Assembly (NCBI GenBank): GCA_913044145.1
Contig: CAJWOD010000001.1
Location: 1 to 32,916, forward strand
Direction: 5' to 3'
DNA: 32,916 nt
Origin: an uncultured Nitrospina sp.
Lineage (GTDB): Bacteria > Nitrospinota > Nitrospinia > Nitrospinales > VA-1
Shown here: piece by piece, positions 1 to 32,916 of the stretch
How positions within the stretch are numbered: position 1 is the stretch's first letter
Layout: every line of letters starts with the position of its first letter
Program-made: the position numbers and the translations under genes
Notes under the pieces: generated by a model
What the model saw: the letters and a program-made list of their open reading frames with translations, nothing else
The model's database searches: none
Told to the model about the DNA's origin: nothing

Positions 1-302
1 CCTTTTCCCCAGTTATTATTGTTTATAGACTCAAAATGCTGGCGAGTTTCCCCACCCAAAGTCAAATAGAGGGACTCGGTTTTATTGAGTGGGATGTATT
101 TTATAGAGTCAAAAAAATCTGTACGCTTAGCAGGGTTTTTTAAAAATCTATAATCTTCTTTATATCGAGATTGCTTAAAGAAAGGACGTTCATTTTCAGC
201 CCATGCGGAAATTTGAGCCCAAACCATCATAATCATCAGCATCAAAACCTTGAAGAGGTTATAACCTGATATCAAATTTAATTTCCTTATACAAAAAAAC
301 AT
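1..302 (-). CDS. Outer-membrane beta-barrel protein, alginate-export-like family (N-terminal ~100 aa only; gene runs off the window start)
   Basis: Manual minus-strand translation from the ATG at 302..300 gives MFFCIRKLNLISGYNLFKVLMLMIMMVWAQISAWAENERPFFKQSRYKEDYRFLKNPAKRTDFFDSIKYIPLNKTESLYLTLGGETRQHFESINNNNWGK, open to position 1. The N-terminus is signal-peptide-like (hydrophobic core, AWA). The KYIPL...YLTLGGE.R..FE segment resembles N-termini of alginate-export-type porins as I recall them. It is missing from the ORF track because it has no in-window stop. Confidence 0.45.
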   Translation of the reverse strand, partial: MFFCIRKLNLISGYNLFKVLMLMIMMVWAQISAWAENERPFFKQSRYKEDYRFLKNPAKRTDFFDSIKYIPLNKTESLYLTLGGETRQHFESINNNNWGK

Positions 303-389
303 TTTTTTCAACATGGATATAAATTTGTAATGCGACTTATATTTTTGAGAGAATGAATATCTAACTTTATCACTTTTACTGGTAAAAAT

Positions 390-728
390 TTGCTCACACA
401 AGCGCAGAATCAGATTATTTATCTTATGTTTTTGAATGGTCTGCTTTTTTTGGGTCTAAATTTTATTGCTTATTCAATAATTTTTCCAGGCCCAAAAGGC
501 TCCAAACGAATAGGCTATATGTTTATTACTTGTGGGTTTCTGGCTTACCTGGTGCAACAAATTTATCAGGGCATGCTTGCTCTTGATTACCCGCAAGAAA
601 ATGTGAGCGGATTAATTTTAAGTGGTTTAGTGATACCCGTTTTTTTTACATCAATATTTTATTACCGAATCAAACGCAACCGAATAGAGAAAGAACAACA
701 AACAAAAATTAAGGAAAGTAATGATTGA
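390..728 (+). CDS. Small integral membrane protein, unknown function
   Basis: 112-aa ORF with about three hydrophobic segments and a basic/acidic C-terminal tail. It has a TTG start at 390 (alternative ATG at 426) and no clear SD. Its 3' end overlaps the ltaE start by 8 nt (ATGATTGA), suggesting co-transcription or coupling. Confidence 0.4.
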   Translation: MLTQAQNQIIYLMFLNGLLFLGLNFIAYSIIFPGPKGSKRIGYMFITCGFLAYLVQQIYQGMLALDYPQENVSGLILSGLVIPVFFTSIFYYRIKRNRIEKEQQTKIKESND

Positions 729-1755
729 TCTAAGAAGCGATACCTTCACTTATCCTACAAAATCCATGCGCGAAGCTATGGCAATGGCCGAAGTTGGAGA
801 CGATGTTTTTCAAGAAGATCCTACCGTCAAAAAGCTTGAAACCTTAGCCGCTGAAAAAACTGGAAAAGAAGCAGCCCTTTTCGTCCCCAGCGGTACTATG
901 GGAAATCTGATTAGCGTGCTCAGCCATTGCCATCGAGGCGATGAGATTTTACTTGGGGACAAAAGCCATATATCCCTTTATGAGGTAGGTGGAGTTTCTG
1001 CTTTGGGAGGGATCCATCCGCGCACCCTACCCAATAATAATGATGGAACCATTTCCATAGAAATATTGGAAAAAGGAATCCGGCACTTAGATATTCATTC
1101 CCCGCCAACTCGCTTGATTTGTCTAGAAAACACCCATAACTTCTGCCAAGGATCACCCCTTCACCCTGATTACATGATGATCGTTGGGGATCTGGCAAAG
1201 AAATATGGATTAAAAATCCATATCGACGGAGCAAGAATCTTTAACGCAGCTGTGGCTCTGAAAGTGCCTGTTTCAAAATTAACGGAGCAAGCAGACTCGG
1301 TAATGTTTTGCCTTTCGAAAGGACTTTCTGCACCCGTGGGTTCACTGGTTTGTGGGTCGGCGGAGTTTATTGACAAAGCTAGAAAAGTCCGAAAAATGGT
1401 GGGCGGGGGAATGAGACAGGCCGGACATATTGCTGCCGCTGGAATAATCTCCTTAGTCAATCTAGTAGATAGGCTTCAGGAAGACCACGAAAACGCAAAA
1501 ATGCTCGCAACCCAAATATCTGATATGAAGGGAATTGAATTAGACAAATCCAATATAAAAACAAATATAATATTCTTCAAATTGAAGGGATTGGATGGGA
1601 ATTTATTCCTCCAACAGTTGGAAAAAAAACAAATCAAAATTCTTATGACCGATACTGATGCGGGTATTTTTCGTGCTGTTTTACATCGTGATGTGTCAAA
1701 AAAACAAGTAGAAACTGTTATCAAGTCCTTTGAATCTATATTAGGTAAGGAATGA
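721..1755 (+). CDS. ltaE: Low-specificity L-threonine aldolase (PLP-dependent, beta-eliminating lyase family)
   Basis: The N-terminal DLRSDTFTYPT motif, SGTMGN, and the PLP-lysine context FCLSKGLSAPVGS are typical of threonine aldolases. Length is 344 aa. A purine-rich AAGGAAAG lies upstream of the ATG. Confidence 0.85.
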   Translation: MIDLRSDTFTYPTKSMREAMAMAEVGDDVFQEDPTVKKLETLAAEKTGKEAALFVPSGTMGNLISVLSHCHRGDEILLGDKSHISLYEVGGVSALGGIHPRTLPNNNDGTISIEILEKGIRHLDIHSPPTRLICLENTHNFCQGSPLHPDYMMIVGDLAKKYGLKIHIDGARIFNAAVALKVPVSKLTEQADSVMFCLSKGLSAPVGSLVCGSAEFIDKARKVRKMVGGGMRQAGHIAAAGIISLVNLVDRLQEDHENAKMLATQISDMKGIELDKSNIKTNIIFFKLKGLDGNLFLQQLEKKQIKILMTDTDAGIFRAVLHRDVSKKQVETVIKSFESILGKE

Positions 1756-1768
1756 AGTTTAATGTTAT

Positions 1769-1796
1769 TTGACAGTTTCCTAGATTTCTCTATAAT
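1769..1796 (+). promoter_or_regulatory. Near-consensus sigma70-type promoter upstream of rpoZ (TTGACA-N16-TATAAT)
   Basis: TTGACA is at 1769..1774, followed by a 16-nt spacer and TATAAT at 1791..1796. This places it about 30 nt upstream of the rpoZ ATG at 1827 and directly after the ltaE stop. Confidence 0.5.
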
Positions 1797-1826
1797 GATC
1801 TGGAACTTTAACTAAACAGGAATATC

Positions 1827-2063
1827 ATGATCGAATTAGAAATGCAGGACAGAATGGAACTGGTTCGTGAGGCACAAGATGTTGTCAAAAGTCGGTATCT
1901 CTTATGTATCTTGGTTGCTCAGCGAATTCATCAATTAGAAAATGGTGCCGAACCTACCATTGAATGTGACCCAGAGGATCATAATAATCCGAAAATGTTC
2001 TTTGAAATGGCTTTAAGAGAAATTATAGATGGCAATATGGATCTAGAACAGGTTACAATGTAA
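1827..2063 (+). CDS. rpoZ: DNA-directed RNA polymerase omega subunit
   Basis: 78 aa. SRYLLCILVAQRIHQLENG matches the conserved omega helix (N/S-R-Y/F-x-L-V-x-x-A-x-R-A-x-Q-L). The downstream MALREIIDGNM matches the IALREI..G motif. Confidence 0.65.
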   Translation: MIELEMQDRMELVREAQDVVKSRYLLCILVAQRIHQLENGAEPTIECDPEDHNNPKMFFEMALREIIDGNMDLEQVTM

Positions 2064-2259
2064 GAAGAATTGCTCCCCCAAGGCAACCCGCCCAAAGTAA
2101 TTAAAAGTTTAAAAGCTAATACCACTTACACTCATACTTGACCTCAAAATGTTTTTATCCAACGCAAGTGGTCTTTAATACTGAAGACTTGGGTAATCGA
2201 TCGGTCTAAAATAGTAAATATTTTTTGGCTTTTCTATTTCGGGAAAGGCTAGTACTAAT

Positions 2260-2922
2260 TTATTTGGGCTGGGCTGATTTGGCACATCTAAATCCGACGT
2301 TAAATAAACGAGATTTAGCATAAATGCTCATACGACTGCTCGGGGTTATTAAGTTAGCTGAGACATTAAAGGCTCCACCCATTACCACTCTTTTATCAAG
2401 TGTTTCACCTGAATATTCGCTTAGCTTAGCATCTGCAGTTGATGTCCACTCCCAAACATTGCCCGCTGTGTCGAATAACCCAAAAGGGTTTGGTTGTTTT
2501 TGGCCGACTGGGTGGTGACCAAGATCGTAATCTCCTCCATACCAAGCATAAGCCGCATCAGGTTTTTTACCCCAAAAATATTTTGTATTTGTTTGACCTT
2601 TTGCTGCTTTTTCCCACTCTTCTTGACTAGGCAACCTTTTACCTATTTTTTTACAATATGATGCGGCCTTATACCAAGTTATTTGCTCAGCAGGATGATT
2701 TTCACCTTTAAAAGAAAAATTTGCTCTTCCCATAACTTCCTTATACTTTTGTTGCGTAACTTCAGTCTTGTCAATATAGAAAGTATCAAGATCAATTAAT
2801 CTTTTTGATGTCCCGGCCTTGGGTTTTCCATGGGGTATTAAGGCCATCTCAGTTTCATTTCCAAAAAGATTTGCAGGGAGAAAGACTATTAGTATTAAAA
2901 TTGATATTATATGTCTTAGCAT
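2260..2922 (-). CDS. Secreted FGE-sulfatase domain protein (SUMF1/formylglycine-generating-enzyme family)
   Basis: 220 aa with an N-terminal signal peptide (ILILIVFLPANLFG). Family-typical motifs are ITWYKAASYCKKIGKRLPSQEEWEKAA, HPVGQKQPNPFGLFDTAGNVWEWT, GGAF and the C-terminal VGFRCAK. Confidence 0.75.
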   Translation of the reverse strand: MLRHIISILILIVFLPANLFGNETEMALIPHGKPKAGTSKRLIDLDTFYIDKTEVTQQKYKEVMGRANFSFKGENHPAEQITWYKAASYCKKIGKRLPSQEEWEKAAKGQTNTKYFWGKKPDAAYAWYGGDYDLGHHPVGQKQPNPFGLFDTAGNVWEWTSTADAKLSEYSGETLDKRVVMGGAFNVSANLITPSSRMSIYAKSRLFNVGFRCAKSAQPK

Positions 2923-2925
2923 ATA

Positions 2926-3075
2926 TTAAAATTTATTTTTATCGTCTTTTCTTTTTGATTTTGGGAAGTTTTTAGAAGAACCTGAAATCTTCAAAAATCC
3001 ACGTAATATAACCAACCCTACAATGATATAAACTATACTATAAAGTATGTAGTTTGCTTTATCTGGTATAGACAT
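2926..3075 (-). CDS. Hand-found 49-aa single-pass membrane protein
   Basis: Manual translation gives MSIPDKANYILYSIVYIIVGLVILRGFLKISGSSKNFPKSKRKDDKNKF*. A strong SD (GGAGG) sits 7 nt upstream of the ATG at 3075..3073. There is one hydrophobic helix and a lysine-rich tail. The stop lies 3 nt before the start of the FGE-like gene. It is below the ORF-track size cutoff. Confidence 0.45.
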   Translation of the reverse strand: MSIPDKANYILYSIVYIIVGLVILRGFLKISGSSKNFPKSKRKDDKNKF

Positions 3076-3121
3076 TTTTTAACCTCCATACTACATATTC
3101 TCCAGTTTCCTAGCTTTAAAC

Positions 3122-3151
3122 AAAAAAAAACCCGCCGAAAATTTCGGCGGG
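3122..3151 (-). terminator. Rho-independent terminator closing the cytochrome operon
   Basis: A perfect 10-bp GC-rich stem pairs CCCGCCGAAA (3131..3140) with TTTCGGCGGG (3142..3151). On the minus strand it is followed by a run of nine U (plus-strand A-run at 3122..3130). It begins 25 nt after the stop at 3176. Confidence 0.75.
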
Positions 3152-3175
3152 CTTTCTTTTAAAAACTTCTAATGA

Positions 3176-4939
3176 CTATTTAGGAAGCTCGTCACGCTGG
3201 ACCTTCCCTTCGTCATACATTTTCCGTGTTCGCTTTGTCATCCATACCAACCAACCCTGGAAGCAGATGAAAACTGCTGCAATGATTGGAGGCATGTAGT
3301 AAAGCGACGCAGGTAACGCAGGTTTCAGAATGGTGTAATACCATGTCGAGATAGCCATATGCTCATCATGCTCTTTATCCCAACCTGCCCATTGCATGAA
3401 ACTAACTGGAATGAACTGTTCAGAAGGAATCTGAACATCATCCGCACCTTCCGTCGTTAATGACCGCTTGAACATAACTTTGACACGACCCTGATGGAAA
3501 ATGGAGTCAACAACTTCAACTTTTCCTTCAGATTCTTTCTCAGAAATTGCATCAAAACCGTTACCTTTGAATTCTTGTACGGTTACGTCCAATTGATAGC
3601 CTTTTTCATTGGGCGGATTAGTCGCGTTATAATCCTTAGCCAAGAAGTTAGCCTTCCAAACGTCAACCGGCTTCTTAGAATCTCCATAGATAAAATACGG
3701 TTTTTCAGCGCCAAAAAGATCTTGTAATTGCCCCGGCCATTGGATTGCTACGGCATCGGGATATTCCGGATCCGTTGACAAGAACCTATTGTCGAATTCA
3801 ACAAGGTAGTAGACAGCATTTTCCTCTGCGCTCCATCGTGAACTTACCCAGAGGTTATCTGTTTTAGGGTCGAAATTACGTTTTCCCCTAGTGATCTGAC
3901 CCGCCATTGCGATGTAATGCCTCATTGGATTCTCAATCGTCTCTTCGGAAAGAGGAACAATTCTGTGATCCGTATATGAGGACTGCCAGCTTGGGTCATC
4001 AATTTTTGGAACCACCGGACCCTCTGTATAAACAGACTGAATAAGAAAGTCAGGAACTGGTTTGTTAGTCAGTGGGTCAATTTTCTTTCGCGGGCAAAGT
4101 GAGTTTACAAACGCCGCAACTTGCCAACGCTCCTTACCGGTCATCTGCTCCCGAAAGTTTGGCATAGGTGAACCATTCAAACCCGTCGAAATGGTACGGG
4201 CAACATTGAATGGATTAAAAGGATCACGGCGAGCTCCTCGGAAGTTCCAGCATTCCTGCCAGTTTGCTGCAACAATCGGGAAACCCCAATCATCCTTCAT
4301 GGTTGGGTTACCATCTCCTCGACCCTCGCCACCATGACACTCCATGCATTTATTTTTAATGAAGAGTTCCTTACCCGCATCAATATGCTCTTGAGGAACC
4401 CCTAGGTGGTATGGTCCTTTAGTCGCTGCCCATGGGGCATCTCCGAGTGGTCCTTTTCCATTATCAGCCGCTATACCGGTGATAACATTATTCACTTCTT
4501 CATCTTCAGTGTCATCAAAGGATCGATCCTGGACCAGAGTTTTTACAAAATTCACGACAGCTACGATTTCATCCTCCGACAAAAACTCACCCCAGGCAGG
4601 CATTGCTGAGCCCTGGAGGCCATTTTTTACGGTTTTGATTAAATCTGATTCCATTGGGAGCTCCCCTGAATCCGTTGTGCGGATTTTGAAAGTTCCCTGG
4701 ATGAAGTTACGTGGTCGAGTGTACAGACGTTCTGCAGAAGGGCCATCACCACCTCCTTCTACCCCGTGACACCAGACACAACGTTTAAAATAAACCTTCT
4801 TTCCCTTTTCTAGCAGGTCTTTTTTGACTCCATCCGGCACACCGGCAAATACTGCCCCCGGTGCTGCGAACAACGCCACTGCCAGAAAAAACATAAATAG
4901 GCGTTTGATGTAGTTATTATTTGTCATGGTCATTTCCAT
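3176..4939 (-). CDS. Dihaem c-type cytochrome fused to an EB_dh/NxrC-like (type II DMSO-reductase gamma-subunit-type) domain, with a C-terminal TM anchor
   Basis: Two CxxCH motifs are present (CVWCH, CMECH). The C-terminal half carries AVAIQWP...PYFIYGDSKKPVDVWKANF and IPVSFMQWAGWDKEHDEHMAISTWYY, resembling the ethylbenzene-dehydrogenase gamma (EB_dh) fold family. The terminal hydrophobic helix is PPIIAAVFICFQGWLVWM. The track ORF extends to a TTG at 5044. However, the signal peptide (MTNNNYIKRLFMFFLAVALFAAPGAVFA) follows Met36/38/40 and the upstream gene ends at 4971, so I place the start at 4939 (or 4933/4927). Confidence 0.75.
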   Translation of the reverse strand: MEMTMTNNNYIKRLFMFFLAVALFAAPGAVFAGVPDGVKKDLLEKGKKVYFKRCVWCHGVEGGGDGPSAERLYTRPRNFIQGTFKIRTTDSGELPMESDLIKTVKNGLQGSAMPAWGEFLSEDEIVAVVNFVKTLVQDRSFDDTEDEEVNNVITGIAADNGKGPLGDAPWAATKGPYHLGVPQEHIDAGKELFIKNKCMECHGGEGRGDGNPTMKDDWGFPIVAANWQECWNFRGARRDPFNPFNVARTISTGLNGSPMPNFREQMTGKERWQVAAFVNSLCPRKKIDPLTNKPVPDFLIQSVYTEGPVVPKIDDPSWQSSYTDHRIVPLSEETIENPMRHYIAMAGQITRGKRNFDPKTDNLWVSSRWSAEENAVYYLVEFDNRFLSTDPEYPDAVAIQWPGQLQDLFGAEKPYFIYGDSKKPVDVWKANFLAKDYNATNPPNEKGYQLDVTVQEFKGNGFDAISEKESEGKVEVVDSIFHQGRVKVMFKRSLTTEGADDVQIPSEQFIPVSFMQWAGWDKEHDEHMAISTWYYTILKPALPASLYYMPPIIAAVFICFQGWLVWMTKRTRKMYDEGKVQRDELPK

Positions 4940-4970
4940 ATGTTTAGGTTTAGTAACCGTTAAGTTCAAG

Positions 4971-5948
4971 TTATTCCCCACCACCTGAGGTAGAACCTTC
5001 TGTACCAAATGTTCGTGGATGCCAGCCTGTGTACCAATATTCAAACAGGATAACCTTCCAGATCTCCTCGGTTTTTAAATGCTCTTCCCATGGGGGCATT
5101 GCTGAAGACCAGGGGGTAGATTCGTTAGGTAGACCAGGTCCGCCCTTAGACACCCGCCAGAACAGAAATGCTTCCTGCAACATAGCAATGGTACCTGGAT
5201 CAATAAAGTTTGCAGGGGTGGGATTGAACACATGTGAGAACATTCCCAGCCCATTCAACTGATCCCCATGACAGTAATGGCAGTTCTGAAAGAAAATCGT
5301 GCCGCCTTCCGTCACATACTTCATGTACTCATGCTTATCCGCATCGAGAAATGGAAAACTATCTTTGTAGTTATCCTGCTCATCTATACGGAAAGGATTA
5401 TTAGTTGATTCCAGGGGATAAGTCTTGCCATGCACCTTAGTGGTAGCAGGAGGTGCGGGGTGAACCGTCCTCAACTCAACCGGTTCCTGGAAACTCGGAT
5501 AAATCGTGTTATACGTTGCGAACCCTACCAGGATCGGTAAAGCCGTAAAAACAACGATTCGTGCGAGTTTATACTCACCTATAATTGTTTTAACAATAGG
5601 AGCCCTGAATTCCCGAAAAGTCTCTGGATCCTGACTGATATAAAGAAAGGTTCCGATAGACCACATCACCATGTACGTAATAAACAGTGTCCAGGGAATG
5701 TGCGGATACAAAACATAATCATAAAAATAGAACCCAACTGACCAGACAAAAAGCCCTTTAAGAGAAACCGGGGGACTCAGCCTGAGCAATAGGTGCGTAA
5801 TGATCAAATACGCTACAAACAACAAAAAGTAAACGTATCTGTTAAGAATCCAGCCGACCTCCTTCGGTGTAAAAATAGGAAAAATAGCGTTATGAAACAC
5901 CGCTAGGCCGACAACAAATACCAAAAAGCTTACTAAATTTTTATTCAT
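4971..5948 (-). CDS. Polytopic membrane protein with a C-terminal monohaem class-I cytochrome c domain
   Basis: About five N-terminal hydrophobic helices precede a cytochrome c domain (FFQNCHYCHGDQLNGLG ... SSAMPPWEEHLKTEEIWKVILFEY), which is CcoP/class-I-like. The SD AGGAG lies upstream of the ATG at 5948. Confidence 0.75.
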   Translation of the reverse strand: MNKNLVSFLVFVVGLAVFHNAIFPIFTPKEVGWILNRYVYFLLFVAYLIITHLLLRLSPPVSLKGLFVWSVGFYFYDYVLYPHIPWTLFITYMVMWSIGTFLYISQDPETFREFRAPIVKTIIGEYKLARIVVFTALPILVGFATYNTIYPSFQEPVELRTVHPAPPATTKVHGKTYPLESTNNPFRIDEQDNYKDSFPFLDADKHEYMKYVTEGGTIFFQNCHYCHGDQLNGLGMFSHVFNPTPANFIDPGTIAMLQEAFLFWRVSKGGPGLPNESTPWSSAMPPWEEHLKTEEIWKVILFEYWYTGWHPRTFGTEGSTSGGGE

Positions 5949-5962
5949 TGCTGTCTCCTAAA

Positions 5963-7336
5963 TTAACTGCCAGCCGGGGGTTCGGTCTGACTAATAAAAT
6001 CCACAAGCTTATCGAGAGCCCGAACTGATAGCTGCTCCCCAAAGGTTGTGGGCATTAACCCATCCGGATATGATTCTCCGGCTTCTTCATTAAATACCAC
6101 ATAACACCCAGGGCACAGGATTGATTCCTTTACATATTCCTTGGTGTTCGTTGCTTTTCCTTTATAATTTGGATCTTTGATCCGTTCCGGCGCATTAATT
6201 TTCTCATGAAGTTTCGGCCCCAACTCACCAACCGCACCTTCAACGCCCGGAATCGTGTGACAAAGCGGACAACCCAGTGTGTTGATCATTGTCTGGATAT
6301 CCTCATTACCCGTCACGAAAACGGGGCCTTCCTCCTCATCTCCACCACTATCCTCCTCTACAACAGCACCACCGGTATTACCGGCATCATCCTGAGGTAA
6401 AGGAACGGTCACCGACGCAAATTCGCCCGGCGTATCCTTGGATTGAAGATAAGCGACTACAGCGTTTACCTCAACGCGACTCAAACTGATTGGCGGCTTG
6501 ACGATGACAGGCATTGGACTCTTAGTATCGTTAGCCTTACCAAAACCTTTTACCACATAACAGGTCGGACACATTAAAGACTCACGGAGGTAATCTTCTC
6601 CGATAAATTCATCCGGGCCACCTGCACGTCGATACTCTTCCGGTACCTCATCATGCTTACCCTTAACAATTCCAGAGGCTGGTTCTACTTCACCAACCGC
6701 CACAGGGCTTGTCGCATACCTATCCTCTTTTACGCGATCGTGACTTCTTTTCTCAACACCAAAAAGGTTTGGACAACGACCCATATGATCGCCAGGGTCG
6801 AAGGTGTGACAAAGAGGACACTGACCTTTTCCGATAGATTTCTGACCGGCAACCTGTTTGGCGCCAAAAATAATTACGCGCCCCATTTCAGCAAATTCTT
6901 CCATGGTCATATCACCCACAACCGCTGCTTCCTTGGGGGGTGGGTCAGATCGCTGTTGCGGCAACCAGTTGGTATAGCCCGCAAGCAGAACCGAAATTGT
7001 AGTATAGAAGAAAAAGGCTCTAATAATCGGTGCGGACTGCCTTTCAATTTTATTACTCTTGAAGAAAACTCCCCAAACCAACAACATAAAGAGAATAGTC
7101 CAAAGATAAGTTGAGAAAAAGAATACTAATTGATCTCCTTGAACAAGGCTGAACATATGCACGGTCATCAAAAAACAGGTGATGGCCATCGCCCCAAAAA
7201 TACCACCCCAGAGAGTCGAGTTAATTCCCTCCCTTTCTCTACAATGCTGGATAACATTGCCGAAAACATAAAGAGCAAATACGGCAAACATTATCGACAA
7301 AAATGAAAATAATATGTCATGCTGCTCTGGTAACAT
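5963..7336 (-). CDS. Membrane-anchored dihaem c-type cytochrome with an internally duplicated haem module
   Basis: About four N-terminal hydrophobic helices are followed by two homologous modules. Each contains CPLCH, then ES(L/I)xCPxCYVV, then MP, then an LS...(Y/F)(L/I) tail. An acidic/Gly-rich linker (VVEEDSGGDEEEG) separates them. A strong SD (GGAGGAAGGG) lies upstream of the ATG at 7336. Confidence 0.75.
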   Translation of the reverse strand: MLPEQHDILFSFLSIMFAVFALYVFGNVIQHCREREGINSTLWGGIFGAMAITCFLMTVHMFSLVQGDQLVFFFSTYLWTILFMLLVWGVFFKSNKIERQSAPIIRAFFFYTTISVLLAGYTNWLPQQRSDPPPKEAAVVGDMTMEEFAEMGRVIIFGAKQVAGQKSIGKGQCPLCHTFDPGDHMGRCPNLFGVEKRSHDRVKEDRYATSPVAVGEVEPASGIVKGKHDEVPEEYRRAGGPDEFIGEDYLRESLMCPTCYVVKGFGKANDTKSPMPVIVKPPISLSRVEVNAVVAYLQSKDTPGEFASVTVPLPQDDAGNTGGAVVEEDSGGDEEEGPVFVTGNEDIQTMINTLGCPLCHTIPGVEGAVGELGPKLHEKINAPERIKDPNYKGKATNTKEYVKESILCPGCYVVFNEEAGESYPDGLMPTTFGEQLSVRALDKLVDFISQTEPPAGS

Positions 7337-7420
7337 TTTTTCCCTTCCTCCTATACCCTCAGATTAAATCAGGGTTGAGCACCACATTATTTCGCGGCAC
7401 TCAACCCAAATCGATAATTG

Positions 7421-9394
7421 TTATTGTTGTTGCTGCGCAGGAACCGGAACTCCTTCAGGCGCCTTAGCTGGGATTTTCTTGGCTGTCAAACTACCCACCC
7501 AGAAAACCACAACGAACTGAACCCAAACAAATAAGGCGTTGAAGGTAAGCATTTTACCCGCTTCACCAATTGTCAGAGTATAGGCATCTACTGAGTTATC
7601 ACGAACAACCTCCGTTACGTGCCAGAACAATCGCACAGAGGAACGGATATAACCCATGAGACCCATCAACCAAGTGAAGGAAATCGCTAGAAGGAAAATA
7701 GCGTATGTTCCAACCTTAGACTGCGTGCCCCACTGGATATCACCATAAGATTCCGAATCCTTGAACATGGAGATATTGATCGCAGTACCCGCAAACAGAG
7801 TCGTAAGAGTAGATGTTACCTGAGGTACGGAAAGACCAACCCGCTGGTTAGCAGGAAGAAAGTAACCATACACGCCCAGGAAGATAATATTGGCAGCAGC
7901 ACCAATGAAGATCGCTGTAATCCAACAATTACCCACGGTTGCCCATGGCACCGTGATCTTCTTGTTCGCCCTTTGATACAGTAGAAAACAAAGAACCGTA
8001 CAGGTGATCATCAGGTTAACCGCTGTATTCTTAGCTGACATTACACCAAAGTGTCCAACGACTGGATGCTGCGCACCCCCCATTTCTTTCAACTCAGCGG
8101 GGGTCATAACTATGGTATGAGGCGTCATCCACATGGTGAAACAACAGATCAAGAGCAGAACCATGTACTTACAATATTTCATATATCGATGCGATCCCTT
8201 AACCCTCGCCATACCATTGTGCAGATATGAATTCGCGCCGAAGAAAAGCAGACCAATCATTACCGCTTGGATGATGAACAACCAAGCCATGATTCCACCC
8301 ATCAGGGTAATACCCATTTGCTGACGGAACGCATACACTTCTTTCATCAACCAATACCCTGCGAAAGGCAACGGGATCAAACCGAATATCGCAATAAACA
8401 TCGCGACATAACAAACCCAATCGTAATGAGCTTTCTCCTCTTCATTTTTAGCTGTGAGGTAATGGTACGCGGCATAAGCACCAACGATTCCACCCCCGAA
8501 TACAATGTTTCCGAGAATACGATGAACCCCAACTGGGTTCCAAAGCGTGGAATGAATGACATGCCAGATATTTCCCAGAAAACGACCTTCCGAATCAATT
8601 CCACCAGGGGCCTGCATGAAAGTAGCCCAAGAGTTGGCGAGATACATCAGCACCGTTCCGATCAGGTTGAGTAGAACCGAAAGACTACAATGGATCCACT
8701 TAAGGAACTTATCGTCCATCATTTTATCCCAACCATAATAATAAACATAAAGAACACCGGATTCTGCCAAGAACATGAGCGCATAAACGTGCATTACAGG
8801 ACGGAAAATACCTGCCATGTATTTGAAGAACCCAGGAAATAATGTGATAAATGTAAAGAGAAGAATACCCCCAAGAATTGCGGTCCATGAATATGCAGTC
8901 AGACTGACCTTCATGAGGTCTCTGGCTAACCGATCATACTTATCAGCCATCACAGGATCGTCGTCTCTGGTTCTAATTCCGATAAATTCTATGATCATAC
9001 AGAATATCGGTACCGCCAGAACGAAGCTACCAAAGTAGAGGTGTTGTTGGTTTGCAACCCAAAGAATGATTCGACTAGGTGCGAACTCATAAGTATTGTA
9101 GTCTTCCGGGCCTAATTCCGGCGCCGCATAGCCACTAACCGGCCCTTTTAGCGGATTACCTTCCCAGTCCTTATAAAAAACGTCCTGGCTCCACTCAATT
9201 TCCGGTTCGCCTTCGCCTTCAACAGCCTCTTCTGCCTGAACCTCTTTAGCAAAAGCCTCTTCAGCGAAAACTTGCTCTGCAAATGCCTCTTTGGCATCTG
9301 CAATGCCGGTCATTCCTGGAATCAGGTATATGGCTAGCGCCAAAACCAACCCCAGTGACAATGTCCCGATACTACGTGTGTTTTTCCCCAACAT
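7421..9394 (-). CDS. Cytochrome bd-like oxidase subunit (CydA homologue; no CydB partner in the window)
   Basis: 657 aa with about 13-14 hydrophobic segments. By-eye matches to E. coli CydA (recalled from memory) are listed next. QQHLYFGSFVLAVPIF matches AMYHFLFVPLTLGM (His19 region). ALMFLAESGVLYVYYYGWDKM matches [21 protein letters not shown] (Glu99 region). LMYLANSWATFMQAP matches LWILVANGWMQNP. NPVGVHRILGNIVFGG matches NPVAQVKFVHTVASGY (His186 region). The SD AAGGAGG lies upstream of the ATG at 9394. Confidence 0.75.
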   Translation of the reverse strand: MLGKNTRSIGTLSLGLVLALAIYLIPGMTGIADAKEAFAEQVFAEEAFAKEVQAEEAVEGEGEPEIEWSQDVFYKDWEGNPLKGPVSGYAAPELGPEDYNTYEFAPSRIILWVANQQHLYFGSFVLAVPIFCMIIEFIGIRTRDDDPVMADKYDRLARDLMKVSLTAYSWTAILGGILLFTFITLFPGFFKYMAGIFRPVMHVYALMFLAESGVLYVYYYGWDKMMDDKFLKWIHCSLSVLLNLIGTVLMYLANSWATFMQAPGGIDSEGRFLGNIWHVIHSTLWNPVGVHRILGNIVFGGGIVGAYAAYHYLTAKNEEEKAHYDWVCYVAMFIAIFGLIPLPFAGYWLMKEVYAFRQQMGITLMGGIMAWLFIIQAVMIGLLFFGANSYLHNGMARVKGSHRYMKYCKYMVLLLICCFTMWMTPHTIVMTPAELKEMGGAQHPVVGHFGVMSAKNTAVNLMITCTVLCFLLYQRANKKITVPWATVGNCWITAIFIGAAANIIFLGVYGYFLPANQRVGLSVPQVTSTLTTLFAGTAINISMFKDSESYGDIQWGTQSKVGTYAIFLLAISFTWLMGLMGYIRSSVRLFWHVTEVVRDNSVDAYTLTIGEAGKMLTFNALFVWVQFVVVFWVGSLTAKKIPAKAPEGVPVPAQQQQ

Positions 9395-9704
9395 AGCTTT
9401 AACCTCCTTTTGGATCTGATCAGGATCCGTTGCTAGTATTACAAAACTTAAATTAGGTACCTATTTTTTGTTAAATCCAAATTTATCTTCGCTTAGTTTT
9501 TATAGCCTTTTTTTATTAAAAATTTTTCGACAATCCCAAATAAATTCTTCAAAAAATTTTCTGATTCTACAAAAGCCGGTTCAAATCGCTTCAAAACACT
9601 TTAAAAGTAAAAGCAATAAACTCTACAACTCTCTAACTTTAAAGGGTTTTTAGACCCCTTTGTCCTAGCTTTTTTTTGGCGCACAGTTGCCCAAAATGAT
9701 GGTG

Positions 9705-9733
9705 ATTAAAACATAGCCTTTACTATGTGTCAA
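9705..9733 (-). promoter_or_regulatory. Candidate sigma70-type promoter for the bd-like/cytochrome c operon (TTGACA-N17-TTTAAT on the minus strand)
   Basis: On the minus strand, TTGACA is at 9733..9728, followed by a 17-nt spacer and TTTAAT at 9710..9705. It would give a leader of roughly 300 nt before the ATG at 9394. This is sequence pattern only. Confidence 0.3.
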
Positions 9734-9773
9734 GTCAAAATCGACCCCTTCAAGCCTTAAAAATATAATGTTT

Positions 9774-11075
9774 TCAGGATTTTTTTTCAGGCCCATCCAG
9801 TCGCAATTTGACCGAATTTGCATGCCCTCCCAAATCCTCCATTTCTGCTAATAATTGTACCGTTTTACCGCAATTTTGCAAAGCTTCTCTTGTGTAAGAG
9901 ATCAAACTTGTGCGCTTGATAAAATCGTATACCCCAAGAGGCGACGAAAACCGCGCAGTACCACTCGTGGGTAAAACATGATTGGGACCAGCAAGATAGT
10001 CTCCCATTGCCTCCGGGGTATAATGTCCCAGAAATATAGCCCCAGCATTTTGTACCTTTTTAGCCCACTCCTCCGGCTTTTCTAGGGCGAGCTCCAAATG
10101 CTCTGGTGCGATTTTATTTGCCATATCTACCGCATCTTGAAGCGATTCAGTTACCAACAAATAACCATTGTTTCTTAAAGAAATTTCAGCAATATTCCTC
10201 TTATTTAAAGCTTTCACCTGTTTTTCCAATTCCTTTTTGACATTTTCAGCCAAAGCCTCATCCGGAGTTAAAAGAATGGGAACAGCGTCTTCATCATGCT
10301 CTGCCTGAGAAAGCAGGTCGGCGGCCACATAAGAGGGGTTGGCAGAATGGTCCGCCACAATTAGAATCTCACTGGGGCCCGCAATCATATCAATGTCGAC
10401 GATTCCAAAAACTAACCTTTTAGCTAAAGCTACAAATATATTTCCTGGCCCAACAATTTTATCAACTCGTGGAATTGTGCCTGTGCCAAACGCCATGGCC
10501 GCAACCGCTTGCGCTCCTCCAATTTTATAAATTTCCGTGACCCCAGCTAAATCGGCTGCAACCAAAACATGCGGCCGTGTCTGACCCTCAGGAAAAGGAG
10601 AACACATTACTATCCGCTTCACCCCAGCAACCTTTGCGGGAATAGCATTCATCAACACAGATGATGGATAAGAAGCTTTACCGCCCGGGACATAAATCCC
10701 CACAATCTCCAAGGGCTTCACCAACTGCCCAAGAACAATCCCGTCCTCTTGATAAGTCCAAGAGTCCTGCTTCTGTCTTTCATGAAACAACCGAATTCTT
10801 TTTGCAGCTTCCCCTAACGCATCAAGCTCTTCCTGATTAATTTCCTTGTAAGCGGCCTTTATTTCGTCTGAAGTTACCCGAATTTTTTCCAAAGGAAGGG
10901 CGTGACGGTCAAATTGATGGGTCAATCTGAGTACTGCCTCATCACCCTTTTCCTTCACATCATTTAAAATTTTTCGAACCGTTTCATCCTCAGTGAACAA
11001 ATCCATACTCGATCGGTTCACTAGAGTTTCGACTAAATTTTGGTAACCTGGCTCTGAAAATTTGCAAAGCTTCAT
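9774..11075 (-). CDS. hisD: Histidinol dehydrogenase
   Basis: 433 aa with the conserved motifs IAPEHLEL, QAEHDEDA, GDYLAGPNHVLPTSGTARFSSPLGVYDF and IVGPGNIFV. Confidence 0.92.
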   Translation of the reverse strand: MKLCKFSEPGYQNLVETLVNRSSMDLFTEDETVRKILNDVKEKGDEAVLRLTHQFDRHALPLEKIRVTSDEIKAAYKEINQEELDALGEAAKRIRLFHERQKQDSWTYQEDGIVLGQLVKPLEIVGIYVPGGKASYPSSVLMNAIPAKVAGVKRIVMCSPFPEGQTRPHVLVAADLAGVTEIYKIGGAQAVAAMAFGTGTIPRVDKIVGPGNIFVALAKRLVFGIVDIDMIAGPSEILIVADHSANPSYVAADLLSQAEHDEDAVPILLTPDEALAENVKKELEKQVKALNKRNIAEISLRNNGYLLVTESLQDAVDMANKIAPEHLELALEKPEEWAKKVQNAGAIFLGHYTPEAMGDYLAGPNHVLPTSGTARFSSPLGVYDFIKRTSLISYTREALQNCGKTVQLLAEMEDLGGHANSVKLRLDGPEKKS

Positions 11076-11090
11076 TTTAAAAACTCATCC

Positions 11091-11771
11091 TTATTCAAAA
11101 GATATTTCATCAAGAAAAATTTTTGTCTTTCCGCCTACACAAAGCCCCGAATGGGCAATAAGTTTCAAATGTGTGTTAAGAAACTTTAAGTCATCAGGAG
11201 AATCTACATCGTACCAAATGGGTAACAACTCTAAAGACGCTCTCGCCCCCTTAAGTTTCTTTAAAGTTTCATCCAAAACATGTTTTGTTCCCCAAGCAAC
11301 TCCACTAAACACCTCAGAAACCTTACCTGACATGGCTATCAGATAGTAACCTCCATCGGTACTTGGGCCCAACACTAAATCTTTTTCAGAAGCCAATGCC
11401 TTATTTATATATGAAACAGGCAAGGAAGGGCTGTCCGACCCAATGATAACAACCTTCTTATACCCCTCAGCAAATCGATCGACAAAAGCTTGACGCATTT
11501 TGTCCCCAAGGTCCTTTCCCTGCTGGGTAAAGAGATTCATGCCGAGACTCTCAATTCCCTCAAAGAATCCAGAATGATTGTCTGGAGAAATTCCCACGAA
11601 ACATTTGGCGTTATCTACTTGTCGAATTTTTTCAAGACTATCTTCAACAAAGCAGGTATAAAGCTTTAGGATAGTTTCATCATCCAGCGAAGGACTTAAC
11701 CGGGTTTTTACCTGACCTAAGATAGGGTCACGTGCAAACAGAATTACCGCGTTATCTTTATTTTTGTCCAT
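11091..11771 (-). CDS. DUF2064 / TIGR04282-type nucleotidyl(glycosyl)transferase-like protein
   Basis: 226 aa. The N-terminal AVILFARDPILGQVKTRLSP motif is characteristic of DUF2064 (FAK.P.pG.vKTRL). GSDSPSLP and DGGYYLI are also family-typical. It ends 15 nt before the hisD start, so it is probably co-transcribed. Confidence 0.7.
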   Translation of the reverse strand: MDKNKDNAVILFARDPILGQVKTRLSPSLDDETILKLYTCFVEDSLEKIRQVDNAKCFVGISPDNHSGFFEGIESLGMNLFTQQGKDLGDKMRQAFVDRFAEGYKKVVIIGSDSPSLPVSYINKALASEKDLVLGPSTDGGYYLIAMSGKVSEVFSGVAWGTKHVLDETLKKLKGARASLELLPIWYDVDSPDDLKFLNTHLKLIAHSGLCVGGKTKIFLDEISFE

Positions 11772-11951
11772 CCCTTTATTATATCGTCTTGGGCAGGGAA
11801 TGGCTTTTAATGAGATAAAACCCTACCGCGACAAAGAACTTTAACCAATTACTCCGCTACCCAGTGGGTCAATAAGTCAATATCCGATAAGCTAAAAACA
11901 TCTTTAAGCCTTAAAAGACAAATCCCCAAATTGCATTCTCCGGCGAAAAGG

Positions 11952-11980
11952 TTGACTCAACACAGAAAGCCTAATAAAAT
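11952..11980 (+). promoter_or_regulatory. Candidate sigma70-type promoter for the PAP2/GT9 operon (TTGACT-N17-TAAAAT)
   Basis: TTGACT is at 11952..11957, followed by a 17-nt spacer and TAAAAT at 11975..11980. It lies about 100 nt upstream of the 12084 start. Pattern only. Confidence 0.3.
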
Positions 11981-12083
11981 TCAATTATTACTTCTTTTTC
12001 CTCGTATACGTTAAGGAAACTTCACTATCCACGATTTAGATCTTTCGCTATTCTACTGGATCAACCAGCATTTTCAATCCCCA

Positions 12084-12572
12084 ATGATGGATAAGTTTAT
12101 GTTGTTTGTTTCCATCAAGGAAAACTTCTATTTACCCATCCTTATATGTATTGTTGCTCTTCTAGGAATCGGCAAGTACCGAGGGTTCGCCTGCCTTATT
12201 GCAATCGGGATTACAATAGGTTTGACGGATTCAATAGGCCATTATATTTTAAAGGAAGGTATTCAAAGACTTCGCCCCTGTCATGTTATACCACAGGACA
12301 TAGTAGGGCTTGTCAGTTGCTCCAACAGTTTTTCGTTCCCTTCCAACCATGCTGCAAATACATTTGCCGCAGCAACTTTATTGAGTCTTTGTTTCCGCAA
12401 TATCGTCTTTATTTTTATGGTTTTTATTTGTGCGTTAATCGTTTGCTATTCGAGAGTTTACTTAGGAGTCCATTACCCGAGCGATGTTTTAGGAGGAATG
12501 ATTTTTGGCAGTACTCTGGGCTTTCTCGGATATCAGATCTATAGCAGAATTATAAAATACATAAAACTCTAA
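12084..12572 (+). CDS. PAP2-family membrane phosphatase (undecaprenyl-PP / lipid A phosphatase-like)
   Basis: The tripartite acid-phosphatase motif is present: KEGIQRLRP (KxxxxxxRP), PSNH (PSGH-like) and SRVYLGVHYPSDVLGG (SRxxxxxHxxxD). The protein has several TM segments and is 162 aa. Confidence 0.8.
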   Translation: MMDKFMLFVSIKENFYLPILICIVALLGIGKYRGFACLIAIGITIGLTDSIGHYILKEGIQRLRPCHVIPQDIVGLVSCSNSFSFPSNHAANTFAAATLLSLCFRNIVFIFMVFICALIVCYSRVYLGVHYPSDVLGGMIFGSTLGFLGYQIYSRIIKYIKL

Positions 12573-12585
12573 CCAGCCTTATCGC

Positions 12586-13644
12586 ATGAGTTTAAGTAGT
12601 CAAAAAAAATTTCTTATAATCAAATTAAGTGCTTTAGGGGATATCGTTCACGCTTTGCCCGTTGCCCGGACCCTTCGCCAAACATACCCTCAGGCTCACA
12701 TTGCATGGATGATCGAAGAACGTTACAAGGAGCTCTTACACAACAACCCTGACATAGACGAAATTATTCCCATCCGCATAAAATTCTGGAAGAAAAACTG
12801 GACTAGGGAAACCTTAAAGGAAATTCTCCATATTATAAAAAACCTGCGTCAACAAAACTTTGATGTGGTTTTTGACTTACATGGCCTGATAAAAAGTGGT
12901 GTTATTGCGATGCTAAGTGGCGCGCACATTAAGTCTGGATTTCACAGAAAAAACTGTAAGGAAAAAATCAGTTCAATCTTTTCTAATAAAAAAGCGCCTT
13001 ATATGGCTGGCGGAATGCATGTTATAGATATGTACCTGAATCTGGTCCAATCTGCTTTGGAAATCCAAAACAAAGTAAAGCAATTTCCCCTTCCTGAAAC
13101 TCGGAACCAAAAAGTGGAAGACTTTTTTCAACAGCACCCCGAGCTTACCTCCAAAAATATCATTGGTATCAACCCTGGAGCTGGGTTCGAAAGTAAGCTT
13201 TGGGAACTGGAACGATTCGCGCAATTAGCTGATCGCATAACTGTTGAACTTAACTGCTCTATACTATTGACTTGGGGCCCAGGAGAAGAACACAAAACTA
13301 AACAAATCGCAGCATCTATGAAACAGAAATGCTGGGTCGCACCACCTACTTCCATTCAGGAATCTATAGCCCTTTACAAGCACCTAATACTGCTGGTAAG
13401 TTGTGACTCAGGGCCGCTTCATCTATGCGCAGCATTAGGCATCCCTACTGTGTCGATATTTGGGCCTACCGATCCTGCGCGAAATGGGGCTTACGGGTTG
13501 AATCACCAAACCGTACATAAAGTGTTGGCCTGCAGTTTCTGTTGGAAAAGAAAGTGCCCACTGGGAACCAACGAATGTATGACACAAGTCACTGTAGACG
13601 AAGTGTTTGAATCTGTTCGATCCAACCAGAAAAGTAATATGTAA
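12586..13644 (+). CDS. Glycosyltransferase family 9 (ADP-heptose:LPS heptosyltransferase, WaaC/WaaF-like)
   Basis: The N-terminal ILIIKLSALGDIVHALPVARTLRQTYPQAHIAWMIEERY and the C-terminal CDSGPLHLCAALGIPTVSIFGPTDPARNGAYG are GT9 hallmarks. 352 aa. Confidence 0.8.
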   Translation: MSLSSQKKFLIIKLSALGDIVHALPVARTLRQTYPQAHIAWMIEERYKELLHNNPDIDEIIPIRIKFWKKNWTRETLKEILHIIKNLRQQNFDVVFDLHGLIKSGVIAMLSGAHIKSGFHRKNCKEKISSIFSNKKAPYMAGGMHVIDMYLNLVQSALEIQNKVKQFPLPETRNQKVEDFFQQHPELTSKNIIGINPGAGFESKLWELERFAQLADRITVELNCSILLTWGPGEEHKTKQIAASMKQKCWVAPPTSIQESIALYKHLILLVSCDSGPLHLCAALGIPTVSIFGPTDPARNGAYGLNHQTVHKVLACSFCWKRKCPLGTNECMTQVTVDEVFESVRSNQKSNM

Positions 13645-13662
13645 ATTAAGCGAGGTGGTTTT

Positions 13663-13833
13663 ATGGCAATTGACAAAAATTTATTGGATATTCTAGTTTG
13701 TCCAAAATGCAAGGGTGACCTTGAATTAAGCACCAACGAAGATAGCCTCAACTGTAAAGCTTGCAGTTTAAAATACCCTATTAGAGACAATATACCTGTT
13801 ATGCTTATTGACGAAGCCCTTCCATTGGACTAG
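13663..13833 (+). CDS. Trm112/YcaR-family small zinc-ribbon protein (hand-found; not in the ORF track)
   Basis: Manual translation gives MAIDKNLLDILVCPKCKGDLELSTNEDSLNCKACSLKYPIRDNIPVMLIDEALPLD* (56 aa). It has the CPxC...CxxC pattern and an IPVML.DEA tail typical of UPF0434/Trm112. The SD GAGGTGG lies 5-11 nt upstream of the ATG. Confidence 0.7.
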   Translation: MAIDKNLLDILVCPKCKGDLELSTNEDSLNCKACSLKYPIRDNIPVMLIDEALPLD

Positions 13834-13910
13834 CGGCAACCATCAAAATTTTAAAACCAGCAATCGCTACCTCCGAATCGGACACCGCTCTGTAATAATT
13901 GAATTCAAGC

Positions 13911-14966
13911 ATGAAAAAATTCCTACGATCCATCGAGCGTCAAATAAAAAATAGTCTCTGGATATTATTCGGAGTATTTGCCAAAAAAAAGGTCCCCTTG
14001 GCTCCTTTGCCTCTTGATTTTTCAAAAATTTCCAATGTGCTTGTAGTCCGCTCAGACCGATTGGGGGATGTCATACTGTCAACACCGGTTTATGAATCTT
14101 TAAAAACCTCTTTTCCACATTTAAAAATTACAGTGATGGTAAACCCTATACAAGGGGAGGTCCTGGAAGATAACCCTAAAATTTATAAAATTATTAGAAT
14201 CCGACGTAGACAATTTTGGCGTGTCATTCTTGATTCCCGCAAAGAAAAATTTGATCTGGCTATCACACTAAATAAAAAATTCAGTGCTACAGCAACATTC
14301 TTCACTTTGTGGTCTAATGCTAAAGTAATGGCTGGTTATTCCCACCCACAAAATCCATGGAAATATAATATACGGCTTCCGATCGAAACTGTCCCCCAAC
14401 ATGAAATCGAAAACAATTTAGCGCTGCTTAAGTATATGGGGGTACCGCAAATAATCTCACAACCTAAAATCTACTTTAACGAAAATGAAAAAGTGAAAAT
14501 AGGGGAGATCATGAACTCAGGTAAAAGAGAACGGCCTCTTATTCTCGTTAAAACAGGAACTCGTATTGCTGAATGGGGCTGGCAATGGGAAAAGTTTCAG
14601 GCTGTAATAGAACAAACCCTGACAAATAAAATCGCTGATATCTGGTTAATTAATGGGCCCGGGGAAGAAGCAAAGCTGAAATCCCATATTGCGGAGATGA
14701 AGCTCCAGCCCCGACTATTACCACTATTAAAAACAAAAGAACTTGCGCTTCTGATACAACAATGCGATCTTCTTTTATGCAACCACACAGGCATCATGCA
14801 TTTGGCTACTGCTGTTGAAAAACCCGCCTGCGTAATATTCAAGCATGGAGAAATTCAACGTTGGGGACCGAGACACAAGAAAAGTGTGGTTCTTGATGAC
14901 AGATACCAGAATAATTTAACACCCAAAATCGTTATAAATACACTCAAAGAAATTTTGAGAACCTAA
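13911..14966 (+). CDS. Glycosyltransferase family 9 (second heptosyltransferase-like paralogue)
   Basis: VLVVRSDRLGDVILSTPVYESLKTSFPHLKITVMV and the C-terminal CNHTGIMHLATAVEKPACVIF are GT9-like. The track ORF starts at a TTG at 13899. I prefer the in-frame ATG at 13911 (MKKFLRS...). The start is uncertain. Confidence 0.72.
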   Translation: MKKFLRSIERQIKNSLWILFGVFAKKKVPLAPLPLDFSKISNVLVVRSDRLGDVILSTPVYESLKTSFPHLKITVMVNPIQGEVLEDNPKIYKIIRIRRRQFWRVILDSRKEKFDLAITLNKKFSATATFFTLWSNAKVMAGYSHPQNPWKYNIRLPIETVPQHEIENNLALLKYMGVPQIISQPKIYFNENEKVKIGEIMNSGKRERPLILVKTGTRIAEWGWQWEKFQAVIEQTLTNKIADIWLINGPGEEAKLKSHIAEMKLQPRLLPLLKTKELALLIQQCDLLLCNHTGIMHLATAVEKPACVIFKHGEIQRWGPRHKKSVVLDDRYQNNLTPKIVINTLKEILRT

Positions 14967-14977
14967 ATGGAAATAAA

Positions 14978-16483
14978 ATGGCCAGCGAACAAAATAAAAC
15001 TTTATCCAAACCTAAAATAGCCACTGGAGGTTTGATTTTTGAGGAACCAATTGTTTTTGAATTGGGGTCCCCTGGGCGCAAAGCCTATTCCCTAGGCGCC
15101 TGTGATGTTCCAGAAATCGAACTAGAAACACTACTACCCACCGATGAAATTCGTGCTCCAATTAAAGAACTGCCGGAATTAACCGAACTCGATGTCGTTC
15201 GTCACTATACAAGGTTGTCGCAATGGAACTTTAGTATCGATACCAATTTTTATCCATTGGGGTCATGCACCATGAAGTACAACCCAAAATTAAACGAAAC
15301 CCTAGCACGTTTGCCAGGCTTCGCAGGACACCATCCCATTTCCGCAGATGAAGACTCGCAGGGAAGTTTACAACTTATGTACGAGCTACAAGAGTGCCTT
15401 AAGGAAATAAGTGGAATGGATCATGTCAGCCTGCAACCCGCAGCCGGAGCCCAAGGTGAGTTCGCAGGTATGCTGATGATTCAGGCTTACCACACCGCAA
15501 AAGGCAATCCCCGGAAAAAAGTTTTTTTACCCGATTCTGCGCATGGCACGAACCCAGCTAGCGCAAATCTTTGCGGTTACAAATCAGTACAGATCCCATC
15601 CAACTCTGAAGGCCTTATTGATATTGACAAACTCGAAGCTCTCATGGATGAAGAAACCGCCGCTATTATGCTAACCAATCCCAACACATTGGGAATGTTT
15701 GAGAAAGATATTTTAAAAATCACCAAGATTGTTCATAACAAGGGAGGATTGGTTTATTGTGATGGTGCCAACCTCAATGCAGTAATGGGAATCGTTAAGA
15801 TGGGGGAAATGGGAATTGATGTTTTACATATCAACCTGCATAAAACCTTCTCGACCCCACATGGCGGAGGTGGACCGGGGGCAGGGCCCGTCTGTATCAA
15901 GGATACTCTCGAACCTTATCTACCTAAACCAGTAGTGGAAAAAAAAGGTCATAAATACGTATTAAATAATAATCGGCCCAAAAGTGTAGGTAAATTGAAA
16001 GTTTTTAACGGTAACTTTGGTATGCTTCTAAGAGCATACGCATACATCCGCACTCTCGGCCCGGAAGGTATTCTTGAAGCCGCTCAATCAGCTGTCTTAA
16101 ACGCAAACTATATCCGCGCAAAACTAAAGGACACGTTCCACCTGCCTTTCAATGGAGCCTCCCTGCACGAATGCGTTTTCAACGATAAAGGTCAGGGCGT
16201 CACAACGATAGACATTGCCAAAGAACTTATTGATCATGGGTTTCACCCACCCACTGTGTACTTCCCGTTAATAGTAAAAGGTGCCTTGATGATCGAGCCG
16301 ACAGAAACCGAATCCAAAGAAACCCTCGATATGTTTATTGAGGCTATGAAATCCATCTCCAAGAAAGGCCATGAAGACCCAGAAAGTTTTCATGAGGCGC
16401 CGCGCCTACCAAAAGTATCACGTCCTGATGAAGCACAGGCAGCTCGCCTACCAAAATTAAAGTGGACAAGACAACCGGTTTAA
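14978..16483 (+). CDS. gcvPB: Glycine dehydrogenase (decarboxylating) subunit 2 (P-protein beta)
   Basis: 501 aa. It carries the PLP-lysine motif HINLHKTFSTPHGGGGPGAGP, plus LIFE..., YPLGSCTMKYNP and TNPNTLG. The start lies only 11 nt after the preceding GT9 gene. Confidence 0.9.
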   Translation: MASEQNKTLSKPKIATGGLIFEEPIVFELGSPGRKAYSLGACDVPEIELETLLPTDEIRAPIKELPELTELDVVRHYTRLSQWNFSIDTNFYPLGSCTMKYNPKLNETLARLPGFAGHHPISADEDSQGSLQLMYELQECLKEISGMDHVSLQPAAGAQGEFAGMLMIQAYHTAKGNPRKKVFLPDSAHGTNPASANLCGYKSVQIPSNSEGLIDIDKLEALMDEETAAIMLTNPNTLGMFEKDILKITKIVHNKGGLVYCDGANLNAVMGIVKMGEMGIDVLHINLHKTFSTPHGGGGPGAGPVCIKDTLEPYLPKPVVEKKGHKYVLNNNRPKSVGKLKVFNGNFGMLLRAYAYIRTLGPEGILEAAQSAVLNANYIRAKLKDTFHLPFNGASLHECVFNDKGQGVTTIDIAKELIDHGFHPPTVYFPLIVKGALMIEPTETESKETLDMFIEAMKSISKKGHEDPESFHEAPRLPKVSRPDEAQAARLPKLKWTRQPV

Positions 16484-16526
16484 AACTCCTGTTTTTTTGT
16501 ATGCTCGTGCCTTAAAGGGATGATAG

Positions 16527-18077
16527 TTAGAAACCAATTAAAAACCCACTCACCAAAACCAACACCGCAGTGGTTATAATACCTGCTCCAATAAGGTTTA
16601 GGATCAACCCGGCTTTTGACATTTTTGGAATACTCACCCAACCGCTACCGAAGACAATTGCATTTGGCGGTGTCGCTACCGGTAACATAAACGCAAACGA
16701 AGCGGCCAACGTCGCTGGCACCATAAAATATAATGGATGAACAGTCGCCGATATCGCAGCCATACCAAGTATAGGAAGAATCATTGTCGTGGTCGCCGTG
16801 TTAGAAGTTAATTCCGTTAAAAAAGTAACCACAAGACAAATGGTAAGAACCGTCATCCACAACGGCCAATCAGAAACCCCCGTCAGTTTAGATCCAATCC
16901 ATTTATCGAGTCCACTCACTCCAAAACCCGATGCTAGAGCAAAACCACCACCAAAAAGAATTAAAGTTCCCCACGGTGTTTTCGATTGCACTGTTTTCCA
17001 GTCCAAAGCAAACCATTCGGTTTTGCCGTTCAGGATGAGCCCTTTGGTGCCATTGACCGGAGCCACCAATAGTAGCAGACCCATGGTCATGGCAATGGTG
17101 GAATCATGCAAAAACTTTGGATTTTCAAATAGGTTCGACCAACCAGGAATTACCCACTCCCCTATCGCAATGGGTCGCCTAAAAATCCATAGAATTGCTG
17201 TAAAGCAAAAAACGGTTGCGACGATTTTTTCTGCCCAACTCATGGAGCCTAACTCATCAAGTTCTTTTTGAATGATTCTACTTTCTCCGCCTTCGATTTG
17301 GTTTATTGGAAAGGGTAAAACAAAACGACAAAGATAAATCCATGTTATTGGAATAAAAACCAAGACTATAGGGATAGCCAATATCATCCACTGAAAAAAA
17401 CTTACTTCAGGGTTATCCGGATAAAGATTTTTGTAGAATCCTGCAAATACAATATTTGGTGGCGTTCCAATCGGTGTGCCGACCCCTCCAATACTGGCAG
17501 AATATGCAAGGCCCAACATCAATACGAGCCCAAATCCATTTTCGATCTTTTTTTGTGAATCAAAATTTCTATTTCCATTTAAAGAAGCATCTAAAGCGAT
17601 CTGCCTTACCACGGCCATGGCTACGGGAAGCATCATCATCGTCGATGCCGTGTTGGAAATCCACATCGATAAAAATGCTGTTGCCATCATAAATCCGAGG
17701 ACGATCCGTTTCGGTTCCGTTCCCATTACTGAGATGATCCACAGTGCAAGACGTTTGTGAAAATTCCATTTCTCCATGGCGAGAGCGATCATGAATCCAC
17801 CCAGGAACAAAAAGATAAGATGATTGGCATAATTGGGAGCCACCTGTTTGCTAGGCAAGATGCCGAGCAATGGAAACAATACCAGAGGTAACAATGCTGT
17901 CACGGCAAGCGAGATGCCCTCACCGACCCACCATATGGCCATCAAGGCGACCACAGCGAACATGCGCTGCGCACTTTCTGTCATACCGTCAGGAAGTGGC
18001 ATGAGCAAAATTCCGCAGAAAATAATAAACCCAGCTAAAAGCACAACAATCTGTTTTTTGAATGTATTTTCTATCAA
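16527..18077 (-). CDS. DASS/SLC13-family anion:Na+ symporter (dicarboxylate/sulfate-type permease)
   Basis: 516 aa, polytopic. AIWWVGEGISLAVTALLPLVLFPLLGILP and NTATTTMILPI / ATPPNAIVF are hairpin-loop motifs (SNT/ATPPN) typical of DASS transporters. The start is uncertain: the TTG at 18077 has no SD, and internal Met26/Met32 are alternatives. Confidence 0.8.
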   Translation of the reverse strand: MIENTFKKQIVVLLAGFIIFCGILLMPLPDGMTESAQRMFAVVALMAIWWVGEGISLAVTALLPLVLFPLLGILPSKQVAPNYANHLIFLFLGGFMIALAMEKWNFHKRLALWIISVMGTEPKRIVLGFMMATAFLSMWISNTASTMMMLPVAMAVVRQIALDASLNGNRNFDSQKKIENGFGLVLMLGLAYSASIGGVGTPIGTPPNIVFAGFYKNLYPDNPEVSFFQWMILAIPIVLVFIPITWIYLCRFVLPFPINQIEGGESRIIQKELDELGSMSWAEKIVATVFCFTAILWIFRRPIAIGEWVIPGWSNLFENPKFLHDSTIAMTMGLLLLVAPVNGTKGLILNGKTEWFALDWKTVQSKTPWGTLILFGGGFALASGFGVSGLDKWIGSKLTGVSDWPLWMTVLTICLVVTFLTELTSNTATTTMILPILGMAAISATVHPLYFMVPATLAASFAFMLPVATPPNAIVFGSGWVSIPKMSKAGLILNLIGAGIITTAVLVLVSGFLIGF

Positions 18078-18205
18078 GGGAGGCTCGTCAAAAAGGGTTC
18101 AACGAATTGATATTAACAGAGGGAAGATAAAAATCCTATCCAGAAGGGATGTGCAAACGCATCACTGGGAAAGAAGCCGTCTTATTACCATTTATTGTTC
18201 ACAAG

Positions 18206-19099
18206 TCAGTGAGCAGCCGAATGCGAACCGGAAAGGATCTGGTTTATTTTGAGGGTGGAGACGATGTGGGTGTCCATTCCCAGTTGTGTGGGTGTGTAGC
18301 CCAATGCCAGAGCCACCAGTTGCGGTAAGTGCAGGATGGGAATGGATTGGTTTTTCTTTTGCAATAATTCGATTTCCGGTTGATAAGAATCGAGGCTCAG
18401 GTGACAGAGCGGACATCCAGTGGCAACGACATCGGCACCATGTTCGATCGCATCCTGCAATGCATTACCTGACATACCTAAAGATGCATCCTTGTTCATC
18501 ATCACGATAGGAAAACCGCAACATTTGGTACGACTAGGATAATAAATCGGGGTTGCGCCCAAGGCTTCAAAGATATCTTCCATCCCTGTTGGGTTGTCTG
18601 GATTATCAAAGTCAGATCGTTCGGACGGACGCAGAACATAACAACCGTAAAAGGCTGCAACCTTTAATCCGGTCAAAGGACGCTTGATGCGAGACTTTAA
18701 TCTTGCCATTCCCTCTTCGGTTGCCAGGATGTTAGCAAAATGTTTGATTCTTGTTTTTCCATTGTACTGATGCCCCCCCTCTTCGAGGATGTCGTTGACT
18801 TTTTCTTTATACTCTTTACTTTCGTTTAAATGTGCTTCGGTTTTTTTTAAGGTCCCCTGACAGGTTGAACAAATAGTGACAATATCCAAACCCTGTTTTT
18901 CAGCGATGGAGAACGAACGCGCGTTTAAAGCATCTGCCAATAGTGGGCTCTTTTCGGAAACCACTCCCGCACCACAACAGGACGCGCTTTTCATTTCTAC
19001 AAAATCAAAGCCTAGGCCTTCCGCTGCTTTGGTTGTGGAGAGCATCAACTCTCGGGTCGCCCCTTTGGCGACACATCCGGTAAAAAGGGCAAACTTCAT
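18206..19099 (-). CDS. sdhE: CCG-domain (HdrB/SdhE-like) subunit of a type-E succinate dehydrogenase/fumarate reductase
   Basis: Two cysteine-rich CCG repeats are present. The first is FTGC...SASCCGAG...ICSTCQG and the second is FYGC...RTKCCGFP...ATGCPLCH. The start overlaps the sdhB stop (ATGA at 19096..19099). Confidence 0.75.
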
Positions 19100-20037
19100 T
19101 GATCCAACTCCTTGAATATACGTTTTACATCACGAACCTCTTCAATAGAATGATGAAGGATTGGTGGAACTTTTCCTTTGAGTAACATTCTGAGCCCAAC
19201 CGGAATCAAGCTGAGCAGTCCGGGGATATTAAAAATTCCCATCGACTCCACGGGAATTCTGTTTTCGTTTAGATTGCCGCTCCTCTTAACTGAATTAGTG
19301 AAGGACAGTGCGTGACGCGCACCATTATTGTTATGAACACCTTCCTCCAATGCCACGGTCATGATTTCTTTGATGCGATCGAAAGGACGTGCCGGTTTCG
19401 GGCAGCGTTCTACACATTCGGCACAATGGGTGCAATCCCAAATCCCTCCTGGCTCACTTAAGTCCTGTACGCGTTGCAGGGTTTTAGAGTCGCGGGAATC
19501 GCCGACAAACCGTTGCGCTTTTGCCAAAGCTGCAGGCCCGAGGAAATTATCATCCACTTCCAGAGTGTTGCAGTCGGAATAGCAGGCACCGCACATGATG
19601 CAAGTACTAGCGTCATCAATGACTAAAAACTCTTCCTGCGACTGACGTCTTTCTTTTACCGGTGGCTCTTCTTTTGGCTCCAGATAAGGTTTTATTTTAT
19701 TCACTTTGTCCCAGAACGGTGTGAAGTCTACTACCAGATCTTTTACTGGTTTCATATTACCGAGAGGTTCTAAAGTAATAGTATCGTTGTTATCCACAAG
19801 GTGTTCCGCCTGTCGTTGGCAAGCCAGTAAGGCATGACCGTTTGACTTGACTGCACACGAGCCACAGATTGCACTTCGGCACGACATCCTATAAGAAAGG
19901 CTGCCATCAAGAGTCCACTTGATCTGGTTCATACAATCCAGGAGCGTGGCACCATCGGGAATATCCAGTTGAAACTCTTCGAAATAAGGCTCGGGCTGTT
20001 TTTCCGGATTGAATCGTTTGATTCTGAAAGTTGCCAT
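19096..20037 (-). CDS. sdhB: Succinate dehydrogenase/fumarate reductase iron-sulfur subunit
   Basis: The 2Fe-2S motif is CRSAICGSC...[12 protein letters not shown] is a CxxCxxCxxxC motif, and [12 protein letters not shown] is a full CxxCxxCxxxCP motif. A C-terminal extension of about 80 aa is present. The track start is a TTG at 20040. The ATG at 20037 overlaps the sdhA stop (TGATG) and is the likely start. Confidence 0.88.
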
Positions 20038-21746
20038 CAATAAGTTCTTTCAGCAGGTTGATATTTAGTAATCACTACGGGTTTGGTTTTTATGACCAAT
20101 CCATCTGGAGAATCGTAGACCATGGAGTGATACAAGAATTTTTTATCATCTCGCTTTGGGAAGTCAGTACGATAATGCCCACCACGGCTTTCCCGTCGTT
20201 CCAATGCGGCTGTGGCTATAATTACTGCCATACCCAACATATTTCCTAACTCCATAATTTCATAAATTTCTGTATTGAACAATTTTCCTTTATCCGTTAC
20301 TTTACCTTTTTTGAACCGTTCCTGAAGCCCTTTGAGAGTTTCGATGCAGGTTTTAAGTCTTTGCTCATCGCGGAAAACACCGCAATGGGACATCATAATT
20401 TCTTTCATTTCGTCGCGAATCTGGTTGTAACTTTCGCTCCCCTCTCTTTGGAATATATCTTCAAATTTCTCTAAGACCCTTGCTTTTTCCTGTCCTTCAT
20501 TAACATTGCCAAAGTCCCTACCTCTGGCATATTCGAGGACAGATTTACCTGCACGTTCACCAAACACCACTGCATCAAGGAGAGAATTGGTTCCCAATCG
20601 GTTGCCACCATGAACAGAAACACATGCACATTCACCTGCCGCAAAAAAACCATGCATCTTTGTTCCTTCAGAATCGAGGATAACGTGACAATTATTATCC
20701 ACAGGAATACCTCCCATGGAATAATGTGCAGTGGGTTGAATAGGCAGAGGATCGGTAACGCAATCAATACCGAGAAAGTCGATTGCCAATTGTCGAATTT
20801 GCGGTAGGCGTTCCATGATTCGTGCTTCGCCCAGATGTCGAAGATCGAGATGAATACAATCTTCACCGTTGATGCCACGTCCCGCATCCATTTCACTTTG
20901 CTCTGCACGAGCCACAATATCGCGCGGTGCCAATTCCATTCTGGAGGGAGCATAAGTTTCCATGAACCGCTCGCCTTTATCATTGAGAAGGTAAGCACCT
21001 TCGCCACGAGCCGCCTCAGAAAATAAAATTCCTTGTCGGTATAACCCTGAAGGATGAAACTGCACAAATTCCGGATCTTCTAAAGGAATGCCAACCTCAA
21101 AAGCTGCCATCACGCCATCCGCGGTACTGGCAAAAGCATTTGATGTAATTTTAAATACTCGGCCATAACCTCCGGTACAAAAGACCACAGCTTTAGCCCG
21201 GATAACTTCGACTTCACCGGTTTGAATATTACTTACAATCACACCGTTACACTGGTCACCATCGATCACCAGAGAATGCATATACCACTCATTATAAATT
21301 TTAACGGATCTGGAGTTTTTCATCAGCTGCTCATGAAGAGCATGTAAAATCGCATGACCGGTTCGATCAGCGGAGAAGCAGGCGCGAGGCTTTGAATGAC
21401 CACCAAAGCTACGTTGAGCGATCTTTCCTTCTGGGGTGCGACTGAAAACACAACCCATGTGCTCTAGCTCATAGATAATTCTGGGTGCCGCCTTGACATA
21501 TTCCTCGACCGCATCCTGATCGTTTAGAAAATCACCGCCTTTGACGGTATCAAACATGTGTTCTTCCCAGCTATCCGGCTCAGAATTTCCAAGAGAAGCC
21601 GCAATGCCGCCTTGGGCTGCTCCAGAATGCGAACGGGAAGGATAAACCTTGGTCAATACGGCTACATCGAGTTCTTTACAAGCCTCAAGAGCGCATCGCA
21701 TTCCTGCAAGACCAGCACCGACGATCACCACATCATGTTGAATCAC
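20037..21746 (-). CDS. sdhA: Succinate dehydrogenase/fumarate reductase flavoprotein subunit
   Basis: The FAD fold motif is [15 protein letters not shown], and the covalent-FAD histidine context is [27 protein letters not shown] and [13 protein letters not shown] are also present. It has a GTG start with the SD GAGGTG 6 nt upstream, and no twin-arginine signal. Confidence 0.92.
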
Positions 21747-21909
21747 TAAAGCACCTCAAAACGGGGCAAACATTTTAATTCCTTACCATGACAGAAAATA
21801 ACTCATTGCCCTCATCGAGCCTTTGCTGTCATGATTTTCTCCAGAACCTCCACGACATGAAACCCATTGAAAAACCTAATAAAAATTAGTTGTATTCCGT
21901 TCGGAGAGG

Positions 21910-21939
21910 TTGTCAATCGGGGCCTTGGCCGGATATAAA
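21910..21939 (+). promoter_or_regulatory. Candidate promoter for rhlB (TTGTCA-N18-TATAAA)
   Basis: TTGTCA is at 21910..21915, followed by an 18-nt spacer and TATAAA at 21934..21939. It implies a leader of about 250 nt. The same hexamer read on the minus strand is TTGACA, so it may instead belong to the divergent sdhA promoter. Pattern only. Confidence 0.22.
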
Positions 21940-22187
21940 ATCAAGAAGGGATTTAAACACTTCCCCCCCTTTAAAGTCAAGCAAAATGAAATTGGGGTTG
22001 CAAAAGCTCAGTAAGCCGATCATAATAACTCATGCCAACGAGAATGAGTAGCAAACGATTGAAATTTAAGGCCCCCCTCCCATAAGTAAAAATGGCAATG
22101 CCTCATTAATCCATAAATCGTTTTCCCGTTGAAAAAAAGCTATGTCTAAACAGACCCGCAAAAATTTCTGCGGAATGGAGTATTCAT

Positions 22188-23489
22188 TTGGAACTCATTA
22201 ATTTTGAATCTATACCACTTCCTGAACCTGTTTTAAAAGGTGTTCGAAGTGCTGAATTCAAAACTTGTACCCCCATTCAGAGCAAGTCTCTTCCCATTAC
22301 TCTTGCGCGAAAAGATCTCGCAGGCCAGGCGCAAACAGGAACCGGTAAAACGGCAGCTTTTTTGATTACTCTATTAACTCGGTTAATAGAGAATAAACCG
22401 ACGCCTGCGGCAAAAGGAAAAGAAGGCCCTCGAGCTTTGGTTCTGGCGCCCACCCGGGAACTGGCCCGACAAATTGAGAAGGATGCATTATTGCTTGGAA
22501 AATATTGCGGCTTTAAATCAGCCTGTATCATTGGCGGAGTTGACTACGAAAAACAACGTAGCCTAATTAAATCAGGAGTTGACATTCTCATCGCTACTCC
22601 AGGAAGATTGATCGACTTTTACAAGCAGAGATTCTTTAGCCTGAAACGAATCGAAGTGCTAGTTGTTGATGAAGCAGACCGCATGTTCGATATGGGATTC
22701 ATTCAAGACTTACGCTATCTTTTCCGCAGTTGCTCGCCCTACAATAAACGACAAACAATGCTATTTTCTGCGACGCTCAATTATCGAGTTATGGAACTCT
22801 GCTATGAACACATGAACAACCCCGTTAAAGTTGTTATTGAGCCTGAGAAAGCGGTTGTGGATGAAATAAAGCAGTCTCTTTTTCATGTTGGCCAACACGA
22901 AAAATTTAATCTTCTACTGGGACTATTAAAAAAGGAAGAAGGGGAAAAAGTTCTCATTTTCTGCAACACAAAGATTGAAGCGGAACAACTGGAATGGAAG
23001 CTAAATCATAATGGCTATAAGTCGGGCCAAATAAGCGGCGATCTTCATCAAAAGGCACGAATAAAAGTATTAGAAGATTTCCAAAAAGGAAACATTTATA
23101 TTATGATCGCTACCGATGTTGCATCGCGTGGATTACATGTCGATGATATTACCCATGTTATAAACTACGATCTTCCGCAAGATGCAGAAGACTATGTCCA
23201 TCGTATTGGCCGAACTGCCAGGGCTGGGAAAAAAGGTACCGCTATCACCCTTTGCTGTGAAGACTTTGCGCAACATTTAGAACGCGTCGAGGTTTATCTC
23301 AAAAAGAAAATACCCGTGGCTTGGGCAGAAGAAGAACTATACCTGGAAGAAAAATTAGGGGCCCCACCAGCAAGAAAACGTCGCCGGCCGACAGCAACCA
23401 AAGCAAAAACCGATTCCAACAATCGTCCTCGCAATGGCAAGGGAATGCAACGAAGACGCCCTCAATCAAGAACACGCTCTACAACCTAA
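22188..23489 (+). CDS. rhlB: DEAD-box ATP-dependent RNA helicase, RhlB-like
   Basis: The Q-motif context is TPIQ. Motif I is AQTGTGKT, motif II is VVDEADRMFDMGF, motif III is SAT and motif VI is HRIGRTARAG. There is extended by-eye similarity to E. coli RhlB (GVDILIATPGRLIDF, LFSATL.YRV.EL). The C-terminal tail is Arg-rich. The start is a TTG at 22188. Confidence 0.82.
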   Translation: MELINFESIPLPEPVLKGVRSAEFKTCTPIQSKSLPITLARKDLAGQAQTGTGKTAAFLITLLTRLIENKPTPAAKGKEGPRALVLAPTRELARQIEKDALLLGKYCGFKSACIIGGVDYEKQRSLIKSGVDILIATPGRLIDFYKQRFFSLKRIEVLVVDEADRMFDMGFIQDLRYLFRSCSPYNKRQTMLFSATLNYRVMELCYEHMNNPVKVVIEPEKAVVDEIKQSLFHVGQHEKFNLLLGLLKKEEGEKVLIFCNTKIEAEQLEWKLNHNGYKSGQISGDLHQKARIKVLEDFQKGNIYIMIATDVASRGLHVDDITHVINYDLPQDAEDYVHRIGRTARAGKKGTAITLCCEDFAQHLERVEVYLKKKIPVAWAEEELYLEEKLGAPPARKRRRPTATKAKTDSNNRPRNGKGMQRRRPQSRTRSTT

Positions 23490-23494
23490 CAACA

Positions 23495-25501
23495 TTAAAC
23501 CGATCCAATTATTTTTTGTAATTCTTTTTCATCAAGAACAGTTATTTTAAGTGCTTTTGCCTTTGCTAATTTCGAGCCTGCATCTTTTCCTGCTACAAGA
23601 AAATCCGTTTTCCCCGAAACTGAGGATGTGACTCTTCCCCCCAATGATTCAATTTTTTGCTTAGCTTCATTCCGGGAGATATTTGATAAAGTCCCTGTAA
23701 GTACAAATTGCTTTCCAATCAAAACACCCTCTTTTCTTGCTTCGCCCTGCTCTTCTACTAAGACTCCCATGTTAGAAAGATTTTCTATATCTTGTAAATT
23801 AGTTTTCTGGTCAAAAAAACTTTTCAAGCTTTCGGCTATAACTGGGCCAATCTCAATTACAGATTCGATATCTTCGTAAGGTGTTGTTCTAAGGTTTTCA
23901 ATAGACCGAAAAGTTTCTGCAAGAATGGAGGCGGCTCTTTGTCCCACATGCCGCACTCCTAATCCAAAAAGCAATCTAGCTAAACCTGCTGACTTGCTTT
24001 TTTCTATTGCATCTATCAGATTTTGTGCAGATTTTTCAGCAAGCCGTTCAAGACTAGCTACTTCATCCTGTTTTAGAGTATACAAATCAGAAAAATTTTT
24101 AACACGGCCCGACTCCACCAATTGGGCTATTACAGCTGGACCCATATTGTCTATATCCATGGCATTGCGAGAAGCAAAATGCTTAAGGCGCTCTTTCAAC
24201 TGCGCCGGGCATGTCGCATTGATACACCTCCAAGCTGCTTCTCCTTCGGGTCTGAAAATTTTCATCTGGCACTCAGGACAAACGGTCGGCATTTTAAATG
24301 GTGCTTTCCGTTTAGCCTTAGGATCAACCAAGCGGACAACTTTAGGGATGATCTCTCCCGCCTTTTCTATAACAACTCGATCACCGACCCTTATGTCTTT
24401 TCGTTTGATTTCGTCTTCGTTATGCAATGTAGCGCGACTAACAGTAGATCCCGAAACAAAGACCGGCTCTAAATATGCAACAGGAGTAATGGAACCCGTC
24501 CTTCCAACCTGACATACGATTTCCAAAATCTCTGTTTCTACTTGTTCGGCTTCATATTTATAGGCCACCGCCCATCGTGGGAATTTAGATGTGTTCCCTA
24601 ATTTTTTTCTATAGGCTAGAGAGTTGAGCTGAATAACTAAACCATCTACTTCATAATCTAAATTATTCTTTTTTTGTCGCCATTCTTCGATGACAGCAAT
24701 TGTTTCTTCAAAATTGGAACACAAACGATTGTGTTCATTTATTGGAAACCTAAGAGACGCAAGTATTTGCTGCAACTCAAAATGAGTCTTGCAAACATTA
24801 TTATCCATAAAACCTACCGTATAAATAAATATTCCCAGCTTTCTCGAGTCGGTAATGGAGGGATCCAGCACCCTAAGAGCTCCTGCAGCAGCATTTCTTG
24901 GGTTGGCAAAAGGAGATTCCCCCTTCGTTTCCCGGATCGCATTTAACCTTTGGAATTCTTTTATCGGCATATAGACTTCGCCACGCACTTCGATTTTTTT
25001 AAAAGGTTCCGATGAAATTTCAAGAGGAATTGAACGAATAGTTTTCAGGTTTGCTGTAATGTCCTCACCCTGTTTTCCGTCTCCGCGTGTAGTACCACAC
25101 ACAAGTCTTCCATCTTCATAGGTAAGTGCTACAGCTAATCCATCAAATTTCAACTCAACAATATATTCAATGGAATCCTCTGCAACATCTGGTAGACCTT
25201 TTATTATGCGTTTGTGAAATGCACGTACCTCATCCACATTGTAAGTATTGTCCAGGCTGAGCATTGGGGTCGGATGCGTGATTTGCCGAAATCGTTGCTC
25301 TACTTTCCCGCCAACACGCTGGGTAGGGGAATCAGGCGTCACCCATTGCGGATATTTGCTTTCTAGTTCTTTAAGACGGTGATAGAGAGAGTCGTATTCC
25401 CTATCAGAAATGCTAGGAGAGTTTTTGACGTAATAATGATGGTCATGCACATGTATCGTTTTTCTTAATGATTCAATTTCCTTTTTATCCGCTTCTTTCA
25501 T
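23495..25501 (-). CDS. ligA: NAD+-dependent DNA ligase
   Basis: 668 aa. The adenylation motif is VELKFDGLAV (KxDG). The Cys4 zinc finger is CPECQ...CINATCPAQ. HhH repeats and a C-terminal BRCT domain (FVLTGTL...GGRVTSSVSGKTDFLVAG) are present. Confidence 0.93.
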   Translation of the reverse strand: MKEADKKEIESLRKTIHVHDHHYYVKNSPSISDREYDSLYHRLKELESKYPQWVTPDSPTQRVGGKVEQRFRQITHPTPMLSLDNTYNVDEVRAFHKRIIKGLPDVAEDSIEYIVELKFDGLAVALTYEDGRLVCGTTRGDGKQGEDITANLKTIRSIPLEISSEPFKKIEVRGEVYMPIKEFQRLNAIRETKGESPFANPRNAAAGALRVLDPSITDSRKLGIFIYTVGFMDNNVCKTHFELQQILASLRFPINEHNRLCSNFEETIAVIEEWRQKKNNLDYEVDGLVIQLNSLAYRKKLGNTSKFPRWAVAYKYEAEQVETEILEIVCQVGRTGSITPVAYLEPVFVSGSTVSRATLHNEDEIKRKDIRVGDRVVIEKAGEIIPKVVRLVDPKAKRKAPFKMPTVCPECQMKIFRPEGEAAWRCINATCPAQLKERLKHFASRNAMDIDNMGPAVIAQLVESGRVKNFSDLYTLKQDEVASLERLAEKSAQNLIDAIEKSKSAGLARLLFGLGVRHVGQRAASILAETFRSIENLRTTPYEDIESVIEIGPVIAESLKSFFDQKTNLQDIENLSNMGVLVEEQGEARKEGVLIGKQFVLTGTLSNISRNEAKQKIESLGGRVTSSVSGKTDFLVAGKDAGSKLAKAKALKITVLDEKELQKIIGSV

Positions 25502-25502
25502 T

Positions 25503-26870
25503 TTAAGGTTCCAGCGTCACATAATATCCCTGCCGCCCTCTTTGTACCAGCAGCAAAATACGATCTGGGTTATTTAGATTAGCGATGGATTTATTATAAT
25601 CCTCTTCAGTATCAATACGATCTTGATCCACTTGCCGGATAACATCTCCTGGGCCAATTCCTATTCTATCGCTAGCACTTTTAGATACTACATTAACGAC
25701 CACCATCCCTTTGCTGGTTCCCAAGCGATTTCTCCTAGCAAAATGTGGGTTATTTTGCTGAACCTGTAGACCTAGCCAGTCACGCGTAAACTCTGCAACA
25801 TACTGTTTTGGAATTGAGATAACTTGGACATCGACCTCTAGGTTTTTCCCATTTCGCAAAATTGAAAAGCGAACTTTATCGTCGACAGCATAAGAAGCCA
25901 TTCGGGCATGAAAGTCAGATTTGTTTATCACTTCGTGATTTTCAATTGCCAAAATTATATCGCTGCGCTTTATCCCTGCAACCTCTGCTGGGCTTTTCCG
26001 AGCAATACGAACCACCAACACCCCTTTTTTTCGATCGAGTTGAAAGTGGCGGGATAGTTGCGCATCCATTCCCTGTACCGATACTCCCAACCAACCTCGT
26101 CGCACTTTTCCAAATCGAATCAGTTCATCAACAATTCGTTTAGCATCGTCAATGGGGATGGCAAAACCAATGCCTTCTGCCTTATGGTAAATGGCCGTAT
26201 TTATACCAATTAAGGATCCATTGATATTTAAAAGAGGGCCACCACTGTTCCCGGGGTTGATAGATGCGTCCACCTGAATAAAATCGCTGTACACCTTATT
26301 TTTATCAACTCTTATATTTCTATTTAAGGCACTGATTATTCCGGTCGTCACGGTATGGCGCAAACCAAATGGGTTTCCAATGGCAAGAACTTGTTCGCCT
26401 ATCATCAAATCGTCAGAACGTCCCATTGGGATAAAAGGTAAAAACTGATCGGAATCTATTTTAATAATTGCAAGATCAGATTTCATGTCCGCCCCTATCA
26501 CTCGCGCCTTAAACTCCCGTTTATCACCCAAAGCCACATTAATTTCTGATGCCCGTGCCACGACATGCTCGTTGGTAATAATATATCCTTCTTTATTTAT
26601 AAGGACTCCTGAACCCAGACTTTTTTTATTGTTTTGATTTTGTGAAAAGAAATCGTTAAAAAATTGGTCAAAAATATTATTTCCAAAATTTCTAAAAGGA
26701 TTACGAGGGGAACGACCCGTTTCAGAGGTATAAATATTTACAACGGCGGGGCTTACTTTTTCTGCAGCGACAACAAGGGGTGTTCTGCGCTTATTTAACT
26801 CCCTTGCCAGACCGGAGGACGCATCAAGCAAAACGAAACACAAAAAAAACCAAAGCCAATAGATGCGCAC
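25503..26870 (-). CDS. htrA: HtrA/DegP-family periplasmic serine protease with two PDZ domains (paralogue 1)
   Basis: It has a signal peptide and the catalytic triad contexts TNEHVV, SDLAIIKI and GNSGGPLLN. Two PDZ-like regions are present (RRGWLGV..., WLGLQV...). It has a GTG start. The stop lies 1 nt before the ligA ATG. Confidence 0.85.
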   Translation of the reverse strand: MRIYWLWFFLCFVLLDASSGLARELNKRRTPLVVAAEKVSPAVVNIYTSETGRSPRNPFRNFGNNIFDQFFNDFFSQNQNNKKSLGSGVLINKEGYIITNEHVVARASEINVALGDKREFKARVIGADMKSDLAIIKIDSDQFLPFIPMGRSDDLMIGEQVLAIGNPFGLRHTVTTGIISALNRNIRVDKNKVYSDFIQVDASINPGNSGGPLLNINGSLIGINTAIYHKAEGIGFAIPIDDAKRIVDELIRFGKVRRGWLGVSVQGMDAQLSRHFQLDRKKGVLVVRIARKSPAEVAGIKRSDIILAIENHEVINKSDFHARMASYAVDDKVRFSILRNGKNLEVDVQVISIPKQYVAEFTRDWLGLQVQQNNPHFARRNRLGTSKGMVVVNVVSKSASDRIGIGPGDVIRQVDQDRIDTEEDYNKSIANLNNPDRILLLVQRGRQGYYVTLEP

Positions 26871-26901
26871 GTTAATATAAAAAAGAAGTTATAAGTAATT
26901 T

Positions 26902-26934
26902 GTAGGGAAAGCCAGATAGTCTAGCTTTCCCTAC
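26902..26934 (-). terminator. Strong intercistronic hairpin between the two HtrA genes (terminator/attenuator or mRNA-stability element)
   Basis: An 11-bp perfect stem pairs GTAGGGAAAGC (26902..26912) with GCTTTCCCTAC (26924..26934), with an 11-nt loop. No U-run follows immediately on the minus strand, so it is not a canonical intrinsic terminator. Confidence 0.45.
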
Positions 26935-26956
26935 TTTATCTTAGACAAGATATCTT

Positions 26957-28429
26957 CTATCCAACTTTAACAGCTATATAAATGGTTGTGCCCCCCCTTT
27001 TAACAAGAAATAGAACAGAATCACCTGTTTTTATAGAGCCCGATAAACGTTCGTAATCTTTCATGTTAGTGATGGGGTTACGATTCATTTCTGAAATAAC
27101 ATCTCCTCGGCGAATTCCAGACTCTGCGGCAGAGTTGCCTGGTGTCACATCAGAAACTAAAACACCCTGATCATCTTTTAACTGTAGGCTTTTTGCCAAT
27201 TCCGGGGTAATCTCTTGAACTTGCATACCTAGGGGATCTGTTTTGGCCAATACAGTAGGTTGCTTGTCCGTAAGAGTTTCAATTTTTATACTCAAAGTTT
27301 TAGGAGAACCTTCACGGACAATCTCTACATTCACAACCGAATTGGGAGTTGTTGCGGCAACTATTTTTGGCAAGTCTTCCATATTTTTTACTTCTTTACC
27401 ATCAAACCTTACAATGACATCACCCCGCTTGATCCCTCCCTTGAATGCTGGACCATCTGGTATAACATCTCCTACCAAGGCTCCTTCACTCTGATTTAGC
27501 CCAAACGATTTGGCAAGTTCAGGGGTAATTTTTTGAATCATAACTCCTAGCCAGCCACGGGTTACCGTTCCTTTCTCCTTCAAGTCTTTTAAAATTCCCT
27601 TTGCAATATTAATAGGTATGGCAAATCCAATACCCACATTACCACCGCTATTACCTGAGATAATCGCAGTATTAATTCCGATTACTTCACCTTCTATATT
27701 AATCAAAGGGCCGCCGCTATTACCAGGGTTAATTGATGCATCAGTCTGTATAAATTCATCATAGGGACCCGCGCCAATACTTCTTCCTAAAGCACTCACT
27801 ACTCCTACTGTAACGGTATGGCTAAGACCAAAAGGATTTCCAATGGCCACGACCCATTCACCTACTTCAAGATGTTCAGAGCTTCCTAATCTCAAAAATG
27901 GAAATTCTTTAGGGGTATTTTCATCACGATTAATCTTAATTAAAGCAATATCAGTTTTAGTGTCAGCACCGATCAAGGTGGCGGTATATTCTTTTTCGCT
28001 ACCCCCATCCTCCAGGCTAACGATGATCTCCTCCGCTCCTTCTATTACATGATTGTTAGTGAGGATATGACCTTCTTTATCTATTACAAACCCTGACCCC
28101 ATGCCGCGTTTGGGTTTTTGGTTAGGTCGTTCCCCAAAAAACTTGTCATAAAAATCGCGAAAAGAGTCAGGTGAACGTCTCTGACCGGGACCTGGTCGGC
28201 CACCTCCAGGAGGACGAAAATTCCTGTGTGTTTTTTCTATTTTTGATTTTGTGCTGACATTTACCACTGCGGGATCCAGCTTCTTAGCAATATTCACGAA
28301 TAAGTTGCTTGAGAGTGGTTGTGCAGTACTGCTCAATGCAAACGAATATTTAGGGGTGGAAATTATGGAAAAGATAAAAAGAAAAATTGTGCCGGCTGAA
28401 CGAAAAAAAAGATGGAAAGATTTGTGCAT
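26957..28429 (-). CDS. htrA: HtrA/DegP-family periplasmic serine protease with two PDZ domains (paralogue 2)
   Basis: 490 aa with a signal peptide. The triad contexts are TNNHVI, TDIALIKI and GNSGGPLIN. There are two PDZ domains (RGWLGVMIQ..., PLGMQVQE...). Confidence 0.88.
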   Translation of the reverse strand: MHKSFHLFFRSAGTIFLFIFSIISTPKYSFALSSTAQPLSSNLFVNIAKKLDPAVVNVSTKSKIEKTHRNFRPPGGGRPGPGQRRSPDSFRDFYDKFFGERPNQKPKRGMGSGFVIDKEGHILTNNHVIEGAEEIIVSLEDGGSEKEYTATLIGADTKTDIALIKINRDENTPKEFPFLRLGSSEHLEVGEWVVAIGNPFGLSHTVTVGVVSALGRSIGAGPYDEFIQTDASINPGNSGGPLINIEGEVIGINTAIISGNSGGNVGIGFAIPINIAKGILKDLKEKGTVTRGWLGVMIQKITPELAKSFGLNQSEGALVGDVIPDGPAFKGGIKRGDVIVRFDGKEVKNMEDLPKIVAATTPNSVVNVEIVREGSPKTLSIKIETLTDKQPTVLAKTDPLGMQVQEITPELAKSLQLKDDQGVLVSDVTPGNSAAESGIRRGDVISEMNRNPITNMKDYERLSGSIKTGDSVLFLVKRGGTTIYIAVKVG

Positions 28430-28744
28430 TTTTATTAACCCTCAATTGTATAAACTTAAAATTTATTTTCGCATATAAAATATCCGTGTTTAGAAAATCG
28501 GCCTAAAAACACACATATATTATGATCAACTCTATCCGGTCGATATTAAACTGTAGTTAAATGACGATTAAATATTTTTAATCCAGGAAATAATCGCCCT
28601 ATATTAATAATCCAACTTAAATAGCGGATATTTATAAGGGAAAAAAGAGTTATTAGTAATTATATAATGTTCTTTTTGCCATTTACAACCTCAAAACCCC
28701 CAGCACAAACTTCCTAACCATACTTTAACTTTGAAATTTAGATA

Positions 28745-28773
28745 TTGACTCAAAATAACAGATAAATGATAAT
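28745..28773 (+). promoter_or_regulatory. Candidate sigma70-type promoter for the DUF2065 operon (TTGACT-N17-GATAAT)
   Basis: TTGACT is at 28745..28750, followed by a 17-nt spacer and GATAAT at 28768..28773. It lies about 140 nt upstream of the ATG at 28913. Pattern only. Confidence 0.3.
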
Positions 28774-28912
28774 CAAAGACAGTATAGGCCATCCTGAAGG
28801 ACTGCTACTTTCTGTTAACATGAGCACATTATAAGTCCAGCACGAAAACCAAGGGTTTTATTCGCAAGTATTTTGTGTTTATTAAATGTGAAAAACATAG
28901 TCGTATTCGGTT

Positions 28913-29107
28913 ATGAATTTTTTTCTTTCCGCATTAGGTCTAATGATGGTATTCGAAGGAATTCCCTACTTTTGTTTTCCCAAAAAAGTAAAATCTTATG
29001 CACAAAAATTGCCAGAGATACCTGATTCTACATTAAGAGTAATTGGTTTTTTTTTAATGATGATAGGATTACTGGTTGTGTATTTAGGAGGTGCTAAAAA
29101 TGGTTAA
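28913..29107 (+). CDS. DUF2065 (YjeT-like) small membrane protein
   Basis: 64 aa with two hydrophobic helices. ALGLMMVFEGIPYFCFPKKVKSYAQKLPEIPDSTLRVIGFFLMMIGLLVVY parallels E. coli YjeT (LVLEGLGPMLYPKAW...LPDNILRRFGG...) as I recall it. Confidence 0.68.
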   Translation: MNFFLSALGLMMVFEGIPYFCFPKKVKSYAQKLPEIPDSTLRVIGFFLMMIGLLVVYLGGAKNG

Positions 29108-29525
29108 GTCTGCAGTGCTATCATTATTTTTATTGTTATTTTATGGATGTGCAGAATGGGATTTAGGGTTGGACGCTAAAAATGATAAGGCTCCACCACC
29201 CCCCCCTGTCCAGGTAACCGCCTACCCTTTTTCTGACATACCTATTCCTTCTGGTTTTTCTCGGGATGATTCCAAGTCGTTTATTTATGAATCGGGTTCA
29301 GGAGCAGTTAAAGTAGCAAAGATTATTTTTTCTGGTTGGGAAAATCTGGACCAAGTCATCACTTTCTACCAAAACGAAATGTTAAATAATGGGTGGACTC
29401 CCGGCCCCTCTATCAGGGATAAAATTTACATCCTGAATTATGATAAAGAAGGCTGGACCGCCACCGTTACCCTTAGTTCCAATTATGGAAAAACCATTAT
29501 AGGAATTCAGGCCGGGCCTAAATAA
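29100..29525 (+). CDS. Lipoprotein, unknown function
   Basis: It has a signal peptide with a lipobox (LLFYGC), followed by a proline run (APPPPPV). The ATG at 29100 is preceded by the SD GGAGG (29087..29091). The track ORF starts at a GTG at 29091. It overlaps the DUF2065 stop by 8 nt (ATGGTTAA). Confidence 0.6.
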   Translation: MVKSAVLSLFLLLFYGCAEWDLGLDAKNDKAPPPPPVQVTAYPFSDIPIPSGFSRDDSKSFIYESGSGAVKVAKIIFSGWENLDQVITFYQNEMLNNGWTPGPSIRDKIYILNYDKEGWTATVTLSSNYGKTIIGIQAGPK

Positions 29526-29553
29526 CCGGGTATTTTATGGCGAATAACTAACC

Positions 29554-30294
29554 ATGCCCGACCAATTCCCAAAGCAACTACTACTTAATTTTCCTGCACA
29601 TCCAGAATTTAATTTTTCAAATTTTGTAATTTCACAGGGTTCACGTTTCGCTTTTGAAGCAGCTAAGAATTTTTGCACCCAAAGTGAAACACTCTTCCAT
29701 TCGCTTTTTCTATTTGGCCCAGAAAATCTAGGCAAAACCCATTTGTTGCTCTCTATCGGAAACCTTGTAGTAGAAAGAGGTGCACGTGCTATTTATATTA
29801 AAGGTGGAGATTTTAAAAAAAAAATAGGTGAAGGAAAATCCTTACAGGAGCAACAAACGCAATTATTGAATGTAGATTATTTTCTATTAGATGACGTTGA
29901 GGAAATGGCTTCATCTACTGCCGCTCAAGAAAAGCTGTATAACATCTACAACACCATTATTGACAATGGGGGCAAAGTTGCCTTCACAAGTAGTTCCTCT
30001 CCGGAAAGAATTAAGAATGCGGAAAATTATTTAACATCCAGATTTCAATGGGGTATGTTGGCAGAAATAAAATCCATAGATGATGAAACAACTTCTAAAA
30101 TTATACAGAAGCTAGCCAATGATATTAGCCTGACATTGCCAAAAAGTATTATTAATTATTTATTAACACGAATTCCGCGAGACTTTATATCTATACAAAA
30201 TGCGATTTCTACCATAAATCAAGAGTCTTATATTCAGAAAAAAAAGGTGACCTTACCTCTGGTAAAAGATGCCCTTATAAAATACCTTGACTAG
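29554..30294 (+). CDS. hda: DnaA-related AAA+ protein lacking a DNA-binding domain (Hda-like regulatory inactivator of DnaA)
   Basis: 246 aa. The N-terminal QLLLNFP resembles the beta-clamp-binding motif (QL[SP]LPL). Walker A is GPENLGKTH and Walker B is YFLLDDVE. LTSRFQWGMLAEI parallels Hda LASRLDWG. No DnaA domain IV is present. Confidence 0.65.
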   Translation: MPDQFPKQLLLNFPAHPEFNFSNFVISQGSRFAFEAAKNFCTQSETLFHSLFLFGPENLGKTHLLLSIGNLVVERGARAIYIKGGDFKKKIGEGKSLQEQQTQLLNVDYFLLDDVEEMASSTAAQEKLYNIYNTIIDNGGKVAFTSSSSPERIKNAENYLTSRFQWGMLAEIKSIDDETTSKIIQKLANDISLTLPKSIINYLLTRIPRDFISIQNAISTINQESYIQKKKVTLPLVKDALIKYLD

Positions 30295-31942
30295 TAAAAA
30301 AACTTGCAATATTGCCAGTAGCCTGGAGCGGTGGGCTGATGAAAAACCCGATTCTCCTGCTATTATAGAAGTGTCCAGTGGAAAGCAAAAAACCTTTAAA
30401 GAACTTGAGAGTGAAAGTAGTCTTCTGGCTTCGGGCCTTGTTCAGTATGGAATGAAACCAGGAAATCGGGTTTTGTTAATGATTCCCTATGGAATAGATT
30501 TTGTAATATTGGCTTTTGCTATGTTCAAGGCTGGCCTGGTTTCGGTGCTAATCGACCCTGGTTTGGGGAAAATAAATCTTCTTAAATGTATCAAACAAAT
30601 ACAACCACAGGGAATGATTGCTATTTCACTTGCGCATGCAATTAGAAAACTTATACCAACCATTTTTAAATCCATAGAACATAATGTAACCGTTGGCAAA
30701 AGATGGTTTTGGGGCGGAATCACTCTAAAGCAGTTACAAGGCTCAAGGCAAATGGGTTTTAAATTGGCCTCAATGGATGAGGAAGATGCTGCAGCAATTC
30801 TCTTCACTAGTGGTAGTACAGGTCCCGCAAAAGGTGTTTTATATACTCATGGAATATTCAACCATCAGGTAAGAGTTCTTCAGGAGCAATTTAATATTCA
30901 AAATGATGAAATCGATCTCCCCACATTCCCTCTTTTTGGTTTATTCAACAGTGGTTTAGGGGTTACAAGTATAATCCCTGAAATGGATGCCACTCGACCC
31001 GCACACGTGGAACCGAACAACATTATTGGTCCAATAAATGATTTTAAAATTTCCAGTAGTTTTGGATCGCCTGCTTTATGGGATACGGTTAGTCAATTTT
31101 GTCGAAATAAAAATATTCAACTTCCCACTTTAAAACGCATAATTATGGCCGGAGCCCCTGTTTCTGGAAAACTAATCAATCGATTTGGCAGCATTGTAAC
31201 GGATGAGTGTAAAATTCACACCCCGTACGGAGCAACAGAAGCCTTACCAGTTTCCTTAATTGATCGACAAGAAATTTTAGAACAAACCTGGCAGTTCTCT
31301 AATAAAGGCGAAGGAATTTGTGTGGGGCGTGCAATACCTAAAGTTGAAATAAGAATAATAGCAATTTCAGACCATCCTATTTTGAAATGGGAAGAGGCCA
31401 TCCAACTTACCCCAAATACGGTGGGAGAAATTGTCATCAAGGCCCCATGGGCAACCCGAACCTACTACAATCGAGAAGATCTAACAAAACTTGCCAAGAT
31501 TAAAGATGGGAATTCATTCTGGCATCGAATGGGTGATGTGGGAAGACTAGATGAAAAAAATAGGCTCTGGTTTTATGGTAGAAAAAATCAAAGAGTGGTC
31601 ACCGGAGTCAAAACCCTTTACACCATTCCCTGTGAAGCTATTTTCAATCAACATCCTGAAGTTAAACGTTCCGCCTTAGTAGGGATAGGCGCACGCAACA
31701 AACAGGAGCCGGTAATAGTTATTGAACCTAAAAACCCAAAAAGATTAAAATCGTCCGTGGTTCTAAATAAGTTTAAAGAAGAGCTATTAGAACTTGGAAC
31801 AAGAACCACTCTCACACAGCCCATAAAAAAAATACTTTTTTATCCAAAATTTCCGGTTGATGTGCGGCACAATGCAAAAATCTACCGCGAGAAACTTTCA
31901 CTTTGGGCAGAAAAGCAGCAATCAAACTTTAGAAATTTTTAG
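30287..31942 (+). CDS. AMP-dependent synthetase/ligase, OleC-like (fatty-acid CoA ligase / beta-lactone synthetase family)
   Basis: The adenylation motifs are ILFTSGSTGPAKGVLYTH, TPYGATEA, GDVGRLDEKNRLWFYGRK and the C-terminal DVRHNAKIYREKL. FAMFKAGLVSVLIDPGLG and PTFPLFGLF resemble OleC-type family signatures as I recall them. The TTG start overlaps the hda stop. Confidence 0.72.
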   Translation: MTSKKTCNIASSLERWADEKPDSPAIIEVSSGKQKTFKELESESSLLASGLVQYGMKPGNRVLLMIPYGIDFVILAFAMFKAGLVSVLIDPGLGKINLLKCIKQIQPQGMIAISLAHAIRKLIPTIFKSIEHNVTVGKRWFWGGITLKQLQGSRQMGFKLASMDEEDAAAILFTSGSTGPAKGVLYTHGIFNHQVRVLQEQFNIQNDEIDLPTFPLFGLFNSGLGVTSIIPEMDATRPAHVEPNNIIGPINDFKISSSFGSPALWDTVSQFCRNKNIQLPTLKRIIMAGAPVSGKLINRFGSIVTDECKIHTPYGATEALPVSLIDRQEILEQTWQFSNKGEGICVGRAIPKVEIRIIAISDHPILKWEEAIQLTPNTVGEIVIKAPWATRTYYNREDLTKLAKIKDGNSFWHRMGDVGRLDEKNRLWFYGRKNQRVVTGVKTLYTIPCEAIFNQHPEVKRSALVGIGARNKQEPVIVIEPKNPKRLKSSVVLNKFKEELLELGTRTTLTQPIKKILFYPKFPVDVRHNAKIYREKLSLWAEKQQSNFRNF

Positions 31943-32915
31943 ATAGCACAATGCCACCACCGCGGCTATCCGCCCTTGGATAGATTGTAAAGTGTTGACC
32001 TTTTTTATTATTGTGCAGTCGAAGGAGGGTTTTTGACGTGAAATAACCCAAAGCTGCACCAAAAAATACATCAGAAGCCCAATGCGCTTCATAATTGATC
32101 CTGGAAAGTCCTGTCAAAGTCGCAATTCCATATGATATGGGTTTTATGTAAGGAGTTTTTTCATATTCATTTGCAACAACTGTAGCGATGGCAAACGCAG
32201 TGGAGGTATGTCCTGATGGAAAAGAATTGGAGTTACGGTTTGTGCTGAACCCATCAAAACTGGTTGATGAATTTCCTGTTCGCGGGCGATGGCGTCCAAA
32301 CGAATATTTGAGCACCGTTGTATATAAACCAGTAATAAGAAAACTTTCAGTTGCAATTAAAGCAGTTCGTTTGGCTTTTTCATTTTCATGAAAATGGCTT
32401 AAAAAATAAACCGTAGCCAAAGCGGGAACTGTAAAAGCACCATTTCCAAATGGTTCAAATATATCCATCAATTTCTCTGTGTAAATACTTCGATTGTTTT
32501 TAAAAGCACTATTTATTTCTTCATCCAGAGCTATAAACATGCCTGTCCCACCCGCAATCCAGCCTGCCGTTACCCAGTCCGAGCGATCCCATATTAAAGG
32601 AGAACTTGCGGTATGGGCTATGTCTGAAAATATTCCTTTAAAGTAATCACGGTCCAACTCCATTTTGTTTTGTGGATCTCTCAGCTTTTCTTGTTTGCTC
32701 GGAGATGATGGATGCGGTTGACTATCCACAGGTTTCGACTCATTAATATTTAAGGAGAAATGATCTTTTTTTTCTTCAAAACTATTCTCAAAAAACTCAG
32801 ACTCTAAAAGCTCGTCTGCATGAGACCACCCTTCCATAATCATAGAAAACAACAGGAAAAATGCCACGCCTACCAAATTACGTGAATTTTCTAGAAATTT
32901 AATAATAAATGACAT
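31929..32915 (-). CDS. Secreted/membrane-associated PAP2-superfamily phosphatase
   Basis: It has a signal peptide (VAFFLLFSMIMEGWSHA). The tripartite motif is KYSFGRHRP, PSGH and SRINYEAHWASD. The ATG at 32915 is one base from the window end, so the true start could lie outside the window. The 3' end overlaps the convergent OleC-like gene by 14 nt. Confidence 0.8.
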   Translation of the reverse strand: MSFIIKFLENSRNLVGVAFFLLFSMIMEGWSHADELLESEFFENSFEEKKDHFSLNINESKPVDSQPHPSSPSKQEKLRDPQNKMELDRDYFKGIFSDIAHTASSPLIWDRSDWVTAGWIAGGTGMFIALDEEINSAFKNNRSIYTEKLMDIFEPFGNGAFTVPALATVYFLSHFHENEKAKRTALIATESFLITGLYTTVLKYSFGRHRPRTGNSSTSFDGFSTNRNSNSFPSGHTSTAFAIATVVANEYEKTPYIKPISYGIATLTGLSRINYEAHWASDVFFGAALGYFTSKTLLRLHNNKKGQHFTIYPRADSRGGGIVLSKNF

Positions 32916-32916
32916 A

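Follow-up and report, generated by a model that had tools for sequence, protein, structure and literature searches.

A CydB-less cytochrome bd-like protein encoded with three membrane-anchored cytochromes c in a conserved gene cluster of Nitrospina

Results

Layout of the locus

The stretch of DNA analysed here (‘the window’; 32,916 nucleotides from an uncultured marine Nitrospina sp., family Nitrospinaceae) carries four minus-strand open reading frames (ORFs) that form a single unit in the order g1-g2-g3-g4, with spacers of 84, 14 and 31 nt; strand and spacing are as given in the initial annotation. Working from the upstream end, g1 (7421..9394, minus strand) encodes an OR-N2-type cytochrome bd-like membrane protein of 657 amino acids (aa), with a signal peptide, ∼13 transmembrane (TM) helices and one amphipathic helix. 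It is followed by g2 (5963..7336, minus strand), a membrane-anchored dihaem cytochrome c of 457 aa with four TM helices at its N-terminal end and a pair of c-haem domains that resemble SoxX, and by g3 (4971..5948, minus strand), a membrane-anchored monohaem cytochrome c of 325 aa. The last gene, g4 (3176..4939, minus strand), encodes an ‘alternative NxrC’ of 587 aa, in which a signal peptide is followed by a dihaem cytochrome c domain, then by one resembling EbdC/NxrC and finally by a TM anchor at the C terminus; its start is taken as the ATG that gives the 31-nt gap, the mechanically called ORF extending to a TTG at 5044. Hydropathy and alignments support ∼4 TM helices in g2, ∼5 in g3 and one, plus the signal peptide, in g4, in line with the earlier estimate. 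Shine-Dalgarno sequences precede g1 (AAAGGAGG), g2 (TAGGAGGAAGGG) and g3 (TAGGAGA), accounting for the three strong sites previously claimed; one was also looked for at the g4 start, and none was found.

The unit is closed by an intrinsic terminator (3122..3151, minus strand), again as first described: a 21-nt hairpin (3131-3151) and then a U9 run (3122-3130), with a folding energy of -29.3 kcal/mol (z = -6.2 against shuffles). There are no terminators with U-runs inside the four-gene unit. The g1-g2 spacer can form a stable RNA hairpin (7367..7412, minus strand; -26.9 kcal/mol, z = -3.6), and many Nitrospinaceae loci, like most of those examined from Nitrospira, have GC-rich hairpins with differing stem sequences in this spacer. 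Upstream of g1 the sole long non-coding stretch is the 379-nt intergenic region that separates it from hisD (9395..9773, minus strand). This contains one sigma-70-like match (TTGACT-17-TATGTT, at 9738-9710); such matches are not commoner than in shuffled sequence, so the region is only presumed to hold the promoter. Pfam scans of 28 window ORFs, including all of the large non-overlapping ones, found no CydB, in agreement with the initial annotation, and no second CydA-like gene.

Conservation of the cluster

Across 80 related loci, the four genes are complete, in the same order and on the same strand, in 69; in the other 11 a contig end falls inside the cluster. The arrangement is far beyond chance. 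Every locus long enough to test (69/69; 55 Nitrospinota and 14 Nitrospira) keeps the order intact, so that the synteny check proposed at the outset finds conservation over two phyla. Median gaps across these loci are 81, 17 and 53 nt, and the 2+1+2 pattern of haem motifs does not vary among the orthologues. The same module is also present, at 40–44% identity, in two further contigs (L087 and L088), and in Kuenenia the same gene pattern is annotated beside its cydA-like gene.

The bd-like core

The description of g1 as a CydA homologue is upheld by a match to PF01654 (E = 1.2e-21), confined to profile positions 3–239 of 418; the quinol-binding half of CydA (the Q-loop region) is unmatched, and in the literature on bd-like proteins of this kind all quinol-binding residues are reported absent. 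Together with co-conservation of the cluster, these results corroborate the initial picture of a bd-like protein that lacks CydB and is tied to membrane cytochromes c. The protein is 94–97% identical to those of other Nitrospinaceae and ∼60% identical to those of Nitrospira. Within the cytochrome bd superfamily g1 belongs to the OR-N2 subfamily (Murali, Gennis and Hemp 2021): of the 15 published signature residues it has 13 (including H118, Y204, E211, H235, H291, M452/N456, S585 and W591), and its syntenic Nitrospira orthologues have all 15.

An AF2 model of g1 (pLDDT 87.8) matches, by Foldseek, the CydA subunit of all solved bd oxidases (E = 8e-10 to 1e-5), and has ∼4 more helices than CydA. 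Equivalents of CydA His19, His186, Met393, Glu107 and His126 are kept; two canonical O2-site residues are altered, Glu99 to Tyr204 and Glu445 to Ser585. In the model the conserved His and Met residues sit at periplasmic helix ends, with Glu211, His235 and Tyr204 in the cytoplasmic half. Only part of the haem-copper-like ligand set put forward for a Nitrospira paralogue is present in g1 (Gln442, Phe590).

The cytochrome c subunits

The five CxxCH motifs counted earlier in g2, g3 and g4 are all present. Both of those in g2 read CPLCH (C173 and C356) and are kept without exception in its orthologues, 58 from Nitrospinota and 15 from Nitrospira; family matches for this protein are weak (PF00034; TIGR04485 SoxX, E = 1.5e-7). 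An extra CPGCY in g2 is missing from its orthologues. The single motif of g3 is CHYCH (C223), located in a protein that matches PF13442 (E = 1.6e-6) and whose periplasmic half is almost invariant between Nitrospinota and Nitrospira; indeed, the periplasmic segments of g2, g3 and g4 alike are nearly invariant between the two phyla. All of the c-haem domains are extramembrane, as judged by the count of preceding helices. The proposal in the initial annotation that the nine helices of g2 and g3 might replace CydB found no support; the ∼4 helices in excess of CydA belong to g1 itself.

With CxxCH motifs at C54 and C198, g4 matches PF00034 and PF13442 (E = 2e-21). Its N-terminal domain matches chain B of PDB 6H5L, the Kuenenia dihaem cytochrome Kustc0457 (E = 8e-49). 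The gamma-subunit-like domain that had been ascribed to g4 stands at the level of the family: PF09459 matches 10 of 13 aligned g4 proteins, a set made up of 12 orthologues and the one encoded in the window (best E = 8.3e-13). In the window protein itself the domain is only weakly detectable, and TIGR03477 (E = 1.2e-7) and PF09459 (E = 0.016) both fall below cut-offs. The C-terminal domain matches NxrC (7B04_C, E = 2.4e-4), and the EbdC haem-ligand positions Met108 and Lys201 are occupied in g4 by Tyr418 and an invariant Met528.

Discussion

The cluster is already known from the genomes of Nitrospina, Nitrospira and anammox bacteria: it is bd-like_3 plus alt_NxrC_2 of Nitrospira, TO_1 of Ca. 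Manganitrophus and kustd1712-1709 of Kuenenia. The statement in the initial annotation that such proteins occur in Nitrospira and Nitrospina and are biochemically uncharacterised agrees with this literature, and its three hypotheses (a cytochrome c-oxidising reductase, reverse flow to quinone and a dock for NXR) are the same three already published. OR-N2 operons comprise multiple cytochromes c and an EbdC homologue (supplement to Murali, Gennis and Hemp 2021), and in the literature on OR-N enzymes consulted here no activity, spectrum or purification is reported for any of them. In N. moscoviensis the cluster is within the 40 most transcribed genes (Mundinger et al. 2019), and in the Mn-oxidiser TO_1 lies at the 98th expression percentile (Yu et al.). 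Ca. N. vancouverensis and Ca. N. litoralis, which are aerobic and without a canonical haem-copper oxidase, have kept the cluster. It is located in the NXR region of N. gracilis and, in the strict anaerobe Kuenenia, inside the nxr gene cluster, where it is down-regulated with nxr in the absence of nitrite.

Gene content and order, their conservation, and the motifs, fold and subfamily are direct observations; from them we infer that the four proteins assemble and bind haem, and our tentative choice of donor and acceptor makes them one membrane haem complex, which would oxidise cytochrome c (or NXR) with O2 and generate proton-motive force (pmf) by charge separation; we rate this reading a little short of an even chance. 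Electrons would enter from the periplasmic side, where nitrite oxidoreductase (NXR) or else a soluble carrier would donate them, since g1 and g4 bear signal peptides and the c-haem domains are placed outside the membrane. The entry point would be g4, anchored by its C-terminal helix and equipped with two c haems and, in its EbdC/NxrC-like domain, probably a b haem; the two tethered c haems of g2 and the one of g3 would also lie on the route to a g1 haem at His291/Met452 near the periplasmic face, and on to a His118-ligated haem. There the acceptor, most likely O2, would be reduced with cytoplasmic protons delivered via Glu211, His235 and Tyr204, pmf arising without pumping, as in cytochrome bd. 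Such bd-type chemistry is suggested because the CydA-equivalent residues are kept and these three residues lie in the cytoplasmic half.

That the products form one complex is argued by the order (69/69), the invariant 2+1+2 motifs, the Kuenenia pattern, the near-invariant periplasmic segments and the L087/L088 modules. Were the genes mere neighbours, the missing Shine-Dalgarno sequence at g4 and the strong hairpin between g1 and g2 would be easily accommodated, but the identical order across two phyla and beyond, the short gaps and the single terminator with no internal counterpart make this very improbable indeed. The choice of O2 is less secure: Tyr204 and Ser585 at the O2 site and the incomplete haem-copper-like ligands (Gln442, Phe590) count against it, and since the cluster lies in the nxr region of anaerobic Kuenenia, O2 cannot be the universal acceptor. 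The bd-type haem might instead reduce NO, nitrite, H2O2 or some further oxidant, either to detoxify it or to dispose of electrons under anaerobic conditions. Such a role would suit the strictly anaerobic anammox hosts and the altered O2-site residues, as well as the kinship of the g4 dihaem domain with a protein that partners a nitrite-reducing HAO; the handling of NO and H2O2 is also a known property of canonical bd oxidases. Very high expression in ordinary aerobic growth, however, better fits a main respiratory route than detoxification, and we regard an alternative acceptor as decidedly unlikely.

A more serious rival, given the presence of the cluster in anaerobic anammox bacteria, is reverse electron flow, in which nitrite electrons arriving via NXR and the c haems are pushed uphill to quinone at the expense of pmf, supplying reductant for CO2 fixation. 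This role was proposed by Lucker 2013 and by Mundinger et al. 2019, the latter preferring it for this particular cluster. The cluster is found in nitrite oxidisers and in anammox bacteria as well as in a Mn(II) oxidiser, groups for each of which uphill flow from a high-potential donor has been invoked, and co-regulation with nxr in Kuenenia accords with it; UbiA-, UbiX- and radical-SAM-type genes ∼3 kb downstream in L088 offer a weak hint in the same direction. Against this, the PF01654 match stops short of the Q-loop region, quinol-binding residues are reported absent and no quinone site is identifiable; Nitrospira already has bc-type complexes able to serve (Mundinger 2019), and the kept cytoplasm-side channel residues better suit a proton-consuming reduction at a periplasm-side haem. 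On balance we consider reverse flow unlikely, if deserving of attention. Less probable again is that g4 acts as a gamma subunit anchoring periplasmic NXR, its partners doing no more than pass electrons on to bc complexes or to oxidases elsewhere, and g1 serving as a haem scaffold with no terminal chemistry. The EbdC/NxrC-like domain and anchor helix of g4, its Nitrospira name (alternative NxrC; Mundinger et al. 2019), the homology of its dihaem domain to a cytochrome permanently bound to a partner enzyme and the NXR-region location in N. gracilis and Kuenenia all speak for such a dock. NXR genes, though, are absent from the 33-kb window, the annotated Nitrospira flanks, L087 and L088; TO_1 is called a terminal-oxidase complex in the Mn(II) oxidiser, with NXR unmentioned (Yu et al.); alt_nxrC_2 transcripts are 2.5- to 4-fold below those of the core NXR subunits (Mundinger et al. 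2019); Tyr418 and Met528 stand in place of the Met/Lys pair of EbdC; and the strict conservation of the bd-type ligands of g1 would be left unexplained.

Comparison with known systems

Set beside its named equivalents (OR-N2, bd-like_3, TO_1 and kustd1712-1709), the window cluster shares the signature residues (13/15), a helix-rich architecture without a Q-loop and the pairing of two membrane cytochromes c with an anchored dihaem/EbdC-like protein (haems 2+1+2). It differs in nothing of substance, save that it does not adjoin NXR genes; Nitrospira has a second bd-like paralogue 5.5 kb upstream, whereas the window contains none, and related Nitrospinaceae loci have none within 9 kb.

With the CydAB(X) quinol oxidases g1 has in common the N-terminal helix fold and the His19/His186/Met393/Glu107/His126 equivalents, but the cluster is without CydB, the Q-loop and quinol site are unmatched, Glu99 and Glu445 are replaced by Tyr and Ser, and g1 has its additional helices (∼4), a cleavable signal peptide and c-type cytochromes for partners. 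The cbb3 oxidases (CcoNOP) likewise feed a multi-helix catalytic subunit from anchored mono- and dihaem cytochromes c, and the c-haem domains of g3 and g4 match CcoP-type PF13442 and solved CcoP chains; g1, however, is not a haem-copper oxidase, and it has only part of the haem-copper-like ligands seen in a paralogue. In its C-terminal periplasmic domain g4 shows homology to EbdC/NxrC, the gamma subunits of type II DMSO-reductase-family enzymes; it departs from them in that this domain is fused both to a dihaem cytochrome c and to an anchor in the membrane, and in the exchanged ligand positions. Finally, a full-length alignment, with both CxxCH motifs kept, links the dihaem domain of g4 to Kustc0457, the cytochrome that partners the nitrite-reducing HAO Kustc0458; Kustc0457 is a soluble, stand-alone protein on an octahaem enzyme, whereas the g4 domain is part of an anchored multidomain subunit.

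Operon layout and transcription signals

Read in the direction of transcription, the minus-strand gene cluster at 3176–9394 opens with the gene for a bd-like protein (g1; 7421–9394, 657 aa), followed by those for a dihaem cytochrome c (g2; 5963–7336, 457 aa), a monohaem cytochrome c (g3; 4971–5948, 325 aa) and a further dihaem cytochrome c carrying an EbdC/NxrC-like domain (g4; 587 aa). We place the start of g4 at ATG 4939 rather than at TTG 5044, where the mechanically called ORF begins; the ATG leaves a gap of 31 nt, yields a typical signal peptide and agrees with the starts of orthologues. The initial annotation had described one operon of closely spaced genes, three of them with Shine-Dalgarno sequences, closed by a terminator; accordingly, we measure gaps of 84, 14 and 31 nt on a single strand, and find AAAGGAGG before g1, TAGGAGGAAGGG before g2 and TAGGAGA before g3, with no Shine-Dalgarno sequence found upstream of g4. 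The terminator also lies where it had been placed: a hairpin (3131–3151) followed by nine U (3122–3130, minus strand), with a folding energy of −29.3 kcal/mol (z = −6.2). Matches in a promoter scan were no commoner than in shuffled sequence.

The spacer between g1 and g2 holds an additional RNA hairpin (7367–7412, minus strand) with a 14-bp stem (−26.9 kcal/mol, z = −3.6) and without a U-run. Between the corresponding genes, many Nitrospinaceae loci and most of the Nitrospira loci examined likewise have a GC-rich hairpin, with unrelated stem sequences; in other Nitrospinaceae the spacer is AT-rich and the hairpin absent. The element may stabilise or attenuate the transcript, and so set subunit ratios.

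The bd-like subunit and its place in the cytochrome bd superfamily

Membership of g1 in the superfamily, as first proposed, is upheld by a match to PF01654 at E = 1.2e-21 (bit score 77, cut-off 26.2; residues 108–355), which covers only the first 239 of 418 profile positions; the matched stretch comprises the haem-binding helices, with the quinol-binding part falling outside it. Taken alone against the PDB, g1 gives a single marginal match (E = 0.002), and a profile of its orthologues matches the CydA chain 9R2G_A at E = 2.5e-7. An AlphaFold2 model built with 13 close orthologues was unusable (pLDDT 46); with 45 distant representatives added (58 sequences) it reached pLDDT 87.8 and pTM 0.85. 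The ten best Foldseek matches to this second model are all CydA chains and take in every solved bd oxidase (E = 7.8e-10 to 9.9e-6, probability 1.00). Sequence identity of g1 to its counterparts is 94–97% in uncultured marine Nitrospinaceae and about 60% in Nitrospira.

The superfamily has been divided into the qOR, OR-C and OR-N families (Murali, Gennis and Hemp), and operons of the OR-N2 subfamily combine several cytochromes c with an EbdC homologue (Murali et al., supplement), as g2, g3 and g4 do here. Of the 15 diagnostic positions for OR-N2 (Table S6 of Murali et al., preprint supplement: H99, Y183, E190, H213, H269, M430/N434, S563, W569, Y197, Y199, G155, I158, L227 and I235), 13 are identical in g1 and two carry conservative changes, L179 and A257; in published numbering, the syntenic Nitrospira orthologues keep 15/15. 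OR-N1 proteins have Gly at the position of Glu107, whereas g1 has Glu211, and we therefore assign g1 to OR-N2 and not to OR-N1; the assignment draws on the signature residues, synteny and the identity of about 60% to Nitrospira OR-N2-type proteins. The model also gives the approximately 14 transmembrane helices typical of OR-N2, as one signal/anchor helix, 13 membrane helices and one amphipathic helix, the count differing from 14 solely through treatment of the first helix.

Numbered against Escherichia coli CydA, His19 (the helix-1 histidine) corresponds to H118 of g1, Glu107 to E211, His126 to H235, His186 to H291, Met393 to M452/N456 and Trp441 to W591. The His19 position is conserved throughout cydA paralogues; H118 is invariant among orthologues and found in 37/40 family members. 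Glu99 and Glu445 of the canonical b595/d site are not kept, their places being taken by Tyr204 and Ser585. The quinol site and Q-loop of canonical quinol-oxidising CydAB are not matched in g1, the PF01654 match stopping short of them, and in the model helix 6 is followed by an amphipathic helix and two extra transmembrane helices. From the model helices and loop charges, the chain is predicted to begin with a cleavable signal peptide, followed by an acidic stretch in the periplasm, to continue through six helices equivalent to CydA helices 1–6, and then, at the place of the Q-loop, to form the amphipathic helix and seven more helices before ending in the cytoplasm. The His and Met residues conserved across the family (H118, M260, H291, H426, H443, M452 and H592) lie in loops on the periplasmic side or at the helix ends facing it; Y204, E211 and H235 are placed in the cytoplasmic half. 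The full set of histidines for CuB and a high-spin haem, expected of the haem-copper-oxidase-like variant proposed for Nitrospira, is incomplete in g1, where Gln442 and Phe590 occupy positions that are His in other family members.

The absence of CydB noted at the outset holds for the window: PF02322 has no match in Pfam scans of 28 window ORFs, a set that includes all large non-overlapping ones, and the same scans found neither a second CydA-like gene nor nitrite oxidoreductase (NXR). What they did identify includes genes with housekeeping functions and a set for fumarate reductase/succinate dehydrogenase.

We also considered whether the C-terminal helices of g1 might represent a fused CydB-like, or duplicated CydA-like, half; this is unsupported. 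Comparison of helices 1–4 with 5–9 in hhalign is weak (P = 6e-4, probability 30%) and fits the known two-bundle pseudo-symmetry, the last five helices show no link to the first half, and the weaker CydB matches that Foldseek also returned are not tied to any region of g1. The suggestion in the initial annotation that g2 and g3 stand in for CydB is speculative.

The cytochrome c partners

The haem-binding motifs number 2, 1 and 2 in g2, g3 and g4, as originally counted, and these CxxCH counts hold without exception in 73 orthologues of g2, 70 of g3 and 69 of g4. Matches to PF00034 and PF13442 mark the three proteins as c-type cytochromes, for which c haems are predicted. Hydropathy and alignments reproduce the earlier estimate of about four, five and one anchor helices, and would place every c-haem domain on the periplasmic side.

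In the g2 protein, four helices at the N-terminus are combined with two c-haem domains of SoxX-like type. Beside its two CPLCH motifs stands a C256-P-x-C259-Y element (residues 256–260) that is invariant across Nitrospinota and Nitrospira. A second such element, CPGCY at 408 (residues 408–412), occurs in the window only: it is absent from 12/12 aligned orthologues, which read E/D/N/T-P-x-A/V-Y/F at this site.

In g3, about five helices accompany one haem, and the periplasmic half differs hardly at all between Nitrospinota and Nitrospira. Its periplasmic linker at residues 155–177, EPVELRTVHPAPPATTKVHGKTY (consensus EP(V/I)ELRTVHPAPPAxT(K/R)VHGK(T/S)Y), contains two invariant histidines and varies between the phyla at only four positions, unlike the transmembrane part, which has diverged; we regard the linker as a candidate subunit interface or source of an extra ligand.

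The N-terminal dihaem domain of g4 matches chain B of PDB entry 6H5L at E = 8e-49, the Kuenenia HAO structure in which the enzyme was crystallised with its dihaem cytochrome Kustc0457. The C-terminal domain is EbdC/NxrC-like, that is, related to the gamma subunits of type II DMSO-reductase-family enzymes, and matches NxrC (7B04_C) at E = 2.4e-4. For the gamma-subunit-like domain claimed for g4, 10/13 aligned sequences (window protein included) match PF09459, at a best E of 8.3e-13; the window protein taken alone stays below threshold, both for PF09459 (15.7 bits, cut-off 33.3; E = 0.016) and for TIGR03477 (31 bits, cut-off 170; E = 1.2e-7). The Met and Lys that serve as axial b-haem ligands in the EB_dh/NxrC family are not kept in g4 of the window. 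An invariant Met528 stands at the position of Lys201 of EbdC (Lys in NxrC too), and Tyr418, which is Tyr, Met or Phe in orthologues, aligns with the Met of the NxrC RMGD motif; the latter we take to be the haem-ligand position of EbdC Met108. Lys413 is invariant and is a possible substitute ligand. On these alignments a b haem in g4 is plausible, and its ligation would be unlike that of EbdC/NxrC.

Conservation and genomic context

A scan of one genome per species gave 80 loci, 65 from Nitrospinota and 15 from Nitrospira or Nitrospiraceae. In 69 of these the four genes are all complete and keep a single order and strand; in the remaining 11 the contig ends inside the cluster. The same module recurs at 40–44% g1 identity in two more distant relatives (L087 and L088) where a bd-like gene is accompanied by two genes for cytochromes c and one for a dihaem cytochrome c that has an EB_dh domain; no molybdoenzyme genes were found nearby. 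Four other distant loci do not carry the module; they represent different OR-N contexts and are uninformative on the g1–g4 operon: bd-like genes stand alone in L081 and L082, an 889-aa bd-like protein is fused to cytochrome c domains in L083 (117–2786), and Rieske, cytochrome b and cytochrome c genes are flanked by two bd-like genes in L084 (2279–11225).

In Nitrospira (L066–L080) a second bd-like paralogue, 49–50% identical to g1, lies about 5.5 kb upstream of the g1 orthologue on the same strand; none was found within 9 kb in any Nitrospinota locus. All 15 Nitrospira loci also have FGE-like genes just upstream of the bd-like orthologue, on the same strand. In L074, the sole locus annotated, these are two genes in tandem (6428–8305), lying together with a DUF3047 gene between the paralogue and the cluster, and a gene for a MobA-like NTP transferase comes after the cluster (15201–15818). 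The window has a secreted FGE-sulfatase-domain protein of its own (2260–2922, minus strand; PF03781, E = 4e-39), about 30% identical to those of Nitrospira and directly after the operon terminator; no FGE-like gene was found flanking the other 65 Nitrospinota loci.

Upstream of the operon lie hisD and a DUF2064/CofC-like nucleotidyltransferase gene (9774–11771, minus strand), a pair present in every Nitrospinaceae locus that reaches that far. At 16527–21746 the minus strand encodes the flavoprotein of a fumarate reductase/succinate dehydrogenase, together with an iron-sulfur subunit and an HdrB-like CCG-domain subunit, and then a DASS-family (Na+/sulfate-dicarboxylate) transporter, a set compatible with the reductive TCA cycle of Nitrospinota. 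Two tandem genes for HtrA/DegP-type serine proteases with PDZ domains are found at 25503–28429 (minus strand).

Possible electron routes

The layout of the four proteins supports entry of electrons on the periplasmic side. In the mechanism we propose, they would then pass one probable b haem and five c haems, tethered as a chain, to reach the bd-type haem site of g1, which keeps its His/Met low-spin ligands, the His19-type ligand and part of a proton path from the cytoplasmic side; this arrangement would suit an electrogenic, non-pumping terminal reductase. In an aerobic nitrite oxidiser O2 is the obvious acceptor, and reduction of O2 by such an enzyme is the reading towards which we tentatively lean. 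The strongest objection to it comes from anammox bacteria, which are anaerobic and keep the same module inside their nxr cluster: in Kuenenia the genes after the cydA-like kustd1712 are annotated as dihaem (kustd1711), monohaem (kustd1710) and dihaem (kustd1709) cytochromes, and transcripts of kustd1712–1709 are, like those of nxrAB, 2.2- to 5.2-fold lower on NO instead of nitrite. This placement speaks for reverse electron flow to quinone, which we consider unlikely overall yet deserving of serious attention, or for a role as a dock and electron hub for NXR, which seems to us improbable. Transfer to an acceptor other than O2 is more doubtful again.

Returning to the terminal reductase, a bolder version would make the OR-N2 complex, in marine Nitrospinaceae that lack a haem-copper oxidase, the main terminal reductase, wired directly to periplasmic NXR; it might use a non-O2 acceptor too, given that anammox bacteria, which are strict anaerobes, operate the same module. 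We rate this a long shot. Nitrite oxidation has been reported from apparently anoxic oxygen-minimum-zone waters, and the proposal, if true, would supply a molecular basis for it.

Relation to described clusters

Among known nitrite oxidisers, Nitrospinota are the most abundant in the marine water column, and a canonical haem-copper oxidase is absent from two cultured species (Mueller 2021). The cluster is the leading candidate for passing their electrons to O2, or else for driving electrons uphill to supply CO2 fixation. How these electrons reach O2 is important for the marine nitrogen cycle, and the window brings no answer nearer: the cluster was documented before, and the additional copy, nearly identical to the others, leaves the state of knowledge unchanged. 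The interpretation in the initial annotation was sound, and the cluster it picked out is confirmed as an already documented and named feature of these genomes. What we add is a clean OR-N2 assignment; a map of residues for mutagenesis (H118, Y204, E211, H235, H291, M452, Q442, H443, F590 and H592 in g1; K413 and M528 in g4); a link by homology between the dihaem domain of g4 and a Kuenenia cytochrome of known structure; and the hairpin after g1, recurring as a structure in many but not all related loci.

A literature search found no structural or biochemical work on bd-like oxidases, and a comparison of Nitrospinota states that the composition and function of the complex still await experimental confirmation. 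Lucker 2013 described a 14-helix bd-like oxidase without any quinol-binding residues and suggested a role like that of alternative complex III. Mundinger 2019 described the grouping of bd-like_3 with alt_NxrC_2 and two membrane cytochromes c, reported to be conserved in both Nitrospina and anammox bacteria and to rank among the 40 most transcribed genes, with reverse electron flow or NXR anchoring as possible functions; in a Mn(II) oxidiser it was named TO_1 and is expressed at the 98th percentile (Yu et al.). Mueller 2021 found the same conserved cluster in Nitrospinae and reported that in its bd-like oxidase two His ligands of the haem-copper type are replaced by Gln and Phe; Q442 and F590 of g1 are these same substitutions.

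Follow-up and report, generated by a model that had tools for sequence, protein, structure and literature searches.

An alternative NxrC from an uncultured marine Nitrospinota bacterium joins a dihaem cytochrome c to an NXR-C-like domain with substituted haem-b ligand positions

The haem-b gamma subunits of the type-II DMSO-reductase family include NXR-C from Kuenenia stuttgartiensis (PDB 7B04 chain C) and EbdC from Aromatoleum aromaticum (PDB 2IVF chain C), both of which are soluble, single-domain proteins encoded together with alpha and beta subunits. Their haem b is held by a Met/Lys pair, namely Met108 and Lys201 in EbdC and Met155 and Lys305 in NXR-C (PMC8387239). A further group of proteins has been published under the name 'alternative NxrC'. 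In Nitrospina gracilis, alt_nxrC1 (NITGRv1_920005, 576 aa) lies three genes from the bd-like gene NITGRv1_920008, was described as 'part of NXR module' and carries only '2 haem c-binding domains' in its annotation (Lücker 2013, Table S1; PMC3578206). In Nitrospira moscoviensis, alt_nxrC_2 (NITMOv2_3640) encodes a dihaem cytochrome c of 66.8 kDa with one signal peptide and one transmembrane (TM) helix, and because its transcripts were 2.5-4-fold below those of the NXR core genes, a stoichiometric association with NXR was questioned (Mundinger 2019; PMC6606698). The same conserved cluster was also described by Mueller 2020 (PMC8026999); it has been reported in Kuenenia, Nitrospira and Nitrospina, and in N. 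moscoviensis its transcription ranks among the top 40 genes (PMC3578206; PMC6606698; PMC8026999). The bd-like proteins of such clusters resemble the OR-N family of the cytochrome bd superfamily (Murali et al., 2021). OR-N and bd-like proteins are without the Q-loop and the known quinol-binding residues (PMC3578206; OR-N literature), and OR-N proteins are discussed as putative O2 reductases or as quinone-interacting proteins (OR-N literature). Nitrospinota are the ocean's main nitrite oxidisers. The operon is the standing candidate for electron transfer from their periplasmic NXR to the membrane and, in members without haem-copper oxidases, in which the bd-like complex is the sole candidate terminal oxidase, for O2 reduction (PMC8026999; PMC10839748).

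Here we describe a member of this group, encoded on a 32.9-kb stretch of Nitrospinota DNA which we refer to as the window. The gene (3176..4939, minus strand) was delimited as an open reading frame and characterised by motifs, Pfam, NCBIfam, an AF2 model and Foldseek; it runs from an ATG at 4939 to a stop at 3176 and specifies 587 aa. A mechanically assigned TTG start at 5044, giving a 622-aa ORF, was rejected since it would overlap the upstream gene, the stop codon of which lies about 30 nt 5' of the ATG. The protein begins with a Sec signal peptide, continues through two class-I haem-c domains and a beta-sandwich that shares homology with NXR-C and EbdC, and finishes with one C-terminal TM helix (AF2 model: pLDDT 84.3, pTM 0.82). 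The Sec-type signal peptide (residues 1-33; 4841..4939, minus strand) was assigned from hydropathy, with a hydrophobic stretch at residues 10-38, and from a modelled helix at 9-25, and is probably cleaved at …AAPGAVFAG/VPDG. The membrane anchor (residues ~545-570; 3230..3307, minus strand) corresponds to a hydrophobic segment at 541-568 and an AF2 helix at 545-576, is followed by a basic cytoplasmic tail, KRTRK, and has a counterpart in most members of the family.

A preliminary description, made from the sequence by itself, had called this combination of a dihaem cytochrome c, an EB_dh/NxrC-type domain and a C-terminal anchor an unusual fusion. Pfam, profile searches, hydropathy and the AF2 model bear out the architecture but not the adjective: a signal peptide, two CxxCH motifs and a single C-terminal TM helix in a protein of about 500-600 aa are the hallmarks of the published alternative NxrC, and the full architecture recurs in about 60 of the best 150 representatives in a 50%-identity library, where the C-domain subfamily comprises 261 clusters. 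The fusion is thus already known. More than 2,333 homologues were found, the best of them from Nitrospinota; no organism-labelled close relative is more than 87% identical. Judged by its length, its gene order and its 68-87% identity to proteins that bear a Nitrospina sp. or Nitrospinota label, the protein is probably an orthologue of N. gracilis alt_nxrC1 (NITGRv1_920005) and of the N. moscoviensis alt_NxrC_2 type.

The N-terminal half carries two complete class-I cytochrome c units. Both CxxCH motifs fall inside Pfam Cytochrom_C/Cytochrome_CBB3 domains (E=2.4e-21, two stretches). Domain 1 (residues 34-140; 4520..4840, minus strand) matches PF00034/PF13442 over residues 43/44-132/135, the best stretch, which on the 622-aa ORF corresponds to residues 78/79-167/170; its haem motif C54-x-x-C57-H58 (CVWCH, residues 54-58; nt 4766-4780) is paired with a distal Met113. 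Domain 2 (residues 181-285; 4085..4399, minus strand), the second Cytochrom_C stretch, has the haem motif C198-x-x-C201-H202 (CMECH, residues 198-202; nt 4334-4348) and a distal Met259. None of the eight residues (C54, C57, H58, M113, C198, C201, H202 and M259) varies among 59 diverse homologues, and each domain combines a CxxCH motif and a distal Met within a cytochrome c fold. Together, the two domains (residues ~38-285) match PDB 6h5l_B in phmmer (E=9.5e-39) and in Foldseek (E=1.6e-16, TM 0.83, 34% identity).

The gene is the last of a four-gene 'cytochrome bd-like' respiratory operon from a marine nitrite-oxidiser relative (Nitrospinota), with all four genes on the same strand and separated by short gaps. 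Gene 1 (7421..9394, minus strand), the bd-like membrane protein to which the preliminary description had rightly linked the fusion, encodes a 657-aa CydA homologue of the OR-N type (PF01654, E=1.2e-21); it aligns to profile positions 3-239 of 418, and hence to the N-terminal CydA part only, has at least 10 hydrophobic segments and is 82-97% identical across Nitrospinota. Gene 2 (5963..7336, minus strand) encodes a membrane-bound dihaem cytochrome c of 457 aa with CPLCH at 173 and 356 and a CxxCY motif after each of them, and shows local similarity (E=6e-8) to PDB 7zs0_A, a 316-aa dihaem protein which we take to be Kuenenia Kustd1711. The properties of Kustd1711 have been described (PMC11791136). 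Gene 3 (4971..5948, minus strand) encodes a membrane-bound monohaem cytochrome c of 325 aa with CHYCH at 223 and about three hydrophobic segments, and is syntenic in Nitrospinota. On the downstream side, the operon ends at an intrinsic terminator (3121..3151, minus strand), which was found by sequence inspection and a hairpin scan 25 nt past the stop of the fusion gene and consists of a hairpin, CCCGCCGAAA/TTTTCGGCGGG, followed by T9; RNA contig depth falls here from ~530 to ~80. In two marine metatranscriptomes, contig depth, which is a rough measure of transcription only, is about 390-4,400 over 3270-9340 and 0-30 in most flanking bins, the flank rising to as much as ~95 over hisD and immediately beyond the terminator. 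The operon, including the fusion gene and the bd-like gene, thus stands ~20-100x above most flanking sequence by this measure, and its in-situ transcription far exceeds that of the neighbouring genes, which again agrees with the published alternative NxrC. A downstream FGE-sulfatase-like gene was considered as an additional operon member and ruled out by the terminator and by the ~20-70-fold drop in RNA depth.

We believe that the fusion protein is probably a cytochrome subunit that faces the periplasm, is anchored by its C terminus and belongs to a membrane complex of four subunits built around the OR-N-type bd-like protein. Following Sec export and cleavage of the signal peptide, the protein would be held on the periplasmic face by its C-terminal helix, and its two His/Met c haems would form part of a five-haem-c wire (2 + 1 + 2) together with the haems of the two co-transcribed membrane cytochromes. 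Such a wire would run between a high-potential donor in the periplasm and the bd-like subunit with its haem b, and the donor may be the soluble or peripheral nitrite oxidoreductase NxrABC, acting directly or via a cytochrome c. We infer the physical complex, the direction of electron flow, the partner and the haem-b occupancy that this proposal contains.

The C-terminal half (residues 296-540; 3320..4054, minus strand) forms an EB_dh/NxrC-type, DOMON-like beta-sandwich which is poorly captured by searches with a single sequence. At default thresholds, Pfam found no EB_dh match in the full-length protein, and single-sequence phmmer against PDB sequences returned cytochromes c only and no EB_dh protein. 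The PF09459 search that had been suggested along with the initial EB_dh/NxrC-type assignment, run on the isolated C-terminal half at a permissive E-value, reached 18.0 bits (E=0.0031) and stayed below the gathering score of 33.3; likewise, TIGR03477 gave 31.2 bits (E=1.2e-7), below its cut-off of 169.85. In contrast to these sub-cut-off scores, a profile built from 26 C-terminal domains of the family and run against the PDB matched K. stuttgartiensis NXR-C (7b04_C, E=3.3e-26) and EbdC (2ivf_C, E=2.3e-20). Foldseek of the AF2 model retrieved the same two proteins (7b04_C, E=6.2e-11; 2ivf_C, E=3.5e-10, TM 0.76 on the target), followed by the DOMON-type folds 4zel and 4qi3, and the two C-terminal segments singled out in the preliminary description correspond to the two aligned blocks shared with NXR-C and EbdC. 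The assignment is therefore established by the family profile and the predicted fold rather than by Pfam or TIGRFAM scores for the single sequence, and on these grounds we regard the gamma-like domain as a real homologue of NXR-C although the curated models miss it. Column conservation among close orthologues is 0.89 for this domain versus 0.91-0.92 for the cytochrome c domains, which places the domain under purifying selection at a level close to that of the haem-c domains.

Despite this homology, the residues that ligate haem b in the known gamma subunits are absent. The preliminary description had drawn attention to the segment FIYGD where a ligand Met was expected, and alignment to EbdC Met108 and NXR-C Met155 indeed places Tyr418 (codon 3686..3688, minus strand) at the canonical Met position. 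Beyond that claim, alignment to EbdC Lys201 and NXR-C Lys305 places Met528, in a His527-Met528 pair (codons 3356..3361, minus strand), at the canonical Lys position. The controls in this alignment, EbdC and the Magnetoovum gamma protein P0315, show the expected M/K, whereas the target reads Tyr418/Met528. In 121 close orthologues (identity >=77%), residue 418 is F in 60, Y in 27, M in 25, L in 7 and N in 2, with at least 11 changes on the NJ tree, although the surrounding loop G410-K423 is otherwise invariant apart from S421, which is 94% conserved; His527 and Met528 are each retained in 120/121 (99%). Since the Met/Lys columns hold Tyr418 and Met528 and position 418 varies, canonical haem-b ligation is absent.

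One explanation of these substitutions, which is credible even if we would not bet on it, is that in the Nitrospinota clade the EB_dh-like domain is haem-free and serves only as a structural or docking beta-sandwich, so that the protein would be a plain membrane-anchored dihaem cytochrome c. The repeated exchange at 418, where residues able to ligate (M, perhaps Y) alternate with others that are not (F, L, N), fits this reading, as do the sub-threshold Pfam EB_dh scores of the clade. DOMON-type folds also include non-haem, sugar-binding members. The published N. gracilis annotation, with its haem-c sites only, points the same way (PMC3578206). However, the near-complete conservation of His527-Met528 at the Lys-ligand site speaks against a haem-free domain, and bulky hydrophobic side chains at position 418 would pack well against a haem face too. 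Moreover, in the wider family M, H, K or R predominate in the 528 column and M in the 418 column, and 39 of 88 metagenome proteins carry a plausible ligand pair (M/M, M/H or M/K), so that many family members probably keep haem b. For this reason, we dropped the idea of a generally haem-free EB_dh-like subfamily for the family as a whole and retain it for the Nitrospinota clade only. Within the four-subunit complex that we favour, the NxrC-like beta-sandwich would likely act as a docking or electron-entry module without canonical Met/Lys haem-b ligation, and any haem b that it held would be bound non-canonically, through Met528 or His527.

Comparison of gene neighbourhoods places the module in a broader respiratory context. 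Wherever a Nitrospinota locus extends far enough, the order bd-like gene, cytochrome c, cytochrome c, fusion gene is present, and it holds in more than 20 MAGs of this phylum. It is likewise kept around homologues at 27-35% identity (L030-L035, L037), and of 35 distant metagenome loci whose upstream flank spans 4.5 kb or more, 31 show it. The position of the fusion gene at the end of this cluster, in the window as in Nitrospinota and distant loci, matches NITGRv1_920005…920008. A Pfam scan of all long ORFs (the largest encoding 668 and 657 aa) found no genes for a molybdopterin alpha or FeS beta subunit in the 32.9-kb window, in agreement with the preliminary description, and thus no nxrAB. 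To conclude from this that the gamma-like domain is wired to a bd-like protein instead of to alpha and beta subunits was an over-reading, since in two loci the module sits beside a complete alpha-beta-gamma enzyme with its own canonical gamma: in Ca. Magnetoovum (L038), the bd-like gene and two cytochromes c are followed by genes for a TorD-like protein, Mo-alpha, FeS-beta and an EB_dh gamma, and L056 carries the whole module, fusion gene included, upstream of genes for a canonical gamma (PF09459, E=7.6e-34), beta, TorD-like and alpha. Both loci tie the module to NXR-type enzymes. Among distant lineages, however, the module is more often found beside an aa3-type oxidase operon: in 13 of the 47 loci that extend far enough downstream, a CarboxypepD_reg-like gene and then COX2-COX1(-COX3) come after the fusion gene on the same strand, versus Mo-enzyme genes in 4 of 80 loci. 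Its role may therefore extend beyond nitrite oxidation, and since aa3-type oxidase operons outnumber Mo enzymes as neighbours in other phyla, we favour a general high-potential respiratory module over an NXR-specific part.

The same neighbours could be accommodated by a second alternative, in which the fusion protein belongs to an alternative-complex-III (ACIII)-like quinol:cytochrome c oxidoreductase that runs in reverse in nitrite oxidisers, with the bd-like subunit exchanging electrons with the quinone pool and the three cytochromes passing them to or from cytochrome c and a haem-copper oxidase. ACIII gene clusters often adjoin caa3 oxidase genes in a like manner, which counts in its favour. 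An ACIII-like or reverse-electron-transport role has been raised before (Lücker 2013; PMC3578206). We nevertheless consider it unlikely: the missing quinol-binding features of OR-N/bd-like proteins argue against it, COX adjacency would also fit a simple co-location of respiratory genes, and the ORF list and Pfam scans revealed no COX genes adjoining the operon in the window. Still less likely is the proposal that the protein is a true NXR gamma subunit with a membrane anchor, its EB_dh-like domain sitting on NxrB instead of the soluble NxrC, tethering NxrAB and passing FeS electrons via haem b to its own c haems, for although this has been put forward in the literature together with a size that fits a 62-kDa band in Nitrospira nitrite-oxidising particles (Lücker 2013; Mundinger 2019; PMC3578206; PMC6606698), and although it is in line with the homology to NXR-C and EbdC and with the bd-like module directly upstream of alpha-beta-gamma genes in L038, it is at odds with the missing Met/Lys ligands and the freedom of position 418, with the separate canonical gamma in clusters that hold both the fusion and a Mo enzyme (L056), with the lack of nearby alpha/beta genes at most loci and with the transcript stoichiometry below NXR in N. 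moscoviensis (PMC6606698).

Returning to the membrane complex around the bd-like protein, it is conceivable, if a long shot, that the Nitrospinota NxrC-like domain keeps haem b on a single protein ligand (Met528 or His527), with an exchangeable bulky F/Y/M/L at 418 over the opposite face and the iron five-coordinate or weakly six-coordinate. If so, the site could bind O2, NO or nitrite or set an unusual redox potential, and the subunit would be more than a passive wire in a highly expressed bd-like complex. Experiments on this system can now be sharpened by three points, namely that the domain is a real NXR-C homologue, that its canonical haem-b ligands are gone with one position drifting freely, and that elsewhere the module has ties to aa3-type oxidases more often than to Mo enzymes.

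Finally, the protein can be set against the described systems on which each of its parts draws. The free-standing, 226-aa dihaem cytochrome c Kustc0457 (PDB 6H5L chain B), the partner of the HAO-like octahaem protein Kustc0458, is homologous to its whole N-terminal half, but Kustc0457 is bound to an HAO-like enzyme whereas here the dihaem module shares a membrane-anchored chain with an EB_dh-like domain. With NXR-C and EbdC it shares the beta-sandwich fold and two conserved sequence blocks; unlike them, it has Tyr/Met at the ligand sites, an N-terminal dihaem module, a TM anchor, no alpha/beta genes nearby and scores under the Pfam and TIGRFAM cut-offs. The likeness to the OR-N family and to the 'cytochrome bd-like oxidase' known from Nitrospira, Nitrospina and anammox bacteria lies in the match to the N-terminal CydA core only and in the cytochrome c partners, which have been described for OR-N; it concerns the neighbouring gene 1 and not the fusion protein. 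The closest counterparts are alt_nxrC1 and alt_nxrC_2, with a signal peptide, two haem-c sites, one C-terminal TM helix, a length of ~580 aa, the last position in the cluster and very high expression; there is no essential difference between them and the present protein, which comes from an uncultured, low-GC marine Nitrospinota bacterium, and what is added to the published N. gracilis annotation is the EB_dh-like fold and its ligand substitutions.

Judged by its sequence, the protein encoded at 3176-4939 on the minus strand is a further member of the already known alternative NxrC (alt_NxrC) family, which is known so far from genes. Its reading frame comprises 587 codons from the ATG at 4939; a longer mechanical ORF from a TTG at 5044 would run into the preceding gene, which stops about 30 nt 5' of this ATG. 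The protein begins with a hydrophobic signal sequence, contains two CxxCH motifs (C54VWCH and C198MECH) and ends in a hydrophobic segment (residues 541-568) followed by a basic tail. The preliminary description regarded this architecture as an unusual fusion, which had in fact been published (Lücker et al., 2013; Mundinger et al., 2019; Mueller et al., 2020). Nitrospina gracilis alt_nxrC1 (NITGRv1_920005, 576 aa) was described with '2 haem c-binding domains' in a cluster common to Nitrospina, Nitrospira and Kuenenia (Lücker et al., 2013, PMC3578206). Nitrospira moscoviensis alt_nxrC_2, a 66.8 kDa dihaem cytochrome c with a signal peptide and one TM helix, shares a cluster with bd-like_3 and two membrane cytochromes c and is among the 40 most transcribed genes (Mundinger et al., 2019, PMC6606698), and the same conserved cluster occurs in new Nitrospinae without haem-copper oxidases (Mueller et al., 2020, PMC8026999). 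Neither the haem-b ligands of alt_NxrC nor a link to aa3 operons is analyzed in these three papers or in Murali et al. (2021), although others may have done so. We see the interest in the role of the bd-like complex in the ocean's main nitrite oxidisers, rather than in gene novelty.

The fusion gene is the last of four genes on the minus strand, preceded by those for a cytochrome bd-like protein (657 aa, matching CydA in its N-terminal core alone, PF01654 positions 3-239 of 418), a membrane dihaem cytochrome c (457 aa, 5963-7336) and a membrane monohaem cytochrome c (325 aa). The 457-aa cytochrome contains an internal repeat, with CPLCH at 173 and 356, each followed 52-83 residues on by a CxxCY motif (CPTCY at 256, CPGCY at 408) that adds an extra Cys pair. 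A local match to 7zs0_A, a 316-aa dihaem protein that we take to be Kustd1711 (E=6e-8), falls around the first CxxCY. Located 25 nt 3' of the fusion's stop codon, a GC-rich hairpin and the nine T behind it form a predicted textbook intrinsic terminator. Sampled operon words were found in two marine metatranscriptomes (93% and 85%), and metatranscriptome contig depth, a rough measure of transcription, is about 390-4,400 over 3270-9340, against 0-30 in most flanking bins, 13-94 over hisD and 7-22 for the gene downstream; within this one genome the step is clear at either end of the operon. That downstream gene (2260-2922, minus strand), directly 3' of the operon, encodes a protein that carries a signal sequence and an FGE-sulfatase (SUMF1-like) domain, and is kept at the same place in at least one relative (L003); we ruled it out as an operon member because of the intervening terminator and its roughly 20-70-fold lower RNA depth.

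Every long ORF in the window could be assigned to families other than molybdopterin alpha or FeS beta subunits, bearing out the earlier statement that these genes are absent from it. Elsewhere on the minus strand lie two tandem HtrA/DegP-type serine proteases (25503-28429), each with a trypsin-like domain and two PDZ domains, and a three-gene succinate dehydrogenase/fumarate reductase (18206-21746) consisting of a flavoprotein, a 2Fe-2S/4Fe-4S subunit and a CCG-domain (HdrB-like) subunit that replaces the membrane cytochrome b, an arrangement that would be consistent with the reported use of the reductive TCA cycle by Nitrospinota.

The best homologues of the fusion all come from marine Nitrospinota MAGs and SAGs, and the four operon genes, with hisD ahead of them, keep their order in all Nitrospinota loci that are long enough, the bd-like protein being the most conserved (82-97% identity; fusion 69-87%). 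A full HMMER search of 50%-identity representatives (1.84 billion) with the C-terminal half recovered only 261 clusters at E<=0.001. Among the best 150, about 60 share the complete architecture of signal peptide, two CxxCH motifs, EB_dh-like domain and C-terminal TM helix; the others are stand-alone EB_dh-like proteins with a TM helix, or mono- or trihaem variants. Two trihaem variants of about 745-765 aa, in which a separate cytochrome c appears to have been fused onto the dihaem-EB_dh-TM protein, flank a single bd-like gene in L035 (498-2792 and 6221-8452). The order Cyt_bd_oxida_I, cytochrome c, cytochrome c, fusion is kept at 27-35% identity (loci L032, L034, L035 and L037) and in 31 of the 35 metagenome loci with at least 4.5 kb upstream (80 loci in the set).

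Single-sequence evidence for the NxrC-like identity of the C-terminal half is weak. PF09459 (EB_dh) surfaces only if this half is scanned alone and stays below its gathering score (E=0.0031, 18 bits; gathering score 33.3), TIGR03477 falls below its cut-off (E=1.2e-7, 31 bits; cut-off 170), and phmmer with the single sequence matched no gamma subunit among PDB sequences. At the family level, however, profile and predicted fold argue decisively for this identity. A profile built from 26 C-terminal domains of the family retrieved Kuenenia NXR-C (7b04_C, E=3.3e-26) and the ethylbenzene dehydrogenase gamma subunit (2ivf_C, E=2.3e-20) from the PDB, with the next matches at E=0.02. Foldseek searches with the AlphaFold2 model (pLDDT 84.3, pTM 0.82; input alignment of 59 sequences) gave three significant target groups, 7b04_C and 2ivf_C for the C-terminal half and 6h5l_B for the N-terminal half; DOMON-type folds (dopamine beta-hydroxylase, the cytochrome domain of cellobiose dehydrogenase) ranked lower. 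The profile and Foldseek matches thus confirm the EB_dh/NxrC-type call of the preliminary description, and the two segments that it quoted are the blocks aligning to the solved gamma subunits.

The haem b of NXR-C is held by Met155 and Lys305, as in EbdC (PMC8387239). In the profile alignment, the NXR-C Met155/EbdC Met108 column is occupied by Tyr418 of the fusion (KPYFIYGD) and the Lys305/Lys201 column by Met528 (DEHMAISTW); as a control, the same alignment returns M/K for EbdC and the Magnetoovum gamma subunit. Among 121 orthologues (at least 77% identity), residue 418 is F in 60, Y in 27, M in 25, L in 7 and N in 2, with at least 11 changes on a neighbour-joining tree and none at the eight preceding and two following residues; the loop G410-K423 is otherwise invariant except for the conservative change S421A, seen in 7 sequences. 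His527 and Met528 are each kept in 120 of 121. The wider family often has M in the 'Met' column (34 of 133 aligned 50%-identity representatives, 55 of 88 metagenome proteins) and mostly R, M, H or K in the 'Lys' column; plausible ligand pairs (M/M, M/H or M/K) occur in 39 of the 88 metagenome proteins. Binding of haem b, with a distal ligand that varies, is therefore probably retained in many family members. For the Nitrospinota clade, these alignments indicate that the canonical site is not preserved and that position 418 is no obligatory ligand; haem b would be either lost or held unconventionally, via Met528 or His527. The earlier cautious remark, prompted by FIYGD, that haem-b binding may be altered or lost is thereby supported and extended. 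A second hypervariable site in the EB_dh-like domain is Met515 (3395-3397, minus strand), which is M, F or L with at least 16 changes among the 121 close orthologues, between the invariant F514 and Q516-W517.

In other lineages, the module lies beside a type-II DMSO-reductase-family enzyme in 4 of 80 loci. In Ca. Magnetoovum (L038), the bd-like gene and two cytochromes c are followed by TorD-like, Mo-alpha (1,147 aa), FeS-beta and EB_dh gamma genes. L056 has the full module with the fusion, then two cytochromes c and a Usp/PCP_red protein and, further on, genes for a canonical EB_dh gamma (PF09459 E=7.6e-34), beta, TorD-like and alpha. The fusion is thus an addition to a canonical gamma subunit, not its replacement, and the suggestion that the gamma-like domain is wired to a bd-like protein instead of to alpha and beta subunits goes too far. 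Proteins with Usp and PCP_red domains recur near bd-like clusters in the unrelated loci L032 (10931-12535), L038 (1-1636) and L056 (13567-14904); L038 also has a radical-SAM/SPASM and PCP_red protein. In 13 of the 47 loci with enough downstream flank, a CarboxypepD_reg-like gene and then COX2-COX1(-COX3) follow the fusion on the same strand; among these distant relatives, a CarboxypepD_reg/fn3_3-like gene with an aa3-type oxidase operon stands 3' of the fusion in L033, L036, L037, L040, L043, L079, L083, L084, L090, L098, L099, L106, L107, L110-L112 and L117, and the window has neither. Eight of the 47 carry a second bd-like cluster downstream, a tandem duplication also described for Nitrospira (Mundinger et al., 2019, PMC6606698).

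As the most likely mechanism, we propose that the fusion is exported, is held by its C-terminal helix and serves the bd-like complex as a periplasmic subunit for docking and electron transfer. Its pair of high-potential c haems would join those of both membrane cytochromes in a chain wiring a periplasmic donor (NXR or a cytochrome c) to the membrane subunit that contains haem b; the haems of the related Kustd1711 lie at about +350 mV (PMC11791136). The complex may function in NXR anchoring, in quinone exchange (reverse electron flow, or ACIII-like) or in O2 reduction. It has been suggested that alt_nxrC_2 anchors NXR or leads electrons to the quinone pool (Mundinger et al., 2019, PMC6606698). 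Because the module is linked to oxidase operons in other phyla, its gene context speaks for a respiratory module of general use rather than an NXR-specific part. The bd-like proteins belong to the OR-N family, which lacks the quinol site and has 'alternative electron donors' in the operon (Murali et al., 2021), and Nitrospinota OR-N1/N2 have been discussed as putative O2 reductases that oxidise cytochrome c. In the fusion, Pfam recognises a pair of class-I cytochrome c domains (E=2.4e-21), and the only invariant residues of its N-terminal half, in an alignment of 59 homologues reaching down to 27% identity, are both CxxCH motifs, Met113, Met259, G59, G62, G107 and G189, the CxxCH motifs and the two Met giving the pattern expected for two His/Met c haems. 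As a unit, this half is homologous to Kuenenia Kustc0457 (phmmer E=9.5e-39; Foldseek TM 0.83, 34% identity), a dihaem cytochrome c that partners an HAO-like protein.

Follow-up and report, generated by a model that had tools for sequence, protein, structure and literature searches.

A cydA-like gene and its operon

The window, which is the whole stretch of uncultured Nitrospina sp. DNA that was analysed (32,916 nucleotides), carries on its minus strand at 7421..9394 one uninterrupted open reading frame of 657 amino acids. A Shine-Dalgarno sequence, AAGGAGG (9403..9409, minus strand), can be read 8 nt upstream of the ATG at 9394. The frame was present in the ORF list and has full-length homologues, which are 94-97% identical in Nitrospinota MAGs and ~60% identical in Nitrospira, the N. 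moscoviensis orthologue (bd-like_3) among them at about 60%. The product scored 77.2 bits with Pfam family PF01654, whose gathering cut-off is 26.2 (E 1.2e-21), a similarity far above chance, over aa 108-355, which correspond to profile positions 3-239 of 418 only. When E. coli CydA was compared with a 225-sequence profile of the family by hhalign, aa 107-317 were aligned with CydA 8-212 at 93.9% probability (E 1.6e-7). No NCBIfam model matched the protein.

Three genes lie downstream on the same strand, and the bd-like gene is predicted to be co-transcribed with them. The first (5963..7336) encodes a 457-aa subunit with four transmembrane (TM) helices and a periplasmic dihaem cytochrome c, its haem motifs (CPLCH) standing at aa 173 and 356. 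It is homologous to Kustd1711 of Kuenenia stuttgartiensis (7ZS0, E 6e-8), although Kustd1711 has DPEKY and the nitrite-oxidiser proteins have CPxC[YF]. The second gene (4971..5948) encodes a 325-aa subunit, again with four TM helices, and a monohaem cytochrome c (CHYCH at aa 223). The third (3176..5044) encodes an alternative NxrC-like subunit, a haem-b protein made up of a signal peptide, a dihaem cytochrome c, an EbdC/NxrC-like (type II DMSO reductase gamma) domain and a C-terminal TM anchor; its true start is probably the ATG at 4939. This subunit matched Pfam Cytochrom_C twice, EB_dh (E 0.018), TIGR03477 (E 1.2e-7) and PDB 6h5l_B (E 1.1e-38). An EB_dh match is on record for its Nitrospira orthologue. 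Directly after this last gene of the operon lies a GC-rich palindromic hairpin (3131..3151), a possible terminator.

The arrangement is widely kept. Among 80 loci with the bd-like gene, the 457-aa subunit was found in 75, the 325-aa subunit in 73 and the NxrC-like subunit in 71, and the syntenic loci include those of N. moscoviensis and of a Manganitrophaceae genome (L077). Neither cydB nor cydX occurs anywhere in the 33-kb window, and a second PF01654 gene is absent from it as well. We also considered the 4-TM domains of the two cytochromes c as a replacement for CydB and rejected them in that role, because they showed no similarity to CydB, nor to CydA or each other (probability <1%). The sequence-only reading had proposed cytochrome c partners for the bd-like protein, and its relatives gave this proposal new support: in some of them (P0307 and P0373) the bd-like protein carries the neighbouring dihaem cytochrome c at its C-terminus as a fusion. 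The window's own 457-aa cytochrome is similar to these two with E 3e-16 and 2e-18, respectively (BLASTP), and the fused relatives keep the 13-helix body. The fusions support electron entry from cytochrome c, not from quinol.

Fold, topology and the place of the Q-loop

We modelled the protein with AlphaFold on a 92-sequence alignment that spanned three clades. Its diversity came from a profile built without the close groups, whereas the profile from the mixed alignment (A2) had returned almost only Nitrospira sequences. The resulting model had a pLDDT of 82 and a pTM of 0.81, as against a pLDDT of 54 with an earlier 18-sequence alignment. In a Foldseek search against the PDB the best 10 matches were all CydA chains (E 1.6e-8 to 4.5e-5), followed by CydB chains, and TM-scores against the CydA chains, normalised to CydA, were 0.47-0.63. 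That the protein is a CydA homologue, as had been claimed from the letters, was thus found by Pfam, hhalign and Foldseek alike, in each case far beyond chance. Model and hydropathy agreed on 13 TM helices, preceded by a hydrophobic helix at the N-terminus, in keeping with an earlier count of about 13-14 hydrophobic segments. The predicted topology places 22 Lys and Arg residues inside and 10 outside.

The first 34 residues (9293..9394, minus strand) resemble a signal peptide, as had been suggested: K4 and R7 precede a hydrophobic stretch (9-28), which is followed by P26-G27 and by A32-D33-A34 before K35. Hydropathy peaks at 14-32, the model forms a helix at 9-28, the hydrophobic core measures 17-20 aa, and such a segment is common to all homologues. 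The composition fits a predicted Sec signal peptide, which would be topologically required because CydA helix 1 begins in the periplasm. Next comes a periplasmic N-terminal extension (aa 35-106; 9077..9292, minus strand), delimited in alignment A1, in which an acidic, Ala-rich stretch gives way to a conserved beta-hairpin region (DVFYK...G.V.G..AP; model strands 68-75 and 81-85). Canonical CydA has no equivalent of this extension, and its acidic part is longer in Nitrospinota than in Nitrospira. The CydA-homologous core with helices 1-5 (aa 107-317; 8444..9076, minus strand) was defined by hhalign against E. coli CydA, by the alignment with PDB 9r2g_A and by conservation counts.

The departure from CydA begins behind this core. 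Helix 6 and a short periplasmic segment, PLPFAGYWLMKEVYAFRQQMGIT, occupy aa 318-363 (8306..8443, minus strand), with invariant columns in alignments A1 and A4. The segment is near-invariant and lies where the CydA Q-loop begins; its pattern PLPFAGYW was sufficiently conserved for use in the genome scan. The claim that the Q-loop is missing was borne out: hydrophobic segments 6 and 7 are separated only by MKEVYAFRQQMGIT (aa 350-363, 14 aa), and neither Pfam nor hhalign aligned any part of the window protein with E. coli CydA 213-360, the Q-loop region. Behind helix 6 come the 14-aa segment and then two further helices. These are TM7 and TM8 (aa 364-423), and with the periplasmic loop that bears H426, Q442-H443 and H448 they fill the Q-loop position as an insert of aa 364-451 (8042..8305, minus strand), bounded by the AlphaFold model and by the pairing of M452 with Met393. 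Helices 9-13 (aa 452-636; 7487..8041, minus strand) complete the protein and carry the conserved residues M452/N456, R584, S585, R588 and F590-W591-H592.

Four helices have therefore been gained, in agreement with the lower bound of the four to five extra helices that had been counted, but not all of them are C-terminal as had been supposed, since TM7 and TM8 sit between helix 6 and the M452 helix. Helices 9-13 could not be aligned significantly with CydA helices 7-9 (best E 0.06-0.65). Two weak pairings, of M452 with Met393 and of R588/W591 with R448/W451 of the GRQPW motif, both agree with the table of Murali et al., and jointly they would point to the insertion of two helices at each of two internal places (TM7-8 and TM10-11), not to a C-terminal extension. 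The missing Q-loop is no proof that quinone takes no part as substrate or product, and a different quinone site is conceivable.

Haem ligands, active-site residues and class assignment

Alignment with E. coli CydA gave the equivalences His19=H118, Glu107=E211, His126=H235 and His186=H291. The sequence-only reading had His19, Glu99 and His186 conserved. The two histidines stand, whereas the Glu99 position is occupied by an invariant tyrosine, Y204, and the conserved glutamate is E211, the equivalent of Glu107. H118 is His in 85/85, 108/108, 22/23 and 6/8 homologues of four identity bands, and the pairing of His186 with H291 is secure in both the hhalign and the 9r2g_A alignments. The active-site scaffold of helices 1-4 and two proton-channel residues were invariant in the 92 sequences from three clades. 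In the second half of the protein, the local alignment that sets M452 opposite Met393 is non-significant (E 0.65), but M452 is also strongly conserved and is probably the Met393 equivalent. Glu445 corresponds to S585 in the alignment of Murali et al., as it does in a weak sub-profile alignment, and under either mapping of helices 9-13 there is no Glu at this position.

It is at this point that the protein parts from the database annotation "cytochrome ubiquinol oxidase subunit I", that is, an ordinary quinol-oxidising subunit I of cytochrome bd. The source annotations and the PF01654 match speak for this name, yet the match is limited to the N-terminal part of the profile, the Q-loop with its Lys252/Glu257 quinol site and the CydB/CydX partners of canonical bd (E. 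coli bd-I 6RX4/6RKO, Geobacillus 5DOQ) are gone, Glu99 and Glu445 are both lost, and 13 helices stand against 9. The canonical proteins share the fold, the alignable helices 1-5 and the four equivalences given above; the window protein adds to these the four helices, the predicted signal peptide and the periplasmic extension. We give the annotation next to no credence, and as far as sequence can decide the matter it is refuted.

Several additional histidines had been listed as possible ligands of further cofactors, and about half of this list failed on conservation. H278 and H448 are lineage-specific, and H281 is fixed in the orthologues from Nitrospina and Nitrospira but not beyond them; H443 is conserved across the family, and H426 largely so. 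H592, which had not been on the list, is conserved across the family too. In the predicted topology every His or Met candidate ligand with family-wide conservation is periplasmic-side, and H235 is cytoplasmic-side. Close to two of these histidines stand Q442 (in 85/85 close and 108/108 Nitrospira-type homologues) and F590 (in 85/85 and 101/108, respectively), so that the window protein reads QHP and FWH.

The grouping of these residues recalls a proposal from the literature, made first for the Nitrospira paralogue NIDE0901, of a novel haem-copper-type cytochrome c oxidase on a bd-like sequence. H426, H443 and H592, which are widely conserved and periplasmic-side, would here bind CuB and a high-spin haem, and relatives with HHP and HWH motifs in place of QHP and FWH lend the idea some appeal. 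The fold, however, is that of CydA, with no haem-copper oxidase chain among the significant Foldseek matches. The only chains of that superfamily listed were NorB 3o0r_B (first model only, probability 0.09, TM 0.10) and 9g83_N (0.06), and both were absent from the matches of the better model. One putative CuB histidine is moreover Q442, and the putative high-spin haem histidine is F590. We rejected a haem-copper oxidase on these fold and ligand grounds and regard it as very improbable. The NIDE0901-like protein of Nitrospira, itself a putative terminal oxidase, belongs to the same family and, compared by description, has the same helix count and shares H118, H291, H443 and H592. It differs in having His at the Q442 and F590 positions (Mueller et al., 2021), and its gene adjoins complex III and an OR-N1 gene, outside the four-gene cluster described here.

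Within the cytochrome bd superfamily the protein agrees with the OR-N2 subfamily. Its 13 helices and N-terminal hydrophobic helix, without the quinol site, correspond to the 14 predicted helices of OR-N2, the N-terminal one included. The residues H118/Y204/E211/H235/H291/M452-N456/S585/W591 and Y218/Y220 match the OR-N2 reference residues H99/Y183/E190/H213/H269/M430-N434/S563/W569 and Y197/Y199 (Supplementary Table 6 of Murali et al.) at a constant numbering offset of +19 to +22. OR-N2 operons contain "multiple cytochromes c and an EbdC homologue" (Murali et al., 2021), and the operon here likewise holds the bd-like gene, two membrane cytochromes c and the EbdC/NxrC-like subunit, with petABD absent. 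The OR-C family, by comparison, has CxxCH within the CydA-like protein and 8 helices, and there is no CxxC motif in the whole of the 657-aa protein. Because Pfam, hhalign and Foldseek all indicated CydA, and because the residue signature and the operon content agree, we assign the protein to OR-N2. On balance we favour the interpretation that it is the haem-b membrane subunit of a conserved "cytochrome bd-like oxidase" module, fed by cytochrome c and most likely reducing O2.

Proposed electron path and terminal acceptor

In the mechanism that we propose, electrons from a high-potential periplasmic donor, in Nitrospina nitrite oxidoreductase (NXR), would enter by way of the NxrC-like haem b together with the partner proteins' five c-haems. 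The haems of Kustd1711, the homologue of the 457-aa partner, lie at ~ +350 mV. Electrons would then reach a b558-like low-spin haem near the periplasmic face, with H291 and M452 as ligands, and pass to a haem held by H118 within the bundle of helices 1-4, a site to which protons would be delivered from the cytoplasm via E211 and H235. Quinol would not be oxidised at any Q-loop. The terminal reaction would most likely be the reduction of O2, with a proton-motive force built, as in cytochrome bd, from the separation of charge; of all the steps this is the least certain, and both the haem types of OR-N and its reduction of O2 are putative and unproven.

Several observations favour O2 as the acceptor. 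One is the invariance, described above, of the helix 1-4 scaffold and of two proton-channel residues. A number of Nitrospinia lack any haem-copper oxidase, the cluster ranks within the 40 most abundant transcripts of N. moscoviensis, and in an aerobic Mn oxidiser the corresponding TO_1 cluster lies at the 98th expression percentile while complex IV is poorly expressed. Other points count against the proposed mechanism. Glu99 and Glu445, which matter for the di-haem site in canonical bd, are both replaced, and the Nitrospina protein has Gln and Phe where the NIDE0901-like paralogue, the favoured terminal-oxidase candidate of Nitrospira, has His. The residue mapping in helices 9-13 rests on non-significant alignments. 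Finally, the nxr cluster of Kuenenia stuttgartiensis contains kustd1712-kustd1709, which, as known by gene order, encode a cydA-like protein, a dihaem c, a monohaem c and a dihaem c in the same order as here. The fact that the cluster is kept in the nxr locus of a strict anaerobe argues against an obligatory O2-reducing role.

For exactly this cluster, and for bd-like_3 of Nitrospira, the literature has proposed reverse electron flow (Lücker et al., 2013; Mundinger et al., 2019). In that scheme the bd-like protein would serve as the membrane part that reacts with quinone in an "alternative complex III-like" assembly, through which NXR electrons would travel uphill, by way of the NxrC-like subunit and the c-haems, to quinone, driven by the proton-motive force, and so provide reductant for CO2 fixation; in anammox bacteria the module could run in either direction. 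Besides its position next to nxr in anaerobic Kuenenia, this proposal can draw on a third clade (L082). In the 16-kb locus of that clade an ActB-like Mo-pterin/FeS protein and a multihaem c precede the four genes of the cluster, and an NrfD-like quinol subunit was not seen there. The degraded state of the putative oxidase-type ligands (Y204, S585, Q442, F590) would fit it as well. Set against this are the lack of a recognisable quinone site, all Q-loop residues being gone, and the oxidase-like grouping of conserved His and Met residues at the periplasmic face. The cluster is, furthermore, the most highly expressed "terminal oxidase" cluster in the aerobic Mn oxidiser, and organisms without another oxidase still require an O2 reductase. 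We consider reverse flow a possibility to be taken seriously, though an unlikely one.

A related and rather doubtful alternative is that the bd scaffold has been rebuilt into a different redox site, and that in this orthologue group the complex is not an O2 reductase but a haem-b module fed from the periplasm, through which NXR and cytochrome c would be linked with the quinone pool or with some other acceptor. Tyr204 may then have taken over from Glu99, and the new invariant periplasmic-side residues H443, H592, R584/R588 and Y390 from Glu445. A rebuilt site of this kind would explain the presence of the cluster in anaerobic anammox bacteria.

Candidatus Manganitrophus oxidises Mn(II), not nitrite, and its TO_1 complex has the same make-up, a bd-like protein of clade I being joined there by two cytochromes c and by a cytochrome b in the periplasm, from which it follows that the bd-like module is not tied to NXR. 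The module ranges over Nitrospinota, Nitrospirota, anammox bacteria and some further phyla, and is known under several names, as bd-like_3 in Nitrospira, TO_1 in Manganitrophus and kustd1712-1709 in Kuenenia. A second bd-like copy lies a few genes away in Nitrospira, whereas none was found within 8 kb in Nitrospinota. We found nothing essential that sets the window protein apart from the bd-like oxidases described for Nitrospira and Nitrospina (Murali, Gennis and Hemp, 2021; Lücker et al., 2010, 2013; Mundinger et al., 2019).

The core of the sequence-only reading is supported and agrees with the literature: the protein is a homologue of CydA in which the Q-loop is gone and helices have been added, one that has cytochrome c partners and would not oxidise quinol at a Q-loop. 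Neither the protein nor its architecture is new. For the protein of Nitrospina, Lücker et al. (2013) reported 14 TM helices, conservation of the haem-b ligands and the absence of the Q-loop, and Mueller et al. (2021) described the same four-gene cluster together with its Gln and Phe substitutions. The window thus holds one further copy of an already catalogued cluster, and the question of how electrons reach oxygen from nitrite is neither first raised nor made newly testable by it. The corrected residue map, the cytochrome c fusions and the AlphaFold model may aid the design of mutants or the reading of a future structure. A recognised cytochrome c oxidase is missing from many Nitrospinia and from nearly all Nitrospira, and for that role the standing candidate is the present protein family; at stake is the path that electrons take from nitrite to oxygen in the ocean's main nitrite oxidisers.

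CydA homology and architecture of the bd-like protein

The bd-like protein is encoded by a single ORF of 657 amino acids (7421-9394, minus strand), with a GGAGG Shine-Dalgarno sequence 8 nt before its ATG. The similarity to CydA proposed in the sequence-only reading is real. PF01654 matched at 77.2 bits (cut-off 26.2, E 1.2e-21), although the match covers only the N-terminal part of the profile (239 of 418 positions). The single sequence retrieved one CydA chain from the PDB (9r2g_A, E 0.002), and an 18-sequence profile improved this match to E 4.8e-7. Alignment of a 225-sequence profile to E. coli CydA with hhalign paired aa 107-317 with residues 8-212 (93.9% probability, E 1.6e-7). The AlphaFold model from an 18-sequence alignment was poor (pLDDT 54), while 92 sequences from three clades gave a model with pLDDT 82 and pTM 0.81. 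With this model, Foldseek returned ten CydA chains (E 1.6e-8 to 4.5e-5, TM-score on target 0.47-0.63), from E. coli bd-I and bd-II, M. tuberculosis, M. smegmatis, C. glutamicum and Geobacillus, followed directly by CydB chains. No haem-copper oxidase chain appeared in these results, and the predicted fold argues against reading the protein as a haem-copper oxidase.

Three independent alignments to CydA agreed on the residue map. The scaffold retains the equivalents of E. coli His19 (H118), Glu107 (E211), His126 (H235) and His186 (H291). His19 and His186 had been correctly recognised by eye, but the claim that Glu99 was kept did not survive: that position is an invariant tyrosine (Y204), and the conserved glutamate, E211, corresponds to Glu107. 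Conservation was checked in the 92-sequence alignment and in 224 full-length homologues, which were divided into four bands of identity. Invariant or nearly so family-wide are H118, E136, Y204, E211, Y218, Y220, W222, H235 and H291-R292 in the N-terminal part, and E352, Y354, Y390, R397, H443, M452, N456, R584, R588 and H592 in the remainder. The extra histidines suggested as further cofactor ligands fared unevenly, since H443 is conserved throughout the family, whereas H278 and H448, like H392 and H402, are lineage-specific, and H281 is fixed solely in the Nitrospina and Nitrospira orthologues. In these orthologues Q442 and F590 are Gln and Phe, at positions that are His in some more distant relatives (HHP and HWH motifs). 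Mueller et al. 2021 described Nitrospinae bd-like oxidases as having Gln at one proposed CuB His position and Phe at the proposed high-spin-haem His position.

Besides an N-terminal helix (aa 9-28), the model contains 13 membrane helices, in agreement with hydropathy and with the 13-14 hydrophobic segments counted earlier. With the N-terminus outside, cytoplasmic loops carry 22 Lys and Arg residues versus 10 in periplasmic loops. The N-terminus (K4/R7, a hydrophobic core, P26-G27, and A-D-A preceding K35) looks like a Sec signal peptide, which would be needed topologically because CydA helix 1 begins in the periplasm and is preceded here by about 70 extra residues. After it, aa 35-60 (window 9217-9292) form an acidic, Ala-rich, near-repetitive stretch, KEAFAEQVFAEEAFAKEVQAEEAVEGEGE, modelled with moderate confidence (pLDDT ~61-66); Nitrospinota orthologues have it, and in Nitrospira it is shorter or differs.

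The Q-loop is absent. As the earlier reading held, the loop following helix 6 is only about 14 residues long, and it is the family's most conserved stretch (PLPFAGYWLMKEVYAFRQQMGIT). The helix after it is probably not the equivalent of CydA helix 7. In the best secondary hhalign alignment, non-significant alone (E 0.65), the nearly invariant M452 was paired with Met393, the same pairing as in the published alignment of Murali et al. On this basis, a pair of helices (aa 364-423) and a periplasmic loop with His residues occupy the place of the Q-loop, where Lücker 2013 had already reported helices. Another weak signal, which aligns R588/W591 with R448/W451 in the GRQPW motif of CydA, matches Murali's assignment of Ser for Glu445. 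Should both signals be right, the four extra helices would represent two hairpins inserted internally and not an extension of the C-terminus; extra helices are present as had been noticed, but their placement at the C-terminus does not fit the pair at aa 364-423.

Operon and partner subunits

Downstream on the minus strand lie genes for a 457-aa cytochrome (5963-7336; four N-terminal TM helices and two CxxCH), a 325-aa cytochrome (4971-5948; four TM helices and one CxxCH) and a 622-aa protein (mechanical ORF 3176-5044; signal peptide, two CxxCH, a further domain and a C-terminal TM helix). The mechanical ORF of the last begins with a TTG at 5044, and its first 74 nt overlap the preceding gene. 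Its true start is likely the ATG at 4939 (M36, followed by MTMTNNNYIKRLFMFF), which gives a normal signal peptide and removes the overlap; orthologue alignments mostly start at residues ~23-76, and some reach residue 1. A GC-rich hairpin (3131-3151) lies 3' of this last gene. Upstream of the operon is hisD, and the remaining window genes are housekeeping. Neither cydB nor a second cydA-like gene was found in the window.

The dihaem c region of the 622-aa protein closely matches PDB 6h5l_B (E 1.1e-38), and its C-terminal domain matches TIGR03477 (type II DMSO reductase gamma subunit, E 1.2e-7) and Pfam EB_dh (E 0.018), a match also recorded for the Nitrospira orthologue. The partners jointly have five c-haem motifs, plus one probable haem-b domain. 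The 457-aa cytochrome has a homologue in Kuenenia, Kustd1711 (7ZS0, E 6e-8), a dihaem cytochrome whose gene belongs to the nxr cluster; its potential is about +350 mV, and it has Ca2+ bound 6.9 Å from each haem iron. The Kuenenia order is kustd1712 (cydA-like), 1711 (dihaem), 1710 (monohaem) and 1709 (dihaem). Behind the first haem domain, a CPxC[YF] motif (aa 256-260) is found in all Nitrospinota and Nitrospira orthologues, whereas Kustd1711 has DPEKY. Behind the second, a CPGCY (aa 408-412) occurs, among the orthologues listed, in the window only; the others most commonly have NPSAY, DPSAY or SPSTY. Both motifs could form disulfides.

In some relatives, such as P0307 (882 aa), P0373 (1014 aa), P0121, P0124 and P0131, the bd-like C-terminus is fused to the final TM helix and the two haem domains of the 457-aa cytochrome (BLASTP of P0307 and P0373 against the cytochrome, E 3e-16 and 2e-18). 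The fusion is topologically consistent, with a cytoplasmic bd-like C-terminus, one more helix crossing and periplasmic haem domains. These fusions, new or sharpened here, are direct genomic evidence for a single complex of the two proteins in which c-haems feed the bd-like subunit.

Neighbouring genes were also recorded. Directly downstream of the operon is an FGE-sulfatase-domain gene (2260-2922, minus strand, region 2071-3121; Pfam E 4.1e-39) with a signal-peptide-like N-terminus, missing at this position in the closest Nitrospinota MAGs (loci L002 and L005). In 58 of 80 loci, all Nitrospirota, such genes are located some 1 kb upstream of the bd-like orthologue, with two tandem copies in Ca. 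N. bockiana; the association recurs in two distinct arrangements. At 18206-21746 (minus), a flavoprotein (FAD_binding_2 and Succ_DH_flav_C) is grouped with an Fe-S subunit and an HdrB-like protein carrying a CCG domain; together they make up a succinate dehydrogenase/fumarate reductase of non-classical type that lacks a haem-b anchor, which fits a host running the reductive TCA cycle. Two tandem HtrA/DegP-type serine protease genes, each with Trypsin_2 and two PDZ domains, occupy 25503-28429 (minus).

Proposed electron flow and place in the family

Electrons would enter from the periplasm, in Nitrospina from NXR through the NxrC-like subunit. The c-haems would hand them to a b558-like haem at H291/M452, from which they would reach a haem at H118, with protons drawn from the cytoplasm through E211 and H235. 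The terminal acceptor is uncertain, but we favour O2, given the invariant active-site bundle, the lack of any other oxidase in some Nitrospinia and the very high expression of the cluster in aerobes. Roughly half as likely is a module running in reverse to reduce quinone, a reading to which the loss of Glu99 and Glu445, the Gln and Phe that replace His of relatives in the Nitrospina/Nitrospira group, and the presence of the cluster in anaerobic anammox bacteria all lend weight.

The observation behind this analysis was largely correct, apart from Glu99, the helix placement and histidine conservation, and its interpretation was reasonable; both had been published, and the finding is therefore a rediscovery. 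For N. gracilis, Lücker et al. 2013 described 14 TM helices, an N-terminal part alignable with CydA, retained haem-b ligands, helices substituting for the Q-loop and absent quinol-binding residues, and called the function enigmatic, possibly alternative complex III-like. Mundinger 2019 named the cluster bd-like_3, placed it within the 40 most transcribed genes and proposed reverse electron flow; in Manganitrophus it is TO_1, with expression in the 98th percentile. Kop 2024 and the 2025 Nitrospirales survey assign the proteins to OR-N1 or OR-N2 and stress that biochemical confirmation is absent. With a constant offset, the residue signature here is that of the OR-N2 row in Supplementary Table 6 of Murali et al.

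Close homologues (94-97% identity) are from Nitrospinaceae and Nitrospinota MAGs, and Nitrospira orthologues share about 60% identity. The window is collinear with contigs of Nitrospinota MAGs. Of 80 loci, 71-75 keep the four genes in the window's order (bd-like, then the 457-aa and 325-aa cytochromes, then the 622-aa protein), among them N. moscoviensis and a Manganitrophaceae genome. A third clade (43-48% identity) comprises Acidobacteriota, Rokubacteria and others. One of its loci, L082 (2268-12504), has bd-like, cytochrome c, cytochrome c and EB_dh genes ordered as in the window; immediately before them lie genes for a multihaem cytochrome, an ActB-like protein of 1055 aa (Mo-pterin/4Fe-4S) and a further cytochrome c. 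Within this 16-kb locus no quinol subunit of the NrfD type was seen, and its content suggests that the bd-like module is combined there with parts of alternative complex III into a hybrid. Relatives occupy at least 595 loci in species-representative genomes, and a search of 1.84 billion proteins gave 870 cluster representatives at E <= 1e-3. The bd-like protein is a member of a known, still uncharacterised family that extends far past the nitrite oxidisers.
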